From: Escherichia phage vB_EcoM_G17
Strand: one strand, 5' to 3'
Sequence record: MK327931.1
DNA length: 64,000 bases
In this document: positions 1 to 64,000 of the stretch, piece by piece
Numbering within the stretch: position 1 is the stretch's first letter
Layout of the letters: every line of letters begins with the position of its first letter
Program-made: the position numbers and the translations under genes
Notes under the pieces: generated by a model
What the model saw: the letters and a program-made list of their open reading frames with translations, nothing else
Told to the model about the DNA's origin: nothing
The model's database searches: none

Positions 1-269
1 AATTCCAGTAAATTTACACCAATCCAATCAACATCACTATCAGTACTTAATTCCAATCGTAGCTTACCGCTATGACTAACAATATCGCGGAATTTGTATA
101 TTTTATTATCACGAACTATACACAAATCATGGTAATATTCATGTAATTCATCCAAAAACTTTATCCATACCGAACGATAGATTTCACTGTAGAGATATTC
201 TCCAGCATCAACCGTAGCGTATTGGATATACAAAAATTTGTATGTGAATTGTATATCATTTAATAACAT
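1..269 (-). CDS. hypothetical protein, Family C paralog (3-prime end truncated by window edge)
   Basis: ATG at 267-269 with AAGAGG-like SD; N-terminus MLLNDIQFTYKFLY shares the IQFTYKxLYDL motif with the next three genes. Confidence 0.5.
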   Translation of the reverse strand, partial: MLLNDIQFTYKFLYIQYATVDAGEYLYSEIYRSVWIKFLDELHEYYHDLCIVRDNKIYKFRDIVSHSGKLRLELSTDSDVDWIGVNLLE

Positions 270-279
270 ATGTAACCTC

Positions 280-591
280 TTATAAATTCACCAACTTCAC
301 AACTTTAATCTCGATAAATCCCCTATCGGTTATTTCCTGAAATTGAACATGGATTATACCATTATATGATTGCACACCATAGAAATCGAATTTATCATTT
401 CCATCGATAAAAGTACTGTAATTCTTTTTTATATATTCACCTACTGAATCTAAGTACTCAATATATAAATCAATAAATGGTTGTTCTTTGGATCGGTTAT
501 GTGAACCTATGTTGTTACTAACAAGGTATACATCATACAAATCATATAGGATCTTATAAGTGAATTGTATATCATTTAAATTTAATCCCAA
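280..591 (-). CDS. hypothetical protein, Family C paralog
   Basis: ORF track; motif DIQFTYKILYDL; tandem paralogs. Confidence 0.6.
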   Translation of the reverse strand: MGLNLNDIQFTYKILYDLYDVYLVSNNIGSHNRSKEQPFIDLYIEYLDSVGEYIKKNYSTFIDGNDKFDFYGVQSYNGIIHVQFQEITDRGFIEIKVVKLVNL

Positions 592-848
592 GGGAATATC
601 TCCAACGGAATACTGGTAAATCCAAAATCAGTGTAGTACTGAACCTCAACTTTACCATCACGTCTAATGATTATATCAGAAAATTCTGCATGGTCATCAC
701 CAATAATAACAGTACTGAATTTTTTTTTAATCTTACCACGAATCGTATGAATCATTTCAGTGCATGTGTCTTCTAGACTAGGGCTATCATTGTCGTGTGC
801 TAAATCTCGAATAATCTTGTATGTTAGTAGGAAATCTTTATAATTCAT
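582..848 (-). CDS. hypothetical protein, Family C paralog
   Basis: ORF track; motif FLLTYKIIRDL; start overlaps upstream stop. Confidence 0.6.
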   Translation of the reverse strand: MNYKDFLLTYKIIRDLAHDNDSPSLEDTCTEMIHTIRGKIKKKFSTVIIGDDHAEFSDIIIRRDGKVEVQYYTDFGFTSIPLEIFPWD

Positions 849-1120
849 ATGTCCACCAAATCTATACTATATCTTTCATTAGTATTACTATCTATAAATG
901 ATAGTACTAATTTACCACCAAAACTATTAACTTGTTCTATCTTCTGTTTTTTACCACGAATGATTATCTCACTATTAACAAAATATTCACGTATCATTAT
1001 TAAGTGATTAATCCAGATAGTATGAGTGAATGTGTTTTCTCGTATTGTATTGAGATATCTTCCATTGTGATGTAAATCAAACAAAACACTGTATGTATAT
1101 TGTAGAACTTTATAATTCAT
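845..1120 (-). CDS. hypothetical protein, Family C paralog
   Basis: ORF track; motif LQYTYSVLFDL; ATGA overlap with neighbour. Confidence 0.6.
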   Translation of the reverse strand: MNYKVLQYTYSVLFDLHHNGRYLNTIRENTFTHTIWINHLIMIREYFVNSEIIIRGKKQKIEQVNSFGGKLVLSFIDSNTNERYSIDLVDI

Positions 1121-1166
1121 ATATCCCCTTACAAAAATAGCCCGAACTTATGTCGGGCTATGTACA

Positions 1167-1853
1167 TTATTCATCGTCGTCATCGTCATCTAGATCGATA
1201 TAGATACTATCATCACCATCATCAAAGTACTCCACAATAACTCCTGGAATATTAAGGGCAGTAAACATTGCATCATATTTCTCATCAGATGGAATCAAAA
1301 CAAATTCGTCAATGTTTTGAACTTCTGGCATTTTATCTTCGGGGATACCCATATCAACAAGTGACTGAATAATCTTTTCTTTGAATTCTAAAAACTTCTC
1401 TTCAGATTCAAAATCCATAATAAGCTGTGCAACATATCCTTCATCGTTACCGAATGAAATTGACATTTGTGCATCAGTACCGACATAGCACCAAACACGT
1501 TTACCTGTGTGCTGCTCAATAAAGTTTTGAATCTGTAACACAATGTCATGGCGAGAACTGTTAGCAATGTTGTTAAGATTTTCTACACCAGCATTAATTC
1601 CAGTACTGTCATTTGTTTCTTCAAATTCACCATAATCACCCAATACATACTGTACACCTTCATGATGTAATGCATATGCATAGTCAAGGTCAGCGAGTGA
1701 ATCGCACTTTCCACGGATCGGACGTAGGGAAAGACCTAAGCGAAGATAACGGAAGTATGTATTAGTATTTGTATTTGTCAACGTAATGCTCCTTAACAAT
1801 ATAAAAGTAGTTGCTGTTATTGTCAAAAAAGATAACCATCCCTTTATAGACAT
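1167..1853 (-). CDS. hypothetical protein with poly-Asp C-terminal tail
   Basis: ORF track; C-terminus DLDDDDDDE; N-terminal part low complexity so true start may be internal. Confidence 0.5.
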   Translation of the reverse strand: MSIKGWLSFLTITATTFILLRSITLTNTNTNTYFRYLRLGLSLRPIRGKCDSLADLDYAYALHHEGVQYVLGDYGEFEETNDSTGINAGVENLNNIANSSRHDIVLQIQNFIEQHTGKRVWCYVGTDAQMSISFGNDEGYVAQLIMDFESEEKFLEFKEKIIQSLVDMGIPEDKMPEVQNIDEFVLIPSDEKYDAMFTALNIPGVIVEYFDDGDDSIYIDLDDDDDDE

Positions 1854-2061
1854 TTACACCAATTTTGATTTCACATATGTTATTTGATTTACTCGCTTCA
1901 GTCAATAACATTTTGTGCTCTTTACTGAAAGTGTGGAACAGTGGTTTGACATGCCACATTTCGATACCATCCAGTACTGAAAATTTTTCACTAAATTTAA
2001 TCATTGATTCTTGTAAAAAATATCCTGTAAGATTTATTTCATCACACATGCAAGTTTCCAA
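1762..2061 (-). CDS. hypothetical protein
   Basis: ORF track; overlaps 1167..1853 by about 90 nt, boundaries uncertain. Confidence 0.4.
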   Translation of the reverse strand: METCMCDEINLTGYFLQESMIKFSEKFSVLDGIEMWHVKPLFHTFSKEHKMLLTEASKSNNICEIKIGVNVYKGMVIFFDNNSNYFYIVKEHYVDKYKY

Positions 2062-2335
2062 GAAAATTAATCACATCTGCATGTGATAATGTATCATTAC
2101 CTTCTAGTACATTAATGATAAACGGCACTTGACGATATAGTTCAGCCAGGAATTGTACCTCATCAGATGTGTAAGAATATCCCATAGGAACAACCTGTGC
2201 AGTCCAGTTTCCTAGAGTTTTGTTAGCAATAATTGCAACTACAGTATTACCTTTGTATTCAACATGGATGGAACGAAATCCTGATTGCTCATTTTGATCC
2301 CAAAGTACTGGATTGGTTTTGAACAGTACTGACAT
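2042..2335 (-). CDS. hypothetical protein
   Basis: ORF track; tiled in leftward operon. Confidence 0.55.
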   Translation of the reverse strand: MSVLFKTNPVLWDQNEQSGFRSIHVEYKGNTVVAIIANKTLGNWTAQVVPMGYSYTSDEVQFLAELYRQVPFIINVLEGNDTLSHADVINFLGNLHV

Positions 2336-2337
2336 AA

Positions 2338-2871
2338 TTATTTCCTCATGTATTTTATAACGTCTTCAAATAATTGTATTTTTAAGTCCTCGTCATTTCC
2401 AGGTAAAAACTCACGAAAACTATCAAAATCTTCATTTTTTGCGAAGTTACGCATTTGTGTTGAGCTATATTGACTTACATTACGGTCAATACCTGCCTGA
2501 ATTGCTTTTATACTACAAAAATTATACAACTTACCATTGTACATGTCAAGAGTTTTTTGAAAAGAATCAATACGGTCAGAACCACAAATGAAAAGAACAT
2601 CTAAGTACTTTCCATCCAGTTCTCTCATTATATCAAATAGATTGTCTTCTGTGTAGATGTTCTCTTGCACTGAAGGATAGAATCCCTCTGTATAATACAT
2701 TTTTAGTTCAGGTGGGAGTGGGTTTTTTATATTGTCAGTACTGGTGCTTAGATATATTTTTAAATCAGCATTGTACTGTTCTTGTAATGTTTTGGCCTTT
2801 TCAAAAACTAAACCATGTCCACGATGTACAGGATTAATACGACCAAACGTTAATACACATGTTTCTTTCAT
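2338..2871 (-). CDS. nucleotidyltransferase, NMN/NaMN adenylyltransferase-like
   Basis: N-terminal FGRINPVHRGH (GxFxPxHxGH nucleotidyltransferase signature) and C-terminal YSSTQMR (ISSTxxR-type motif); 177 aa. Confidence 0.7.
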   Translation of the reverse strand: MKETCVLTFGRINPVHRGHGLVFEKAKTLQEQYNADLKIYLSTSTDNIKNPLPPELKMYYTEGFYPSVQENIYTEDNLFDIMRELDGKYLDVLFICGSDRIDSFQKTLDMYNGKLYNFCSIKAIQAGIDRNVSQYSSTQMRNFAKNEDFDSFREFLPGNDEDLKIQLFEDVIKYMRK

Positions 2872-3389
2872 AAATTCTTCATCACCAATCCGAGAGATTT
2901 AAGATAATTAATTTTAGCAGTGGTTAAGTACTTATCCAGTACTATCAGACACGAAGGAAATGGTGCTGAATCTGTTTTCTTATCGGGTTCTTCTGGTATA
3001 CCAAATCGTAATCTTCCCTTAATAAAACAAATACAATCACATATTTTAGCAGCATAATCCTGAAAAGCAATTGTGTCGGTTCTTGAGGGTACAAGAATAA
3101 CTACAGTTGCCCCGTTATTATATGCATCTACTGCTTTAGATAACCAAGTTTTCAAATCACTGTATGGTGGATTCAACCAAACTATATTATTTCCCCAATC
3201 CTGTGATAGTGAATCATCTTCTGGAGTGAAAAAATTATCACACAATGCAGTCTCATCAACACAAGCAGCATCAAGTGTAAATCCCCATAACTCATCCAAA
3301 TCTTCAAAGAAATCTTTGGGAGTTGTCCAGTTATCTTTTCCAGTACTGAAATGTACTGAATGTTTTTTCGAAGCATCCTTCTTCGACAT
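2868..3389 (-). CDS. DNA N6-adenine methyltransferase (phage Dam family)
   Basis: NPPY catalytic motif (WLNPPYSD); N-terminal WTTPKDFF..LDAAC region typical of phage N6A methylases; ATGA overlap with upstream gene. Confidence 0.75.
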   Translation of the reverse strand: MSKKDASKKHSVHFSTGKDNWTTPKDFFEDLDELWGFTLDAACVDETALCDNFFTPEDDSLSQDWGNNIVWLNPPYSDLKTWLSKAVDAYNNGATVVILVPSRTDTIAFQDYAAKICDCICFIKGRLRFGIPEEPDKKTDSAPFPSCLIVLDKYLTTAKINYLKSLGLVMKNL

Positions 3390-3405
3390 TATATAATTCC
3401 TTTTG

Positions 3406-3948
3406 TTAGAGACAGTTGTGTACTATCTTATCAAAAGTACTACTGTCAATGTTATATTCATATAAAAATTTAAAATGTGAACCGTAACGCATCATCAGAT
3501 TAAACTCTTCTTCAGTATTGAACTTGTAATCATGAATAGTCTCAGGGGTACATTTTAAACCCAAGAACTCTATAATTTCAGATGTTACATCATATCCTGA
3601 ATTGAAGTATTTAACCCAAACACATTTTCCTTGTGGGTTGTATTTTCTATATTCTCCTTCTAGTTCTCCTTTAATAATATGAGCCTTAACACTTATTGAA
3701 TTATTACTATATCTTTCTTCAAAATAATTACCATACTGGGCTTTTGATATTGTTGGTTTTTGAGTAGGAAGTAATTTAACTGAAGTTACTTCAATTCCAT
3801 TTTGTAATTCCTTTATATAAGAAATGCATCCTTTTTCTTTAATAACCACATATCCAGTAAAGATATCTTCGTCTTGTGATTGATTAATGCAATCATCAAA
3901 ATTCAAAGTTTTATAAGTAACAGTTTTTTCTTTTCTAATAAATGCCAT
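3406..3948 (-). CDS. hypothetical protein
   Basis: ORF track 3406..4026 trimmed to ATG (MAFIRKEK) with AGGA SD. Confidence 0.5.
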   Translation of the reverse strand: MAFIRKEKTVTYKTLNFDDCINQSQDEDIFTGYVVIKEKGCISYIKELQNGIEVTSVKLLPTQKPTISKAQYGNYFEERYSNNSISVKAHIIKGELEGEYRKYNPQGKCVWVKYFNSGYDVTSEIIEFLGLKCTPETIHDYKFNTEEEFNLMMRYGSHFKFLYEYNIDSSTFDKIVHNCL

Positions 3949-4567
3949 CATTATTCCTATGGAAACATCAATGAATATACGTGACGTTGATTGCATCAAC
4001 ATCAGTAGAATTATCATGCTACGCATGTCTAATTCTACACAAGTACTATTTTCTTTTAATTAATATTGACGGGGTTTGCTTGAGCATATTTCATCCCCCC
4101 GCAGGGGAAAGAACAAAAAAATTTGACGCTGGTGGCCTTCACATAGTTCATATCACGAATTCTCTTACGAGACGAAAGCGGGTTGCTCTGTTTCTCTCTA
4201 TCGCGGTTCTTGTAGCAACGGTCGTCGGTCTTAAACATCCCGACACATAATACAAATACCATATGACCAGTACTTGTATTTGATTTCACAAAATTTGGAC
4301 GCAACTATATTGTATAATTCCGACCGCATATTTCTTATGAAATCTCCCTTAGATAATTGGTAAGGTGCGATCCTTATATGTCTATCGAGGAACTCTCTTT
4401 ATCCTATTGGAGTTCTTTATACAGCCGCATTGCCGTGAGTGGTTCAAACTATGCCATCATCTAACGGGTTTCATCTGCTGTTCGTACTGAAAGGACTACT
4501 CATCTACCCTCTACATTTTCGAGTGGATTAGGCTTTTAATCATTTCCTTATGGGAACCTTTCAGGAT

Positions 4568-4602
4568 TAAAAAAAGGTGACTAACATATTATGTTGTCAC
4601 CT
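4568..4602 (-). terminator. rho-independent terminator closing the leftward gene array
   Basis: Hairpin GGTGACAACAT/ATGTTAGTCACC at 4576-4601 followed on minus strand by U-run; directly after stop of 4632..5486. Confidence 0.7.
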
Positions 4603-4631
4603 TATATTATATCATTAACTTATCATTTGTC

Positions 4632-5486
4632 TCAGTTATATTCGGTTTTTTCTGTGAAATTTGTTAGTATATCAACACTAAAACTTCGAATAACCTCAAT
4701 CCTGCTTGGCATGAAACGATGTTTATTTTTAATATACAACTCATCATCTTCAATAAAAGACGTAAAAATAAATGTCATATCTTCACGTGGAATTTGTAAA
4801 ATATCACACATTTCATTTGCCGATGCTACTGGTGAATCGTTGTAGTACTGAGAGTATGCACTAGATTGGCGACCGATTATAATAGAATTTCTGATTAGAA
4901 AATTACTACAGTACTGAAAATCTTTGTAGTACTTTTCAATAATGTAAGGCATAAGTGCTTCTTTCACGTCTTCATAACCATTAGTACTATCAATTGCTAT
5001 ACAGTAATCTTCACGTTCTTTTTTCTCATGATGGTAATCATAAACATACTCAAAGAATGAATTTTTATTTAATGAATCATTTAAACCAACTGACCCACTA
5101 TAGTATGATTTTCTATCATTCATTCGATCATCTGGGCATGATGCATACATAGAAGTGTCATGTGATGATGTACCAATATAAATTTTCTTAGTAATATGAT
5201 TATACGCTATGTAATCATAATCTTGAACTCCAGTCAGCATTAACTGGAACATTAAATCATCAGGAACATCAATTAACGGGTACTCAAACTTCGAATATCT
5301 ACTGCGGCAGAAGTTCTTTTCAAATGCTCGGTATGCGATAAAATCTTTTAGATTTTTACAAGATTCATGTTCATGAGCACTACTGCTACGTACATTGACA
5401 TTAGTCGATGTGCAATATCCATCCGAATCTTCGGTGAAGTTACCAGCATAATCCTTATTGTAGTCAACGATTAGATAAAGTTTCAT
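4632..5486 (-). CDS. hypothetical protein, divergent FamA-like
   Basis: ORF track; 284 aa; contains DDLMFQLMLTG resembling FamA core. Confidence 0.6.
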   Translation of the reverse strand: MKLYLIVDYNKDYAGNFTEDSDGYCTSTNVNVRSSSAHEHESCKNLKDFIAYRAFEKNFCRSRYSKFEYPLIDVPDDLMFQLMLTGVQDYDYIAYNHITKKIYIGTSSHDTSMYASCPDDRMNDRKSYYSGSVGLNDSLNKNSFFEYVYDYHHEKKEREDYCIAIDSTNGYEDVKEALMPYIIEKYYKDFQYCSNFLIRNSIIIGRQSSAYSQYYNDSPVASANEMCDILQIPREDMTFIFTSFIEDDELYIKNKHRFMPSRIEVIRSFSVDILTNFTEKTEYN

Positions 5487-5497
5487 ACATCTCCAGA

Positions 5498-5532
5498 CAA
5501 AAAAAAGGACGAGATAACAAATCCCGTCCTTT
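5498..5532 (-). terminator. intra-array rho-independent terminator
   Basis: Hairpin AAGGACG..CGTCCTT at 5505-5531 with U-run on minus strand, between 5539..5844 and 4632..5486. Confidence 0.6.
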
Positions 5533-5538
5533 GGTTTA

Positions 5539-5844
5539 TTAGTGACTTGCCCAGCAGTAAACAGGACGTAGATTTTCCATTGGATTTACTTCAGGCTTCA
5601 GTACTGTTACACGTACTTCATATGGAGTTCCATCTGCGTGATGGAATGTTTCATAATGAATACTTTCAATAAATGTTTCGTATTCTTCTTGTGAACGTGA
5701 ACGTACTGATGATGAATATTTCTTTTTAGAATCTGCTTTAAGTGTAACACTAACTAGTTCTGATTCCTCACCTTCTTCAAGTTTGTTGAAATCGAACTCT
5801 GGTACACCTTCAAACATATCAAATTTCATTCCATTGTCTTCCAT
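5539..5844 (-). CDS. hypothetical protein
   Basis: ORF track; AAAGGA SD upstream. Confidence 0.6.
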   Translation of the reverse strand: MEDNGMKFDMFEGVPEFDFNKLEEGEESELVSVTLKADSKKKYSSSVRSRSQEEYETFIESIHYETFHHADGTPYEVRVTVLKPEVNPMENLRPVYCWASH

Positions 5845-5893
5845 TTTTAAATTCCTTTTATATAATGTTAATTAGATATTTTTAATAAGCAGA

Positions 5894-6280
5894 TTAGATT
5901 GTGTCATACTGTAGTGTTCCGTGACGGAATTTTTCAAGTCGTGCTAGAACTTCTTTTCGTTCAACAATTTCTGGAACATCTTCTTGTAGTTGATCACAAA
6001 CTTCAACAATGAAGTCCCAATCACTCTCACAACTTTGTCGTACCGCCTCAATTGTTTTCCAATCAGTACTGATATCACCATCAGCATTTTGATATACAGG
6101 CCAAACTTTTCCATAATCAGCAATGGATTTGTCATTTAGAATACGAATGGCATTGAAAATCTGACCAGTACTGAAGTGTTTTGTATTCTTCATATCTTCT
6201 AAACAGCATAGCTTTGGCTCACCTTTTACTTCAATGAGTAAAACACCACCAATTGCTTTTAGGACTGAACTTGTATTCAT
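5894..6280 (-). CDS. hypothetical protein
   Basis: ORF track; GGAGA SD upstream. Confidence 0.6.
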   Translation of the reverse strand: MNTSSVLKAIGGVLLIEVKGEPKLCCLEDMKNTKHFSTGQIFNAIRILNDKSIADYGKVWPVYQNADGDISTDWKTIEAVRQSCESDWDFIVEVCDQLQEDVPEIVERKEVLARLEKFRHGTLQYDTI

Positions 6281-6295
6281 CTATATCTCCGTTAT

Positions 6296-6350
6296 CAAAA
6301 AAAAGATGTGAACATTATATCACAAGAATCTAATATGTTCACATTATTTT
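6296..6350. terminator. bidirectional hairpin terminator
   Basis: 10-bp stem ATGTGAACAT/ATGTTCACAT at 6306-6344 flanked by A-run and T-run. Confidence 0.55.
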
Positions 6351-6352
6351 CA

Positions 6353-6646
6353 TTAGATTTTAATAATATTGTACCAGTTATCAAAATCCTCAATTGCTAG
6401 AATGAACATATTTTCATCATTGAAATCTAAAATATGTTCATTGTATAGGTAACTAATGTACTTGTTTTTGCATAGTCTAGCATTCATTAGTAACATTTCT
6501 ACTGCACGTTCATAAGAACAAGGAACAAGGTATAACTTAGTACCATCTTGGTGAATAATTTCCTCAGCACCATGTGGTATAAAACGTTCTGCTGTATGTG
6601 GAATATACGGCTTAGTTTTAAAAATAATTTTGAATTTAGTATCCAT
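6353..6646 (-). CDS. hypothetical protein
   Basis: ORF track. Confidence 0.6.
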   Translation of the reverse strand: MDTKFKIIFKTKPYIPHTAERFIPHGAEEIIHQDGTKLYLVPCSYERAVEMLLMNARLCKNKYISYLYNEHILDFNDENMFILAIEDFDNWYNIIKI

Positions 6647-6662
6647 ACCAAATCCTCCAGAT

Positions 6663-7517
6663 TTATAATGTTTCTTTTATGTTATGTAACATAGTATTAA
6701 CTATGCACATCTTACCACCTAACTTGTAGTAATATTCTAACTTATTAATAATATTACTTTTTAATATATCAAATATTTGATATTCATTTGGATCGAAACT
6801 AAGTTCGAATTGGAATGTATATAAATTGTTAAAGAGGTGAACTAATGATGCATCTGGTGATTCCATTGTAACTGTATATTTTTCACGATAACCAGTACTA
6901 ATCACTACTTCGGATATATCACCTTTCATGTATATGTCAATATTGTACATCATTGGTCTGCCTGTGGCAATATCTTTCATGCGAAAGAATGCAGTACTAC
7001 GATATACAATGCCTTCTGAAACCTGTTCTTGTATAGTGATATTTGAAACTTCACTCTCTTGGAATTTGGACTCGAATGAATGAGTGTAATTTGTTTTTTC
7101 ATTATCCGTGTGCATAGTACATGTGTATTTTCCAAAATCATCTCTAGATGTATATGATTTATCACTGCTAGTTTTATAGAACGAAACACCATTAATATGT
7201 TGTTCTTTATACATCATCGTGTCATGGGATTTGTAGTATGAACAATTAGGTGTTGAAAGAGATTCAAACTTGTTCACGTCATGACAGTAAGAAATAGAAG
7301 AATCGCTATACATTACTACATCACGAATTGCAACTTCTTTTGTAAAACCTTTTTTGACGGAAATTTGAAAGTCATTGTATGGGAAGATTGTATATCCATC
7401 GTATGCATCTGATGTACTGATACCAAATGGTGTAGTAGAATTCAGAAATTCGTTGATATGTTCAAGTACTGAATACTTTTTAAAATTAAGAAAATCTGAA
7501 ATATCTAACATATACAA
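6663..7517 (-). CDS. hypothetical protein
   Basis: ORF track; 284 aa. Confidence 0.6.
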   Translation of the reverse strand: MYMLDISDFLNFKKYSVLEHINEFLNSTTPFGISTSDAYDGYTIFPYNDFQISVKKGFTKEVAIRDVVMYSDSSISYCHDVNKFESLSTPNCSYYKSHDTMMYKEQHINGVSFYKTSSDKSYTSRDDFGKYTCTMHTDNEKTNYTHSFESKFQESEVSNITIQEQVSEGIVYRSTAFFRMKDIATGRPMMYNIDIYMKGDISEVVISTGYREKYTVTMESPDASLVHLFNNLYTFQFELSFDPNEYQIFDILKSNIINKLEYYYKLGGKMCIVNTMLHNIKETL

Positions 7518-7540
7518 TCCTCATAAATTTAGACAAAAAA

Positions 7541-7672
7541 TTAGTCGAGAATAAATCTCGACTTGTGTTTTACTTTACCATTTTTCATTTCTTTTTTACG
7601 ATCCACATGTGTCTGAGGCTTGTTAAACTCATTCATGTGTTTCTGTACGAAATTGTTTACTTTCTTAGCCAT
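7541..7672 (-). CDS. hypothetical small basic protein (43 aa)
   Basis: ATG with GGAG SD; lysine-rich; below ORF-track cutoff; 3-prime end overlaps terminator hairpin 7543-7563. Confidence 0.4.
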   Translation of the reverse strand: MAKKVNNFVQKHMNEFNKPQTHVDRKKEMKNGKVKHKSRFILD

Positions 7673-7674
7673 AC

Positions 7675-8148
7675 TTACTCCAAACTGGGATCTTTAACTG
7701 TTAGACTTTCTATGTCACTCGCATAAAGAACTACATTGGATTGATTTTCAGACACTTTAAAGTCGTGATAACTGTCTTTGACGATAAAATTATCTAATAT
7801 AAACCCTTTACTACAGCACATCATAATTTTATCATCTTTGATTGTGTAGGTGTTTTTCTTTTTACGTACTTCAGATTGTGGCGTAATACTATCGTTATTA
7901 CGAATAACACAATCAATATATTGTTCATTTGTACTCATAGGCATACCCATGATAAACGAGTTTTCAGTACTGATTGTTAGTATAAAAACGTTAGTATTTG
8001 GGTTGTGAAAAAAATCATGCATTGTCTTGCTACACAAAAATAGACATTGAATAATGTCCTTCACATTAAACATTATATCATGAACTTTGAATGCGTCCAA
8101 CTCTAAAATGTCATCAATTTTCCCATTTTCAACAGTTTTAATCTCCAT
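7675..8148 (-). CDS. hypothetical protein
   Basis: ORF track. Confidence 0.6.
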   Translation of the reverse strand: MEIKTVENGKIDDILELDAFKVHDIMFNVKDIIQCLFLCSKTMHDFFHNPNTNVFILTISTENSFIMGMPMSTNEQYIDCVIRNNDSITPQSEVRKKKNTYTIKDDKIMMCCSKGFILDNFIVKDSYHDFKVSENQSNVVLYASDIESLTVKDPSLE

Positions 8149-8190
8149 GATCTATCCTTGATCTTCTAATGCACTCCATGTGCGTTTTTA

Positions 8191-8688
8191 TTAAGTCACT
8201 GCATTATACTTCTCTATAGCATTAGTAATATTTAATATAGCTTCAGGAACCATTTCTTTATTGTATTCACGTTTTAAATTTTCCATTTTCTTAATAATTT
8301 CCAAGAAAAATGGCAAAATACATGAAGTATCTGTAAAATTACATGAGTACAAAGTACTCATTTGAAATAATTCACCTGAATCAATATTAAGAGATTTGTA
8401 TTCCTTAACAATGTTTTCGTTTGTATTGAAAATATGAAATACTGTTCCCATGTGATGAAGATATACACCATTCTCATTTTGAATATGGCATGGTGTGATT
8501 ACAATAGCAGTGTTGTCAATATTATTTACTATTGATAAACGTAGACTATGTAAACCTAAAATAACAGTACAATCACTTGAACTGCTTTGAATTTGGTCAG
8601 CAGTTTGTGTAACACTTGTAATATTTTCCCCATCAAGACAACTCTTGATTTTATCAAATGAATTTTTCATTGATTTAGTTAGATACAT
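8191..8688 (-). CDS. hypothetical protein, FamA paralog
   Basis: FamA core GELFQMSTLY. Confidence 0.65.
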   Translation of the reverse strand: MYLTKSMKNSFDKIKSCLDGENITSVTQTADQIQSSSSDCTVILGLHSLRLSIVNNIDNTAIVITPCHIQNENGVYLHHMGTVFHIFNTNENIVKEYKSLNIDSGELFQMSTLYSCNFTDTSCILPFFLEIIKKMENLKREYNKEMVPEAILNITNAIEKYNAVT

Positions 8689-9092
8689 TTATGAACACCT
8701 TCGAAATATTTGATTAATGATTTTATCATATCGCTACTAATGCCATGTAAGTCAACACCTAAACACTCGTATTGAAAAAAATCAATATCCTCCAGTGTGT
8801 TTAGATCAATTTCCACCTTATCATGACCCAACGAATTCATAATAACGTTTTTATCATTAATTGTCAAGAAAGTTTTTTTATCTGAACCTAAAAAGATTTT
8901 TACATGTTTTTTTGGCATTACATCATAAGATAAAGATTGTGAACCATAAATGTATATGCCTTCCATTGAACCAATATCTATAAAATATAGACGAATCCCT
9001 TTGTGGTATTTTGACTCCTTAGTGATCGCCTCTATTAGTTCATCTGTGGTTGTTAACCTTGTTTCTTTCTTCTCTAAATTGCTCAAATGCAT
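8679..9092 (-). CDS. hypothetical protein, FamA paralog
   Basis: FamA core IDFFQYECLG. Confidence 0.6.
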   Translation of the reverse strand: MHLSNLEKKETRLTTTDELIEAITKESKYHKGIRLYFIDIGSMEGIYIYGSQSLSYDVMPKKHVKIFLGSDKKTFLTINDKNVIMNSLGHDKVEIDLNTLEDIDFFQYECLGVDLHGISSDMIKSLIKYFEGVHKCI

Positions 9093-9513
9093 AAAATAAT
9101 ACCTTGATCATTTGTAATGTTTCTGACATTACATCAGCAGAAAATTGAACATCAGTGTATTTTACCATAGTACTTTGAGTAAAGAAAGTAGCTTCAATAT
9201 CTTCAAGGTCAAATGGTTCATCAAATAAATTAGTACTGAACATATCAGTTTTTTTCTTATAAGTCAACATAAACTTAGCACTGTATCTCAATACAATTTC
9301 ATCTTTACTTACTAAAATTCGTGCAATGTTCTGTCTACCCAGTGTTGTAATGTTAACATTAAACGTATTCTTTCGTGCCTCAACAATATCAACGAAATAA
9401 CCATCACCTTGGTAAACGTTATGACGAACTTCTAATCCTTGTTGAACTGTATTGAACAGTGCGTCCTGGATAAAATAATTTGCAGTATCGATGTTTCCTA
9501 AAATATCTAACAT
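9040..9513 (-). CDS. hypothetical protein, FamA paralog
   Basis: FamA variant core ATFFTQSTMV; start approximate (overlaps neighbour). Confidence 0.55.
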   Translation of the reverse strand: MLDILGNIDTANYFIQDALFNTVQQGLEVRHNVYQGDGYFVDIVEARKNTFNVNITTLGRQNIARILVSKDEIVLRYSAKFMLTYKKKTDMFSTNLFDEPFDLEDIEATFFTQSTMVKYTDVQFSADVMSETLQMIKVLFYAFEQFREERNKVNNHR

Positions 9514-10043
9514 AACTTCTCCTTTATAGCTGTCATATTTAGAAGAAATTCAGTAAGCAATTCCTCCGTAACATGCTCTGTATACCAGAATATCACAATA
9601 TCTTTTGAAAGTCGTGTATTCATAAAAATATCTACTAACTCTTTGTAGAACTCTAGTGTTTCGAGATTTGTGAGAATTAACGAGTACTGAAAGAGTAATT
9701 CTTCCGTTAGATTAAATTCTGGATAAAGTAAATCATTGAACTCATGTGATGCAGTTTGAACTTTAATTTCTTTGAAGTTATTGGTTATACAACCGGAATA
9801 AATATTTCGGTGCAACTCTCTGTACAACGCAGCATAATCTATGAATTTTGCTTTAGGGTTAAAATCAAGAACACTTTCACCTTTATATGACAATCGGTGG
9901 AACGCCGAGAACATAGTCACTTCCCACGGTTGCTTAATATCTAGCTCAGTAATATCAATATTATTGGACAGAAGAACCGTAAAAATCTCACCAATCTTTA
10001 ATAGTAACTTAGTACGTGCCAGTGCTACCATCGGGTCAGTCAT
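9507..10043 (-). CDS. hypothetical protein, FamA paralog
   Basis: FamA core EELLFQYSLI. Confidence 0.65.
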   Translation of the reverse strand: MTDPMVALARTKLLLKIGEIFTVLLSNNIDITELDIKQPWEVTMFSAFHRLSYKGESVLDFNPKAKFIDYAALYRELHRNIYSGCITNNFKEIKVQTASHEFNDLLYPEFNLTEELLFQYSLILTNLETLEFYKELVDIFMNTRLSKDIVIFWYTEHVTEELLTEFLLNMTAIKEKLC

Positions 10044-10456
10044 TATACACCTTCATATTCATCAAGAAAATCTTCGATAATCATTTCAGCTTCATCCATA
10101 TGCATAGCATCAACTTCAATGATGCGAACTTTAGATGCATCCCAAATCATAAAGCTAGGAACATTATCAGGCTCGTAGTCATTTTTGTACTGAACAGCAT
10201 CATAACCTTGAGCAGTGCAATTCTCAATAAGTGAACGCCACTCATCATCACTGCCTAAATCTTCACACAGAAGCACGTTATCAACATCAACTTCTAAGGT
10301 ATGCAAGTATACTGTACATGCGTCTACTACGTTCAGTGGGCTTCTCAGCTTGCGTAATGCAGCTTCCAAAGCACTGTGTTTACCTCCCATATGAAGACCA
10401 CCATACGGGATATAAAAGTTATCAATTTTTACAGTACTCGCATGATACAGTTTCAT
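10043..10456 (-). CDS. hypothetical protein (not FamA)
   Basis: ORF track; acidic C-terminus; no family motif. Confidence 0.6.
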   Translation of the reverse strand: MKLYHASTVKIDNFYIPYGGLHMGGKHSALEAALRKLRSPLNVVDACTVYLHTLEVDVDNVLLCEDLGSDDEWRSLIENCTAQGYDAVQYKNDYEPDNVPSFMIWDASKVRIIEVDAMHMDEAEMIIEDFLDEYEGV

Positions 10457-10465
10457 ATTTCATTC

Positions 10466-11050
10466 CTATTTCAGTACTTTAGTCAATGCTTTCACAGCGG
10501 TTTCGAGTTGAGCATAGTCGTTAATTGTAAGGTAATGAATACCATGTGCCTTCATTTCAGCATCTATTTTACTATATAAATCAAACATGTCAAGGATATG
10601 ATTGTATGCATATGAAGTATTTGAAACACACAATTCTTGGAACAAACGTTCTTCCAAGTCATTCACAACTTCTCCATGAATGTCAAGTACTACACCATCT
10701 TTGTAAGTGTAGTACTCTTCACTCCACTCTTCAGAAAGTCGGAACAGTAACGGATTCCCGCCGAACACTTCCATGTCATAGGAATTTATCTCACTAAGTA
10801 GTGTTTCACCTGGTTCTGGTGTGAAGTCAAAATATGCGAGTGTTGTACCATCATAGTCCTTGAGTGATATACCAGTATGATTTAAGGTTACTTCACCATA
10901 ATTATTATTCTTGAACTTGATTTTGATATTAATCTCAATGTATTTTATTGTCTCATCATCACTGAAATTGTAATCAACTTTATACTTTTTCCAAAGAAGT
11001 TTGATATCTTTGAAGTACTTTAATTTACTTTCAATTTCTTTAAAGTCCAT
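10466..11050 (-). CDS. hypothetical protein, FamA paralog
   Basis: FamA core EERLFQELCV. Confidence 0.6.
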   Translation of the reverse strand: MDFKEIESKLKYFKDIKLLWKKYKVDYNFSDDETIKYIEINIKIKFKNNNYGEVTLNHTGISLKDYDGTTLAYFDFTPEPGETLLSEINSYDMEVFGGNPLLFRLSEEWSEEYYTYKDGVVLDIHGEVVNDLEERLFQELCVSNTSYAYNHILDMFDLYSKIDAEMKAHGIHYLTINDYAQLETAVKALTKVLK

Positions 11051-11642
11051 CTGGAACCACCATTTCTTGAATGTGCTTACATTTTATATTTGCCATATTG
11101 GTATGTAATATAATGCTGTGTTTACGCAATGATTTTACTTTGTAGCACTCATTGAGTACTGAAATAATTCCCCATAACTCTTCTACACTAATAGTGATAG
11201 GTTCACTTGTACTCAGTTGCATCAGTGCTGCTTGAACATCATCTTTGTTATTAATAGTGAACTGGATTCCTCTTTTGAGAATTTTAGTTTTTGGATTGTA
11301 CTCAGCTAATACATCACCTTCTGGATAACCCTCATGAAGTAATAATGTTGTTTCAAAATCACCGCAGTTGAAGTTAATTTCATCATAATCAGGTACACAA
11401 ATGTTCCCTTCCCCGTACTCATTAGGTTCAGATTCTAGTGTTAAAATACGCTGAGTCTCATTGCTCAGGATGATAGAATCATTCCAGTACTGGGTAGTGA
11501 ATGCTCTACGTTTCTTTTGAAAGCACATACTCGACATTGAACCATACTTCTTGTATATGGACTTCTTGAACTCAATAGCAGCAGGAGCCACCTTGATAAC
11601 TTCACGAATTAAGTCAATAGCTTCTTGATAACTTTTTCTCAT
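11040..11642 (-). CDS. hypothetical protein
   Basis: ORF track; no clear FamA core. Confidence 0.55.
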   Translation of the reverse strand: MRKSYQEAIDLIREVIKVAPAAIEFKKSIYKKYGSMSSMCFQKKRRAFTTQYWNDSIILSNETQRILTLESEPNEYGEGNICVPDYDEINFNCGDFETTLLLHEGYPEGDVLAEYNPKTKILKRGIQFTINNKDDVQAALMQLSTSEPITISVEELWGIISVLNECYKVKSLRKHSIILHTNMANIKCKHIQEMVVPDGL

Positions 11643-12190
11643 TTATCGTATCCATATAAAATATGATCTAGTGTACTTTGTACTTCTTCATGAAAGAATG
11701 AAGGGTAAACTTGTATCAATTTATCTTTAAGTTCAAGGGAATGGCATAGTTCTAATGTTTTGTAACAATCCTCGTACTGTGCCAGATCATGTAATGTACT
11801 TAACTGAAAATGTTGTTCTTCGGAGTACAATAAATCATAAACCATATTATCGGATAAAAGATTAGATTTGATTGAAGGATCAAGTACTGTCTGGTGGTGA
11901 CCAACCCAAAAGATAGCTTTTGAGTTAATGTTATTACAACCCCATCCTTTCCCCATCTTTTGGTGAATAGCAAATACACAGGAATCATACAAATTAATGC
12001 TCAGACGTTCTTCGTCTGCATGGATAGTTACACCATCAATAGATAGTGTATATTTGAAATCCATAGCCCCCTCACTTCGTGCACGAGAACTAAAGACCAG
12101 ATATCGATGAATTATGGTATTGATTTTATCTGTCCATCCATCAACACATTTGGATGCACATAATGTAAAAAGATCATGATTGTAGTTCAT
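11639..12190 (-). CDS. hypothetical protein, FamA paralog
   Basis: FamA core EEQHFQLSTLH. Confidence 0.65.
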   Translation of the reverse strand: MNYNHDLFTLCASKCVDGWTDKINTIIHRYLVFSSRARSEGAMDFKYTLSIDGVTIHADEERLSINLYDSCVFAIHQKMGKGWGCNNINSKAIFWVGHHQTVLDPSIKSNLLSDNMVYDLLYSEEQHFQLSTLHDLAQYEDCYKTLELCHSLELKDKLIQVYPSFFHEEVQSTLDHILYGYDK

Positions 12191-12251
12191 AAAATTCTCC
12201 TTTAGGACAATGTATCATACAAAAATACCAGAGTCAACCCCTGGTACGAAT

Positions 12252-12833
12252 TTAATCCATCATAAGTGGGATAATTGCCCATATCTTTTTCATAATCATA
12301 TCTTCAGTAAAAACAAATGTTTTAGGAGCAGTATATGATATTGACACACCAAATGGAAGTTTGATTGCATCATCAATTATATTATGAATATCAAACCATG
12401 TTTTAACATAATCATACGGTGGAAGTTCATGAATTGTACTTAACTGAAAGTAATTCTCTTCACCAAAATCACTATATTCAATTTCACAAATTTTAGTGAA
12501 TTGATGATTCCATTTAGATATAATACTATTTTTATTATTGTACATAGTAGTTCTATGCATAAAACCATTTTTGCTAGTATGATTTGATATTACGTTTTCT
12601 TCAATGTCAGTATCTATTTTAAAATTCATATCAAAGTTGTAGTACGGACTTGACGATTCTTTGAATTTTAAATGTAAATTGCGATTGTTATTAATTTCAA
12701 TTTCAATACAAAACACATCTGAATCAAAACGATTAAACTTGTAATCGTTATCTTCCGGTAGATTCTGTATTTTTTTCATAATACTAAGCATAGGGTGTAC
12801 TACACTTTTAATAAAATCATTTGTTATTTTCAT
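12252..12833 (-). CDS. hypothetical protein, FamA paralog
   Basis: FamA core EENYFQLSTIH. Confidence 0.65.
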   Translation of the reverse strand: MKITNDFIKSVVHPMLSIMKKIQNLPEDNDYKFNRFDSDVFCIEIEINNNRNLHLKFKESSSPYYNFDMNFKIDTDIEENVISNHTSKNGFMHRTTMYNNKNSIISKWNHQFTKICEIEYSDFGEENYFQLSTIHELPPYDYVKTWFDIHNIIDDAIKLPFGVSISYTAPKTFVFTEDMIMKKIWAIIPLMMD

Positions 12834-13326
12834 AGTATTCCTTTAGAACTTTATATGATTCAACAATACTATCTTGTGTATAATTTGAACTATATACAAC
12901 AGCACTTGTTTTAGTTGACCATAGATATGACATAAAGGTTATAACACTACTACATGGACTTAATGTATTGTTTTGAAATTCAATTTCTTCAATGTTATCA
13001 GTACTGGTATAGATGAATTGGAAAGTACCCATTGATTTATTGGACAGCGATACTATAGTAGAATCCGTACCAGGACTATACATGAATGTCTCATTACTAA
13101 TTGAACTATCATTAGTATATGATGGTTTGGGAATATAAATCAAACGCATGATATCGCGTTCAAGACCTGACTTATTACTTTCCACCAAAGAAATCATATC
13201 TATATTTGATATATGTTCAACACTGACATGGAACTTTTTGTCGAGAATCACATCTCCATGAGAATTTTTATATGAAGACAAAATCTCATACATCTCAACT
13301 AATTCGCGTGCATTTAATAAACTCAT
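12817..13326 (-). CDS. hypothetical protein, FamA paralog
   Basis: FamA core EEIEFQNNTL. Confidence 0.6.
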   Translation of the reverse strand: MSLLNARELVEMYEILSSYKNSHGDVILDKKFHVSVEHISNIDMISLVESNKSGLERDIMRLIYIPKPSYTNDSSISNETFMYSPGTDSTIVSLSNKSMGTFQFIYTSTDNIEEIEFQNNTLSPCSSVITFMSYLWSTKTSAVVYSSNYTQDSIVESYKVLKEYYENNK

Positions 13327-13751
13327 GTTTTGTCTCTTAATGAAAGAATATCCTTAGTATAAACTGAAACAGAAATATGATTATATTTCATCATTAATTT
13401 ATACACATAAGAAGCTAGTACTAAATCGTAAATTAATTTAGTATTATACAGTACTTGGTATTGTAACGCAAGTGAATCAATATCATCTTTACTTTCAATA
13501 TCCAGAAATGTACCGAAAAATGTAGTACCGTAGAGATGAAAAGTGGAATTAATGCAATCAATGCATTCATTGTCCAATAGAGTAGATGCTGATGCCCTCG
13601 GTGAATCCCAAATAGTCACTGCGTGTATGCCCTCAACGAACAAATCTATCCATATTTTGTGTCGTTGTCTTTTTTTTGTTTTATAATTTTCTGGATTTGA
13701 AAGTGTAGTTTCAATTATATCCCATATGTACAAACAATCATCTCTTGTCAT
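13323..13751 (-). CDS. hypothetical protein
   Basis: ORF track; ATGA coupling; no clear FamA core. Confidence 0.55.
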   Translation of the reverse strand: MTRDDCLYIWDIIETTLSNPENYKTKKRQRHKIWIDLFVEGIHAVTIWDSPRASASTLLDNECIDCINSTFHLYGTTFFGTFLDIESKDDIDSLALQYQVLYNTKLIYDLVLASYVYKLMMKYNHISVSVYTKDILSLRDKT

Positions 13752-14329
13752 TATATAACCTTATCCATTGCTGCATTTAATGCTTTTAAACGATCTACAT
13801 TCAAATTATTGAAGATGTACGTTCCTAACATGTGGAAATCGAACTGGTTCTTTTTGTATTCATGATAAATTAAACTACAAAAAATAATAGTACTAAGAAC
13901 CTCTTCAGGTATAACAGTGCTCATCTGGAACAGTTCTTCTTCAACTGTACTTGAATCTGGATTGATAGATTTTAACACATACTCTTCATCACCGAATAGT
14001 ACTTTAATATTATATAAAACACCAACAGTACTAATATGGAATGGGTGGTGTGAAAAACTTCCATCATCCTTAATTTGTATATCGGTTCTAATCTCACACT
14101 CTTCATTACTTTTACTTTTATTTTTTACAATACAAATATTTCTGGCCCCAGAAATAGTAAGAATACCGTGGTCGTAATATTCATTTGACCAACATTTGGA
14201 TGAAATTGATACATCACGGATGAGATATTGTTTTTCAATTTCTTTCGCACTACCAACAATTGATAGCATTTTTTTACTGATATCATATAATAACTGATGG
14301 CGTTCTGTCATATAACTATAAGCGTTCAT
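13751..14329 (-). CDS. hypothetical protein, FamA paralog
   Basis: FamA core EEELFQMSTVI. Confidence 0.65.
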   Translation of the reverse strand: MNAYSYMTERHQLLYDISKKMLSIVGSAKEIEKQYLIRDVSISSKCWSNEYYDHGILTISGARNICIVKNKSKSNEECEIRTDIQIKDDGSFSHHPFHISTVGVLYNIKVLFGDEEYVLKSINPDSSTVEEELFQMSTVIPEEVLSTIIFCSLIYHEYKKNQFDFHMLGTYIFNNLNVDRLKALNAAMDKVI

Positions 14330-14900
14330 ATTTTTCCTTAACAGATTCTATATTTTGAAGTAGTGTATTCAGAACATCAGTCTTGCAATTGATAAAATCA
14401 TTGTACATAACTAGTTCACCACAATCAAGAATTTTTGCAGTATCGTAACAAAGCATTAAGTACTCGAATTCTTTGTAATTGTCCAACAAGGATTTCTGGA
14501 AAATGAATGCATCTCGAATATCTTCACTTTGGTCTAATTCTGGTGGAACATCCAACCCAATAAATCCATCATCTTCACTGAAATTAGATTCTACAATTTT
14601 ATTCATTTTTTCATGTAATGCATTCGCAAATACCATATTAGAAGAAATAGAACCAATACGTTCACGATTTCTGGATGTGCGAATGTACATAGTAATCGTA
14701 TCCCATGAACTTTTAATTTTTTTAGAAAATTCATAAGTTTTATATACATCCAACTGAACTGATCCAAAACGATGTTTGGATTTGTTTTCAATTTTCAGTC
14801 GATAATCATCAAATTCAACAATTTCTGTAATGTCATGAATCTCTGAAAGTTCTGCAATGTCATGCATGAGTCTCAAAATTTTAGTTCTGATATGGTTCAT
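14316..14900 (-). CDS. hypothetical protein, FamA paralog
   Basis: FamA core DAFIFQKSLL. Confidence 0.65.
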   Translation of the reverse strand: MNHIRTKILRLMHDIAELSEIHDITEIVEFDDYRLKIENKSKHRFGSVQLDVYKTYEFSKKIKSSWDTITMYIRTSRNRERIGSISSNMVFANALHEKMNKIVESNFSEDDGFIGLDVPPELDQSEDIRDAFIFQKSLLDNYKEFEYLMLCYDTAKILDCGELVMYNDFINCKTDVLNTLLQNIESVKEKYERL

Positions 14901-15463
14901 TGTGCATCCTCGAATTTAACAGGTACATGTTCATTAATGAAATTCTTAAGAGCCTGTACTAAATCCTCTAATTCTTTTGTACTGTATTTTAAAATAGTTT
15001 TAAAGTGAATCAAATCTTTTCTTTCCATGATCTTTGGAATTTTATATGCTAACTCTAAACAGCGTACAGTACTGGCATCATACAAAAGGTTTGCGTTGAA
15101 CATTAGAACATTGTATTCATCAGATGAAATTTTATAATTATATGTATCAATCACTTCATGTGTGTATAAATTCTTATACACAATTTTATTCTCACTGAAG
15201 TTTGAGCAAACACACAGATGATCGTTGTAAAATGAAGAACGATAATCTTGTTTACGTTGTACATCTGCTATGATTTGTAATACTGTATATTTTTCTTCAG
15301 AATCCAACTCAATGTTTGCATAACTGCTCGCAGTTTCAGATACAAGGATATTGATGTTATATTTCTCATTAACTTTAATGTACTGGCGTGAGCCAGTATC
15401 AGGAATGAACTTAAAACAATGCTTCAGAAGTAATGTGACTTCTTTAATTAATTCAGTACTCAT
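14897..15463 (-). CDS. hypothetical protein, divergent FamA-like
   Basis: ORF-track start is TTG; trimmed to ATG (MSTELIKEV) with GGAGGA SD. Confidence 0.55.
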   Translation of the reverse strand: MSTELIKEVTLLLKHCFKFIPDTGSRQYIKVNEKYNINILVSETASSYANIELDSEEKYTVLQIIADVQRKQDYRSSFYNDHLCVCSNFSENKIVYKNLYTHEVIDTYNYKISSDEYNVLMFNANLLYDASTVRCLELAYKIPKIMERKDLIHFKTILKYSTKELEDLVQALKNFINEHVPVKFEDAQ

Positions 15464-15490
15464 AGATTCCTCCAACTCTAGTTAAAATCA

Positions 15491-15519
15491 AGTATAACAC
15501 ACCTGAATGCTCTTGTAAA
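15491..15519 (-). promoter_or_regulatory. internal sigma70-like promoter
   Basis: -35 TTTACA, 17-bp spacer, -10 TATACT upstream of 14897..15463. Confidence 0.45.
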
Positions 15520-15528
15520 GCCATAAAC

Positions 15529-15550
15529 ACAAAAAGACCCATACGGGTCT
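15529..15550 (-). terminator. intra-array rho-independent terminator
   Basis: Hairpin GACCCGTATGGGTC with U-run on minus strand immediately after stop of 15551..16117. Confidence 0.6.
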
Positions 15551-16117
15551 TTATTTTGGTAAAACACTGTCGATGTACGCTAGAACCTCATCTCGAAGGT
15601 ACGTTCCATCTATAGTTAGGTAATAGTTCATGGGAATATCACTCCCAACCTTCTCATAAATTTTCATACATGATATCACATCTTCATCACAAATGGTACT
15701 CAATTGAAAAATAACTTCATCGGTTAACGGTACGATATCATGTTTAGATAGGGGATTTGTATTTTCATTCAACACAATATTAATCAAGTTAGGAGTATTC
15801 TTTGACGAAATATAACGATGCTTACTACGAATTACCATTCTCGATAGTGAAATACTGGAACTCCATCTTGGATCAACATCTTCATATGATAACGATATTA
15901 ACATCTCGTGAAAATCTTGAAATTTCATTGACGCATAATATGTTTTATCCTCACCGTACATACCAAATGATTTAAATTCAATATCCCCCACTTTGTATGT
16001 ATCGACATCATTATTTGAGAACTTTATTAAACTATTAATTAGTCTAATTAGAATATCATCTTTATCCATTCTTAAATAACTCCAAGTGCATGTCGTATAA
16101 ATCTCTGAAGTCTTCAT
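15551..16117 (-). CDS. hypothetical protein, FamA paralog
   Basis: FamA core DEVIFQLSTI. Confidence 0.65.
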   Translation of the reverse strand: MKTSEIYTTCTWSYLRMDKDDILIRLINSLIKFSNNDVDTYKVGDIEFKSFGMYGEDKTYYASMKFQDFHEMLISLSYEDVDPRWSSSISLSRMVIRSKHRYISSKNTPNLINIVLNENTNPLSKHDIVPLTDEVIFQLSTICDEDVISCMKIYEKVGSDIPMNYYLTIDGTYLRDEVLAYIDSVLPK

Positions 16118-16625
16118 AGAAATCTTTTTCTTCGAGAATATTCTTTAAACTGGGAATCTCTTCCATAATTTCATCTATATCTGATTCTATGAAAAATCCT
16201 GATGGATTATCGTAGTTTTGTAACAGATAACTGAAAGTAATAATGTAAAGAAGTTCATTAGGATTGTGAATTAAACTTAGCTGGAACATAGCTGATTCTA
16301 AATCTGATTCAGTACTAAGATCAACCCAACGTGAATTTCTATAATCAATTCGTACTTGACTTGTATTTGGATTCCATGTGAAGCAATGTGTACCAATATG
16401 ACCTATACAACCAACCCTTGTACTGTCTCCGGTATCAACACTGATATCAACAAATAGTTCAATACCGATATCGGTTGATGTTACACGACCTTTTTTCAGA
16501 AATAAATCATTATCCTTACGAAATTGTTTGGATGAAAGAGTGTCAATGATGCACATCAATGTTTTTGCAAATGCAACACAATGACGAAATTCAAGCCTAT
16601 GAAATTGGTAATCATTGATATTCAT
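16062..16625 (-). CDS. hypothetical protein, FamA paralog
   Basis: FamA core ESAMFQLSLIH; start approximate. Confidence 0.6.
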   Translation of the reverse strand: MNINDYQFHRLEFRHCVAFAKTLMCIIDTLSSKQFRKDNDLFLKKGRVTSTDIGIELFVDISVDTGDSTRVGCIGHIGTHCFTWNPNTSQVRIDYRNSRWVDLSTESDLESAMFQLSLIHNPNELLYIITFSYLLQNYDNPSGFFIESDIDEIMEEIPSLKNILEEKDFYEDFRDLYDMHLELFKNG

Positions 16626-17164
16626 AATTCAACCCTCAATATTTTATCAGCAATAGATATAACCTTATCATTGAATACATTACCAATCTCAATCCTTATA
16701 TACATAGCAGGTGGAATCTTTCCTTGTAGTGAATAATATGTTTGTATACCTAAGTACTCATTATCTGATAATGAAAATTTGATTCTCTCCATATCAATGT
16801 CTGTTACTGGTAAATCTATCATTTCATAATGGTAGTCAACGTTTTCATTGTATATTTTATCGAAGTAATTTGAATAATCACTACTAATGTAGATGCTATC
16901 ATCACGAATAATTACTTTATAATCAGAAGGTTCAAATTTATCTTTACAGGAAAAGAATGCATCATCTATTTTCTCTTCTCTTATGCCAAATAACATTCTA
17001 CCATCATATTTTACATCAAGAATACTACCTAGTATATTAATGGTACAATGCTCATCAATATTATGATGTAATGAACGTTTTTTGTATTTTGGGTTAATGA
17101 AAATTTTCATTAATTTTATACAAATTTCAGTAATGCATTTTACATTCTCATTTTCTATGTACAT
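16622..17164 (-). CDS. hypothetical protein
   Basis: ORF track; ATGA coupling; no clear FamA core. Confidence 0.55.
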   Translation of the reverse strand: MYIENENVKCITEICIKLMKIFINPKYKKRSLHHNIDEHCTINILGSILDVKYDGRMLFGIREEKIDDAFFSCKDKFEPSDYKVIIRDDSIYISSDYSNYFDKIYNENVDYHYEMIDLPVTDIDMERIKFSLSDNEYLGIQTYYSLQGKIPPAMYIRIEIGNVFNDKVISIADKILRVEL

Positions 17165-17651
17165 TAAAAGCCCTCTTTAATTCTTTTACATTTTTAATGA
17201 ATACTTTCATTGCAGAAATCTCAAAAGATAATGTATTAAATTTGCAGTACTTTTTAAAGTACGACATAATATATAACATTTTGAGTTCTTTTTCTGTATA
17301 AATTAAACTGTTTTGAAAGTAACTTTCTTCGGAAATGTCCGTAAGAAAAGAATAAAATGTATTTTGCTTGTGCACAATTTTAATACTATCAGACCAAGAT
17401 TTGTATGAAACGTAATCAGTACGTGCAAAATCATATAGTGAATTAGATGTATCTGTGTATGTTTCCGAGAACACAATCTTATATATCTTATCTTGAATTC
17501 GAGAACATATGTACCTATGGTCATCTGTCTCACTGATTGCAATGTATCTATGGAGTAAATCTTTATGAGCATTGATGAACTCAAACACTTCTAAACACTC
17601 CCTAGCGAACTTCATAGTTTCTCTGTACTTTCGGTTCATTAGTCTCTCCAA
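17148..17651 (-). CDS. hypothetical protein, FamA paralog
   Basis: FamA core EESYFQNSLIY. Confidence 0.65.
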   Translation of the reverse strand: MERLMNRKYRETMKFARECLEVFEFINAHKDLLHRYIAISETDDHRYICSRIQDKIYKIVFSETYTDTSNSLYDFARTDYVSYKSWSDSIKIVHKQNTFYSFLTDISEESYFQNSLIYTEKELKMLYIMSYFKKYCKFNTLSFEISAMKVFIKNVKELKRAFNVHRK

Positions 17652-18052
17652 ACTTTACCAGGGAAGTGTTTCTCGTAGTACTCATCATCACTTAACATAT
17701 AATCAGGAGTTTCTACTTCTATGGTTTTGAAGATTGTTTCTGGAATGTGTGTGACTTTATTGGGTTGTACTTTATGTTCGCGTAAAACCTTCTGTATCGC
17801 TCCTAGACGTTGTAAATCGATACATGTAGGAAAGACTAAGCTGTACTGAAATAACTCATCAGGGGTCATTATAGACACATCTTTAGCTTGTTTGATTTGA
17901 TAATTAGTACTAATGAATATATCAAATCCTTGTACAGCATTATAGCTTACATAGGTTGTTTTATTTTTGTCAATAGGAGCACTTAAACGATATCCATATA
18001 TCCCGTGTTGGTCAACAACACAACGTTGCATAATTTTAATCATTTCTAACAT
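17639..18052 (-). CDS. hypothetical protein, FamA paralog
   Basis: FamA core PDELFQYSLVF. Confidence 0.65.
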   Translation of the reverse strand: MLEMIKIMQRCVVDQHGIYGYRLSAPIDKNKTTYVSYNAVQGFDIFISTNYQIKQAKDVSIMTPDELFQYSLVFPTCIDLQRLGAIQKVLREHKVQPNKVTHIPETIFKTIEVETPDYMLSDDEYYEKHFPGKVWRD

Positions 18053-18398
18053 AATTTACCTCATATGTATTGTAACACCACGGTTTAACAATATCGATTT
18101 GTATATCATTTGCTTCATGAAAATGTTTAAGTACCTTCTGGTATTCCATTATTTCGTACACATCTTCAGTACTGATAGTGCTCTGCTGAAACAATTCCTC
18201 TTCTGATAAAGTACTATAATCAGGGATTTTTATTTCTGAATATATATCATTTATCTTTCCATTATATTGATAAATCTGGATATAAAATTGATTGTATTCT
18301 GGAATATAGGTCACATAATGGTTGTGGTTGATTACATATCTTGAAACAAAGTATTCAGTACCATCAGTCATGTACTGAATTGTTGTCGTATTTTTCAT
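18036..18398 (-). CDS. hypothetical protein, FamA paralog
   Basis: FamA core EEELFQQSTIS. Confidence 0.65.
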   Translation of the reverse strand: MKNTTTIQYMTDGTEYFVSRYVINHNHYVTYIPEYNQFYIQIYQYNGKINDIYSEIKIPDYSTLSEEELFQQSTISTEDVYEIMEYQKVLKHFHEANDIQIDIVKPWCYNTYEVNYVRND

Positions 18399-18858
18399 TC
18401 AAATAATCCACGCATTTATAGTATACTACTAAATCTAAAAAGAATCGTTGTTTGTATTTGTAATGATGAAGTAGTGCACCATAAAATAACATAGCATTAA
18501 GTACTTTTACATCATGAATACAAGAACCCTGAAAGTACATTTCCTCTGACATGAACACTAAATCATCATACTTAACAAATACTGCTTCTCTATAATTGTC
18601 AATATTAATCTTCAAATCAGACCCAGGGCAATATGAAATGTATCCGGCTTTGTAATGAAAGTCATTGTCATCAAAGTACTCGGCATAGATTTGATTACCT
18701 CTTTCATTAGTAAACGCAAGTCTTCCTTTGGATGAACTAAACTCATCGTATTCGAACATACCACCAAATGGGTCAGGACTTCTGAACTCCTTTGCAATGC
18801 GATAGATATTTTCTGCAAATTCTAAAACACCATCGTAATCATATTCTGTAGTAATCAT
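18364..18858 (-). CDS. hypothetical protein, FamA paralog
   Basis: FamA core EEMYFQGSCIH. Confidence 0.65.
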   Translation of the reverse strand: MITTEYDYDGVLEFAENIYRIAKEFRSPDPFGGMFEYDEFSSSKGRLAFTNERGNQIYAEYFDDNDFHYKAGYISYCPGSDLKINIDNYREAVFVKYDDLVFMSEEMYFQGSCIHDVKVLNAMLFYGALLHHYKYKQRFFLDLVVYYKCVDYLNEKYDNNSVHD

Positions 18859-19331
18859 AAACCATTTTTCTCCAGGTACTCAATAATACAATCGAGATTG
18901 TTCAGGTCCAAGTAGAAATGATCACTATCTGAATTTAGTTCATTTTTAAGGGCAGTGTAAATCACTGAACTGAAAACAATCCTCTCTGGATACACAGTAC
19001 TGTACTGGAAGAACTCTTCTTCAGTGTTAATTTCAGCCGTATCAAATCCTTCATTTATAAGATGATGATTGTAGTATTTGAAATTATCTGAACTTGGGAA
19101 ATGGTATGAAATAAAATCACCACTTGGTACTTCATCAAGCACTCTAATACTACAAGTTGATTCATCTGAACTATAGAGTAACCCATCCATAAAGGAAAGG
19201 TATCCATTTCGTTTTTTGACTGTATGTTTGCCTACGGAAAAATCTTCAGTAACATTTGTAAGGAATTTATAAACCCTGATAATGTCTTTTGCTATTTTTT
19301 GTGCATTGCTAAATGATAGGTCTTTGGACAT
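18855..19331 (-). CDS. hypothetical protein, FamA paralog
   Basis: FamA core EEEFFQYSTVY. Confidence 0.7.
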   Translation of the reverse strand: MSKDLSFSNAQKIAKDIIRVYKFLTNVTEDFSVGKHTVKKRNGYLSFMDGLLYSSDESTCSIRVLDEVPSGDFISYHFPSSDNFKYYNHHLINEGFDTAEINTEEEFFQYSTVYPERIVFSSVIYTALKNELNSDSDHFYLDLNNLDCIIEYLEKNGL

Positions 19332-19364
19332 TGTGATATAACCCTTTACAATTAATATAAAGAG

Positions 19365-19394
19365 ATTATATCACAAAGAATCGGAGGGTGTCAA
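19365..19394 (-). promoter_or_regulatory. internal sigma70-like promoter
   Basis: -35 TTGACA about 19389-19394, -10 TATAAT about 19365-19370; AT-rich inverted repeat TGTGATATAA/TTATATCACA between -10 and start of 18855..19331. Confidence 0.4.
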
Positions 19395-19975
19395 GATGGG
19401 TTGCGAAGTTCTACCATTTCTTTCCAAACTAATTGGTAATCTTCTAAGTCCAGATAGAAGTCTTCATTCCAGTGCTCATGAAAGTACTTATACATGAATA
19501 GAACTCCTAAATCGTATGCAGGAAACAATAATGATAGTTGAAAGTAGTATTCCTGATTTAAAACTATATCAATAAACTCTAATGTACGTATGCCACCTTT
19601 CGATGAACGTATCTCAATGTGTGAGGTATCCTTCATACTGTAACACATGAAACCACCTCTAAATTCTGGATCATATTCACATTCGAACTGCTCACTGTTG
19701 TTATAGAAATCTCTCCCACTTTCTTGATCTTTCGGTCTACGTACTGATACATGAATATTTTTATCACGGTACATTGAACGATTTAGTATTTTCAAACATT
19801 TGAACTTATCTTCTTTAATGAACTTGATAATATCAATTATATCTTGTGCTGTACTGATAGCTGATTCGAATGTATCCAACTTAAGATGATTATATTGGGT
19901 TCCAGAGTTCATTTTTTTATCTAACATATAAACCTCATAATTCATACATTTTTGATTTGAACTGCATATGACCAC
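19391..19975 (-). CDS. hypothetical protein, FamA paralog
   Basis: FamA core QEYYFQLSLLF. Confidence 0.65.
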   Translation of the reverse strand: MVICSSNQKCMNYEVYMLDKKMNSGTQYNHLKLDTFESAISTAQDIIDIIKFIKEDKFKCLKILNRSMYRDKNIHVSVRRPKDQESGRDFYNNSEQFECEYDPEFRGGFMCYSMKDTSHIEIRSSKGGIRTLEFIDIVLNQEYYFQLSLLFPAYDLGVLFMYKYFHEHWNEDFYLDLEDYQLVWKEMVELRNPS

Positions 19976-20276
19976 CTATTTCACATGGATAACAATTCAT
20001 AATTTTGTTCAATAGAATCTGGTATTTTTTAATAACTTCTATATCAATTTTTATATTACTATTAAAAACTAATGATTCTTGAAATAATTCCCCCTCGTCA
20101 AGTGAAGTAAAATCATTTATCTTCAAGGGTATATTGTTGCATCGCAAGGAGAATGTATTTTCATCACGAATTAAAGTATAGAAATCATTATGTTTTTTAT
20201 TATAATCAAATTTAACAAGTAGTAGTTTAATATGAGTAGCGTACATTACTTTAACTAATTCAGATTCACGTCGCAT
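19935..20276 (-). CDS. hypothetical protein, FamA paralog
   Basis: FamA core EGELFQESLVF. Confidence 0.6.
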   Translation of the reverse strand: MRRESELVKVMYATHIKLLLVKFDYNKKHNDFYTLIRDENTFSLRCNNIPLKINDFTSLDEGELFQESLVFNSNIKIDIEVIKKYQILLNKIMNCYPCEIGGHMQFKSKMYEL

Positions 20277-20698
20277 ACAATACCTCTCTTATGATGCAAA
20301 CATTCTTGCATAATGTGTTGTATTTTTCGTAACAGAAACACATCCAGTTCATTAAAAACAGTACTGTACTGGAACATCTCTTCTTCCCCGTACTCAGTTA
20401 AATCATCAATTTCATCTCTAGAAACAGCTACAATATTAAAACCACGTGTACTACAATAACCCTTAGTAAGATAATATATGTACTTGTACTCTCCGTTGAT
20501 ATCTAAGAGATCTTGTGTGATACAGAAGCTTTTGGGTGACAGTTTATCATCAGGAACCATATGCCTTGCTTGTACATAGCAACGGATACCATCACCTATA
20601 CTATATGTAATAACTTCAAATTCAATCTTCATAGGTGAATATAATCCTTTTATATTGCTCAGGTGCAGTACTGAAACGTTTGATTGGATAATTATCAA
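20255..20698 (-). CDS. hypothetical protein, FamA paralog
   Basis: FamA core EEEMFQYSTVF. Confidence 0.65.
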   Translation of the reverse strand: MIIIQSNVSVLHLSNIKGLYSPMKIEFEVITYSIGDGIRCYVQARHMVPDDKLSPKSFCITQDLLDINGEYKYIYYLTKGYCSTRGFNIVAVSRDEIDDLTEYGEEEMFQYSTVFNELDVFLLRKIQHIMQECLHHKRGIVCDVNLN

Positions 20699-20984
20699 AG
20701 ATTCTTTTCATTTCTTTCTGGATTAAACATAAGAAATCAAAGTTACAATCGTACTTATTATCCCATACTAAACTTTCTTGGAATAACTCATCCTCTTGCA
20801 TTAGTGTAGTGTCAATTACATCTTCACGGACATAGCTATATACTTCATAGCTCTTGAAGCCATCTTCTGATAATTCTAATTCATATGCAGCCATATCAAA
20901 CATATCATCATGGTTTGTCTTCAAAGATATTAAACAAGTAACTAATTTTTTAGTTGTATAGTATGTAATACTTAATGTGTTCAT
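20622..20984 (-). CDS. hypothetical protein, FamA paralog
   Basis: FamA core EDELFQESLVW; start approximate. Confidence 0.6.
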   Translation of the reverse strand: MNTLSITYYTTKKLVTCLISLKTNHDDMFDMAAYELELSEDGFKSYEVYSYVREDVIDTTLMQEDELFQESLVWDNKYDCNFDFLCLIQKEMKRIFDNYPIKRFSTAPEQYKRIIFTYED

Positions 20985-20989
20985 TTGTT

Positions 20990-21592
20990 TTATACCTCAG
21001 TATATAGCTTACAATAGCTTTCATCGAAATTACAAACACTTCTCAAGTACTGACACAGGTCATTGAAAATATTTACATTTGATATATATACATTATCAAA
21101 TTCTGTTCGTTGAAAGAATGTATACATAGAATTTGTAATATATCGCATTGCATCTTCACGTCCCATAGTTATATCATTTGTGAACATTGCATCTTCATCA
21201 GTACTGATGTGTTCTATTTTAAATGATTTCATAAATGGAATACTCTTTCCTAGGGCATAACCATCACCATATGATGCTTCTACTGCACCTTTAGAATAAA
21301 GGAATTGATATAAGTCCGAATCACGATTATAAAAAGTACGACATACGGAGGAACATAATTTATTATCTATATGAAATAAAAATCTTTTAGCATTTTTGTC
21401 TAATACTATTCGCAATGCATCACTCTCTAGAAATATATCACCATCAAGCATAAATGAGAACTGTACTAATGCTTTTTCTAAATCCGCTCGTTTGTGATAA
21501 ATCATTTCCTGCATATATATAATATCATTTGCTAATTTCTTAAAAAACAAATGCACATCTGCACTACAACATTTATTTGCATTTATTGACAT
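20990..21592 (-). CDS. hypothetical protein, divergent FamA-like
   Basis: ORF track; degenerate core EDAMFTNDIT. Confidence 0.5.
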   Translation of the reverse strand: MSINANKCCSADVHLFFKKLANDIIYMQEMIYHKRADLEKALVQFSFMLDGDIFLESDALRIVLDKNAKRFLFHIDNKLCSSVCRTFYNRDSDLYQFLYSKGAVEASYGDGYALGKSIPFMKSFKIEHISTDEDAMFTNDITMGREDAMRYITNSMYTFFQRTEFDNVYISNVNIFNDLCQYLRSVCNFDESYCKLYTEV

Positions 21593-22143
21593 AATAGTTC
21601 CTTATACATATGATGTACTTTACAAATCTCATTATAGTATTTCATATCAATGTCATTTGTATTAAAAACGGAAACAGACAATACTGCTAACTTATCAATT
21701 AAGTAATTATTATCGGCGTACTGTTTTAACTTATTGAACATATAGATGCATTTTATACTTAATTCATCATGCAACACACTGTTCTGAAAAATATTCTCTT
21801 CAGTATTAGGAGATAAGTAATCTTCAATTATATACGATAAACTACTATCGCAATCTTTATAGATTGAAATTGATGGATGTAATGTGTCATACATTACACT
21901 AAACAGATCACCGTCATATGTGGATATTAAACTATTATTGGAAACAGTAGGATGATAATATTTCAGTACTGAAAACTTTGAACAATCAGTGCAGTAAAAA
22001 TGATCCATCCCTCGACGACTTTCGTATGAGAATAGTTTACTTGTATATTCAATCCCTTTGGTGCGACGGATTGTTTCATGCATTTCTGCACATTGCATTA
22101 AAATTACCATACGTTCAAACGCAAGATCTAAATCATCGTACAT
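21583..22143 (-). CDS. hypothetical protein, FamA paralog
   Basis: FamA core EENIFQNSVLH. Confidence 0.65.
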   Translation of the reverse strand: MYDDLDLAFERMVILMQCAEMHETIRRTKGIEYTSKLFSYESRRGMDHFYCTDCSKFSVLKYYHPTVSNNSLISTYDGDLFSVMYDTLHPSISIYKDCDSSLSYIIEDYLSPNTEENIFQNSVLHDELSIKCIYMFNKLKQYADNNYLIDKLAVLSVSVFNTNDIDMKYYNEICKVHHMYKELLCQ

Positions 22144-22324
22144 AACGGATATCCTTCTTCAACGAATTAATATATTCCAAAATAACTTGTTCCTGATATT
22201 GGGTTCCCAAGTACATCAGTACTTTCAACTCTTTGAATTCAGTACTATATGAGTCTGTTTGCATCATTCTAGTAGAATATATATTGAATAGTTTAGCAAT
22301 ATCATCTTGGTCTATTATTTTCAT
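22133..22324 (-). CDS. hypothetical small protein, FamB paralog
   Basis: FamB core YLGTQYQEQV; isolated FamB pair embedded in FamA block. Confidence 0.6.
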   Translation of the reverse strand: MKIIDQDDIAKLFNIYSTRMMQTDSYSTEFKELKVLMYLGTQYQEQVILEYINSLKKDIRYVR

Positions 22325-22520
22325 TAACCCTCTTCTGTATTAGTTCCTGTAAGTGCTGAATATAACCCTTCATTGCAACATCCTGTTTGTTAGAGCCAAC
22401 GAAGAACAAGAGCTTAAAGTCATGGTAATCCATTTTTGGTTTAGTAGTGAACCATATGTCCCACACTGCACTCACAGTTCTCATGTATTCAATTCGATTA
22501 AATGTTTTTGAATACTTCAT
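22302..22520 (-). CDS. hypothetical small protein, FamB paralog
   Basis: FamB variant core FVGSNKQDVA. Confidence 0.55.
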   Translation of the reverse strand: MKYSKTFNRIEYMRTVSAVWDIWFTTKPKMDYHDFKLLFFVGSNKQDVAMKGYIQHLQELIQKRVNENNRPR

Positions 22521-23034
22521 CGATGTTCATTGCCAATAAGTTAATATACAAATTACTGTTAAATGCTATCTGCAATTCCATATAGAACTGAATGATTGCA
22601 TAGTCAGGGTCAGTACACGATAGTTGAAAACACTGTTCGTCGAATGCATTGTAATTGTACTTAGGGATGTGAATTTCACGCTTCAAATCAGGTTGCCCCC
22701 ACTTCATCGCGTACACACCAATGTTATTGTTCTTTTTCCTTTTCTTAAATGTTAATTGTTGAATATTTCCTGCGTTATCCAGGAAAATAGAATTATTCGA
22801 CACAGGTGCACCAATAGAAAACAATGATGTATCAATTACGTGTTTCTCACGTACATCACACTTCTGAAATGCACCTGTACCCTGTAATACACGATGAAAA
22901 TTGTACTTCTCATTAACAACAGTACTAGGATCAATTAAACCAGTACTGCATTTTTTGAGTACTGGTACGATGATACGAATCTTTTTTGATAAATCTTGTA
23001 ATGCATCAAAGTCATTGATGTTAACTTTCATCAC
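22498..23034 (-). CDS. hypothetical protein, FamA paralog
   Basis: FamA core DEQCFQLSCTD. Confidence 0.6.
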   Translation of the reverse strand: MMKVNINDFDALQDLSKKIRIIVPVLKKCSTGLIDPSTVVNEKYNFHRVLQGTGAFQKCDVREKHVIDTSLFSIGAPVSNNSIFLDNAGNIQQLTFKKRKKNNNIGVYAMKWGQPDLKREIHIPKYNYNAFDEQCFQLSCTDPDYAIIQFYMELQIAFNSNLYINLLAMNIDEVFKNI

Positions 23035-23480
23035 TCAAATGTGGCCTCTTCAGTAGTAACAAAATTGATTAGTGTATCCAGTTCAGCAGTGTCAAGATAA
23101 AATACATCCAGTACTGATTTCTGATATATTACACTGAATGTGCATAGATTGTCAAGCGTTCCTTGTTCATAAACAGTACTACCCTGGAAGTACCCTTCTT
23201 CAGTACTCAGGGATAAAATGTCTGAAATTTTAAAAGATTCTTCAGTCGCATGTCTTTCTATATTAACTAAATGTCCGTTTCGGTTCAATGAAATATAATC
23301 GTATGCTAACTCAATTAGACTATAATTATCCGCATTAGTGTCAAATAAAGCGACAATTTTTCGTCTCAATCTCTCATCGTGATCATGGTTTTCATCAGCT
23401 AAGTATTCAGGATTTTCTTTGAAGAACTGAACAACTTTTAGAATATCATTTGCTTTCTTGATTGCACTTTCGTAACTCAT
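23031..23480 (-). CDS. hypothetical protein, FamA paralog
   Basis: FamA core EEGYFQGSTVY. Confidence 0.7.
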   Translation of the reverse strand: MSYESAIKKANDILKVVQFFKENPEYLADENHDHDERLRRKIVALFDTNADNYSLIELAYDYISLNRNGHLVNIERHATEESFKISDILSLSTEEGYFQGSTVYEQGTLDNLCTFSVIYQKSVLDVFYLDTAELDTLINFVTTEEATFE

Positions 23481-23785
23481 AATAATTCAACCACTCCATC
23501 TCTAAAGTACATATAACTACCACCATTGGATACCTTGAATTCTATTGTCCCCAATAATATATTATATTTTTTTATTTCACATGTAGTACTGGTAGTGTAA
23601 GGCTCACCATCTCCTAAGTACATTGACATATGACATAGAACTTTTCTACCTGCATATTTCTCTTCAAACGATTGTTCAAAACTATGCATAATTTGATTTA
23701 AAGCTGAAATGTAATTAATAAAGTCAGGTATTTCTGTCAATGAATTATAAACCGTACAAAGTGAATCAAATTCATTTTTAGTCAT
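23477..23785 (-). CDS. hypothetical protein
   Basis: ORF track; ATGA coupling; no family core. Confidence 0.55.
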   Translation of the reverse strand: MTKNEFDSLCTVYNSLTEIPDFINYISALNQIMHSFEQSFEEKYAGRKVLCHMSMYLGDGEPYTTSTTCEIKKYNILLGTIEFKVSNGGSYMYFRDGVVELL

Positions 23786-24099
23786 TATATTTCTATCTCA
23801 ATGTAATCCTGTGTGATTAAGTAATCCCAATGATACTTCACCTGCTTTTGTAATTCAATTAACGTAAAGAAGTTGATCGATTTATCCCATACGAGCGATT
23901 CCTGGAAAATAAATGATTCATGTTCATCGTAATAATCACACTCTAAAAAATCAGGTATATATTCACTATCGTGAATGTATTCAACAAACGAACTAGCTTG
24001 GCATTTCTTTACTACTAGTAATAATGAATTATCATGATCAAACAGATACAATAAACTAATTTCACCAGGGACGTACTGAACACTGAATAAGTTTTTCAT
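23785..24099 (-). CDS. hypothetical protein, FamA paralog
   Basis: FamA core ESFIFQESLVW. Confidence 0.65.
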   Translation of the reverse strand: MKNLFSVQYVPGEISLLYLFDHDNSLLLVVKKCQASSFVEYIHDSEYIPDFLECDYYDEHESFIFQESLVWDKSINFFTLIELQKQVKYHWDYLITQDYIEIEI

Positions 24100-24548
24100 T
24101 CTATACCTTCTGGATCTTTACGAAGTTCTTCGAAATCCAAATAAAATCGAGGACAGTTAACACTCTTTAAGTACCACATAATAACTAATGCTTCAAGTAC
24201 TTCATCATCGTAAACAGTACTGTTTTGGAAGTAATACTCTTCACTATCCCACGGACCATCCAGTACTTCATAATTCAAAATTAATGGTTTTTTGCGATTA
24301 ATAAAACGAATGCTACCATTTTCAACATAACTAATAAATTCTGCATCTCTATTGTATTCAGAAAACGATATAGGACTATTGGAATTCAACCCAAGAATAA
24401 CCCTTACACCCACGGAGTTATTATACATTTCATCTTTGTAGTAGTTGCCGTTCTCGGCTTTGTACACTTCTTTGAACTTTCCTGCCTTTATATCGTCAAA
24501 GTATCCATGTAGTTCTTTTGCTTTTTCAAGAGCACTTTGTAATGACAT
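24096..24548 (-). CDS. hypothetical protein, FamA paralog (MSLQSAL subfamily)
   Basis: Core SEEYYFQNSTVY; N-term MSLQSALEKAK; C-term FYLDF. Confidence 0.7.
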   Translation of the reverse strand: MSLQSALEKAKELHGYFDDIKAGKFKEVYKAENGNYYKDEMYNNSVGVRVILGLNSNSPISFSEYNRDAEFISYVENGSIRFINRKKPLILNYEVLDGPWDSEEYYFQNSTVYDDEVLEALVIMWYLKSVNCPRFYLDFEELRKDPEGIE

Positions 24549-25014
24549 TACCTTCTCCTACAGTATTCTCTACATATTCATAATCAAAATAGAAACTACT
24601 GGAGTCAATACTTTTGAAATACCACATAATTACAATAACATCTAATTCTTCTTCATTGTACAACGTACTATTCTGGAAGTAATATTCTTCACTATCCCAC
24701 GGTCCTTCCAGTACTGAATAAGGAATGATAGTGTCATCAGCATCACTATCTGTGTTGTAGATGGTAATATCTTCATTACGGCAATAACTAATGTACTGAT
24801 TGTACATATGATATTCACAGTTATCACTGTCACCAGTATCAGTGTGCAGTACTAATGTTTCTGCACATATCTCGGACTCGTCATAATCGTCACGGTCTTT
24901 TACAAAAAATTCAGTATCAGATGTTTTATATACACCTGGTACTGAACCTTCCTGTACCATAATCATGTACTCATGAATCTTCTTTGCTTCTTTCAATGCA
25001 CTTTGTAATGACAT
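24526..25014 (-). CDS. hypothetical protein, FamA paralog (MSLQSAL subfamily)
   Basis: Core SEEYYFQNSTLY; N-term MSLQSALKEAK. Confidence 0.7.
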   Translation of the reverse strand: MSLQSALKEAKKIHEYMIMVQEGSVPGVYKTSDTEFFVKDRDDYDESEICAETLVLHTDTGDSDNCEYHMYNQYISYCRNEDITIYNTDSDADDTIIPYSVLEGPWDSEEYYFQNSTLYNEEELDVIVIMWYFKSIDSSSFYFDYEYVENTVGEGNVITKCS

Positions 25015-25457
25015 TACAAATCCCCTGTACTTAAATATTCACATGCTCCCCAGTCAAGAAAGAATGGTTCAAAATTCAATTCCTTAAAGTACCACAACAC
25101 AACCAAGGAATCAAGAATTTCTTGGTTAAAAATGAGACTCTGTTGGAAGTAATACTCTTCAGTACCCCACGGGCCATCAAGTACCCCGAAGTCAACAGGT
25201 GTATTTGTTGTGTCAAAAGTAATCTTAGTACCTGGAATATATACAAAAAAATTAGTATATTGACTACATGAAGAGTACTGTATAGTATTGTCTTTATCCT
25301 GTCCCATAAGTAAAATATCATCAGAGTATGTCTTTATACCTGATAGATAATACTCATCACCAAATGCACTTACTTTATCACCATAGAACCCACTTTTTAT
25401 GTTATCGTGGAAGTGATGTATTCTGTGTGCTAGTTCAAGTGCACTTGCTAAACTCAT
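25014..25457 (-). CDS. hypothetical protein, FamA paralog (MSLQSAL subfamily)
   Basis: Core TEEYYFQQSLIF; N-term MSLASALELAH. Confidence 0.7.
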   Translation of the reverse strand: MSLASALELAHRIHHFHDNIKSGFYGDKVSAFGDEYYLSGIKTYSDDILLMGQDKDNTIQYSSCSQYTNFFVYIPGTKITFDTTNTPVDFGVLDGPWGTEEYYFQQSLIFNQEILDSLVVLWYFKELNFEPFFLDWGACEYLSTGDL

Positions 25458-25924
25458 ATATCCTCTTTAATAACTCGTAGTAGATCCAAGTCCAAATAGA
25501 AGCTAGGACAATCTGTATTATTAAAGTACCACAGAATGACAAGCTTGTCAAGTACATCTTCCTCGTAGATAGTATTCTGCTGGAAGTAGTACTCTTCACT
25601 TCCCCAGTCATTATCCAGTACTGAATACGGAAGATGTTTCTCTGCTGCACCAGATATAATGTCAGAATCTTGTATTAAAATATCAGCATCACGACAGAAG
25701 TACATGTAATTATCTTCCAAATTAACATCACACCCATTGAGTGTTGTTTCAGAAGAATCTAAGTTTTCTTCATACATGTGAATGTACTCACTACTGTCAT
25801 CGTATCTCATTCGACAATATGATTTACCTTCCTTGAATAGATATCCATTAAGACAATTTGCTACAATTTCTTTGCTGCATAAATCAATTAACTTCGCAAT
25901 CTCTAATGCTCTTTCTAAACTCAT
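25454..25924 (-). CDS. hypothetical protein, FamA paralog (MSLQSAL subfamily)
   Basis: Core SEEYYFQQNTIY; N-term MSLERALEIAK. Confidence 0.7.
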   Translation of the reverse strand: MSLERALEIAKLIDLCSKEIVANCLNGYLFKEGKSYCRMRYDDSSEYIHMYEENLDSSETTLNGCDVNLEDNYMYFCRDADILIQDSDIISGAAEKHLPYSVLDNDWGSEEYYFQQNTIYEEDVLDKLVILWYFNNTDCPSFYLDLDLLRVIKEDI

Positions 25925-25925
25925 T

Positions 25926-26417
25926 TCAACCCCTGTTAATACCGTTATCTACAGTTTTCTTTACGTATTTGTAATCGAAATAGAAGTTCCCAGAACCAAT
26001 ACTTTTAAAGTACCACATAATTATAATAACATCAAGTACTTCATTATCATATACAGTACTTTGTTGGAAGTAATACTCTTCACTATCCCACGGACCTTCC
26101 AGTACTTCACTCGGAATTATAATGTCATTGGAATCGCTGTCAGTACTGTTGATGGTATCTGTATCATTAATATAGACCATGTACTCATTATGCATATTAA
26201 TGAAGCATTCATAATCATTAGGGTCGGTATCTAGTATGCACGTTTCTGTATCCAGTACGCACGTTTCTGTATCTGAGCAGTCATTATAAAGGAGGTTATC
26301 CGGTACATAATATTGAGTACTTGTGTCTTTGAAAACACCGTAAACTGAACCTTCTTTTGCCATATTCATGTACTCATGAATCTTCTTTGCTTTTTCCAAT
26401 GAACTCTGTAATGTCAT
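25926..26417 (-). CDS. hypothetical protein, FamA paralog (MSLQSAL subfamily)
   Basis: Core SEEYYFQQSTVY; N-term MTLQSSLEKAK. Confidence 0.7.
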   Translation of the reverse strand: MTLQSSLEKAKKIHEYMNMAKEGSVYGVFKDTSTQYYVPDNLLYNDCSDTETCVLDTETCILDTDPNDYECFINMHNEYMVYINDTDTINSTDSDSNDIIIPSEVLEGPWDSEEYYFQQSTVYDNEVLDVIIIMWYFKSIGSGNFYFDYKYVKKTVDNGINRG

Positions 26418-26426
26418 TTTATAATC

Positions 26427-26786
26427 TCATATATTGAAATAATAATTATTCGTTCTTGATGGGGATGGATTAAATACGTTTTCTTTTTCAAATCTCTTCA
26501 TTTCATTTTGCAAAGAAACCATTTCTTCAAATGTACAGGAGTACTTATTCTTATCAAACACTAATGCAGCCTGAAATAGTTCCCCATCGTCCAGTACTGT
26601 ATAATCTATAAGACTCTCAGATTCATAGTCATAGTCGTCATGTGATACATGAATAAATTTAAAACAAGAATCTTTGTAATGCATATATAAACTCAACTCA
26701 TGTTCCGAGTCGCCCTTAATAAGATTACAGCACAAGTCCCATCCTTTAGGTAACTTATAATAGTACATAGAATAATCATATGTCAT
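26427..26786 (-). CDS. hypothetical protein, FamA paralog
   Basis: FamA core GELFQAALVF. Confidence 0.65.
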   Translation of the reverse strand: MTYDYSMYYYKLPKGWDLCCNLIKGDSEHELSLYMHYKDSCFKFIHVSHDDYDYESESLIDYTVLDDGELFQAALVFDKNKYSCTFEEMVSLQNEMKRFEKENVFNPSPSRTNNYYFNI

Positions 26787-27139
26787 TCTTGAATTCCTAA
26801 ATTGAATTTGTATTCTTGATTAATACTTGCATTGGGTTTATGCAAAGCAGCATACTCTTTCATTTCATTTTGTATTGCAATAACTTCTTCAAATGTACAC
26901 AAGTACTTCTTATCAAATACTAATGATTCTTGGAATAGTTCTGCGGTATCCATTAATGTATAGTCCGGCATATCTTGGTGTGGATACTGTAATGAACTGT
27001 AATCAATGAATGTAAATTTACCCTGAGTGTAATGAATATACTCATTTGCACTGTGCATTAAATCACCTTTGTTTAAATTACAAAAGTACTGATAACTGTG
27101 CTTGAAAGTATGTACTGATATTAAAAAATCAAATTCCAT
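26783..27139 (-). CDS. hypothetical protein, FamA paralog
   Basis: FamA core AELFQESLVF; N-terminus MEFDFLISVH. Confidence 0.65.
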   Translation of the reverse strand: MEFDFLISVHTFKHSYQYFCNLNKGDLMHSANEYIHYTQGKFTFIDYSSLQYPHQDMPDYTLMDTAELFQESLVFDKKYLCTFEEVIAIQNEMKEYAALHKPNASINQEYKFNLGIQE

Positions 27140-27510
27140 CAGTACTCAACCTCTACATAAATAGATTCAGGAAACTTAGTCATATAATCTTCTGGATAGT
27201 TCTGCATTACTTTGATCATTTCTGCCTGTGTAGCACGGACGTATTCAATTGGTGCTCCTGGTAAATTCCAGACAGTACTTTCCTGAAAGAATTCCTCTTC
27301 TGACAGTACTGTCAGATTTACAAAATCATTACGGTAATTTTTTGAATCATCATATGTGAAGATTTTAAAAGACCCATTTTCATATAGTACAAGAACAAAA
27401 TGGGAGAATTTTTGTAATGCACCACCAAGGCTTTCCACGACCGCATGATTCAGTGTACAGATGACCTCTTTTTTCCTCATACCGAATTGAATTCTAATTT
27501 CTTTTTTCAT
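27139..27510 (-). CDS. hypothetical protein, FamA paralog
   Basis: FamA core EEEFFQESTVW. Confidence 0.65.
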   Translation of the reverse strand: MKKEIRIQFGMRKKEVICTLNHAVVESLGGALQKFSHFVLVLYENGSFKIFTYDDSKNYRNDFVNLTVLSEEEFFQESTVWNLPGAPIEYVRATQAEMIKVMQNYPEDYMTKFPESIYVEVEY

Positions 27511-27582
27511 AAAATCTCCTTCAGATTAGTACTGAATTTGTACAGAATATTAGAACTGTATACAGCCTCTGTATCTGTATCC

Positions 27583-27669
27583 ATAATCAAATCACCTTTG
27601 TTTAAATTACAAAAGTACTGATAACTGTGCTTAAAAGAATGTACTGATATTAAAAAATCAAATTCCATC
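27583..27669 (-). pseudogene. 5-prime gene fragment duplicated from 26783..27139
   Basis: About 87 bp nearly identical to 27056-27141 (start region of 26783..27139), encodes MEFDFLISVHSFKHSYQYFCNLNKGD then diverges. Confidence 0.5.
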
Positions 27670-28045
27670 ACACTTCCCCTAGATTGAAATGATTACAAAA
27701 ATCATCTTCACCAGTACTGCACCAGATATCTATACATTCCCTGTGAATACATTTAATTCTACGCTGTAATTCAATCATCTCTTCTAATGTACAGATGTAC
27801 TTCTTATCAAATACTAATGCCGCCTGAAACAGTGCAGCATCATCAAGTACTGTATAGTCCAACATCTCGGTTGCTTTACCCCTAAACCCAGTACTAAAAT
27901 CCATCAAATAAAAGTCAGCATTCCAGTACTTTAAAATCTTGTCCCTAGCGTAGTTTAAATCACCCTTGTATAAGTTAGAGTGCGTAACTAACTCACCAGT
28001 GTACATCCATGTCCTTGCACAAAATTCATTATATTTTATTTCCAT
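27668..28045 (-). CDS. hypothetical protein, FamA paralog
   Basis: FamA core AALFQAALVF; ORF-track N-terminal extension through GC-rich non-coding stretch removed (start at MEIKYNEF). Confidence 0.55.
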   Translation of the reverse strand: MEIKYNEFCARTWMYTGELVTHSNLYKGDLNYARDKILKYWNADFYLMDFSTGFRGKATEMLDYTVLDDAALFQAALVFDKKYICTLEEMIELQRRIKCIHRECIDIWCSTGEDDFCNHFNLGEV

Positions 28046-28243
28046 CTTAATCTCTACTATAATTAATAAGGTAAACTCCAATATAAGGAGAACGTTCGGC
28101 GGCGGGGTATTTTTTGTTTCAAGAAACATGAACTGTACTCTGAAAAACACAATATAAAACTTTATATTAAACATATACCTTAGCATGTTTTTCAGCGGAA
28201 ATTTTTTTGACCCCCCCCTGCGGCCTGTCAAAATGAAACGTCT

Positions 28244-28468
28244 CTATTTATTCAGCCTAGAAACCTTGATTTCTTCAATCCTTTTCATTGCACAAAGCCT
28301 TCGACTCGTCCTCTCGTATATATTCAATACTCGCTGTAATGCATTATCTGTATTATCTGCAACTGCAATCTGAACCAAATATGTATCCTTCAAAATAGAA
28401 TCCATCATGAATTCAAAACCTTTCACACTAAAGCAATATGCCACTTCCGGCTCTTCAAACGTAATCAT
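28244..28468 (-). CDS. hypothetical protein (non-family)
   Basis: ORF track. Confidence 0.5.
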   Translation of the reverse strand: MITFEEPEVAYCFSVKGFEFMMDSILKDTYLVQIAVADNTDNALQRVLNIYERTSRRLCAMKRIEEIKVSRLNK

Positions 28469-28685
28469 AATTCCAATCCCCTATTCCCTCTAACCTTCTA
28501 AGATATCTTGCGTAAATTATTTCGAAATATCTGTGCAACGAAATTACGGATTGCTCATAATCATCATTCCTGTACATTGTGCATGTCAGAAAATCATTTA
28601 ACCCAAAATCTAAACTGCACTTGAACTTCTCCTTTGCAATATCACTATTACTTGCACTTTTCATAATAAACCCTTTGTACCGCAT
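28455..28685 (-). CDS. hypothetical protein (non-family)
   Basis: ORF track. Confidence 0.5.
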   Translation of the reverse strand: MRYKGFIMKSASNSDIAKEKFKCSLDFGLNDFLTCTMYRNDDYEQSVISLHRYFEIIYARYLRRLEGIGDWNYDYV

Positions 28686-28846
28686 TGGTGTACTGTGAAC
28701 TCAGCACCACTAATAGGTAATCTATATTGTAAGCACGATTTCCTCGTTGACTAGCACGGCTGGAATAAAGAATATTATCCACATATGTATTGAACTGATC
28801 TTCAAATAACTCTTTCATCAGCATTATACCATCACATAATCATACA

Positions 28847-29470
28847 TCATACATTAACAACTTTATCGATGTAATCTTCTAACATATCAATATATCTGGT
28901 ATTGGTTCTAACTAAAAGGTATGCAAATCCAGAAAACTCCTGTGTATAATGCTTTACAGCGTACATACAACGAAGCTTATCATTGTCATACATTGTACTG
29001 TACTGAAACAAACTCTCGTCTGATAGCTCTAATAACGCTTGGGCTTCACTTCTCGTGAACTTCATAGGGTCATGTACTGCATCACAAAAACAAACCTGTG
29101 TCTCGCTATTGAAACCCTGTGATAGATATATACCTTCACACTCTGAACGCACCGATACTGCATTATAACTATGTGTTGCCCCCATCATATCTGAACTCAA
29201 AACTAAAATCAACCCATTTTTATTTTTAATCAACAAATCTGACTTAAGGGATTTGATCTCCGTATGGGAAATATCACCAAATCTTCCTGGGACTTCAAAC
29301 TTATCAACGTTGTATACAATCTTTTGTACTTGCTCTTTTAAACGCTTAATTGCACTTCTGTCTTTTTCTAATGTATCTAATAAACTCATTGAACTCATTG
29401 TACTTTCCTTACATATTTGTACCGAACAAAACGGAACTTTGAATGCCATTAATCGACACTTCATGTACAT
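28847..29470 (-). CDS. hypothetical protein, FamA paralog
   Basis: FamA core DESLFQYSTMY. Confidence 0.65.
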   Translation of the reverse strand: MYMKCRLMAFKVPFCSVQICKESTMSSMSLLDTLEKDRSAIKRLKEQVQKIVYNVDKFEVPGRFGDISHTEIKSLKSDLLIKNKNGLILVLSSDMMGATHSYNAVSVRSECEGIYLSQGFNSETQVCFCDAVHDPMKFTRSEAQALLELSDESLFQYSTMYDNDKLRCMYAVKHYTQEFSGFAYLLVRTNTRYIDMLEDYIDKVVNV

Positions 29471-29753
29471 ATATATTTTGTCTGAACAAAGGAACTAATT
29501 GAACTAAACTCGTTTGCATAATAATATGCATATGTACATTGTCATATGCCGTTTCGTATTGGAATCGTGCAGCTTCATCTTCTATGAAATTCGGAACTTG
29601 GACTGGATTCTCAAAATTTGTCCTTGTACTGAACTGTACATCATTGTCCTGTACCTTAATACCATATGAATTATCATTGTTATCAACTACATCAAATTCA
29701 ATTAAACTACCATCTTTACTGACGTTTACTATATAAACCGAAAATCGACTCAT
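29409..29753 (-). CDS. hypothetical protein, FamA paralog
   Basis: FamA core EAARFQYETAY; start approximate. Confidence 0.55.
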   Translation of the reverse strand: MSRFSVYIVNVSKDGSLIEFDVVDNNDNSYGIKVQDNDVQFSTRTNFENPVQVPNFIEDEAARFQYETAYDNVHMHIIMQTSLVQLVPLFRQNIYVHEVSINGIQSSVLFGTNM

Positions 29754-30265
29754 AAACCTATTTCCTCTAAATCTTTGACAAATGTATCATAATCCGATAA
29801 TGACAAAAATATGTCTGTACTGATGTTTTGACGTAATGTATTAAACAAATTATGTACCTGTAATAAATCAGGTGCATAAATCAGGGATTGCTGGAAATAC
29901 GATTCTTCTGTATCTAATATATCCCTGCACTCAATTTCACGAACTCGTTGGTATATTGAATTTAATAATACATTTTCATCTTTGAGCATTGGAAGGTATC
30001 GGATGTACATGTGCTCCATCAACTCATCCTGGATTGAACCCCTGAACTGCAACACGTATTCAAAACACATCACTACATCTTGTAGGTAATTGGCACTGTA
30101 ATTATTGCTGTAAACAATCTTATGACTTCTGAACTCATCATCATTTCTGAACCAATTGTCACCTACTTTGGTGTACTTATGACTAAGCTTCCCATCCTCC
30201 AACGCTCGAATGAACTTCATAATGTTAATTGCAAAATCATATGAATGATGCTTGTGTTGATGCAT
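29750..30265 (-). CDS. hypothetical protein, FamA paralog
   Basis: FamA core EESYFQQSLIY. Confidence 0.65.
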   Translation of the reverse strand: MHQHKHHSYDFAINIMKFIRALEDGKLSHKYTKVGDNWFRNDDEFRSHKIVYSNNYSANYLQDVVMCFEYVLQFRGSIQDELMEHMYIRYLPMLKDENVLLNSIYQRVREIECRDILDTEESYFQQSLIYAPDLLQVHNLFNTLRQNISTDIFLSLSDYDTFVKDLEEIGL

Positions 30266-30273
30266 TTTTTACC

Positions 30274-30468
30274 TCAATTCTGTCCGAAAAAATAACCAAA
30301 ATGTTTAAAGCAAGAAAGCATTACTATGTTCATCACTCTATCATCAAATTCATCTTGTGTTTCTGCACATAATGTTTCACAGATATTCAAATGTAATAAT
30401 TCAAGCTGGAAACTGTCGGTGAACCAATCAAACTTACGGTATTTTTGTTTAACATCAACTGTAAGCAT
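30274..30468 (-). CDS. hypothetical small protein
   Basis: ORF track; 64 aa. Confidence 0.45.
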   Translation of the reverse strand: MLTVDVKQKYRKFDWFTDSFQLELLHLNICETLCAETQDEFDDRVMNIVMLSCFKHFGYFFGQN

Positions 30469-30469
30469 A

Positions 30470-31093
30470 CTATATATCCAACCCTTTTACAACATCTACG
30501 AAATGTTCAAACACTTCTTTTGAAAAATAACCACCTTCACAAAAAAGCATACTAAACGGTGGCAGCATGTCCGATAACTCTTTAGCTAAATTGATTTCTG
30601 CTCTTAACTCTTGAACATCAATGATATCATGTACTAAAGATAATTGAAACATGAATGCATCTACATCTTCATTCATTTCTGAATTGTAATATAACTCTTC
30701 AGGGAATTTGTCGGTTTCGTAATAATAAAAAACTTTATTGTTGAACACACCACTAATAGGAACATCATTTTCATCTTTCTTTGAAATGTTTGTTTCCCAT
30801 GACTCTATATTATTAGGAACAAAAAAATCATAGGCTGATTTTGAACCCTGTACTGAATCCAACTTTATTCCATAATATTCCGTATCCATGTATTTCTGCT
30901 GTAATGTAATACCACGTGTACTGACATTCACTTGGAATATATCATCTTTATCTGGAACACTAAATGGAATACATAACACTGAATTCTCAGGGTATTTGGC
31001 AATGAATGCATCCAGCACTTTATTAAGCACCGGAATGGCAATTTTACTGTACTGCATCAAATCATACATTTTAATTCTGGTCATATCATTCAC
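30470..31093 (-). CDS. hypothetical protein, FamA paralog
   Basis: FamA core DAFMFQLSLVH. Confidence 0.65.
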   Translation of the reverse strand: MNDMTRIKMYDLMQYSKIAIPVLNKVLDAFIAKYPENSVLCIPFSVPDKDDIFQVNVSTRGITLQQKYMDTEYYGIKLDSVQGSKSAYDFFVPNNIESWETNISKKDENDVPISGVFNNKVFYYYETDKFPEELYYNSEMNEDVDAFMFQLSLVHDIIDVQELRAEINLAKELSDMLPPFSMLFCEGGYFSKEVFEHFVDVVKGLDI

Positions 31094-31625
31094 CTGTGTA
31101 TGTTTTCACCCTTAGCGATTCAAAATCCCATACATCACTGATTGTACCATTGTGCCTGTAATCATAATATTCTACTAATACATTATACAATAACTTCAAC
31201 GATACAAATTCATGATTCCACGGAGCTTTATTGTCATGAACACATTTGGTGATATAAGGTATAATATATAAACTAAACAACACTAATGGTGAATGTATAC
31301 ATTGCATTTGAAAATATTCTTCTTCTTGCATACAATGTTCAGGAATAATTAGATCATAATGTGTCTCAAATAAATGTAAACCTATTGTGGTTTTTTTCGT
31401 ATCACATGCGTACCATATTGTACTATCCGAAATAAATGGAATGATACCATTATTGTTTGCAATGTACATCATATGGTAAGAGCGATTTGTCTTGTTAAAT
31501 ATCTCGATACTTTCGATATTACTACAAATCATGTATTCAAGGCAATCAATGATCTTATCTTTAAATGTACCAATTTCATTGAATGACATTGCTTTCTGTA
31601 CTTTTGATACTGTTGTACTGCTCAT
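31086..31625 (-). CDS. hypothetical protein, FamA paralog
   Basis: FamA core EEEYFQMQCIH. Confidence 0.65.
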   Translation of the reverse strand: MSSTTVSKVQKAMSFNEIGTFKDKIIDCLEYMICSNIESIEIFNKTNRSYHMMYIANNNGIIPFISDSTIWYACDTKKTTIGLHLFETHYDLIIPEHCMQEEEYFQMQCIHSPLVLFSLYIIPYITKCVHDNKAPWNHEFVSLKLLYNVLVEYYDYRHNGTISDVWDFESLRVKTYTGE

Positions 31626-32164
31626 ATGTTCTCCTTAAAAAAATCCAAATACTCTTCATTGAAAGCATATGTATCATCTTTTATGTTATGCACCACATAA
31701 TCATAAAGAGCTATGAATGCAGGGATTATGATCTTACATGATTTATTATTGTATTTGTACTGCTCCAAATCAACGGTGTTCAATTTAGCAATAAGCATAG
31801 CAGCAAAGATATCTTCATGGCGGTGTACTGTGCTGTACTGAAAATACTCATCCTCTCCAATATCGGGATGATATAACGGTATAACCAAATTATTACGAAT
31901 TGACATTTTATATTTTTGTAATGCAGCTAAATGCATGAACCACAATCTATCTTCATGGAAAGATGGAAAAATAATTTTGTCTGTGCTAATAAAAATTTCT
32001 TCATTTCGATTATTTGTCACAAGAGGTGCATACATTTTAATTTTTGCAGATTTAATAATTAAATTAAAAATATAATGAATCTTATGAACTGCACTTGATG
32101 CATCTTCGTATGTACTTGGGATTATGAAACTCACTATATGTTCTCCTTTAAAATGAATACACAT
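31622..32164 (-). CDS. hypothetical protein, FamA paralog
   Basis: FamA core EDEYFQYSTVH; true start possibly GTG a few codons in. Confidence 0.6.
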   Translation of the reverse strand: MCIHFKGEHIVSFIIPSTYEDASSAVHKIHYIFNLIIKSAKIKMYAPLVTNNRNEEIFISTDKIIFPSFHEDRLWFMHLAALQKYKMSIRNNLVIPLYHPDIGEDEYFQYSTVHRHEDIFAAMLIAKLNTVDLEQYKYNNKSCKIIIPAFIALYDYVVHNIKDDTYAFNEEYLDFFKENI

Positions 32165-32191
32165 GATAACAGCTTTGGTCTTCTATGTCAA
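32163..32191 (-). promoter_or_regulatory. internal sigma70-like promoter
   Basis: -35 TTGACA 32186-32191, 17-bp spacer, -10 TATCAT 32163-32168. Confidence 0.4.
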
Positions 32192-32200
32192 TACCAAAAC

Positions 32201-32239
32201 GAAAAAAGCCCATATCTTACGATACAGGCGTTATGGGCA
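32201..32239 (-). terminator. intra-array rho-independent terminator
   Basis: Stem GCCCATA/TATGGGC about 32208-32238 with U-run on minus strand; overlaps stop of 32217..32723. Confidence 0.5.
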
Positions 32240-32723
32240 TGTTGATTTGAATTTCATTGTACAAATCATCAATATATAGACATGAAAAAAACACACTATC
32301 TTGTACTATATTGTTGTGATAAAGCATTTTAAATACTACATAAAAAAATAAATCAATATCATCGTGGACTAAATTCTGCTGGAACCACCACTCGTCTGTT
32401 AAATCTTGTGCATTAAAATCATCAGGAACTTCAATGAACGACATATCACAATCTTCTTTGTACTCAAACCACATGTCGTCATTCGGATAACGTTCATGCT
32501 TCTCTGGGTAACAATTGCTGGGATTAAATGTTAAAATATTAAACCCCGTAGAGCAACGTTCTTTATTTAAAAATGTATTATTCCATACCTGATATTTTTC
32601 ACCAACATCAAGCTCTTCTGTTACTGATTTTATTGCACATAATGTACTGTATATTGTTTCTATCTTGTGAACATATTTAAATGCAGCATCTAAGCTGAAC
32701 TCTAAATCATACATGTACTGCAT
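32217..32723 (-). CDS. hypothetical protein, FamA paralog
   Basis: FamA core DEWWFQQNLVH. Confidence 0.65.
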   Translation of the reverse strand: MQYMYDLEFSLDAAFKYVHKIETIYSTLCAIKSVTEELDVGEKYQVWNNTFLNKERCSTGFNILTFNPSNCYPEKHERYPNDDMWFEYKEDCDMSFIEVPDDFNAQDLTDEWWFQQNLVHDDIDLFFYVVFKMLYHNNIVQDSVFFSCLYIDDLYNEIQINMPITPVS

Positions 32724-33043
32724 AAAATTACCTCAACTAAAGCAAGAACTGTATTAAATTCAACTATACTTGTAATTCCTTGAAGGTACATGTACTTTGC
32801 TACTACATATTTCTGTACTAAATTATAATTATTAAATTCCTCAAAATTGTAATTTAGAACAAAATCTGTACTCAAAAATATCTTATGCATCTCTAATGCA
32901 CTTTGATAATACGCGTACAACTCACGGATATCAATACTGGTTAAATTATATTGTTCATATCTATGATACGGGATGGCTTCAATTTCAATACTATAAAACC
33001 ATTCTCTTAACTTATTAATATCAAATGTATTATTCAGCTTCAT
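32702..33043 (-). CDS. hypothetical protein
   Basis: ORF track; no family core. Confidence 0.5.
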   Translation of the reverse strand: MKLNNTFDINKLREWFYSIEIEAIPYHRYEQYNLTSIDIRELYAYYQSALEMHKIFLSTDFVLNYNFEEFNNYNLVQKYVVAKYMYLQGITSIVEFNTVLALVEVILCSTCMI

Positions 33044-33596
33044 AACTCAATACCTCCATTAAACACTCATACACACCATCAATCGCATAAGCACAAAAAT
33101 TGAAATTAATTTTGTGATTCTTGTGTAATGGACTATTGTGTACTGTACTCATTATGACATTATAAAATAACAAACGCACTGGTACAAGCATTGAACCTTG
33201 GAAAAATTCTTCCTCTGATTTATATGTATTGTACTCTATTGTTTTGTTCGTTTCTTTATCATATGTTACCATTACTAATGGGGAATTTTTATTATACCAT
33301 GCGTACTCTAAATCATTCTTTCCAATAACAGCACCAGGTGCGAAATCCAAAAGACCAATAACACTACGGGCATTTGGTATATCTGGTGTATTGAATCGTT
33401 TATCAAAATGACTCGTGCACGCAATATATGTATTGTACTTCGATGGAATAATACCAATACATTTGTGGAAATGACGCTTGTGATATTTCTGGGCATTATA
33501 TAAGGATGCAACAATACAAGCTAACTTTTGTCCCATAAGGATTGCATTAGCGTAGGTGTACTGAATTTCATTGCTGGTACGGTACTTCGAGGTCAT
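33030..33596 (-). CDS. hypothetical protein, FamA paralog
   Basis: FamA core EEEFFQGSMLV. Confidence 0.65.
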   Translation of the reverse strand: MTSKYRTSNEIQYTYANAILMGQKLACIVASLYNAQKYHKRHFHKCIGIIPSKYNTYIACTSHFDKRFNTPDIPNARSVIGLLDFAPGAVIGKNDLEYAWYNKNSPLVMVTYDKETNKTIEYNTYKSEEEFFQGSMLVPVRLLFYNVIMSTVHNSPLHKNHKINFNFCAYAIDGVYECLMEVLSYEAE

Positions 33597-33879
33597 AATA
33601 TTTCCTTTGCCATATCATGGGCTTAAAATCAATAACAGCTTTCTGTATCTTTTTTAATAATAAGACATCATAACCACCCGTGTCAATCACTAATTGCTGT
33701 TGGAACAATTCTTCATCGGATAATGTATTGAAATCTACAAAATAATCTGTAACTATCGAATCATTTAAATGTGCCATGTACCAACCTGAACTTCTTGAAT
33801 AAATCAAATTCCACCCATCGTCATCATCTTCTAATTCAACATAAATCATATCTGGGGTATACATCATTTTATACTTCAT
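33568..33879 (-). CDS. hypothetical protein, FamA paralog
   Basis: FamA core DEELFQQQLVI. Confidence 0.6.
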   Translation of the reverse strand: MKYKMMYTPDMIYVELEDDDDGWNLIYSRSSGWYMAHLNDSIVTDYFVDFNTLSDEELFQQQLVIDTGGYDVLLLKKIQKAVIDFKPMIWQRKYYDLEVPYQQ

Positions 33880-34417
33880 AACTATATCCTTGCATTAATA
33901 AATCATAAACTACATGGACTAAATTTAATTGAATATAAAATTTTAAACCTTTAATTAATGAATTCAAATGCATTGTACTGAATAACATTAGATACATCAT
34001 CTCATGCGGTTTTGTGATTAATGATTTTTGAAATACGCCAGCTTCATCATAAGGGTCTATGAACTGAAATTTGTCTTCATCATAATTTGTATTGGAATGC
34101 TGATATATAAAATAATCATCATTGGTATTGTACCACAAATATCCTTCGAATCCTGTACTAACATCTTTGGTCAATGGGGATGCTGATACTGGATTTGAAC
34201 TGATTAATGCACCTACATCAACAATCCCCGTTGTATCATATTCGATTTCAACATCAATATCAATGTATTTCCTTGCGATATCTGCGTTTATGGACAAATA
34301 TAAACTACCACCTGTCCTCTGACTCAGGATTCCATCTATATGCGATATAGGATGGTTGTTATTGAGGATAAGCATTATTGTACTTATCTTGTGTGCTAAT
34401 AACTCTATCTCATTCAT
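33869..34417 (-). CDS. hypothetical protein, FamA paralog
   Basis: FamA core EAGVFQKSLIT. Confidence 0.6.
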   Translation of the reverse strand: MNEIELLAHKISTIMLILNNNHPISHIDGILSQRTGGSLYLSINADIARKYIDIDVEIEYDTTGIVDVGALISSNPVSASPLTKDVSTGFEGYLWYNTNDDYFIYQHSNTNYDEDKFQFIDPYDEAGVFQKSLITKPHEMMYLMLFSTMHLNSLIKGLKFYIQLNLVHVVYDLLMQGYSYEV

Positions 34418-34617
34418 AATTTACCTATCGATGGATACCTAGGATTTGTAGGATGTAAAATCCTGTCCTGTACTGAAAGGTGCTCAAATGTAATTAAACT
34501 CAAATAATAATCGTAATTATCAATACCACCCTTCAAATGTATATTGTAATACATCTTAATACTATCTAATAATGAATCCTGTAATGCATTTAATGTTATC
34601 GTATTAATCTTTTGCAT
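34414..34617 (-). CDS. hypothetical small protein
   Basis: ORF track; ATGA coupling. Confidence 0.5.
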   Translation of the reverse strand: MQKINTITLNALQDSLLDSIKMYYNIHLKGGIDNYDYYLSLITFEHLSVQDRILHPTNPRYPSIGKL

Positions 34618-34765
34618 TAATGTTCTTCTCTTAAAAATCGTTTGATAGCATAATCTAAATAAAATTCATAACACATGCTATCTCTGTTCTTTATCCATAT
34701 TTTGTAATCGGATTTTATATTACGCAACAAATAATTTGTATTAATTGTGTAATAATCTAATCGCC

Positions 34766-35158
34766 CTAATCTTTCCATTTAATAGGATACTCCTTTCCTT
34801 GTACTATATATGACAAAATCCATCCGTAATGAATAGGATGATTTTTGTCTGAATCAGGAATAAAATATAAAGCTGTACTTGGATTATGACTGAATAAATC
34901 TTTATTGTCAAATGTAAAATGTGATAATATAATTTTCCTTGCACTTGGACGAATAACATTCTTAACACTGAACTCTGAACCTTTGTATTTCTCCGATAAT
35001 TCAAATAATGCATCTGTAATTAAATCACTGATCTCTTGGATTACAAAATTCTGATAAAATGCATTAATCTCTTTTAACTCTGTATACAATTCACTTCTGG
35101 TATTCAAAAGAAATATTACTTTTTTAAGATCCTGAACTATTTCTGGATTCATATTCAT
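34766..35158 (-). CDS. hypothetical protein
   Basis: ORF track. Confidence 0.55.
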   Translation of the reverse strand: MNMNPEIVQDLKKVIFLLNTRSELYTELKEINAFYQNFVIQEISDLITDALFELSEKYKGSEFSVKNVIRPSARKIILSHFTFDNKDLFSHNPSTALYFIPDSDKNHPIHYGWILSYIVQGKEYPIKWKD

Positions 35159-35390
35159 TTATCTCATTCTGTAACTTAAGCATCAAAATTTGCATATTAA
35201 TTTTTTGTAAAAGGTGCTTGATAAATTTCTGTGCCATTTCTTCTTGTTCTTTTGTACCAAGATAAAATAACAGATTAAATTCTGATAATCGCAAAGAAAA
35301 ATCTTCATCACCACCCTTTAAACAAAAATCCCTGTACTTTGTAGCGTACAAATATTGGTTTACCTTTTTATAATACCCTGTGTTTTGCAT
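35124..35390 (-). CDS. hypothetical small protein, FamB paralog
   Basis: FamB core YLGTKEQEEM. Confidence 0.6.
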   Translation of the reverse strand: MQNTGYYKKVNQYLYATKYRDFCLKGGDEDFSLRLSEFNLLFYLGTKEQEEMAQKFIKHLLQKINMQILMLKLQNEINEYESRNSSGS

Positions 35391-35578
35391 ACTATCTCCG
35401 TTCGCAACGAATTTATATAATAATGAACAAATTGTTCTTGTGAACGTGTTCCAAGAAAAATAAACATATCAAACTCTGTTGTTTTTAAATTCAATGCATC
35501 TTTTGTAAAATTCCTGTTGAATTCCCTGTACTTTTGGGTCTTCCATTCTTGATTAATTGTCTTGTATATCGATTTCAA
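35360..35578 (-). CDS. hypothetical small protein, FamB paralog
   Basis: FamB core FLGTRSQEQF. Confidence 0.6.
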   Translation of the reverse strand: MKSIYKTINQEWKTQKYREFNRNFTKDALNLKTTEFDMFIFLGTRSQEQFVHYYINSLRTEIVCKTQGIIKR

Positions 35579-35879
35579 TGATTCTCCCTGATGTACCTTG
35601 TATTAGCTTATCATACATATCGAGCATCACTTTTTGAATACTAATTAGTACTGGCATCGTGCAAATATCAATGTCGTATACTAAGCTGTACTGGAATAAT
35701 TCATCTTCCTGCATTTGTACTAAATTAGGTAAAGGATAATTGTCTGCCTCTTCATCCTGGTACTTGAAATGCATAACACCATCCTTTTTGTACAAAAGAA
35801 TGTCAATATCACCTAACTCATCAGCATAACCAAAAATACATATACTCGATGTTTTTGCTATATTAAATTTCATCTCCAC
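35553..35879 (-). CDS. hypothetical protein, FamA paralog
   Basis: FamA core EDELFQYSLVY. Confidence 0.65.
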   Translation of the reverse strand: MEMKFNIAKTSSICIFGYADELGDIDILLYKKDGVMHFKYQDEEADNYPLPNLVQMQEDELFQYSLVYDIDICTMPVLISIQKVMLDMYDKLIQGTSGRIIEIDIQDN

Positions 35880-36115
35880 CTCTCTCCGTCAGCACAAGAG
35901 TACTGGTACGTTGTCGTTAGGGTAGGGACCATGTTTGTAATGGGCATATTATTAACAATAACGGTAACAGGCATAAGAATCGTCTCTACTCTACTCTGTC
36001 CTGTCCTTGTACAATTCATCTTCTGCATTTCATCTGAATCCATGAAATACAATACAAATGGTGCAATCCCAAGAACAATACACAAGACGATAAGGAAATT
36101 TAAAAAATTTAACAT
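35870..36115 (-). CDS. hypothetical small membrane protein
   Basis: ORF track; hydrophobic N-terminal segment LNFLIVLCIVLGIAPFVLYF. Confidence 0.5.
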   Translation of the reverse strand: MLNFLNFLIVLCIVLGIAPFVLYFMDSDEMQKMNCTRTGQSRVETILMPVTVIVNNMPITNMVPTLTTTYQYSCADGERWR

Positions 36116-36144
36116 AATTTTTACCCTATGATTAACGTTAGTGT

Positions 36145-36173
36145 ACTATATCAGTAATGAAAAGTACTGTCAA
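36145..36173 (-). promoter_or_regulatory. internal sigma70-like promoter
   Basis: -35 TTGACA 36168-36173, 17-bp spacer, -10 TATAGT 36145-36150. Confidence 0.4.
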
Positions 36174-36174
36174 G

Positions 36175-36579
36175 CTAGTATTGCACTGTTCTAATGAAAG
36201 TACCTTTACTCATGGATTTAAGCTTATGAACCTCTTCCTGCATACCCTTAATTAACCCTAAAGGTATAGGTAAATCATGTACTAAGCTGTACTGAAAGTA
36301 TTCTTCTTCAGATAAAGTACTAACATCTGGAACGCCAATTTTAGTTATATAATCTTGATGTGTTGACCAATAAATTATATCTTCAGTACTATTGTACTCC
36401 CCATATACTGAACAATATTGATGAATATCTTTCCTGTACCCTTGAGCAATAAAGAACTTATCTAATGCATTACCAGCATTAATAGAATTTACTTCGATTG
36501 TCACAGTACTTGAGCTTGTATAACTCTTAATATTATCAGTACTCTTAATACTCAACGATGTGTTCTTCATAATCACCAT
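36175..36579 (-). CDS. hypothetical protein, FamA paralog
   Basis: FamA core EEEYFQYSLVH. Confidence 0.65.
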   Translation of the reverse strand: MVIMKNTSLSIKSTDNIKSYTSSSTVTIEVNSINAGNALDKFFIAQGYRKDIHQYCSVYGEYNSTEDIIYWSTHQDYITKIGVPDVSTLSEEEYFQYSLVHDLPIPLGLIKGMQEEVHKLKSMSKGTFIRTVQY

Positions 36580-36889
36580 TAGGCTCCTGTTTAGATTCTT
36601 TCATTAGTACTATCATCTTATGTACTAATGGCATAGGGAACTCTAAATCCCATACTAATGATTCCTGGAAGTATTCCTCTGGTGATAAAGTACTTAAATC
36701 TTTAATATCAACGTGCTTGTATATTTTATTTTCGTAATTAACAAATGATATATATAAATCACTAACATAAGAATCATAGGTAATTGTGAATGGCTTACCC
36801 TTGTAATCCATTACATCTCTACATAGACTACTTTTGATATATGTATGTTCAAATGATTTATATACCTTGAGTTGTATATTAGTTTTCAT
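36545..36889 (-). CDS. hypothetical protein, FamA paralog
   Basis: FamA core PEEYFQESLVW. Confidence 0.65.
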   Translation of the reverse strand: MKTNIQLKVYKSFEHTYIKSSLCRDVMDYKGKPFTITYDSYVSDLYISFVNYENKIYKHVDIKDLSTLSPEEYFQESLVWDLEFPMPLVHKMIVLMKESKQEPNGDYEEHIVEY

Positions 36890-37154
36890 ATTTCTCTTTA
36901 TTAGCTTGTTTGGTTTTATAGTGAATTAAATCTATTAATGTAATCAAGTACAACGTCAAATAGTACTCTTGTTGATCTGTACCTAATGATACAAAGAACT
37001 TGTGCTCATAGATTAAAACCTGTTTCTCTTCAAATGGACATTTAATCCTCTGTATAGGCTTAAGTAAATGATAGTACTTATTAAATCTATGATACATTTC
37101 TAGTTCTGTCAGTACTTTCATATTAAACACATACTCCATTAGCTGTAGCATCAC
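36879..37154 (-). CDS. hypothetical small protein, FamB paralog
   Basis: FamB core SLGTDQQEYY. Confidence 0.6.
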   Translation of the reverse strand: MMLQLMEYVFNMKVLTELEMYHRFNKYYHLLKPIQRIKCPFEEKQVLIYEHKFFVSLGTDQQEYYLTLYLITLIDLIHYKTKQANKEKYEN

Positions 37155-37344
37155 GTAAAGCTGTCAAATACTTCTGTACGGCTTGCTCTTGCTTATTTGT
37201 ACCTAAAAGTATATACATCCATAATTCACTGTAATGTACATCTTGTGTATAAGGGTCATTGTAACTTTTTGATAATATAGCATCAAATTCAGATGCATGA
37301 ACCCTTGTGAACTTAAGAATATCTTGTTGTGTTATGATTCTCAT
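37123..37344 (-). CDS. hypothetical small protein, FamB paralog
   Basis: FamB core LLGTNKQEQA. Confidence 0.65.
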   Translation of the reverse strand: MRIITQQDILKFTRVHASEFDAILSKSYNDPYTQDVHYSELWMYILLGTNKQEQAVQKYLTALRDATANGVCV

Positions 37345-37556
37345 ATCTTTTCCTGTACAATCTGTATAAGAATACCTATGTGTGAATTAACAGTTCTCTC
37401 TTGATGCTGTGTTCCTAAGAGTGTCAGTACTATCATATCTGAACGCAAAAGATTTTTTTCAAGTTCACTTATATCAGTTCTTGAATCAAGTGCCATATAT
37501 TTGTGATTATTCTTCCTGAATAGTGCCAAGTACTCTTGGTTTGATATTATCTTCAT
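37341..37556 (-). CDS. hypothetical small protein, FamB paralog
   Basis: FamB core LLGTQHQERT. Confidence 0.65.
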   Translation of the reverse strand: MKIISNQEYLALFRKNNHKYMALDSRTDISELEKNLLRSDMIVLTLLGTQHQERTVNSHIGILIQIVQEKI

Positions 37557-37768
37557 AGTTTACTTTTAATTTCCATTAAAAGTGCTCTAATATGCTCATT
37601 GACAAATCGCTCTTGGGAATCTGTGTCTAGGGTGAGAAGCATTCTTAAATCGGAACCTCTGATGGTATATTCTAAATCATTCTTTGATTCTCGCATAAGT
37701 TTCTGAAAGGATGAGAAGTGTAATCCCATGAGTTCAATGTATTCTGCTGTTCCTAGTGGTTTTGGCAT
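37553..37768 (-). CDS. hypothetical small protein, FamB paralog
   Basis: FamB core TLDTDSQERF. Confidence 0.65.
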   Translation of the reverse strand: MPKPLGTAEYIELMGLHFSSFQKLMRESKNDLEYTIRGSDLRMLLTLDTDSQERFVNEHIRALLMEIKSKL

Positions 37769-37986
37769 TTTAGTTCAATAGCTCGTTTAAGTGTATTAAT
37801 ATAATCTTTAATGTCGTGTTCTTGATAGTTCGTTCCAAGGGTAGCTAGAACATAGACTTCATTTCTCTTAATAATTTTATCCATATCTGGTATATCTGAT
37901 GTGTTAATGACGAAGAGCTTCAAAAACAGTCCATTTATGATTGTTAGGTATTCTACATCGGTAATGATTTTCATTTGCATTTGCAT
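37753..37986 (-). CDS. hypothetical small protein, FamB paralog
   Basis: FamB core TLGTNYQEHD. Confidence 0.65.
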   Translation of the reverse strand: MQMQMKIITDVEYLTIINGLFLKLFVINTSDIPDMDKIIKRNEVYVLATLGTNYQEHDIKDYINTLKRAIELKCQNH

Positions 37987-38192
37987 TTTCTCAGTACTGA
38001 TTCTTTAAGTTCATTGATGTAGCACTCTACATATTCTTCTTGTAGGTTTGTTCCGATATGTAACAGTACTCTTAAATCTGCTCTCAGTACTTCTTTGTCA
38101 TCTTCATCTATATCAGACAGTGTTATGTTTAAGAATTTACTTGAACTCTCTATAAGTAATATTACTGAATCACCTTTGCTTAAAATTTTCAT
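37971..38192 (-). CDS. hypothetical small protein, FamB paralog
   Basis: FamB core HIGTNLQEEY. Confidence 0.65.
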   Translation of the reverse strand: MKILSKGDSVILLIESSSKFLNITLSDIDEDDKEVLRADLRVLLHIGTNLQEEYVECYINELKESVLRKCKCK

Positions 38193-38400
38193 AATCTCTT
38201 TTTGCTTTCCTCGCCAAAAGGTACATATACGATTCTTCGTATTGTGCTTGGTAGTTTGTGTTTAAGAGTCGAAACAACTTCTGTTCTGCTAGAACTAGTT
38301 GCTTATCTTCATAACAACGGTAGCGTATCAACTTTTTGTATTCGATGTTGATTACATCCATTACTATAAGCCCATGTTCATCATCTGTCAAGTGTTTCAT
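38170..38400 (-). CDS. hypothetical small protein, FamB paralog
   Basis: FamB core LLNTNYQAQY. Confidence 0.65.
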   Translation of the reverse strand: MKHLTDDEHGLIVMDVINIEYKKLIRYRCYEDKQLVLAEQKLFRLLNTNYQAQYEESYMYLLARKAKRDYENFKQR

Positions 38401-38639
38401 GCATTTTTTCTTTTTCTTATATGTTTAGTTAAAAGGTATATTAGTTTTCTGATGTATTCTTCTTGATAGTTTGTTCCTAAGAGTGCAAGAAGTTTTGCTT
38501 CAACTAAAGCTAGTTGTCGTTCTTCGAATGTGTGTTCCAGTATGTACTTGGGGTTTGATTTTTTAGCGTAAGCACTATTAGTCTTCATTACAATCTTATG
38601 ATATTCATTAGCTGTTAGGATTTTTAAATACTTGATCAT
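38397..38639 (-). CDS. hypothetical small protein, FamB paralog
   Basis: FamB core LLGTNYQEEY. Confidence 0.65.
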   Translation of the reverse strand: MIKYLKILTANEYHKIVMKTNSAYAKKSNPKYILEHTFEERQLALVEAKLLALLGTNYQEEYIRKLIYLLTKHIRKRKNA

Positions 38640-38859
38640 GTATCTTTTCCTTTATAGAGAATTTAAGATATCGAAGCATACTTTCAATGTAATACTCTTG
38701 TCTGTCAGTGCCAAGAAAGTACATGAGTTGAATGTATAAAACTTCTGCACTCCTTTCCGCTGGAGACTTGTTTGTGTCGTTTGGAAGTTGATTTGTATGT
38801 TTTCTTGATTTAATTAGTCGTTCTTTTAACTCATCGTCTGTTAAGTATTTCATTTTCAT
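38608..38859 (-). CDS. hypothetical small protein, FamB paralog
   Basis: FamB core FLGTDRQEYY. Confidence 0.65.
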   Translation of the reverse strand: MKMKYLTDDELKERLIKSRKHTNQLPNDTNKSPAERSAEVLYIQLMYFLGTDRQEYYIESMLRYLKFSIKEKIHDQVFKNPNS

Positions 38860-39085
38860 TTACTTTTTCCTTAATAGTGATTTTAAGATATCTAATCATA
38901 CGTGCAACATATTCCTCTTGTCTATCAGTTCCCAGAAGATATGGTAGTGATTGGAATAATACTTCTGCACTCCTTTCTGCTGGGGTTTGGTTTAGGTCAA
39001 TTGGACGTTTATTGGTATATCTCTTGGCACGAACTAATCTCTCGACGTATTCATTATAGGTTAAGTATATCATTTCATTTTGCAT
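38831..39085 (-). CDS. hypothetical small protein, FamB paralog
   Basis: FamB core LLGTDRQEEY. Confidence 0.65.
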   Translation of the reverse strand: MQNEMIYLTYNEYVERLVRAKRYTNKRPIDLNQTPAERSAEVLFQSLPYLLGTDRQEEYVARMIRYLKITIKEKVNENEILNRR

Positions 39086-39305
39086 TTACTTTTTCCTTAA
39101 TACTCATTATAAGATGTTCAATCATATTTTGAACCATAAATTCTTGTTTATCAGTTCCAAGAACGTATGGTAGCTTCTGAAACAATACATTTGCAGATAC
39201 TTCAGATATTGATTGATTTGGAACGAACTTAAGAGTAATGTTTTTGGTTTTTAACATCTTCTCTTGAAATTCTTCATTCGTTAAGTATATCATTTCATTT
39301 TGCAT
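39075..39305 (-). CDS. hypothetical small protein, FamB paralog
   Basis: FamB core VLGTDKQEFM. Confidence 0.65.
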   Translation of the reverse strand: MQNEMIYLTNEEFQEKMLKTKNITLKFVPNQSISEVSANVLFQKLPYVLGTDKQEFMVQNMIEHLIMSIKEKVNAK

Positions 39306-39521
39306 TTACATTCTCTCATATATATTTTGGGTTAAAAGGTCAATCCAGATTTCCACATATCGTTGTTGGTGTTGCGTCCCTAACAGTACACCCAACTTAG
39401 CTTCACACTCTAATAACAATCTGGTTTTGTATGGTAGACTTTGGAATCCTATAGTAGCATCTAATTTGGTAATTGCATAGTTGATTCGGATGAATCTTTC
39501 TTGCAATGTGATGTTGTTCAT
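39306..39521 (-). CDS. hypothetical small protein, FamB paralog
   Basis: FamB core LLGTQHQQRY. Confidence 0.65.
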   Translation of the reverse strand: MNNITLQERFIRINYAITKLDATIGFQSLPYKTRLLLECEAKLGVLLGTQHQQRYVEIWIDLLTQNIYERM

Positions 39522-39808
39522 TTCTTAGTACACCTCAGTGGTTGGGTCATTTGATAAAAGTACAGCTTACCTTTGATTTCCAGTAGTAACTCCGCGATTA
39601 AGCGATTTACTTCTGTATCTTGATAGTTTGTTCCTAAGAATACACCCATCTTTAACTCACGCATCATAATCATTTTCTTACTGTGTTGAATTTCTGGGTT
39701 GTGATAGATTGTATTACGTTTGTGCGTAATTTTTGTCATACGCTCGGTATATTCATCTTTACTTAAATTGATCATTTGCATGTTCATCAACCTCACATTT
39801 ATTTTCAA
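39518..39808 (-). CDS. hypothetical small protein, FamB paralog
   Basis: FamB core FLGTNYQDTE. Confidence 0.65.
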   Translation of the reverse strand: MKINVRLMNMQMINLSKDEYTERMTKITHKRNTIYHNPEIQHSKKMIMMRELKMGVFLGTNYQDTEVNRLIAELLLEIKGKLYFYQMTQPLRCTKK

Positions 39809-39810
39809 TA

Positions 39811-40077
39811 CTATTCTTTAGTTTGTAGATATAGTTTTCTTCCAATGTATCTCTTAAGTGCGATTATGTATTCATCTACATAATACTCCTGATAGTTTGT
39901 TCCTATGAATGCACCCACCTTTAACTCAAGTTTCATAATCATCTTATTTCCGTGTTTAATGACTTCTCCGTGATGGATTTCATTAAGTCCAGGTGCAATT
40001 TTCACCAGGCGTTCTTTATATTTTGCTTGAGATAATTTAATCATTTTCATGTTAATTACCCTTACATTTATTTTCAA
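39811..40077 (-). CDS. hypothetical small protein, FamB paralog
   Basis: FamB core FIGTNYQEYY. Confidence 0.65.
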   Translation of the reverse strand: MKINVRVINMKMIKLSQAKYKERLVKIAPGLNEIHHGEVIKHGNKMIMKLELKVGAFIGTNYQEYYVDEYIIALKRYIGRKLYLQTKE

Positions 40078-40282
40078 TACTATTCATGAGTTCTATAAGA
40101 TAGTTTTCTACCTTACCTTCCTGATAGTTAGTCCCTAGGAAGTTGCACAACACGGCTTCTATGATTTTGATTTTCCTGATATCAGGCTTCAATCTTTTGT
40201 TATTGAATATTTGAATCCTTATATCTCTGGATGCATTTAAACGTTTTTGATATTCATGGTAAGTTAAATGAATCATTTTCAT
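40052..40282 (-). CDS. hypothetical small protein, FamB paralog
   Basis: FamB core FLGTNYQEGK. Confidence 0.65.
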   Translation of the reverse strand: MKMIHLTYHEYQKRLNASRDIRIQIFNNKRLKPDIRKIKIIEAVLCNFLGTNYQEGKVENYLIELMNSIENKCKGN

Positions 40283-40497
40283 TTACGTTTAACCTCTCGC
40301 TGGAGGGCATCAATTAACATCAGTACAGCATTCTCTTGATAGTTTGTTCCTAAGACTGAAAGCATCTTTATCTCATTTACTAAAATCAACTTCTTTGAGG
40401 GTTCAATAATGTGACTATCATAAACGGCCTTACGTGCTGGATAAGTTTTCGCCAGTATAACATAAAATTCGTCTTTACTTAAATTAATCATTTGCAT
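40279..40497 (-). CDS. hypothetical small protein, FamB paralog
   Basis: FamB core VLGTNYQENA. Confidence 0.65.
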   Translation of the reverse strand: MQMINLSKDEFYVILAKTYPARKAVYDSHIIEPSKKLILVNEIKMLSVLGTNYQENAVLMLIDALQREVKRK

Positions 40498-40706
40498 TTA
40501 CTTTTAACCTCTTTCTGTAGAGCGTCAATCCATAGATCTACATACATTTGTTGATAGTTTGTGCCTAAGAGTGCACCTACATAGAGTTCAGTTACTAGTG
40601 CGTGCTTAAGGTTAGCTTGGATGCTCTTATCGCTTGATATCATTCTCCTTCTGCTTCCACATGTTTTCAGGAGTCTGATGTATTCAAAGCCTTGTAAATT
40701 TCTCAT
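40488..40706 (-). CDS. hypothetical small protein, FamB paralog
   Basis: FamB core LLGTNYQQMY. Confidence 0.65.
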   Translation of the reverse strand: MRNLQGFEYIRLLKTCGSRRRMISSDKSIQANLKHALVTELYVGALLGTNYQQMYVDLWIDALQKEVKSKCK

Positions 40707-40918
40707 ATTTTGGATACCACCTTGTTACGTAAGGAACTTAATAATACGTCAGTGTAGATGTTTTGATAGTTTGTCCCTACGAATACACCCAACTTCATTT
40801 CAGCTATTATAACACATTTGTCCTCTTGTGCAATAGATTTGTTTAACACAATACTATACACTTTTGATTTGATAGTTTGTAACCTCCAATGATACTGATA
40901 CTCATTAAGGATTATCAT
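40703..40918 (-). CDS. hypothetical small protein, FamB paralog
   Basis: FamB core FVGTNYQNIY. Confidence 0.65.
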   Translation of the reverse strand: MIILNEYQYHWRLQTIKSKVYSIVLNKSIAQEDKCVIIAEMKLGVFVGTNYQNIYTDVLLSSLRNKVVSKI

Positions 40919-41165
40919 TCTCTTTCCTCCAGATTTCGGTTCTCATGTGTTGGCAGTGTGCATCAATATATTGCTCTATCGATCTGGCGATTGCTGTTTT
41001 ATCAGTGCCTGTCATCAGTACAAGCATCTCGGCCTCACAGTGAAGTAAACGCATGATATCATAGGGTAATATTTCAGATACCGTGTCATAGTGTTTCTGT
41101 GCCAGTGTCTGCAATAGTTTACAATACATTTTGTGATTTAGTCTTTGTCGCATTGTTTCTTCCAT
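40905..41165 (-). CDS. hypothetical small protein, divergent FamB paralog
   Basis: Variant core LMTGTDKTAI. Confidence 0.55.
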   Translation of the reverse strand: MEETMRQRLNHKMYCKLLQTLAQKHYDTVSEILPYDIMRLLHCEAEMLVLMTGTDKTAIARSIEQYIDAHCQHMRTEIWRKENDNP

Positions 41166-41410
41166 TCTCTTCTGGCTTGGCGGGTTTTATCTGATATTTC
41201 GTTTCTCAATGCAGAGATATATCGTAGAGTGAACAGTTCTTGATAGTTAGTCCCTATGAATTTATTAAGATATACATCAGCGTTGACGATATCAGCTTCA
41301 CGGGAATTATAAAGTTTATTGTTAGTGCGAAGGGTGTTTAGAAGAGAGAAGAGGGCAGTCTGATACTCAGTGCTTGATAAAGTTTTCATATTTTTCCACA
41401 ATTCGTTCAT
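41138..41410 (-). CDS. hypothetical small protein, FamB paralog
   Basis: FamB core FIGTNYQELF. Confidence 0.65.
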   Translation of the reverse strand: MNELWKNMKTLSSTEYQTALFSLLNTLRTNNKLYNSREADIVNADVYLNKFIGTNYQELFTLRYISALRNEISDKTRQARREWKKQCDKD

Positions 41411-41624
41411 TTAGTTTTATCTGTATAAGATCCATTAGTTGTTCAAGATAATCGGTACAATATTTCTCTTGATATTGGGTTCCCACAAAGTACAGCAACC
41501 ATAGCTCATGAACTTTAACTTTCATCTCGTTCCATGAAAGTGCATCGTCATCGTAGATTACTCTTGCTTCTGGGGTGAGCTTTCGAATTCTAAGTGAATA
41601 TTCATCGTCCGTCAAGTGTTTCAT
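41367..41624 (-). CDS. hypothetical small protein, FamB paralog
   Basis: FamB core FVGTQYQEKY. Confidence 0.65.
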   Translation of the reverse strand: MKHLTDDEYSLRIRKLTPEARVIYDDDALSWNEMKVKVHELWLLYFVGTQYQEKYCTDYLEQLMDLIQIKLNERIVEKYENFIKH

Positions 41625-41779
41625 TTACATTTATCCCTTATTAGATTTGTGAGTGCAACTATGTGTTCATGGATATAAAAATTTTGATGAGAAGTTCCAA
41701 GAAAGTACAGCATCCATCCCTCACTCTGCTCGACTTCTAGTTTAGTATCGAGTTGGTCAGATATGTTAATGAAAACCAT
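41621..41779 (-). CDS. hypothetical small protein, FamB paralog (52 aa)
   Basis: Below ORF-track cutoff; reading by eye gives MVFINISDQ...FLGTSHQNFY; fills gap in array with ATGA/TAATG coupling. Confidence 0.5.
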   Translation of the reverse strand: MVFINISDQLDTKLEVEQSEGWMLYFLGTSHQNFYIHEHIVALTNLIRDKCK

Positions 41780-42036
41780 TAGTTCTTTTCCTTTCTTTCT
41801 ATTTGTTTCATAAGAACATCGATATACTCACCCGCAAACCTATTCTGATACTGCGTCCCCATGAATTCCAACATCCATACTTCAGCAACCTTTTCTTCAA
41901 TTTCAGTCCATTGTAAGTACATCATAGTGAAGTAAATGGTGTTCTCTTTTTTTCTGGCACTCTTAGCACGGGCCTCGTATTCAAAGTTATTAATGATGTT
42001 CATTACATTTGTCCATAATGTAATTCTTGAGTGCAA
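41779..42036 (-). CDS. hypothetical small protein, FamB paralog
   Basis: FamB core FMGTQYQNRF. Confidence 0.65.
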   Translation of the reverse strand: MHSRITLWTNVMNIINNFEYEARAKSARKKENTIYFTMMYLQWTEIEEKVAEVWMLEFMGTQYQNRFAGEYIDVLMKQIERKEKN

Positions 42037-42217
42037 CTATGTGTGCAATAACATACTCTTCCTGGAAGTTCGTCCCCAGTACAGCCAACATGCGTACATC
42101 GGTGGTGTTTATCTTGTGTTCCAATCGAGTTAAACCTTTTATTTGTAAAAGGGTATCGTATTTGTTTAATGCATCAATGATAATTCTCATCTTCTCAATA
42201 TTACTTAAATGTTTCAT
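41990..42217 (-). CDS. hypothetical small protein, FamB paralog
   Basis: FamB core VLGTNFQEEY. Confidence 0.65.
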   Translation of the reverse strand: MKHLSNIEKMRIIIDALNKYDTLLQIKGLTRLEHKINTTDVRMLAVLGTNFQEEYVIAHIVALKNYIMDKCNEHH

Positions 42218-42426
42218 AGTTTACTCTTAATGTAGTTCTGAAGTTCAATTAAGTATTTCCCTACATAATACTCCTGAAAGTCTGTATCCAAAAATGCACC
42301 CAAAAGTAAATCCTTCTCCATTGCCCTTGATAAGTTAAGGTCTGCATTTGAAAGGTATATAAGTAATATTTCAGTCTGGACAGAATTAAAACGTTTCTTA
42401 TATTCTTCAGGTGTTAATATAATCAT
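42214..42426 (-). CDS. hypothetical small protein, FamB paralog
   Basis: FamB core FLDTDFQEYY. Confidence 0.65.
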   Translation of the reverse strand: MIILTPEEYKKRFNSVQTEILLIYLSNADLNLSRAMEKDLLLGAFLDTDFQEYYVGKYLIELQNYIKSKL

Positions 42427-42638
42427 AATTTGCTCCTGATGTATTTCTCAAGAGATGACAAATACTTTTCCTCATAATACTCCTGATAGTCTGTTCCCAA
42501 GAATGCACCCATAAGTATTTCATTTTCCAATACCTCGGCTAAGTTTAAATCAGACGTCTCTTCGTATATTATGAGGATTTCAAGTTGTCTGGCAGCGATG
42601 CGTTCAGTATATTGATATGAGTTTTCTATAATAATCAT
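42423..42638 (-). CDS. hypothetical small protein, FamB paralog
   Basis: FamB core FLGTDYQEYY. Confidence 0.65.
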   Translation of the reverse strand: MIIIENSYQYTERIAARQLEILIIYEETSDLNLAEVLENEILMGAFLGTDYQEYYEEKYLSSLEKYIRSKL

Positions 42639-42844
42639 ATTTTACTCTTAATATCTTCTATTAAAAATCGAATCCATTCTTCAACATAATCTTCCTGATG
42701 GTTTGTGTTCAGTACAGCCAACATGCGGATCTCTGCTCTTGCAACTTCAATTTCAGTTTTAGGCAGGTCTTTGCTGATATCCACCATTAAGTCCATGTAT
42801 TTCAAGATAAGACCGTATGATTGGGTTCGTGTTATAGTTTTCAT
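42635..42844 (-). CDS. hypothetical small protein, FamB paralog
   Basis: FamB core VLNTNHQEDY. Confidence 0.65.
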   Translation of the reverse strand: MKTITRTQSYGLILKYMDLMVDISKDLPKTEIEVARAEIRMLAVLNTNHQEDYVEEWIRFLIEDIKSKI

Positions 42845-43041
42845 TGTTTCCTCGTGGACAATATTTTATTTTTCAATGTATCCATATATTGCCACACCCA
42901 TCTACCCTGATAGTTTGTTCCCAATGTAATCAAAAGGTATAACTCCATTCGTTCTACGTGTGTGTCTGTGTTGTAAATCTTTACGTAGTTTTTACGTAAC
43001 AGTGATTGATATTCTTCTTTATTTAAAATACGCATTTTCAT
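42841..43041 (-). CDS. hypothetical small protein, FamB paralog
   Basis: FamB core TLGTNYQGRW. Confidence 0.65.
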   Translation of the reverse strand: MKMRILNKEEYQSLLRKNYVKIYNTDTHVERMELYLLITLGTNYQGRWVWQYMDTLKNKILSTRKQ

Positions 43042-43265
43042 AGTTTACTCGTTATATCTTCAATTAAATACCAAATCCAATCGTTGACATACCTTTCCTG
43101 AAAGTTAGTTCCAATGAATAGTGCCATAATTAATTCACGCTTATAGGCAATACCACGGTCATGGGACTTATACATTATCATAGCCATGTTATTGATAAGT
43201 CTTTCGTGGTGCTGTTCTTTAGTTAAAATACGCATAGGGACTCCCTTAAAATTAATATCAATCAT
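43038..43265 (-). CDS. hypothetical small protein, FamB paralog (first gene of array)
   Basis: FamB core FIGTNFQERY; AAGGGAG SD before internal ATG (MRILTKEQ). Confidence 0.6.
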   Translation of the reverse strand: MIDINFKGVPMRILTKEQHHERLINNMAMIMYKSHDRGIAYKRELIMALFIGTNFQERYVNDWIWYLIEDITSKL

Positions 43266-43484
43266 ATTTTATACGATTCATATAAAAAGTCAATAACATT
43301 TTATTCGTAATACCCCTTTATCGAAGTCGCTAAGGTTACCCGCCCTTTAGCCCCCTACGCATTTTGCCATAGTCCAATCCCTTTTATTTCAAAAAAGTCA
43401 AGGGATTACCTATGCATTTTTTTAACGCATAATTTTAAAAACGCCTTGACTTTTTTCTGAATCAGTACTAGATCCCTTTACGCA
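43266..43484 (-). promoter_or_regulatory. non-coding control region upstream of the paralog super-array
   Basis: About 220 bp without ORF; TTGACT -35-like boxes, inverted repeat AAAAAAGTCAAGG/CCTTGACTTTTTT, repeated ACGCAT-containing motifs. Confidence 0.45.
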
Positions 43485-43694
43485 TTAATCCTTCGTTACG
43501 CTAACGATTATCTGTGTATCCCCGTAGTCCTGCCATACTTCCACGCCATCGGTCGCCCTGGTTAGTCGTGCTGTCATCTGCTTAATGGTCTTAGGCTTTA
43601 GTGGAACCTGTTGCAGTACTGTACGCATAGCATCATTGACGTTATCATGTACGCCTGCAATAGTACCTAGAACGCTGTATACTGTATAGAACAT
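43485..43694 (-). CDS. hypothetical protein
   Basis: ORF track; AGGAGGG SD; preceded by hairpin AGGCCGC/GCGGCCT at 43721-43740. Confidence 0.6.
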   Translation of the reverse strand: MFYTVYSVLGTIAGVHDNVNDAMRTVLQQVPLKPKTIKQMTARLTRATDGVEVWQDYGDTQIIVSVTKD

Positions 43695-43762
43695 ATGTAT
43701 GCCCTCCTGATATAGTTAAGGCCGCTACAAGGCGGCCTATGATGTTTGGTGATGTGTAACGC

Positions 43763-44164
43763 TTACAGTCCTAAGATAGTGCGTGCTTCGTTACGTTCCG
43801 TACACAGCTGCATGATGTGAGCAAGTAAGTCCTTGCTAATGTATCCGGTGTTCATAGCTTCACGAATAGATACATCATACGCACCGAACCCCGTGCGAAC
43901 GATACGCACATCATTCAGGTTAGTATTATAGATACCGCCGAGATCAACGGCTTCGAATACTACATCAACAGAATATTCATTGTTGCCATCGTGGAAGTTT
44001 TCCAGTGCAATAGTATTGGATACCGCCCAACGTTTGCAGTTTCCAATGATGCGGCACTGTTCCGGTTGGATAGTACCATTACTTACAGCGTACTCCAGTG
44101 CATCTTTACCAAAAGTCCGAGCCAGTACTAAAACGTCAGCGAAGGAATTGATTGAGAAGGTCAT
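43763..44164 (-). CDS. hypothetical protein
   Basis: ORF track 43763..44197 trimmed: first ATG lies inside leader hairpin; second ATG has AAGGAG SD. Confidence 0.6.
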   Translation of the reverse strand: MTFSINSFADVLVLARTFGKDALEYAVSNGTIQPEQCRIIGNCKRWAVSNTIALENFHDGNNEYSVDVVFEAVDLGGIYNTNLNDVRIVRTGFGAYDVSIREAMNTGYISKDLLAHIMQLCTERNEARTILGL

Positions 44165-44183
44165 GATAAAACTCCTTAATTTA

Positions 44184-44246
44184 GGAGGGAGAACCATTTC
44201 CCCCTCTCTATGTAAAACATTATACTTGATTCTAAGTACTATGCAA
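44184..44246 (-). promoter_or_regulatory. sigma70-like promoter + leader hairpin cassette (PeSL-like)
   Basis: -35 TTGCAT 44241-44246, 16-bp spacer, -10 TATAAT 44219-44224, GC hairpin about 44184-44208. Confidence 0.6.
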
Positions 44247-44253
44247 GTACTTT

Positions 44254-44586
44254 TTACATTTTAATACCTGGATTCAGGTAGCGGTGAGATCCATATTCTG
44301 GATCGGTTTCGGTCCAGTACTGTAAATCGATAGTACCTTTCGCGTTAATCTTGTCTACCAGCTTATTCATCTTAGTGTATACTACGTCAGCATCGATGCG
44401 TTTAAAGCCAGTAGCTTTAGTGAAGTAGTAGTGATTTGCTTCACTATCATTAAGGATATACCGAGCACCGTTTGCAGTCTGTGCGATAATGATTGAGTAT
44501 TCTACTTCCCGATCCAGACCGTCGATGAATACAGATGAAACATTGGTACGGATGAAAGCTTTAACGATAGCGATTGAAGTACTCAT
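44254..44586 (-). CDS. hypothetical protein
   Basis: ORF track; AGGAGA SD. Confidence 0.65.
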   Translation of the reverse strand: MSTSIAIVKAFIRTNVSSVFIDGLDREVEYSIIIAQTANGARYILNDSEANHYYFTKATGFKRIDADVVYTKMNKLVDKINAKGTIDLQYWTETDPEYGSHRYLNPGIKM

Positions 44587-44606
44587 TTTGAATCTCCTAA
44601 CTTTGT

Positions 44607-44668
44607 GGGCCGTCGCACCATTGCCGCCCTACGAGATACATTATTGCAGTACTGATATACTTTGTCAA
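44607..44668 (-). promoter_or_regulatory. sigma70-like promoter + leader hairpin cassette
   Basis: -35 TTGACA 44663-44668, weak -10 (AATAAT/CAATAA), GC-rich hairpin about 44607-44629. Confidence 0.5.
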
Positions 44669-44737
44669 TACTTTTTTTATTAATAGTTTTCACCCCACCA
44701 GCAGATAGTTACTCACCGTTATTAACTATATATTTTA

Positions 44738-44830
44738 GATACACTCCTGCACCCAGTGGGCTAGTTTTTGTCTATGCGTATATAATAGCAAAGGGACTGA
44801 CCGGAGTCAATCCCTTTTTTTATTCTTTTT
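44738..44830. repeat. repeated intergenic element copy A with bidirectional terminator
   Basis: Motif GATACACTCCTGCACCCAGTGGGCTAG 44738-44764, then hairpin GGGACTGACCGGAGTCAATCCC 44793-44814 and T-run; recurs near 47485-47580, 50758-50840, 54042-54130. Confidence 0.6.
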
Positions 44831-44832
44831 TG

Positions 44833-45033
44833 TTAGATGATTCTCCAATCTTCTACGATCATGGTAAGATAACGGACCATCGATTCAAGTGATTCGAATT
44901 CCCGATAGTCTGCCGCTCCACCAGCGGTACAAGTACAGCCGATTAAACCATTTTGTAATTCCTTAATCTGTACATCGATAAGGTTGGCTTTAGCTTCTTT
45001 CAGTACTTCAACCAGGGCGATAGCGATAGACAT
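44833..45033 (-). CDS. hypothetical protein
   Basis: ORF track; GGAG SD; own promoter cassette. Confidence 0.55.
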   Translation of the reverse strand: MSIAIALVEVLKEAKANLIDVQIKELQNGLIGCTCTAGGAADYREFESLESMVRYLTMIVEDWRII

Positions 45034-45056
45034 AATGTTTTACTCCAAACTATTGA

Positions 45057-45116
45057 CGGGAGAACTATTCCCCCGCTCTATGTAAAACATTATACATTAC
45101 TGGTTAGTACTGTCAA
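45057..45116 (-). promoter_or_regulatory. sigma70-like promoter + leader hairpin cassette
   Basis: -35 TTGACA 45111-45116, 16-bp spacer, -10 TATAAT 45089-45094, hairpin CGGGGGAATAGTTCTCCCG 45057-45075. Confidence 0.6.
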
Positions 45117-45122
45117 ATAGTT

Positions 45123-45380
45123 TTATGAAATATCTTCGATGTAGTCGGCCCATTTCATTTTTTCAGTACTGTCAATGGCTACCGGATTATTTGGATCAAA
45201 CCATTCACCATTCCCGCAATACATACCCACGGCAACGGTTTTATATCCATCCTGTGCAGTACTCCACGACATAGCACGATAGATATGGCCTTTAACTGGT
45301 TGCAATACTGGTAATGTTTTATGGTCTTCTACGTAGGCCATAGCTTGAGGATTTACCCGATATTGTGTGAACTGTTCCAT
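45123..45380 (-). CDS. hypothetical protein
   Basis: ORF track. Confidence 0.65.
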   Translation of the reverse strand: MEQFTQYRVNPQAMAYVEDHKTLPVLQPVKGHIYRAMSWSTAQDGYKTVAVGMYCGNGEWFDPNNPVAIDSTEKMKWADYIEDIS

Positions 45381-45408
45381 TATGTTTCCCCTTGTAGTTA
45401 GTAAAGTT

Positions 45409-45437
45409 ATTACATCAGTACTATCAAGCTATGTCAA
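45409..45437 (-). promoter_or_regulatory. sigma70-like promoter (no leader hairpin)
   Basis: -35 TTGACA 45432-45437, 17-bp spacer, -10 TGTAAT 45409-45414. Confidence 0.5.
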
Positions 45438-45456
45438 TAGTACTGAAATAAAACTT

Positions 45457-45681
45457 TTAGATTAGATTATTGATGCCGTTGATGGTAGACTCGCTTTCTT
45501 CTTTCTCCCATTGGCGGTAGTACTTCCATGCTTCATGATATGTGGCGATTAGTTCATCTTTTTGATCCTGAGTACATGCCAGTACTGAATCACGGTGAGC
45601 GGTTTTATAGATAGAATCGAATGATTTCTTCTCTTCTGCCAGGTTAGCTACTTCCCGCATCAGTTCATCAAAGTTAGCCAT
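45457..45681 (-). CDS. hypothetical protein
   Basis: ORF track; AAGGAG SD. Confidence 0.65.
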   Translation of the reverse strand: MANFDELMREVANLAEEKKSFDSIYKTAHRDSVLACTQDQKDELIATYHEAWKYYRQWEKEESESTINGINNLI

Positions 45682-45699
45682 TTTATTACTCCTTTTAGT

Positions 45700-45756
45700 G
45701 GGGGAGGATATCTCCCCCTATGCAAAACATTATACTTTGTTTTAGTTATTATGCAA
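45700..45756 (-). promoter_or_regulatory. sigma70-like promoter + leader hairpin cassette
   Basis: -35 TTGCAT 45751-45756 (overlaps stop of 45749..46012), 16-bp spacer, -10 TATAAT 45729-45734, hairpin GGGGGAG..CTCCCCC 45700-45718. Confidence 0.6.
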
Positions 45757-46012
45757 GTACTTTTTTCATATAAAGATTATATTCTACACCGCCGTAACCT
45801 TCTACGATGATATGTTTTGCGTTATCACGTTTGCACATAGTGAAACCGTTGTTGATGTGTTCTGCATTTTCCAGGGCGACATCACCGATAGCGGCACATA
45901 CGGCACTAATAACAGTATTCCGCAAAGTACTGGTATCATTAGCGGTCATAGTAGTTTGCAGTACTACGTTGTCGTATACGTGTGCATTGATAGTGATTTC
46001 GATAGTGTTCAT
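45749..46012 (-). CDS. hypothetical protein
   Basis: ORF track; GGAG SD. Confidence 0.65.
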   Translation of the reverse strand: MNTIEITINAHVYDNVVLQTTMTANDTSTLRNTVISAVCAAIGDVALENAEHINNGFTMCKRDNAKHIIVEGYGGVEYNLYMKKVLA

Positions 46013-46030
46013 GGTGTATCTCCTGGACTG

Positions 46031-46091
46031 GCGGGAGAACTATTCCCCCGCTCTATGTAAAACATTATACGTTAATCTAACTACAATGCAA
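46031..46091 (-). promoter_or_regulatory. sigma70-like promoter + leader hairpin cassette
   Basis: -35 TTGCAT 46086-46091, 16-bp spacer, -10 TATAAT 46064-46069, hairpin 46031-46051. Confidence 0.6.
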
Positions 46092-46098
46092 GTACTTT

Positions 46099-46290
46099 TT
46101 AAATTTTATTTCCGATATAGTCCGGTCTATTCTTTTCGGTCATACGCTTTGCTAATGTTTGCATATGGCTTATTGCGTTTAATGTGTCTTCCTCCAGGGA
46201 TGAATCAACATAATCAGGATCATTCTTCACCTTGCAATGATTATGATAGCGTAGTACTGCCAGTACTTTTTTAACTTCTTCTACTGTCAT
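46099..46290 (-). CDS. hypothetical protein
   Basis: ORF track; ATGA-coupled to 46287..46559. Confidence 0.6.
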   Translation of the reverse strand: MTVEEVKKVLAVLRYHNHCKVKNDPDYVDSSLEEDTLNAISHMQTLAKRMTEKNRPDYIGNKI

Positions 46291-46559
46291 AATAAGTACC
46301 CCACTTCGTTAGCTTTCAGGTTAGTATCAATCATCAGTGGATTTTTGTAGTTCACAAAACGATTAGTTTTCTCGATAGCGAATCCCATATAATCCAGCTT
46401 ACTAACAGTACATTCATTCTTAAAAACTTCTTTCGCTGCATCGATGGCTGATTGCATGGATAACCGACCATCTAAATTAATGTTTCCAAATGATCCACCA
46501 GCAGAAGTAGGATTACCGTTCATATCTTTAATGATCATAGTAGCGGAGTAGCTGGACAT
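46287..46559 (-). CDS. hypothetical protein
   Basis: ORF track; AAGGA SD. Confidence 0.65.
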   Translation of the reverse strand: MSSYSATMIIKDMNGNPTSAGGSFGNINLDGRLSMQSAIDAAKEVFKNECTVSKLDYMGFAIEKTNRFVNYKNPLMIDTNLKANEVGYLL

Positions 46560-46581
46560 AATTTTGTTTCCTTTTAGTATC

Positions 46582-46640
46582 GGGGAGAACTATTCTCCCC
46601 TTGATGTAAACTATTATACAGTACTGATATACTTTGTCAA
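46582..46640 (-). promoter_or_regulatory. sigma70-like promoter + leader hairpin cassette
   Basis: -35 TTGACA 46635-46640, 16-bp spacer containing CAGTACTG, -10 TATAAT 46613-46618, hairpin GGGGAGAA-TAG-TTCTCCCC 46582-46600. Confidence 0.65.
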
Positions 46641-46646
46641 ATACTT

Positions 46647-47054
46647 TTATTCGCCCATATAGATTAAGTTATCATCGCCTACATAGGGATCGCAAACGTT
46701 GATTTCTTCGCAGTACTTCGTGAATACATCGCCATAGTGACCTAAACCACGATCCCAAAAACCAGTTCCGTGACCTTCGCGGGTAAGGAACAGATCATGA
46801 CCAGCTTGCTCATAACCGTAATCAATAAACATACCGCGAACTACTTCCAGATCATTACCGTGTTTCTCAATGAAGCGAGAACATGCAATCACCGCCGCTT
46901 GACGTGCTTCATCAGATAACTCATAATCTTCCAGGTAATCGCCGTTATCATTATGTACAGTACTGAATTGCATAGCTTCAATGTAAGCTACAACCATTGC
47001 AGCATGATTTTTATCGTTAGTGATGTTCCGAGCGAGATTAGTAGTAGTAGACAT
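46647..47054 (-). CDS. hypothetical protein
   Basis: ORF track; AAGGAA SD. Confidence 0.7.
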   Translation of the reverse strand: MSTTTNLARNITNDKNHAAMVVAYIEAMQFSTVHNDNGDYLEDYELSDEARQAAVIACSRFIEKHGNDLEVVRGMFIDYGYEQAGHDLFLTREGHGTGFWDRGLGHYGDVFTKYCEEINVCDPYVGDDNLIYMGE

Positions 47055-47075
47055 GATTTTATTCCTTATTGTATT

Positions 47076-47134
47076 GGGGAGAACTATTCTCCCCTTGATG
47101 TAAACTATTATACAGTACTGATATACTTTGTCAA
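47076..47134 (-). promoter_or_regulatory. sigma70-like promoter + leader hairpin cassette
   Basis: -35 TTGACA 47129-47134, 16-bp spacer, -10 TATAAT 47107-47112, hairpin 47076-47094; stop of upstream gene 4 bp from -35. Confidence 0.65.
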
Positions 47135-47137
47135 TAC

Positions 47138-54266: not shown

Positions 54267-54356
54267 TTAAATCACCATAAAGAATAGATAGGTTACTAAC
54301 AACGCCGCGATCAATGCACCGACCAGGGCCGAACTATAGTAAGCTAATGTTTTCAT
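54267..54356 (-). CDS. hypothetical hydrophobic micro-protein (29 aa)
   Basis: MKTLAYYSSALVGALIAALLVTYLFFMVI; coupled between two small genes. Confidence 0.3.
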   Translation of the reverse strand: MKTLAYYSSALVGALIAALLVTYLFFMVI

Positions 54357-54505
54357 TTTTTAGCCTGAAAATAATGTTTAATTTGTGCGGCGGTCAATGC
54401 ACAATTACGCAGGAAGTTTTCTGTATAACTGCGGCGAGTACTGAAAGAGAATTGACCTTTGCCGTTGCCGATAGTAACATCAAACCGAGCGTTGTATTGT
54501 TTCAT
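54353..54505 (-). CDS. hypothetical small protein (50 aa)
   Basis: Below ORF-track cutoff; ATG with AAGGAG SD directly after promoter cassette. Confidence 0.45.
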   Translation of the reverse strand: MKQYNARFDVTIGNGKGQFSFSTRRSYTENFLRNCALTAAQIKHYFQAKK

Positions 54506-54521
54506 TTTGATTCTCCTTGTA

Positions 54522-54586
54522 TCAGGGGAGAACCATTTCCCCCCCCTCTATGTAAACAATTATACAGTACTGGAAACTAATTGCAA
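54522..54586 (-). promoter_or_regulatory. sigma70-like promoter + leader hairpin cassette
   Basis: -35 TTGCAA 54581-54586, 16-bp spacer, -10 TATAAT 54559-54564, hairpin GGGGAGAACCATTTCCCCC about 54522-54546. Confidence 0.6.
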
Positions 54587-54589
54587 GTA

Positions 54590-54736
54590 CTATTTTTTAG
54601 ATTTACGCAAACTTTCTACCATCTCAGGAGTAAGGCCCGGCGGGTAGGAAACCACTTCATCCACAAAACGCAAAGGGAATACCCCAGCGAAAGGTGAACG
54701 TGCTTTCTTGTTAGTACTCTTTTTTGATGCTTTCAT
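54590..54736 (-). CDS. hypothetical small basic protein (48 aa)
   Basis: Below ORF-track cutoff; ATG with AAGGAA SD. Confidence 0.45.
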   Translation of the reverse strand: MKASKKSTNKKARSPFAGVFPLRFVDEVVSYPPGLTPEMVESLRKSKK

Positions 54737-54755
54737 TTCATATTCCTTAATTAGT

Positions 54756-54815
54756 GGGGAGAATCATTTCTCCCCTTCATGTAAAACATTATACAGTACT
54801 GAAAACTAATTGCAA
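54756..54815 (-). promoter_or_regulatory. sigma70-like promoter + leader hairpin cassette
   Basis: -35 TTGCAA 54810-54815, 16-bp spacer, -10 TATAAT 54788-54793, hairpin GGGGAGAA..TTCTCCCC 54756-54775. Confidence 0.6.
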
Positions 54816-55015
54816 GTACTATTTGAAAGTAAATGCTCATACGCTGCATTAACTACGTTTTCAATAACCGACTGTACAGAAAGATCCCCCACGTCCCGGC
54901 TATAGTAGAAATCGCTTACAGTGGTGTCATCGTATGCAAATACTTTACCAGGTACGGCATCAATCACATACATATTAACCTTTAAGATGTCGATCTTATC
55001 CTGTACAGTAAGCAT
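54806..55015 (-). CDS. hypothetical protein
   Basis: ORF track; 3-prime end overlaps -35 of downstream cassette. Confidence 0.55.
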   Translation of the reverse strand: MLTVQDKIDILKVNMYVIDAVPGKVFAYDDTTVSDFYYSRDVGDLSVQSVIENVVNAAYEHLLSNSTCN

Positions 55016-55020
55016 ATTAA

Positions 55021-55293
55021 TTAACCTTTTAAGTACTGGCTTAAGTAGTCTTGTTGATCTTCGGTGATTGCAGCCATCTTCCCTAGTACTGGATTGATGA
55101 TATAATCCCCTGTAACGTCCTGTAACGCATTCTCAGGCGGTTTAACGGCTGGGGTAGCCATAGCCATTGCCTGGACTTGTTCGACGCTGTAACGCTCATA
55201 AAGGCGGCATTCTTCCGGTGTTAACATAGCATCAGTACGCTTCATCGGTTTAATGATGCTTTCGATCTCATTCAGTACTTGATTAACGTTCAT
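55021..55293 (-). CDS. hypothetical protein
   Basis: ORF track. Confidence 0.65.
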   Translation of the reverse strand: MNVNQVLNEIESIIKPMKRTDAMLTPEECRLYERYSVEQVQAMAMATPAVKPPENALQDVTGDYIINPVLGKMAAITEDQQDYLSQYLKG

Positions 55294-55344
55294 GGTATAA
55301 TCCCCAATATAAGCGGCCTGAATCGACCGCTAACGATGTTTTGA

Positions 55345-55614
55345 TTAATAGGTGTATGGTTGACGTTCAAACAATGATTGCACGTTGTACGCCCCACTAA
55401 TGGGCTTTGCTGGTAAATCAATTTTATATTGTTCACGCTTAAAGATAATAAAACGGCAATTGTTTTTTACATCAAAATTGATTGAACGTTCCAGGAGTTT
55501 TCCATCGTGTACAAATACAAGATAACCGCTTGCTACTTGTTTTGTAGTACTGGTTGCAACCATAGACCGACGAACATGCGTACCTGCATCGATTAAAGTA
55601 CTGATATTTTTCAT
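55345..55614 (-). CDS. hypothetical protein
   Basis: ORF track; AGAGGA SD. Confidence 0.65.
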   Translation of the reverse strand: MKNISTLIDAGTHVRRSMVATSTTKQVASGYLVFVHDGKLLERSINFDVKNNCRFIIFKREQYKIDLPAKPISGAYNVQSLFERQPYTY

Positions 55615-55694
55615 TATACGATCCTCTTAAGTTAATTTAATTTCTTTCCCCTATGCAGACACTATATCAAAGTATCTGCATAAAGTAAAGCTAA

Positions 55695-56018
55695 TTAAAG
55701 ATCTTTTTTGCGTTTAACATTCTGTACAGTACAATGCAACGGGATATTAAGATCATTGCACACACGAGTAAGGGAGGTTTCATCAGTATTAAGCCCGTCT
55801 ACTGATTCCTTTAAGAGAGATAACGCCGTTTGTTGATATGCATCTTCATAGCCATAAGTAAATGATTCAACCGCCAGATCATTCAAACCGTTATCCAGTT
55901 CAACGCTTACATGACAAGAATGATAAGTATTGCCATATGAATCAGTCCAACGTTTACCGTCAACATTGATTGCACGGATTGCAGCCAGGGAAACGGTGTT
56001 AATGATAGTTTTAGCCAT
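55695..56018 (-). CDS. hypothetical protein (paralog of 49577..49900)
   Basis: ORF track; AAGGAA SD; shared RWTDxxGNTYHSC motif. Confidence 0.7.
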   Translation of the reverse strand: MAKTIINTVSLAAIRAINVDGKRWTDSYGNTYHSCHVSVELDNGLNDLAVESFTYGYEDAYQQTALSLLKESVDGLNTDETSLTRVCNDLNIPLHCTVQNVKRKKDL

Positions 56019-56059
56019 TTTTGTATTCCTTAAATTAATATGTTGTCTTGATAAAATCT

Positions 56060-56088
56060 ATTATGCCAGTACTATCAAACTATGTCAA
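56060..56088 (-). promoter_or_regulatory. sigma70-like promoter (no GC hairpin)
   Basis: -35 TTGACA 56083-56088, 17-bp spacer, -10 CATAAT 56060-56065. Confidence 0.5.
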
Positions 56089-56107
56089 TAGTACTGTGAT
56101 AATATTT

Positions 56108-56251
56108 TTACTTACTTTTTGCTTTCTTTGCTGCTTCCACCTGGTCGGCCCATTCTTTACCCCATACTTGTAAATTATAATGGTACTGGCAAAGAGCAAC
56201 GCCCCGCTTTAAACCCGTAATAGATTTCTGACCACATTGACAAGTTTTCAT
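56108..56251 (-). CDS. hypothetical small Cys-containing protein (47 aa)
   Basis: Below ORF-track cutoff; MKTCQCGQ...CQYH; ATG with AAGGAA SD. Confidence 0.45.
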   Translation of the reverse strand: MKTCQCGQKSITGLKRGVALCQYHYNLQVWGKEWADQVEAAKKAKSK

Positions 56252-56268
56252 TTTAGTTTCCTTGTAGT

Positions 56269-56328
56269 GGGGAGAACCATTTCTCCCCTTGATGTAATGT
56301 ATTATACTTTATTCGATTTACTTTGCAA
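56269..56328 (-). promoter_or_regulatory. sigma70-like promoter + leader hairpin cassette
   Basis: -35 TTGCAA 56323-56328, 16-bp spacer, -10 TATAAT 56301-56306, hairpin GGGGAGAA..TTCTCCCC 56269-56288. Confidence 0.65.
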
Positions 56329-56337
56329 GTACTTTTT

Positions 56338-56565
56338 TTAATTTAATTCATCCAGGCAAAGGATACGCTCAACGCCCAAATCAGTTAAACTAATCGACGG
56401 CACTTGATAGGTTTCAATGTATGCTACACTTGCCCACTGACCGAACTCATTAACGGCCCAGGTATTCATTGCATTTTGCAATTCCGCACCTTCCTTGTTG
56501 GTAATTACAGCAACAGTAGAAGAATTACCAGTAGTACCAGATACGCGAGTGATTACGATAGCCAT
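56338..56565 (-). CDS. hypothetical protein
   Basis: ORF track. Confidence 0.65.
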   Translation of the reverse strand: MAIVITRVSGTTGNSSTVAVITNKEGAELQNAMNTWAVNEFGQWASVAYIETYQVPSISLTDLGVERILCLDELN

Positions 56566-56597
56566 TTTTTAATTCCTATTCAGTAGTTGATGTATGT

Positions 56598-56626
56598 ATT
56601 ATGTCAGTACTTAAAACTATTGTCAA
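56598..56626 (-). promoter_or_regulatory. sigma70-like promoter (no GC hairpin)
   Basis: -35 TTGACA 56621-56626, 17-bp spacer, -10 CATAAT 56598-56603. Confidence 0.5.
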
Positions 56627-56634
56627 ACTATTTT

Positions 56635-56787
56635 TTAAAGTTTATCAATGATTGATGCCGTTTCATTGATAGTCTTGCCGTGTTTTGCACACGCGATAAC
56701 TGCTTTAAATTCCTTTGATGACCAATCTTTCTTGCTGCATACTGACATTACTTGTAAAGTAAAACAATCCAGTTCATAAGTATTCAT
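56635..56787 (-). CDS. hypothetical small protein (50 aa)
   Basis: Below ORF-track cutoff; ATG with GAGGA SD. Confidence 0.45.
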   Translation of the reverse strand: MNTYELDCFTLQVMSVCSKKDWSSKEFKAVIACAKHGKTINETASIIDKL

Positions 56788-56832
56788 CTTTAAATCCTCA
56801 GTTAGTTAAGGTGTCTCGCCTTGATGTAATTA

Positions 56833-56860
56833 ATTATACGCTAATCTCTTAATCGTGCAA
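56833..56860 (-). promoter_or_regulatory. sigma70-like promoter (short leader hairpin)
   Basis: -35 TTGCAC 56855-56860, 16-bp spacer, -10 TATAAT 56833-56838. Confidence 0.5.
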
Positions 56861-57001
56861 GTACTTTTTATTACTTTTTGCAAAATACTTTAAACGCTCT
56901 CAATCGCATTCTAACGACCTTAACTCCACCAGCTAGGGCGATGTATCAGATAATCAGTTTAATGCGTTAGGCGGTGCTAGTGGACTGGAATACTATAGAC
57001 A

Positions 57002-57030
57002 CAAAAAAGCCCACTGTTTAAGGTGGGCTA
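57002..57030 (-). terminator. rho-independent terminator
   Basis: Hairpin AGCCCAC-CTTAAACA-GTGGGCT 57008-57029 followed on minus strand by U6; after stop of 57051..57533. Confidence 0.7.
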
Positions 57031-57050
57031 GTGATTCAGTACTTTAATTT

Positions 57051-57533
57051 TTATGCTTCAACTTTGCGATGAGCTTCGATCCATTCCTCGCGAGTCATAC
57101 CGCTTTCTTTGATAGCGTCCAGTACTACCGCAATGCAGTTACCGCGTACAGGAATCAAATGTTCTTCCCCGTTATCAAGTACTACCGCTACACGTTCCTG
57201 AATCCATTTTTTAGGCTTAGATTCCGGCTTATCTTCACCATACTTAACCGCCAGGGCTTTATGTGCCATTTCCACAACCACTTCCAGATCCAATCCAGAC
57301 ACTGCCGCCTGAATACTTTCAATTGTTGCTTGTAGTTCTGCTTCACGGGCTTTTTTCTGTTCTTCCAGTTCTGCTACCTTTTTGGCTTGCAGTTCTTTCG
57401 CAGTACTGTACGCAATGTTAAAATTGTTGCGTACCGCTTTCATGGTATCGCTATCCAGTTCAGCCAGGATTTCTGCCGCTACGTTAGTTTCATTTGCTAC
57501 CAGTGCTTTGATGAATGATTTTACATTAGCCAT
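57051..57533 (-). CDS. hypothetical protein (coiled-coil rich)
   Basis: ORF-track start is TTG; trimmed to ATG (MANVKSF) with GAGGA SD; Lys/Glu/Ala-rich helical repeats. Confidence 0.65.
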   Translation of the reverse strand: MANVKSFIKALVANETNVAAEILAELDSDTMKAVRNNFNIAYSTAKELQAKKVAELEEQKKAREAELQATIESIQAAVSGLDLEVVVEMAHKALAVKYGEDKPESKPKKWIQERVAVVLDNGEEHLIPVRGNCIAVVLDAIKESGMTREEWIEAHRKVEA

Positions 57534-57656
57534 TTTATAAATCCTCAATTAAAGTTTAGTTTACGTTAGATAGTGTATCAAAGTTTTCTCGACGTGTCCA
57601 GTTTTTCGTTCGACTTACTGGCGGTCTACTTAGTGCTCCCCGTCTTGATGTAATAC
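57534..57656 (-). other. conserved structured leader element, copy 3 (5-prime UTR of 57051..57533)
   Basis: About 120-nt leader beginning ACATCAAGACGGGGAGC, homologous to 50596-50680 and 60584-60672. Confidence 0.4.
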
Positions 57657-57684
57657 ATTCTACGCTTTTCTGTGGTAATGTCAA
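57657..57684 (-). promoter_or_regulatory. sigma70-like promoter
   Basis: -35 TTGACA 57679-57684, 16-bp spacer, -10 TAGAAT 57657-57662. Confidence 0.55.
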
Positions 57685-57737
57685 CTACTTTTTTAAAACT
57701 ATTTTTAAAGTATCTCAGTACTACGATACTACAAAAA

Positions 57738-57766
57738 CAAAAAAGCCCACTGTTTAAGGTGGGCTA
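57738..57766 (-). terminator. rho-independent terminator (duplicate of 57002-57030)
   Basis: Identical hairpin AGCCCACTGTTTAAGGTGGGCT 57744-57765 with A/U runs; after stop of 57783..58082. Confidence 0.7.
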
Positions 57767-57782
57767 GTGATTCAGTACTAGA

Positions 57783-58082
57783 TTATAAACAGTTAATTAC
57801 TCCGGTGTGCGTTACTTTCTCAGTATCCATAACCGTGACCGATCCACGCTTAGTACTGGCATCATAATAAATTGTGGTGCTACCGTTTTCGTCTTCTTCA
57901 TGGAACGGGCCGTTTTTAAATGCTTCCGGCTGGATCTCTAAATCCTTTAATACAATCTCGCCAGTTCTTTCATCGGTCATTGCAACAGTGCACTGAATGA
58001 ATTTTTCATTACTTACATCTAATGACGCATTAACAGCGAAAGAGGAAACAGATAAAGCCAGGGCGATGATTGCAATTTTCAT
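57783..58082 (-). CDS. hypothetical secreted or lipoprotein-like protein
   Basis: N-terminal signal-peptide-like MKIAIIALALSVSSFAVNAS; AAGGA SD. Confidence 0.65.
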   Translation of the reverse strand: MKIAIIALALSVSSFAVNASLDVSNEKFIQCTVAMTDERTGEIVLKDLEIQPEAFKNGPFHEEDENGSTTIYYDASTKRGSVTVMDTEKVTHTGVINCL

Positions 58083-58102
58083 TTGATTATCCTTAGTTAC
58101 CA

Positions 58103-58161
58103 GGGGGAACCGCTCCCCCTTGCTATGTAAAATATTATACAGTACTAAAAACTAATTGCAA
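58103..58161 (-). promoter_or_regulatory. sigma70-like promoter + leader hairpin cassette
   Basis: -35 TTGCAA 58156-58161, 16-bp spacer, -10 TATAAT 58134-58139, hairpin GGGGGAACCGCTCCCCC 58103-58119. Confidence 0.6.
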
Positions 58162-58166
58162 GTACT

Positions 58167-58403
58167 TTATGATTTTTTATAAAACATTTCGGCAGTGATA
58201 TTTTTACCCGTTGGCTGTACTTTATCCAGAATTTTTTGATGCCCTGGCCGTCCAAATGAATATGATCCGTAAACCGTAAACCAGTAGTTACCCTCAGTGT
58301 TTACATGTACAGCACAATAGGGAACGCCCCGCGATTCATCACTAGTAAAGTGTGCTACCGTTCCCGTTACATTCGAAGTCGTTGATTTGATTTGTTCAAG
58401 CAT
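58167..58403 (-). CDS. hypothetical protein
   Basis: ORF track; AAGGAA SD. Confidence 0.65.
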   Translation of the reverse strand: MLEQIKSTTSNVTGTVAHFTSDESRGVPYCAVHVNTEGNYWFTVYGSYSFGRPGHQKILDKVQPTGKNITAEMFYKKS

Positions 58404-58423
58404 TTTCTTATTCCTTAGTTACC

Positions 58424-58477
58424 AGGGGAACCGCTCCCCTATGCAAAACATTATACGCGTTTAAAAACTAATAGCAA
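58424..58477 (-). promoter_or_regulatory. sigma70-like promoter + leader hairpin cassette
   Basis: -35 TTGCTA 58472-58477, 16-bp spacer, -10 TATAAT 58450-58455, hairpin AGGGGAACCGCTCCCCT 58424-58440. Confidence 0.55.
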
Positions 58478-58510
58478 GTATTTTAATAAAAAGTATTTGG
58501 AAAATAATTG

Positions 58511-58539
58511 TTGACAAGTGCATCCAGTACTGGCATAAT
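58511..58539 (+). promoter_or_regulatory. plus-strand sigma70-like promoter
   Basis: -35 TTGACA 58511-58516, 17-bp spacer with AGTACT, -10 CATAAT 58534-58539; opposite orientation to flanking genes. Confidence 0.5.
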
Positions 58540-58545
58540 TACTAC

Positions 58546-58653
58546 ATCAAGACGAAACAGTCACTAACCCACCGGGTGCATAGATCCGTCTATTAAATGA
58601 TTCAGTACTGAAAAAGTAACGGGGAGTTATTATCTCCCCGCGTTGTTATTTTG
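58546..58653 (+). ncRNA. candidate small RNA (promoter-to-terminator unit, about 105 nt)
   Basis: Starts about 7 nt after -10, contains motif AACCCACCGGGTGCATAG, ends at hairpin CGGGGAG-TTATTAT-CTCCCCG 58620-58640 plus U-rich tail; no ORF. Confidence 0.4.
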
Positions 58654-58867
58654 TAAGGTATAAACAGAAGTCACCTTTATTTGCTACGCCGCCAGTGTAA
58701 CGCGATGAATAGTTAGAAATATCTTGTACTTCTGCTATTACCAGTGTATCATCATTCATTTCGTCGCAGAAGCAAACGGCTGGATCTTTTACGCCGATAT
58801 TGTCGGCATGTTCCCGCATAGATTTAACCAGTGCTTCCAGTTGAGAAAGAGTAGTGATATTAGCCAT
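58646..58867 (-). CDS. hypothetical protein
   Basis: ORF track 58646..58897 trimmed to ATG (MANITTLSQ) with GAGGA SD. Confidence 0.6.
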   Translation of the reverse strand: MANITTLSQLEALVKSMREHADNIGVKDPAVCFCDEMNDDTLVIAEVQDISNYSSRYTGGVANKGDFCLYLTK

Positions 58868-58885
58868 TGTATTTTCCTCATTACC

Positions 58886-58945
58886 AGGGAGAACCATTTC
58901 TCCCCTCTATGTAAACTATTATACAGTACTGAAAACTAATTGCAA
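58886..58945 (-). promoter_or_regulatory. sigma70-like promoter + leader hairpin cassette
   Basis: -35 TTGCAA 58940-58945, 16-bp spacer, -10 TATAAT 58918-58923, hairpin about 58886-58906. Confidence 0.6.
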
Positions 58946-58953
58946 GTACTTTT

Positions 58954-59157
58954 TTAATTTAATTGCTTTAAAACATACTCAAAGACACCACGCACATCAT
59001 TGATCATCGCCTGGCGGTTAGCAGGTAACGCATCAGGATCGCCACTATCCCAGGCATTGATAAAACTCCCCAAATCATGATAGATTTTATTCTGTAAGCC
59101 GATTAACTGTAATTCTTTTTCTTCAAGCTCTTTGATGCGGTCGATTAAATCACTCAT
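58954..59157 (-). CDS. hypothetical protein
   Basis: ORF track 58954..59193 trimmed to ATG (MSDLIDRIK) with TGAGGATTATCTA SD. Confidence 0.55.
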   Translation of the reverse strand: MSDLIDRIKELEEKELQLIGLQNKIYHDLGSFINAWDSGDPDALPANRQAMINDVRGVFEYVLKQLN

Positions 59158-59174
59158 TAGATAATCCTCAGTAC

Positions 59175-59459
59175 TTAACTGTAAGATCCGCAACGGTCGC
59201 AGTAGTGCCCGTCCTCGTCATCGTCAACGAATTGACCGACGAAATGATCTACTTTCGCTTTCAGGTTATTATAATCGTTTTCTACTTCATTTAAACGCTT
59301 CTGGTAGTATTCCAGTGCTTTAAGATATGCCGCATCAGCAGTTTTCTCCTGCATAGCTAAATTCATGCCACGCGTTTCATCGTACAGCCAAAAACCATCG
59401 GTGCACTGGCTAATAGATAATGACTTGCTTAGTACTGTATAGTTAATTACTTTACCCAT
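59175..59459 (-). CDS. hypothetical protein
   Basis: ORF track; same SD sequence as downstream gene; C-terminal CDRCG. Confidence 0.65.
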   Translation of the reverse strand: MGKVINYTVLSKSLSISQCTDGFWLYDETRGMNLAMQEKTADAAYLKALEYYQKRLNEVENDYNNLKAKVDHFVGQFVDDDEDGHYCDRCGSYS

Positions 59460-59476
59460 TAGATAATCCTCAGTAA

Positions 59477-59537
59477 AGGCGGGAACTATTCCCCGCCTCG
59501 ATATAAAGTATTATACGTTAATCTAACTACAATGCAA
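59477..59537 (-). promoter_or_regulatory. sigma70-like promoter + leader hairpin cassette
   Basis: -35 TTGCAT 59532-59537, 16-bp spacer, -10 TATAAT 59510-59515, hairpin AGGCGGGAACTATTCCCCGCCT 59477-59498. Confidence 0.6.
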
Positions 59538-59551
59538 GTACTTTTTAAATT

Positions 59552-59818
59552 TTATAATCCTTTTACTGCATCAGGTGCGACTACTCCATCAATGTATTGA
59601 ACATCGTTTTCAACTTCACGGGCGGCATCATTCAGCAGATCAAAATTAAATTCCATTTCTTCCAGATCATCGAAATCAGGCTCATAACCATTAATTGTTG
59701 AATAAGTCCAAGTACCTTTTTCATAAGTTACGACACTTACATCAGGGAAGAAATCTTGCACATGATCCATCGCATCCCGAACCAATTGATGTGCAGTTGT
59801 GATATTTAAAGTTTTCAT
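59552..59818 (-). CDS. hypothetical protein
   Basis: ORF track. Confidence 0.65.
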   Translation of the reverse strand: MKTLNITTAHQLVRDAMDHVQDFFPDVSVVTYEKGTWTYSTINGYEPDFDDLEEMEFNFDLLNDAAREVENDVQYIDGVVAPDAVKGL

Positions 59819-59839
59819 TTTGTTGCCCTTTTAGTGTGA

Positions 59840-59899
59840 GCGGGGAACCACTCCCCGCCTCGATGTAAAGTATTATACGCTTTTAAACTTAGTTTGCAA
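59840..59899 (-). promoter_or_regulatory. sigma70-like promoter + leader hairpin cassette
   Basis: -35 TTGCAA 59894-59899, 16-bp spacer, -10 TATAAT 59872-59877, hairpin GCGGGGAACCACTCCCCGC 59840-59858. Confidence 0.6.
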
Positions 59900-59911
59900 G
59901 TACTTTTTAAA

Positions 59912-60523
59912 TTAATATGCGATTGATTCTACTACGTCATCAATAACATTGAATTGATATTCGTTACCCTCAATCAGTGCCGTAATGTTTTCAGTAGTGA
60001 ATTGATCCTCATATGCATTCTCTAAATCACGGTACAACTTGCGGGATAATTCACGAATAGTTTCAGTGAGTAGTTCCTCAAGCTCATTAACTAACGTTTC
60101 TTGTTTTGCGGTTAAATCAGTGTAAGCCGATTCAATGTACCCGCTTACAGTATTCTCATGCGAGTAGTGGGAGTGAGAACGCTTTACACTCATCGCCAAA
60201 TCATCTTCATTCAGCAGGTGACGGATTGAGCGATACTTAGTTAATGCTCTTACCTTGCGTAAAAACTTCACTGCGTCAACGTGGTCAGTACTGATTGATG
60301 CACCGTCACCCTGGGACCAAAAACCACTGAATTGTATTTCAGCTTCATTAATGCCATATTCCGGTAGTACTGTTTCTTTATAGTATTCAATTTCACTTTC
60401 AGAAAAATAATTGTCGTTTGAGTTTTTTTCACGTTCCCGAACCAGTTCGATAGCTGACGTTTTTTGTTCTGCGTTCAATTCAGAAAAATCCATAACGAAA
60501 GTAGTAGTAGTGATAGTTTTCAT
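59912..60523 (-). CDS. hypothetical protein
   Basis: ORF track; 203 aa; contains SGFWSQGDGAS; GAGGG SD. Confidence 0.7.
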   Translation of the reverse strand: MKTITTTTFVMDFSELNAEQKTSAIELVREREKNSNDNYFSESEIEYYKETVLPEYGINEAEIQFSGFWSQGDGASISTDHVDAVKFLRKVRALTKYRSIRHLLNEDDLAMSVKRSHSHYSHENTVSGYIESAYTDLTAKQETLVNELEELLTETIRELSRKLYRDLENAYEDQFTTENITALIEGNEYQFNVIDDVVESIAY

Positions 60524-60555
60524 TTTGTAACCCTCATTCAGTAGTTGATGTAAGT

Positions 60556-60583
60556 ATTATACGCTTTTAAAAACATTTGTCAA
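60556..60583 (-). promoter_or_regulatory. sigma70-like promoter
   Basis: -35 TTGACA 60578-60583, 16-bp spacer, -10 TATAAT 60556-60561. Confidence 0.55.
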
Positions 60584-60672
60584 ACTATTTTATCAGGGGA
60601 GTTTTTCGTGTGCCTTACTCCTGGGCTACTTAACGGGAAGTTACTTATTTCGTTCCCCGTCCTGATGTAAAA
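60584..60672 (-). other. conserved structured leader element, copy 2
   Basis: Homologous to 50596-50680, differing at a handful of positions; no ORF. Confidence 0.4.
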
Positions 60673-60673
60673 C

Positions 60674-60701
60674 ATTATACGCCTTTAAACATAGTTTGCA
60701 A
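60674..60701 (-). promoter_or_regulatory. sigma70-like promoter
   Basis: -35 TTGCAA 60696-60701, 16-bp spacer, -10 TATAAT 60674-60679. Confidence 0.5.
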
Positions 60702-60746
60702 GTACTTTTTAAAAATAGTTTTCAGTACTGAATATTTAAAAAAGTA

Positions 60747-60775
60747 TTGACAGCATTATCAAGTACTGGCATAAT
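60747..60775 (+). promoter_or_regulatory. plus-strand sigma70-like promoter
   Basis: -35 TTGACA 60747-60752, 17-bp spacer, -10 CATAAT 60770-60775; transcript would begin with AGCTAACCCACCGGGTGCAC motif. Confidence 0.45.
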
Positions 60776-60890
60776 ATACCCCATGACAACAGCTAACCCA
60801 CCGGGTGCACAATTGTAACTATACTAAACTACTTTTTCTATAGATACACTCCCGCACCCTATGGGCTACGGCTTATCTGCCAATGAATAC

Positions 60891-60919
60891 ATTATGCCAG
60901 TACTGACAAAATAAGTCAA
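60891..60919 (-). promoter_or_regulatory. minus-strand promoter convergent with plus promoter at 60747-60775
   Basis: -35 TTGACT 60914-60919, 17-bp spacer, -10 CATAAT 60891-60896. Confidence 0.4.
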
Positions 60920-60949
60920 TACCGGCAATTGTAAAGATTTGTAAACTGC

Positions 60950-61180
60950 TTATACTGCAATCGCGTCCAGGCTATAATAATAATAAGTGCCGTATTGGTG
61001 TACTTTATTACCTTTTATTTCAGTACTGAATGAATCCGAACGGTTTGCATATGATGTTAATTTAAAGTACTTTGATTTGCTGATACGTTGCCATACACCG
61101 CAGATCCGCTGTAAGTAAGTAGTTTTATTCGTGGTAGTATCTTTTACAGTTTTAACTTCAGTCATATACATATTAGTCAT
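60950..61180 (-). CDS. hypothetical protein
   Basis: ORF track; GGAG SD. Confidence 0.6.
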   Translation of the reverse strand: MTNMYMTEVKTVKDTTTNKTTYLQRICGVWQRISKSKYFKLTSYANRSDSFSTEIKGNKVHQYGTYYYYSLDAIAV

Positions 61181-61201
61181 TTTTATTACTCCAGGTTATA
61201 G

Positions 61202-61260
61202 GCGGGAAGAGTTCCCGCTCTCGATGTAAAACATTATACGCCATTAAACATAGTTTGCAA
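61202..61260 (-). promoter_or_regulatory. sigma70-like promoter + leader hairpin cassette
   Basis: -35 TTGCAA 61255-61260, 16-bp spacer, -10 TATAAT 61233-61238, hairpin GCGGGAA-GAG-TTCCCGC 61202-61218. Confidence 0.6.
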
Positions 61261-61267
61261 GTACTTT

Positions 61268-61534
61268 TTATTCAAGTACTGCAATCTTTTTAGTACGGTA
61301 CACGGTCACGCGGTTGCCCTTTCGGTCGAGCTTTATTTCTACCACTCGACGCGATACACTATCAGGACTTTTCAACGCCGCTAACCAGTACTGTAATGAT
61401 CTGGCGGTACTACGCTTTATAATGGCCCAACGTTTACCACGTTCCGATTGTACGCCCATATCTTTAAACGTTGCCCCGTCCTGGCGTGCGGCGATCCGAG
61501 CTTGTTCACGCGTCGCAAAATACTTAATATTCAT
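61268..61534 (-). CDS. hypothetical protein (paralog of 49086..49490)
   Basis: ORF track 61268..61570 trimmed to ATG (MNIKYFATREQAR) with AAGGG SD. Confidence 0.6.
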   Translation of the reverse strand: MNIKYFATREQARIAARQDGATFKDMGVQSERGKRWAIIKRSTARSLQYWLAALKSPDSVSRRVVEIKLDRKGNRVTVYRTKKIAVLE

Positions 61535-61575
61535 GCTGTTGCCCTTATCGTTGGTGTATGAATAAAACACTATTA

Positions 61576-61606
61576 TAAAGTACTATCGCAAAAAATGATA
61601 GTACTT
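61576..61606. promoter_or_regulatory. 11-bp inverted repeat AAAGTACTATC / GATAGTACTTT (candidate operator or attenuator)
   Basis: Perfect 11-bp arms separated by 9 bp, each containing AGTACT; sits where a -35 box would be expected upstream of 61268..61534. Confidence 0.35.
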
Positions 61607-61619
61607 TAAATAAATTCTA

Positions 61620-61859
61620 TTACATTCCAACCATTGCAGCACGGATCGCAGTAGTGCTATATTTGAATCCGTCCGGCGTTTTATCTTGTCCAGTCTGTTC
61701 TAAAAATAACATCATATGACGGGCCGCATCATTACGATTAGTATTGGCGGCAATAAAGTCCTGGGCCAACCGGTATAATGATTCATCGTTATTAATCCAA
61801 AGGCTTACATTCCAATGAGTTTTGTTTTTGTGACCTAAGAACATTTTTGATTTAGCCAT
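61620..61859 (-). CDS. hypothetical protein
   Basis: ORF track 61620..61898 trimmed to ATG (MAKSKMF) with AAGAGGA SD. Confidence 0.6.
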   Translation of the reverse strand: MAKSKMFLGHKNKTHWNVSLWINNDESLYRLAQDFIAANTNRNDAARHMMLFLEQTGQDKTPDGFKYSTTAIRAAMVGM

Positions 61860-61880
61860 TTTTTTAATCCTCTTATATAG

Positions 61881-61938
61881 TGGGGAACTATTCCCCACCT
61901 GATGTAAAACATTATACGCTTTTAAACATAGTTTGCAA
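61881..61938 (-). promoter_or_regulatory. sigma70-like promoter + leader hairpin cassette
   Basis: -35 TTGCAA 61933-61938, 16-bp spacer, -10 TATAAT 61911-61916, hairpin TGGGGAA-CTA-TTCCCCA 61881-61897. Confidence 0.6.
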
Positions 61939-61952
61939 GTACTTTATTAAAC

Positions 61953-62315
61953 TTATTCGTAAATTTTGCCACTGTCAGCCCATACCAGGAAACGAGGCAT
62001 ATTATCCCATGCATCTTGTTTTAAATTTAAACCGTGTAATACTTCTGTACTTTCCATTCCTGGTACTGGTTTACTATACACCGCGAAATTTTCGCCCATA
62101 TACTGATAAACCATCGTCAAATCACTGGCGATCATCTTATGGATCATCGCATCAAGCATCACGGTAGCGGCGTATTGTTCACGCTTAAGCGGCAACATTG
62201 TAATAAGTTCCCGATAAGCTGAAATGTGAATTTTTACCGTTTCAGCCGGAAGACCTTTCATCTCTTCACGGAAGTTGACCAGGTTAGAAATAATTTTATT
62301 GATTTGGGTCGCCAT
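61953..62315 (-). CDS. hypothetical protein
   Basis: ORF track 61953..62372 trimmed to ATG (MATQINKII). Confidence 0.6.
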   Translation of the reverse strand: MATQINKIISNLVNFREEMKGLPAETVKIHISAYRELITMLPLKREQYAATVMLDAMIHKMIASDLTMVYQYMGENFAVYSKPVPGMESTEVLHGLNLKQDAWDNMPRFLVWADSGKIYE

Positions 62316-62339
62316 CGTATTAATCTCTTTTAAAGTGTA

Positions 62340-62398
62340 GCGGGAAGTGTTCCCGCTCTCGATGTAAAACATTATACGCCTTTAAACATAGTTTGCAA
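62340..62398 (-). promoter_or_regulatory. sigma70-like promoter + leader hairpin cassette (first of the leftward small-gene cluster)
   Basis: -35 TTGCAA 62393-62398, 16-bp spacer, -10 TATAAT 62371-62376, hairpin GCGGGAA-GTG-TTCCCGC 62340-62357. Confidence 0.6.
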
Positions 62399-62634
62399 GT
62401 ACTTTCTACATGTACTTTTAAAATAGTTTTCTTTCTATATAGGGGAACTATCATTCAGTACTATTATTCAGTACTGAATCAACCAAATCACTACTACACC
62501 CCATAAAACGGCCTCAGACGCATTCTAACGCATTAATACACCTAAGCTATACATTTGCACCATTCCAATCATTCCAGGGCTTTACGGGCCGTTTAAACGC
62601 GTTAAATTATTTTCAATTATTTTGTTTTTAGCTA

Positions 62635-62662
62635 TTGACTCAGTACAGAAAAAGCGTATAAT
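62635..62662 (+). promoter_or_regulatory. plus-strand sigma70-like promoter
   Basis: -35 TTGACT 62635-62640, 16-bp spacer, -10 TATAAT 62657-62662. Confidence 0.45.
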
Positions 62663-62850
62663 TACTACATAGACGCGAGAAAGCGGAAACCCCAGAGGGT
62701 GCGGAATTACGCCCAAAATTCAAGATATAAAAAAAGGATACACTCCCGCACCCTAGCAGGTAAACGCACTTTCTCAGTACTGAAATATAGTACCATAGTC
62801 CGGCCCAGGATAGCAAGCAAATTAATTAAAACTTTTTTGCTTCCAGGGTA

Positions 62851-62878
62851 TTGCTTTATTTTTTCAGTACTGTATAAT
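62851..62878 (+). promoter_or_regulatory. plus-strand sigma70-like promoter
   Basis: -35 TTGCTT 62851-62856, 16-bp spacer with CAGTACTG, -10 TATAAT 62873-62878; followed by CATCAAG..AGCCCACCGGGTGCATAG. Confidence 0.45.
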
Positions 62879-63099
62879 AGTTCCATCAAGTCGAGAAAGA
62901 CTCAAGCCCACCGGGTGCATAGTTACGCCCAAAATTCAGTACTGAAAAAATTTTTAAAAATATCCGTCCAGGCCGTTGACATTGCCCCCAGTTTATAAGA
63001 TAATGATTCCAGATTCAGAAAAATCTAACTCCAGATACTGCGGGGAAACTATCCCCACGCGGTAGGGGAACTATTGGAAAAAACAAAATAAAATTTTGA

Positions 63100-63230
63100 T
63101 TTAGCCGTCTATACTTCCAGACGTGTAACCATCTAGCCGTTTAGCCGTCCAAACGTCTAGCCATCCAGAAATCTAGCCGTCTAGATGGATAGCCATCTTT
63201 ACTTCCAGACTTCTGGAGGGCTAGACATAT
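63100..63230. repeat. iteron-like cluster of short direct repeats (TCTAGCC / TAGCCGTC / TAGCCATC)
   Basis: At least 7 copies of CTAGCC-type units within about 130 bp of ORF-free DNA. Confidence 0.5.
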
Positions 63231-63607
63231 CTACGCCCAAAATCCATCCAGGGTAACTACACCCAAAATCCGTCAGTACTATACCATAGATCTATCTTTT
63301 GAAAGGGAGTATTCAGTACTGCCATCATAGCCCTCACTATGTTACCCTAGGAGGATGAAGACCATCATGTAGTACTGAATACTGTTAGAGGGAATCCACC
63401 AGCACAAGCTGGTGGTATAATGCTTTAGATTAAAATCAGTACTGACACCATTCTGTTAATATCAGTACTGTTATTACGATTTTCATATGAGGTTCAAAAA
63501 GATGTACCACCACAGGAGGAACTATCTTTTCTGTACTGTCTCACGACAGGAGGTAGAGTAAATGAATTGTTCGCAGCAACTCATCACCCCTTGAAGCTAT
63601 GTAGAAC

Positions 63608-63635
63608 ATTATACAGTACTGAATCATAATGTCAA
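63608..63635 (-). promoter_or_regulatory. sigma70-like promoter in right-hand control region
   Basis: -35 TTGACA 63630-63635, 16-bp spacer, -10 TATAAT 63608-63613; no obvious downstream ORF. Confidence 0.4.
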
Positions 63636-64000
63636 TAGCTTTCTTTCATTATTCAGTACTGATATTCTTGAGAACTACCCGACTACAAACATCATTATAT
63701 CCCACAAATCATAAACGTCCCAACGTAAATTTCAACTTTCGAAGATCCAACTTTTATTTCATAGGTACTCCAAAATTTTTAGGATCGAGATTTAGGATGG
63801 AGTACTAACCAACTTTTTGCTGGAGCCTCAAGGGGTAATTGAATTTTACCCCGAAGGGTAAAAGGGTAATTGTAATTAAGGTGAAAGTAATAATTCAGTA
63901 CTAATCATTGCGTGATTACTTTTGATTACATTTGATGTAATTTGCAAAATGGAAAAGGAGCTTGGAAACTACAAAGTACGGCAGACTTCCTCTGCCTACT

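Follow-up and report, generated by a model that had tools for sequence, protein, structure and literature searches.

Close to one end of the 64,000-nucleotide (nt) stretch of phage DNA analysed here (the window), positions 62400–63300 are dense in short repeats and promoters and seem to encode nothing, which raises the question of what such a region is for. A first-pass annotation had offered two answers, a replication origin with iteron-like repeats or an array of binding sites for a regulatory or packaging protein. Here we place the region at the physical end of a jumbo-phage genome and describe its central feature, a long run of octamers with the sequence of operator units for the host repressor MetJ. 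We then ask what an operator of this size might do at a genome end.

A promoter-rich non-coding region at the genome end

The last 4 kb of the window are 100% identical to the Asteriusvirus jumbo coliphage Sharanji, and in six Asteriusvirus records, that of vB_Ec-M-J among them, position 1 lines up with position 64000 of the window. The window end is the terminus of six relatives with resolved direct terminal repeats (DTRs), fixed in these relatives by PhageTerm and restriction digests, and position 64000 is the physical genome end. The Sharanji DTR measures 20,668 bp (PMC11895373), and in vB_Ec-M-J the second DTR boundary corresponds to about 43,333 of the window. The DTR (43333–64000; about 20.7 kb) has all of its genes on the minus strand, transcribed away from the terminus. 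Because the DTR extends to the physical end, positions 62400–63300 belong to its non-coding outer end. The final minus-strand gene stops at 62372, and the remaining 1,628 bp (62373–64000) contain only short, unsupported open reading frames (ORFs), in agreement with the first-pass annotation. Most deposited relatives have no annotation in this terminal region, and an Rfam scan of 61800–64000 gave best matches of 18–20 bits against gathering thresholds of 44–97.

Alcyoneusvirus, Eneladusvirus, Mimasvirus and the fENko-Kae01 group share conserved blocks of the terminal region, each at a comparable distance from its own terminus. At the very end, a small inverted repeat, GGCAG-N7-CTGCC, is followed by TACT and the physical end (63980–64000), and the fENko-Kae01 genome likewise terminates in an inverted repeat. 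Further in, the terminal inverted repeat GGTACTCC-N27-GGAGTACT (63764–63806) has 93% identity in fENko-Kae01 and 82% in XbC2, and is recognisable also in BF and Muenster, 53–197 nt from their termini.

Promoters were found in both orientations, as had been proposed. P1 (TTGACT-16-TATAAT; 62635–62662, plus strand; 11/12 sigma-70 match) points to the terminus and is kept, with the unit downstream of it, in five genera. This unit is palindromic (62677–62775, plus strand), with arms GAGAAAG..AGGGTGCGG (62677–62704) and CCGCACCCT..CTTTCTC (62746–62775) and a loop that holds TTACGCCCAAAATTC (62707–62721). When 10 units from different genera were aligned, compensatory changes were seen at 10 of the 21 predicted pairs; in BF, fENko-Kae01 and Muenster, a Fur box takes the place of TTACGCCCAAAATTC in the loop. 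P2 (TTGCTT-16-TATAAT, with CAGTACTG in the spacer), which was read from the sequence and lies below the threshold of the promoter scan, precedes a degenerate second unit (together 62851–62950, plus strand) that carries TTACGCCCAAAATTC at 62923–62937 and forms a direct repeat family (D2; 79 nt, 71% identity) with the P1 unit. P3 (TTGACA-17-GATAAT; 62976–63004, plus strand; 11/12 match) points into the octamer array and to the terminus; it is clearly conserved in fENko-Kae01 (TTGACA..GATAAT), and the XbC2 and BF alignments cover the block downstream of it. On the minus strand, a sigma-70-like promoter (62398–62371; 10/12 match) lies at the inner edge of the region and an inward promoter with the full 12/12 sigma-70 consensus (TTGACA-16-TATAAT; 63635–63608) is convergent with P3 across the array. 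Between P3 and the array, a hairpin, GCGGGG-AAACTAT-CCCCACGC, is followed by the conserved box GGTAGGGGAACTATTGGAAAAA directly upstream of the array (63040–63082, plus strand), and its stem covaries between genera (GGGG/CCCC, CGGAAT/ATTCCG, CTGG/CCAG and AGGG/CCCT). The hairpins of the early-gene cassette type (GGGGAACTAT...) that had been described here were also found, as family D8.

Three further elements are scattered through the region. The motif TACGCCCAAAAT, allowing at most one mismatch, occurs four times and only here (0.35 expected; four copies were reached in no shuffle), at 62708, 62924, 63232 and 63258. The first-pass annotation had counted three to four copies; there are four, and the second lies at 62923–62937 rather than at 62913–62927, 10 nt away. 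The third and fourth copies, (C/T)TAC(G/A)CCCAAAAT(C/T)C at 63231–63245 and 63257–63271 on the plus strand, are kept in fENko-Kae01, in BF and within Asteriusvirus. Comparison of the motif by eye with the consensus sites of IHF, Fis, MetR, NarL, marbox and others gave no convincing match. An inverted Chi pair, CCACCAGC-ACAA-GCTGGTGG (63396–63415), is kept in fENko-Kae01, PBECO4, 121Q, fEgEco12 and vB_Ec-M-J; its plus-strand Chi (63408–63415) has the correct orientation for RecBCD entry from the terminus, and the window holds 11 Chi sites against 0.41 expected. The palindrome CAGTACTG is present nine times in 62400–64000 and 63 times in the window (0.8 expected), and as it occurs genome-wide it is not specific to the terminal region; its likeness to the SlmA site GTGAGTACTCAC is confined to the AGTACT core.

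An array of 16 contiguous octamers with the sequence of met boxes

Repeat finding and TRF revealed a periodic 8/16/32-bp array at 63100–63227. The CTAGCC-type repeats that had been noticed at 63100–63230 are real and more regular than was described: they are 16 contiguous 8-bp units (63103–63230) with the consensus AG(C/A)CGTCT, which we regard as putative MetJ operator units (met boxes). In order, boxes 1–8 read AGCCGTCT, ATACTTCC, AGACGTGT, AACCATCT, AGCCGTTT, AGCCGTCC, AAACGTCT and AGCCATCC, and boxes 9–16 read AGAAATCT, AGCCGTCT, AGATGGAT, AGCCATCT, TTACTTCC, AGACTTCT, GGAGGGCT and AGACATAT. The array spans about 128 bp, lies about 770 nt inside the physical genome end and overlaps no promoter; it begins about 99 nt past the P3 −10 element, about 90 nt downstream of the expected P3 start. 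The octamer TCTAGCCG, allowing one mismatch, shows no enrichment in the window as a whole (13 found versus 14.8 expected), and what departs from chance is its clustering, with 7 of the 13 matches inside 126 bp.

This structure bears on the proposal that the repeats are iterons beside divergent promoters that activate or prime initiation at a replication origin. Priming R-loops are known at T4-type origins, and the region does have three strong promoters without an ORF behind them and, downstream of P1, a conserved palindrome, at which such R-loops could form. The units, however, are contiguous octamers and not the spaced 17–22-bp iterons that, with an initiator, DnaA boxes and an AT-rich unwinding element, make up an iteron-type origin. 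DnaA boxes were absent from 62373–64000, no AT-rich unwinding element was noticed beside the array, and no initiator gene adjoining the region was found when the 46 DTR ORFs were compared with Pfam and the 10 largest with PHROGs. Genes in and around the region lie on the minus strand, and neither a GC-skew turn up to the window end nor a strand switch in or near the region was seen, although this counts for little in a window that ends at the terminus. We regard an origin as very improbable.

Tandem met boxes with the consensus AGACGTCT are the binding units of MetJ in bacterial operators (PMC4239095). To compare them with the phage array, we built a matrix from 20 natural E. coli met boxes in the control regions of metBJ, metF, metA, metE/R and metK, delimited by us as the best consensus matches within these known regions; the set from metK, at 7.4 bits when omitted from the matrix, is weak. 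In a blind scan of both strands of the 64 kb, the best four 4-box matches all fell in 63103–63238 (20–34 bits), against 12–18 bits for the next best elsewhere, and over 12 boxes the array scored 89–90 bits, with the runner-up at −10 to −15 and a mean of about −75 (s.d. 16). Agreement with AGACGTCT averages 5.9 of 8 positions for the phage boxes and 5.35 of 8 for the natural ones. Pooling 222 boxes from 14 phages gave a correlation with the natural matrix of r = 0.92, whereas the remaining seven phases gave r = −0.32 to 0.12 and none of 20,000 permutations reached the observed value; even the secondary base preferences of natural met boxes are reproduced. Both sets have the same degenerate halves (AAAC, GGAC, AGAT, AGCC and ATCC) and the same TCT|AG junctions. 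They differ in that some 40% of the phage boxes have C in place of A at box position 3 (AGCC), a variant that only a minority of boxes in E. coli operators show, so the affinity per box could be low. They also differ in size and setting: the bacterial operators (metA, metBJ, metC, metE/R, metF and metK) have 2–5 boxes and the phage arrays 16–30, and the array described here overlaps no methionine-gene promoter and sits in a terminal repeat.

Such sequences also serve at genuine met-regulon promoters. A two-box 16-mer, AGCCGTCTAAAC(G/A)TCT, is common to the arrays of BF, XbC2, Kaldavass, AhSzq-1 and PR1, and both of its boxes, but non-adjacent, are found in the Sharanji array. As AGCCGTCTAAACRTCT, it is present at 120 bacterial loci, 20 of which have a boundary of metJ, metB, metF, metE, metK or metA within 600 nt, mostly at 20–160 nt. 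TrpR was considered as a binder of CTAG spaced by 8 bp and rejected, as 7–8 of the 8 positions in the junction GTCTAG(A/C)C agree with the met junction; the trp operator, which we take to contain ACTAGT, fits it by inspection at the CTAG core only.

Could the array instead be bound by a protein of the phage's own, one whose MetJ-like recognition arose by convergence or by descent, and serve in the recognition of DNA for packaging or in the control of early genes? A ribbon-helix-helix (RHH) regulator, a partition protein of the ParG/omega type or a small subunit of the terminase would be candidates. Short contiguous repeat arrays are typical of RHH centromere and operator sites, where they are coated cooperatively by a dimeric protein; the array lies 770 nt from the cut that makes the genome end, and the sequence examined is 64 kb of a 350-kb genome. 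Set against this, a tblastn search with E. coli MetJ of 50,697 phage records returned bacterial contaminants and no phage homologue, and none of the 46 DTR ORFs matched the RHH, MetJ, Arc or ParG families in Pfam. Unknown families, a DksA/TraR zinc finger and a ParE-like domain were all that these ORFs (46 against Pfam, the 10 largest against PHROGs) contained. Unlike the units of iterons and RHH centromeres, those of the array have the sequence of a host operator, down to the secondary preferences of E. coli met boxes and, in related arrays, to a 16-mer in use at real met promoters. We therefore think a phage-encoded binder unlikely. As to the earlier idea of an array for a regulatory or packaging protein, the array matches the operator of a host repressor and not a site for a phage replication or packaging protein, although it may conceivably take part when terminase assembles at the end close by.

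Related arrays and Fur boxes in other phages

Comparison with related phages, which had been suggested as a check, revealed that the repeats are kept across several phage genera, in a constant place between conserved flanks. Seven Asteriusvirus genomes carry arrays of 16–25 boxes whose lengths differ by 8, 16 or 24 bp, that is, by whole boxes. Serratia phage BF, XbC2 and Kaldavass have 16 boxes each, 647–672 nt from the terminus in BF and XbC2. Within Asteriusvirus, conservation per position is modest: positions 1–2 vary least, and positions 6–8 vary as much as positions 3–5.

The differences in copy number between close relatives would suit a neutral minisatellite, a slippage-prone and functionless repeat that merely resembles met boxes. 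Such a repeat would hardly be expected to hold its unit consensus in five genera of jumbo phages and in two further phage families while individual units differ, or to keep its place between conserved flanks, and the calculated probability that a random unit matches a given palindromic octamer at 7 of 8 positions in any phase is about 0.003. This explanation seems to us highly unlikely.

Met-box arrays also occur outside the jumbo phages. Among T5-like phages, AhSzq-1 has about 28 boxes, Pontus 17, JSF10 20 and the Providencia phage PR1 nine, about 770 nt from the DTR boundary; the arrangement of a promoter followed by an array was looked for in PR1 and not found. The T7-like coliphage PGT2 has nine met boxes at positions 38–109 of its exact 260-bp terminal repeat. 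A host factor shared by T7-like phages, T5-like phages and jumbo myoviruses, which are apparently otherwise unrelated, is a more economical explanation of the same boxes than a phage-encoded binder. E. coli has metJ, and the listed hosts of array-bearing phages belong to MetJ-possessing orders (Enterobacterales, Vibrionales and Aeromonadales), with the one exception of XbC2, which is recorded as a Xanthomonas phage; Xanthomonadales lack MetJ.

In Klebsiella jumbo phages, Fur boxes fill the slot of the met-box array. Muenster, phiKp_21 and fENko-Kae01 have Fur-box repeats in this slot between the same flanking blocks (7–11 sites versus 0.3–0.6 in shuffles), a replacement that also speaks against iterons of an origin. 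Because of this exchange, and because met arrays recur in T5-like and T7-like terminal repeats, what matters seems to be an abundant, cooperative host repressor at that place. Our literature search found no description of MetJ or Fur sites in phage termini, and the XacN1 paper is silent on termini.

Possible roles of a host repressor at the terminal repeat

The comparisons support the first-pass reading of a binding array in so far as the region is probably a conserved, cis-acting, protein-binding control region tied to genome-end biology. We consider it probable that the array is an oversized operator for host MetJ, most likely a roadblock or architectural element in cis at the DTR boundary and less likely a gene-specific operator. 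From the operator sequence we infer that MetJ binds the array in vivo, and what follows is conditional on such binding. In a SAM-replete cell, MetJ–SAM dimers, one per box, would polymerise cooperatively as they do on bacterial operators of 2–5 boxes, and the polymer would cover about 128 bp of DNA. It would form a nucleoprotein block between the convergent promoters P3 and 63635 (minus strand), and would likewise separate the Chi site from the remainder of the repeat, so that the array would act as a corepressor-dependent roadblock or architectural element.

Host regulators have related uses in other phages. In lambda, cosB with IHF is a host-protein site near the terminase cut that acts as an architectural helper, although it is one bending site near the cut, as opposed to a 128-bp array 770 nt away. 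CtrA sites in lytic Alphaproteobacteria phages are reported to be host-regulator operators that couple the phage to host physiology (PMC9437464); they are single and promoter-proximal and control phage genes, whereas the present array is long, tandem and distal to promoters, and belongs to a terminal repeat.

The closest counterpart may be 'Repeat Region 3' of T5, or injection stop signal (iss), which lies where the left terminal repeat has its inner end, and the array could be the jumbo-phage equivalent of its cluster of host-factor sites. The topology is like that of Sharanji: in both, a long terminal repeat has at its boundary 1–1.6 kb of non-coding DNA with repeats, and the early genes run away from it. 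Clustered sites for host DNA-binding proteins are likewise present in both, as predicted met boxes and the Chi pair here and, in T5, as DnaA boxes (reported by Davison) and, by our own reading of the sequence, a LexA box and Fur boxes. LexA, DnaA and Fur or Met sites occur in five T5-like phages, and the met-box arrays of PR1, AhSzq-1, Pontus and JSF10 lie in a region of the Repeat Region 3 type. The two differ in that T5 has no sequence homology to Sharanji in this region and LexA and DnaA boxes are absent from it in jumbo phages. Homology of the array to T5 itself was rejected, because T5 has no met boxes and its DRD repeat is TGTGCAAATCCGACA. Two-step DNA transfer, which in T5 depends on A1 and A2, is not known to occur in these jumbo phages, and comparison of the 46 DTR ORFs with Pfam, and of the 10 largest with PHROGs, gave no A1/A2 homologue.

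A bolder, doubtful extension of the roadblock reading is that host-repressor arrays at the DTR boundary (MetJ or Fur, plus LexA and DnaA in T5-like phages) are a shared host-factor checkpoint or injection stop, or else a packaging or recombination brake. Newly entered DNA would be coated by pre-existing, metabolite-loaded host repressors, and Rak2-like jumbo phages with DTRs of about 20 kb would deliver their genomes T5-style in two steps, reading SAM or iron status.

Alternatively, the array might work in trans, as a sponge that titrates MetJ off host operators as the phage replicates. Hundreds of copies of 16 (×2) boxes would derepress methionine and SAM synthesis (metE, metF, metK and others) for a heavily expressed 350-kb genome, and the Fur-box arrays of relatives would derepress iron uptake. 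Titration of Fur by multicopy Fur boxes is established, as the Fur titration assay. Arrays of 9–30 boxes are far longer than regulatory operators of 2–5, placement in the DTR doubles the dose, and in PGT2 and phiKT the nearby early gene, the first annotated in that direction, encodes a SAM-dependent methyltransferase. A pure sponge, however, needs no particular position, whereas the arrays lie in or beside the terminal repeats of three unrelated phage families. The exchange of MetJ for Fur sites changes the regulon that would be derepressed, which is odd metabolically and natural structurally. In infections by T5-like and T7-like phages, the host chromosome is silenced or broken down at an early stage, so little would be left to derepress. 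On these grounds a sponge seems improbable to us, and we continue to favour a MetJ-dependent roadblock or architectural element in cis.

The presence of such arrays in the terminal repeats of unrelated phages suggests a previously undescribed use of host regulators at phage DNA ends. If MetJ, or Fur in relatives, truly coats them, oversized operators for metabolite-sensing host repressors would be a feature of the terminal repeats in three unrelated groups of virulent phages. In practical terms, this would account for a conserved, unannotated 1.6-kb region in dozens of deposited genomes of therapeutic-candidate phages. It would also provide a testable molecular candidate for the cis-acting injection-stop element of T5, a question that has stood since the 1960s, would raise the same question for jumbo phages whose terminal repeats are 20 kb long, and would add a further way in which lytic phages read or exploit the physiological state of the host.

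The genome end and its conserved terminal module

The region at 62400–63300, which the first-pass annotation read as an iteron-like origin or control region, lies at the end of the phage chromosome. Forty-five records of Asteriusvirus jumbo phages match the final 2 kb of the window, the jumbo coliphage Sharanji is 100% identical to its final 4 kb, and in six relatives with resolved ends (BF17, vB_Ec-M-J, ELP-22, E9.1, CRJP21 and fEgEco12) position 64000 aligns exactly, in reverse orientation, with position 1 of the record. For fEgEco12, PhageTerm and confirmatory restriction digests give termini that define a direct terminal repeat (DTR) of 20,993 bp (PMC13070987); that of Sharanji measures 20,668 bp (PMC11895373). 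Because the second DTR boundary of vB_Ec-M-J maps to about 43,333 and the relatives' termini map to 64000, we place the DTR of the window at about 43,333–64,000. The flagged region is its outer, non-coding 1.6 kb, running up to the physical genome end. As first described, it has no supported ORF and contains short direct repeats (an array with 8-, 16- and 32-bp periodicity at 63100–63227), cassette-type hairpins and sigma-70-like promoters on each strand, including a 12/12 consensus match at 63635–63608 (minus). The TACGCCCAAAAT motif does have four copies, found nowhere else in the window (0.35 expected), with the second copy having been misplaced by 10 nt.

The small genes of the DTR all lie on the minus strand. 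Few of its 46 small ORFs (43041–62372, minus) have recognisable domains, namely a DksA/TraR zinc finger, a ParE-like toxin domain, DUF7249 and DUF7247, along with a weak kinase-like match; these may be host-takeover functions. Every small early gene at 60580–62400 has one common upstream cassette, composed of a sigma-70 promoter (TTGCAA-16-TATAAT), a GC-rich hairpin (GTGGGGAATAGTTCCCCAC or GCGGGAACACTTCCCGC) and a Shine–Dalgarno sequence, which we take to resemble the promoter–early-stem-loop cassettes of T4-type phages. The G+C content rises from about 31% (1–42000) to 37–39% (42000–64000), with the step near the junction of unique DNA and DTR. Beyond the point of the terminus, at 8800–13100 of the collapsed Sharanji record, the DNA adjoining the DTR boundary likewise has few genes over about 4 kb and contains repeated GTAGTATTCTTTATGCATATTAGTACCTATATATTAG-type units. 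Two short sequences are over-represented in the window: AGTACT (251 copies against about 21 expected, 15 of them in 62400–64000) and the palindrome CAGTACTG (63 copies against 0.8). The latter often occupies the spacer immediately upstream of TATAAT (8 cases) and elsewhere stands alone; it may be a genome-wide regulator site or a promoter element.

The blocks of this region recur, in one order and about equally far from the end, at the termini of Klebsiella phage Muenster (Alcyoneusvirus), Serratia phage BF (Eneladusvirus), XbC2 (Mimasvirus) and Klebsiella phage fENko-Kae01, each compared pairwise with the window; the average nucleotide identity of these phages to Asteriusvirus is below about 30% (PMC13070987). 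The module begins with promoter P1 (62635–62662, plus) and a long imperfect palindrome, for which 10 units give 21 predicted pairs, 10 with compensatory changes. There follow P2 (within 62851–62950, plus), a degenerate second copy of the P1 type; promoter P3 (62976–63004, plus), accompanied by a hairpin whose stem covaries and by the box GGTAGG..AATGGAAAAA; the repeat array (63103–63230); two ACNCCCAAAAT motifs; an inverted pair of Chi sites; and, 53–197 nt from the end, a terminal inverted repeat, GGTACTCC-N27-GGAGTACT. P1–P3 are directed towards the terminus and have no ORF downstream. Chi (GCTGGTGG) occurs 11 times in the window against 0.41 expected, spanning 44695–63415 with a further copy at 4128. 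Nine minus-strand copies all lie within the DTR, oriented for RecBCD entering at the boundary near 43,333, and one plus-strand copy at 63408 faces RecBCD arriving from the terminus at 64000, so that Chi in the proper orientation would guard each of the two physical ends.

The array as a predicted met operator

Read in register, the array consists of 16 abutting octamers: AGCCGTCT ATACTTCC AGACGTGT AACCATCT AGCCGTTT AGCCGTCC AAACGTCT AGCCATCC (units 1–8) and AGAAATCT AGCCGTCT AGATGGAT AGCCATCT TTACTTCC AGACTTCT GGAGGGCT AGACATAT (units 9–16). Operators of the SAM-dependent repressor MetJ are tandem 8-bp met boxes with the consensus AGACGTCT (PMC4239095). We built a MetJ matrix from 20 boxes, the best four, as delimited by us, in each of the metBJ, metF, metA, metE/R and metK control regions of Escherichia coli MG1655. 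The four best four-box matches on both strands of the 64-kb window all fall in 63103–63238 (20–34 bits), the next best outside the array reach 12–18 bits, and the natural E. coli operators, left out one at a time, score 7–25 bits per four boxes. Over twelve boxes the array scores 89–90 bits; the runner-up scores −10 to −15, and the mean is about −75 (s.d. 16).

Agreement with the consensus is slightly better in the phage boxes (5.9/8) than in the natural ones (5.35/8). A matrix pooled from 222 boxes of 14 phages correlates with the natural matrix at r = 0.92, a value reached in none of 20,000 permutations, whereas the seven alternative phases give −0.32 to 0.12; the second-choice bases agree as well. 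The chief deviation is a commoner C at box position 3 (0.41 versus 0.16), and AGCC-type boxes may bind weakly. The 16-mer AGCCGTCTAAAC(G/A)TCT is common to the arrays of BF, XbC2, Kaldavass, AhSzq-1 and PR1, and both its boxes are present, non-adjacent, in Sharanji. When 185,579 bacterial genomes were searched with it, 20 of the 120 loci returned had the start or end of metJ, metB, metF, metE, metK or metA within 600 nt, mostly at 20–160 nt, against our estimate of about 0.3 loci by chance. Across seven Asteriusvirus genomes the array comprises 16–25 boxes and varies in length by steps of 8, 16 or 24 bp. We conclude that, by sequence, it is an oversized met operator; neutral satellite DNA is a less likely reading.

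Predicted host-repressor sites in other phages

Searching 50,697 phage records with E. coli MetJ (tblastn) returned only bacterial contaminants, and none of the 46 DTR ORFs matches an RHH, MetJ, Arc or ParG family, candidate binders having been sought in 64 kb of the 350-kb genome. Met-box arrays are also found in T5-like Demerecviridae, with about 28 boxes in Aeromonas phage AhSzq-1, 17 in Vibrio phage Pontus, 20 in Vibrio phage JSF10, and 9 in Providencia phage PR1, at about record position 9,620 of a 10,461-bp DTR; this is some 770 nt from the boundary, about as far as the array of the window lies from position 64000. The T7-like coliphages PGT2 and phiKT carry them too; in PGT2, 9 boxes occupy positions 38–109 of an exact 260-bp terminal repeat, about 30% of it. 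One early gene near the PGT2 array, the first annotated in that direction, encodes a SAM-dependent methyltransferase. These phage groups appear otherwise unrelated to the jumbo phages. Of the recorded hosts of all array-bearing phages, every one but that of XbC2 belongs to an order possessing MetJ; XbC2 is listed as infecting Xanthomonas, and Xanthomonadales lack MetJ. In its terminal region and 16-box array, XbC2 is almost identical to Erwinia phage Kaldavass, which leaves two readings: a questionable host label or a genuine exception. Since similar arrays occur in apparently unrelated phages whose hosts mostly have MetJ, and no phage MetJ was found, the most economical candidate for the binder is a factor that the hosts share; a phage-encoded protein is less likely.

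The met-box array is absent from the terminal regions of the Klebsiella jumbo phages Muenster, phiKp_21 and fENko-Kae01. Between the same flanking blocks they have about 115–125 bp of AAATGAGAATCATTATCATT-type repeats (Muenster 2978–3100, fENko-Kae01 2820–2935, phiKp_21 2891–3010) that match the Fur box GATAATGATAATCATTATC at 14–17 of 19 positions, with 7–11 sites per locus compared with 0.3–0.6 in shuffled sequence. Fur boxes likewise take the place of the TTACGCCCAAAATTC motif in the P1-type palindrome loops of BF, fENko-Kae01 and Muenster. One host repressor can thus stand in for another in this slot; what is kept is an array of predicted sites for some host repressor that binds cooperatively and depends on a corepressor.

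Parallels with T5 and proposed role

In the window's orientation, the left-end DTR copy presents a physical end, early genes transcribed towards it, a non-coding repeat region and then unique DNA, a layout equal to that of the T5 left terminal repeat. Repeat Region 3 of T5 is the seat of a cis-acting injection stop signal, and Davison described DnaA boxes there (10.1101/866236); that preprint makes no mention of Fur, LexA or MetJ. In the T5 sequence, we read palindrome D as a perfect LexA box and found the DRC/palE-I repeats to be Fur-box-like (4 sites versus 0.16 expected). T5 (9000–10700), PR1, Pontus, AhSzq-1 and JSF10 all have a perfect LexA box (CTGTAT-N4-ATACAG) and TTATCCACA DnaA boxes, beside which the latter four carry their met-box arrays; the LexA, DnaA, Fur-like or met sites of all five lie in the T5 injection-stop region. 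The likeness of the jumbo phages to T5 is functional and topological and not one of family membership, because their terminal region lacks LexA and DnaA boxes and the search of the DTR yielded no A1/A2 homologues. Separately, TACACCCAAAATCCGTCA at 63257–63274 resembles T5 direct repeat D (TGTGCAAATCCGACA) save for one indel; in T5 its nine copies flank the DTR boundary, and the two are possibly analogous sites for a phage protein.

We infer both the binding and the function of the array from sequence comparison. MetJ–SAM would coat its 128 bp cooperatively, and the coated array would work in cis at the DTR boundary, as a nucleoprotein block or an architectural element. It might be a roadblock lying between P3 and the convergent promoter at 63608–63635 (minus), a brake behind properly oriented Chi for RecBCD entering from the end, a helper of terminase at the nearby cut, or a DNA-entry stop signal as in T5. 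Alternatively, the arrays could act as a sponge that derepresses host regulons, which is possible for jumbo phages; T5-like and T7-like phages, however, destroy or silence the host chromosome early. We favour the cis-acting element because that early loss weakens the sponge model, because MetJ and Fur are interchangeable and because the arrays of three phage families are located within terminal repeats or next to them. The replication origin proposed at first is less likely.

Host-factor sites are known in phages, as with IHF at lambda cosB. Other examples are the DnaA boxes of T5 (10.1101/866236) and CtrA sites in phages of Alphaproteobacteria (PMC9437464). In the literature that we searched, we came upon no account of MetJ or Fur operators arrayed in the terminal repeats of phages. 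The arrays supply a candidate for the T5 injection-stop element that can be put to the test, and they extend the injection-stop question to jumbo phages.
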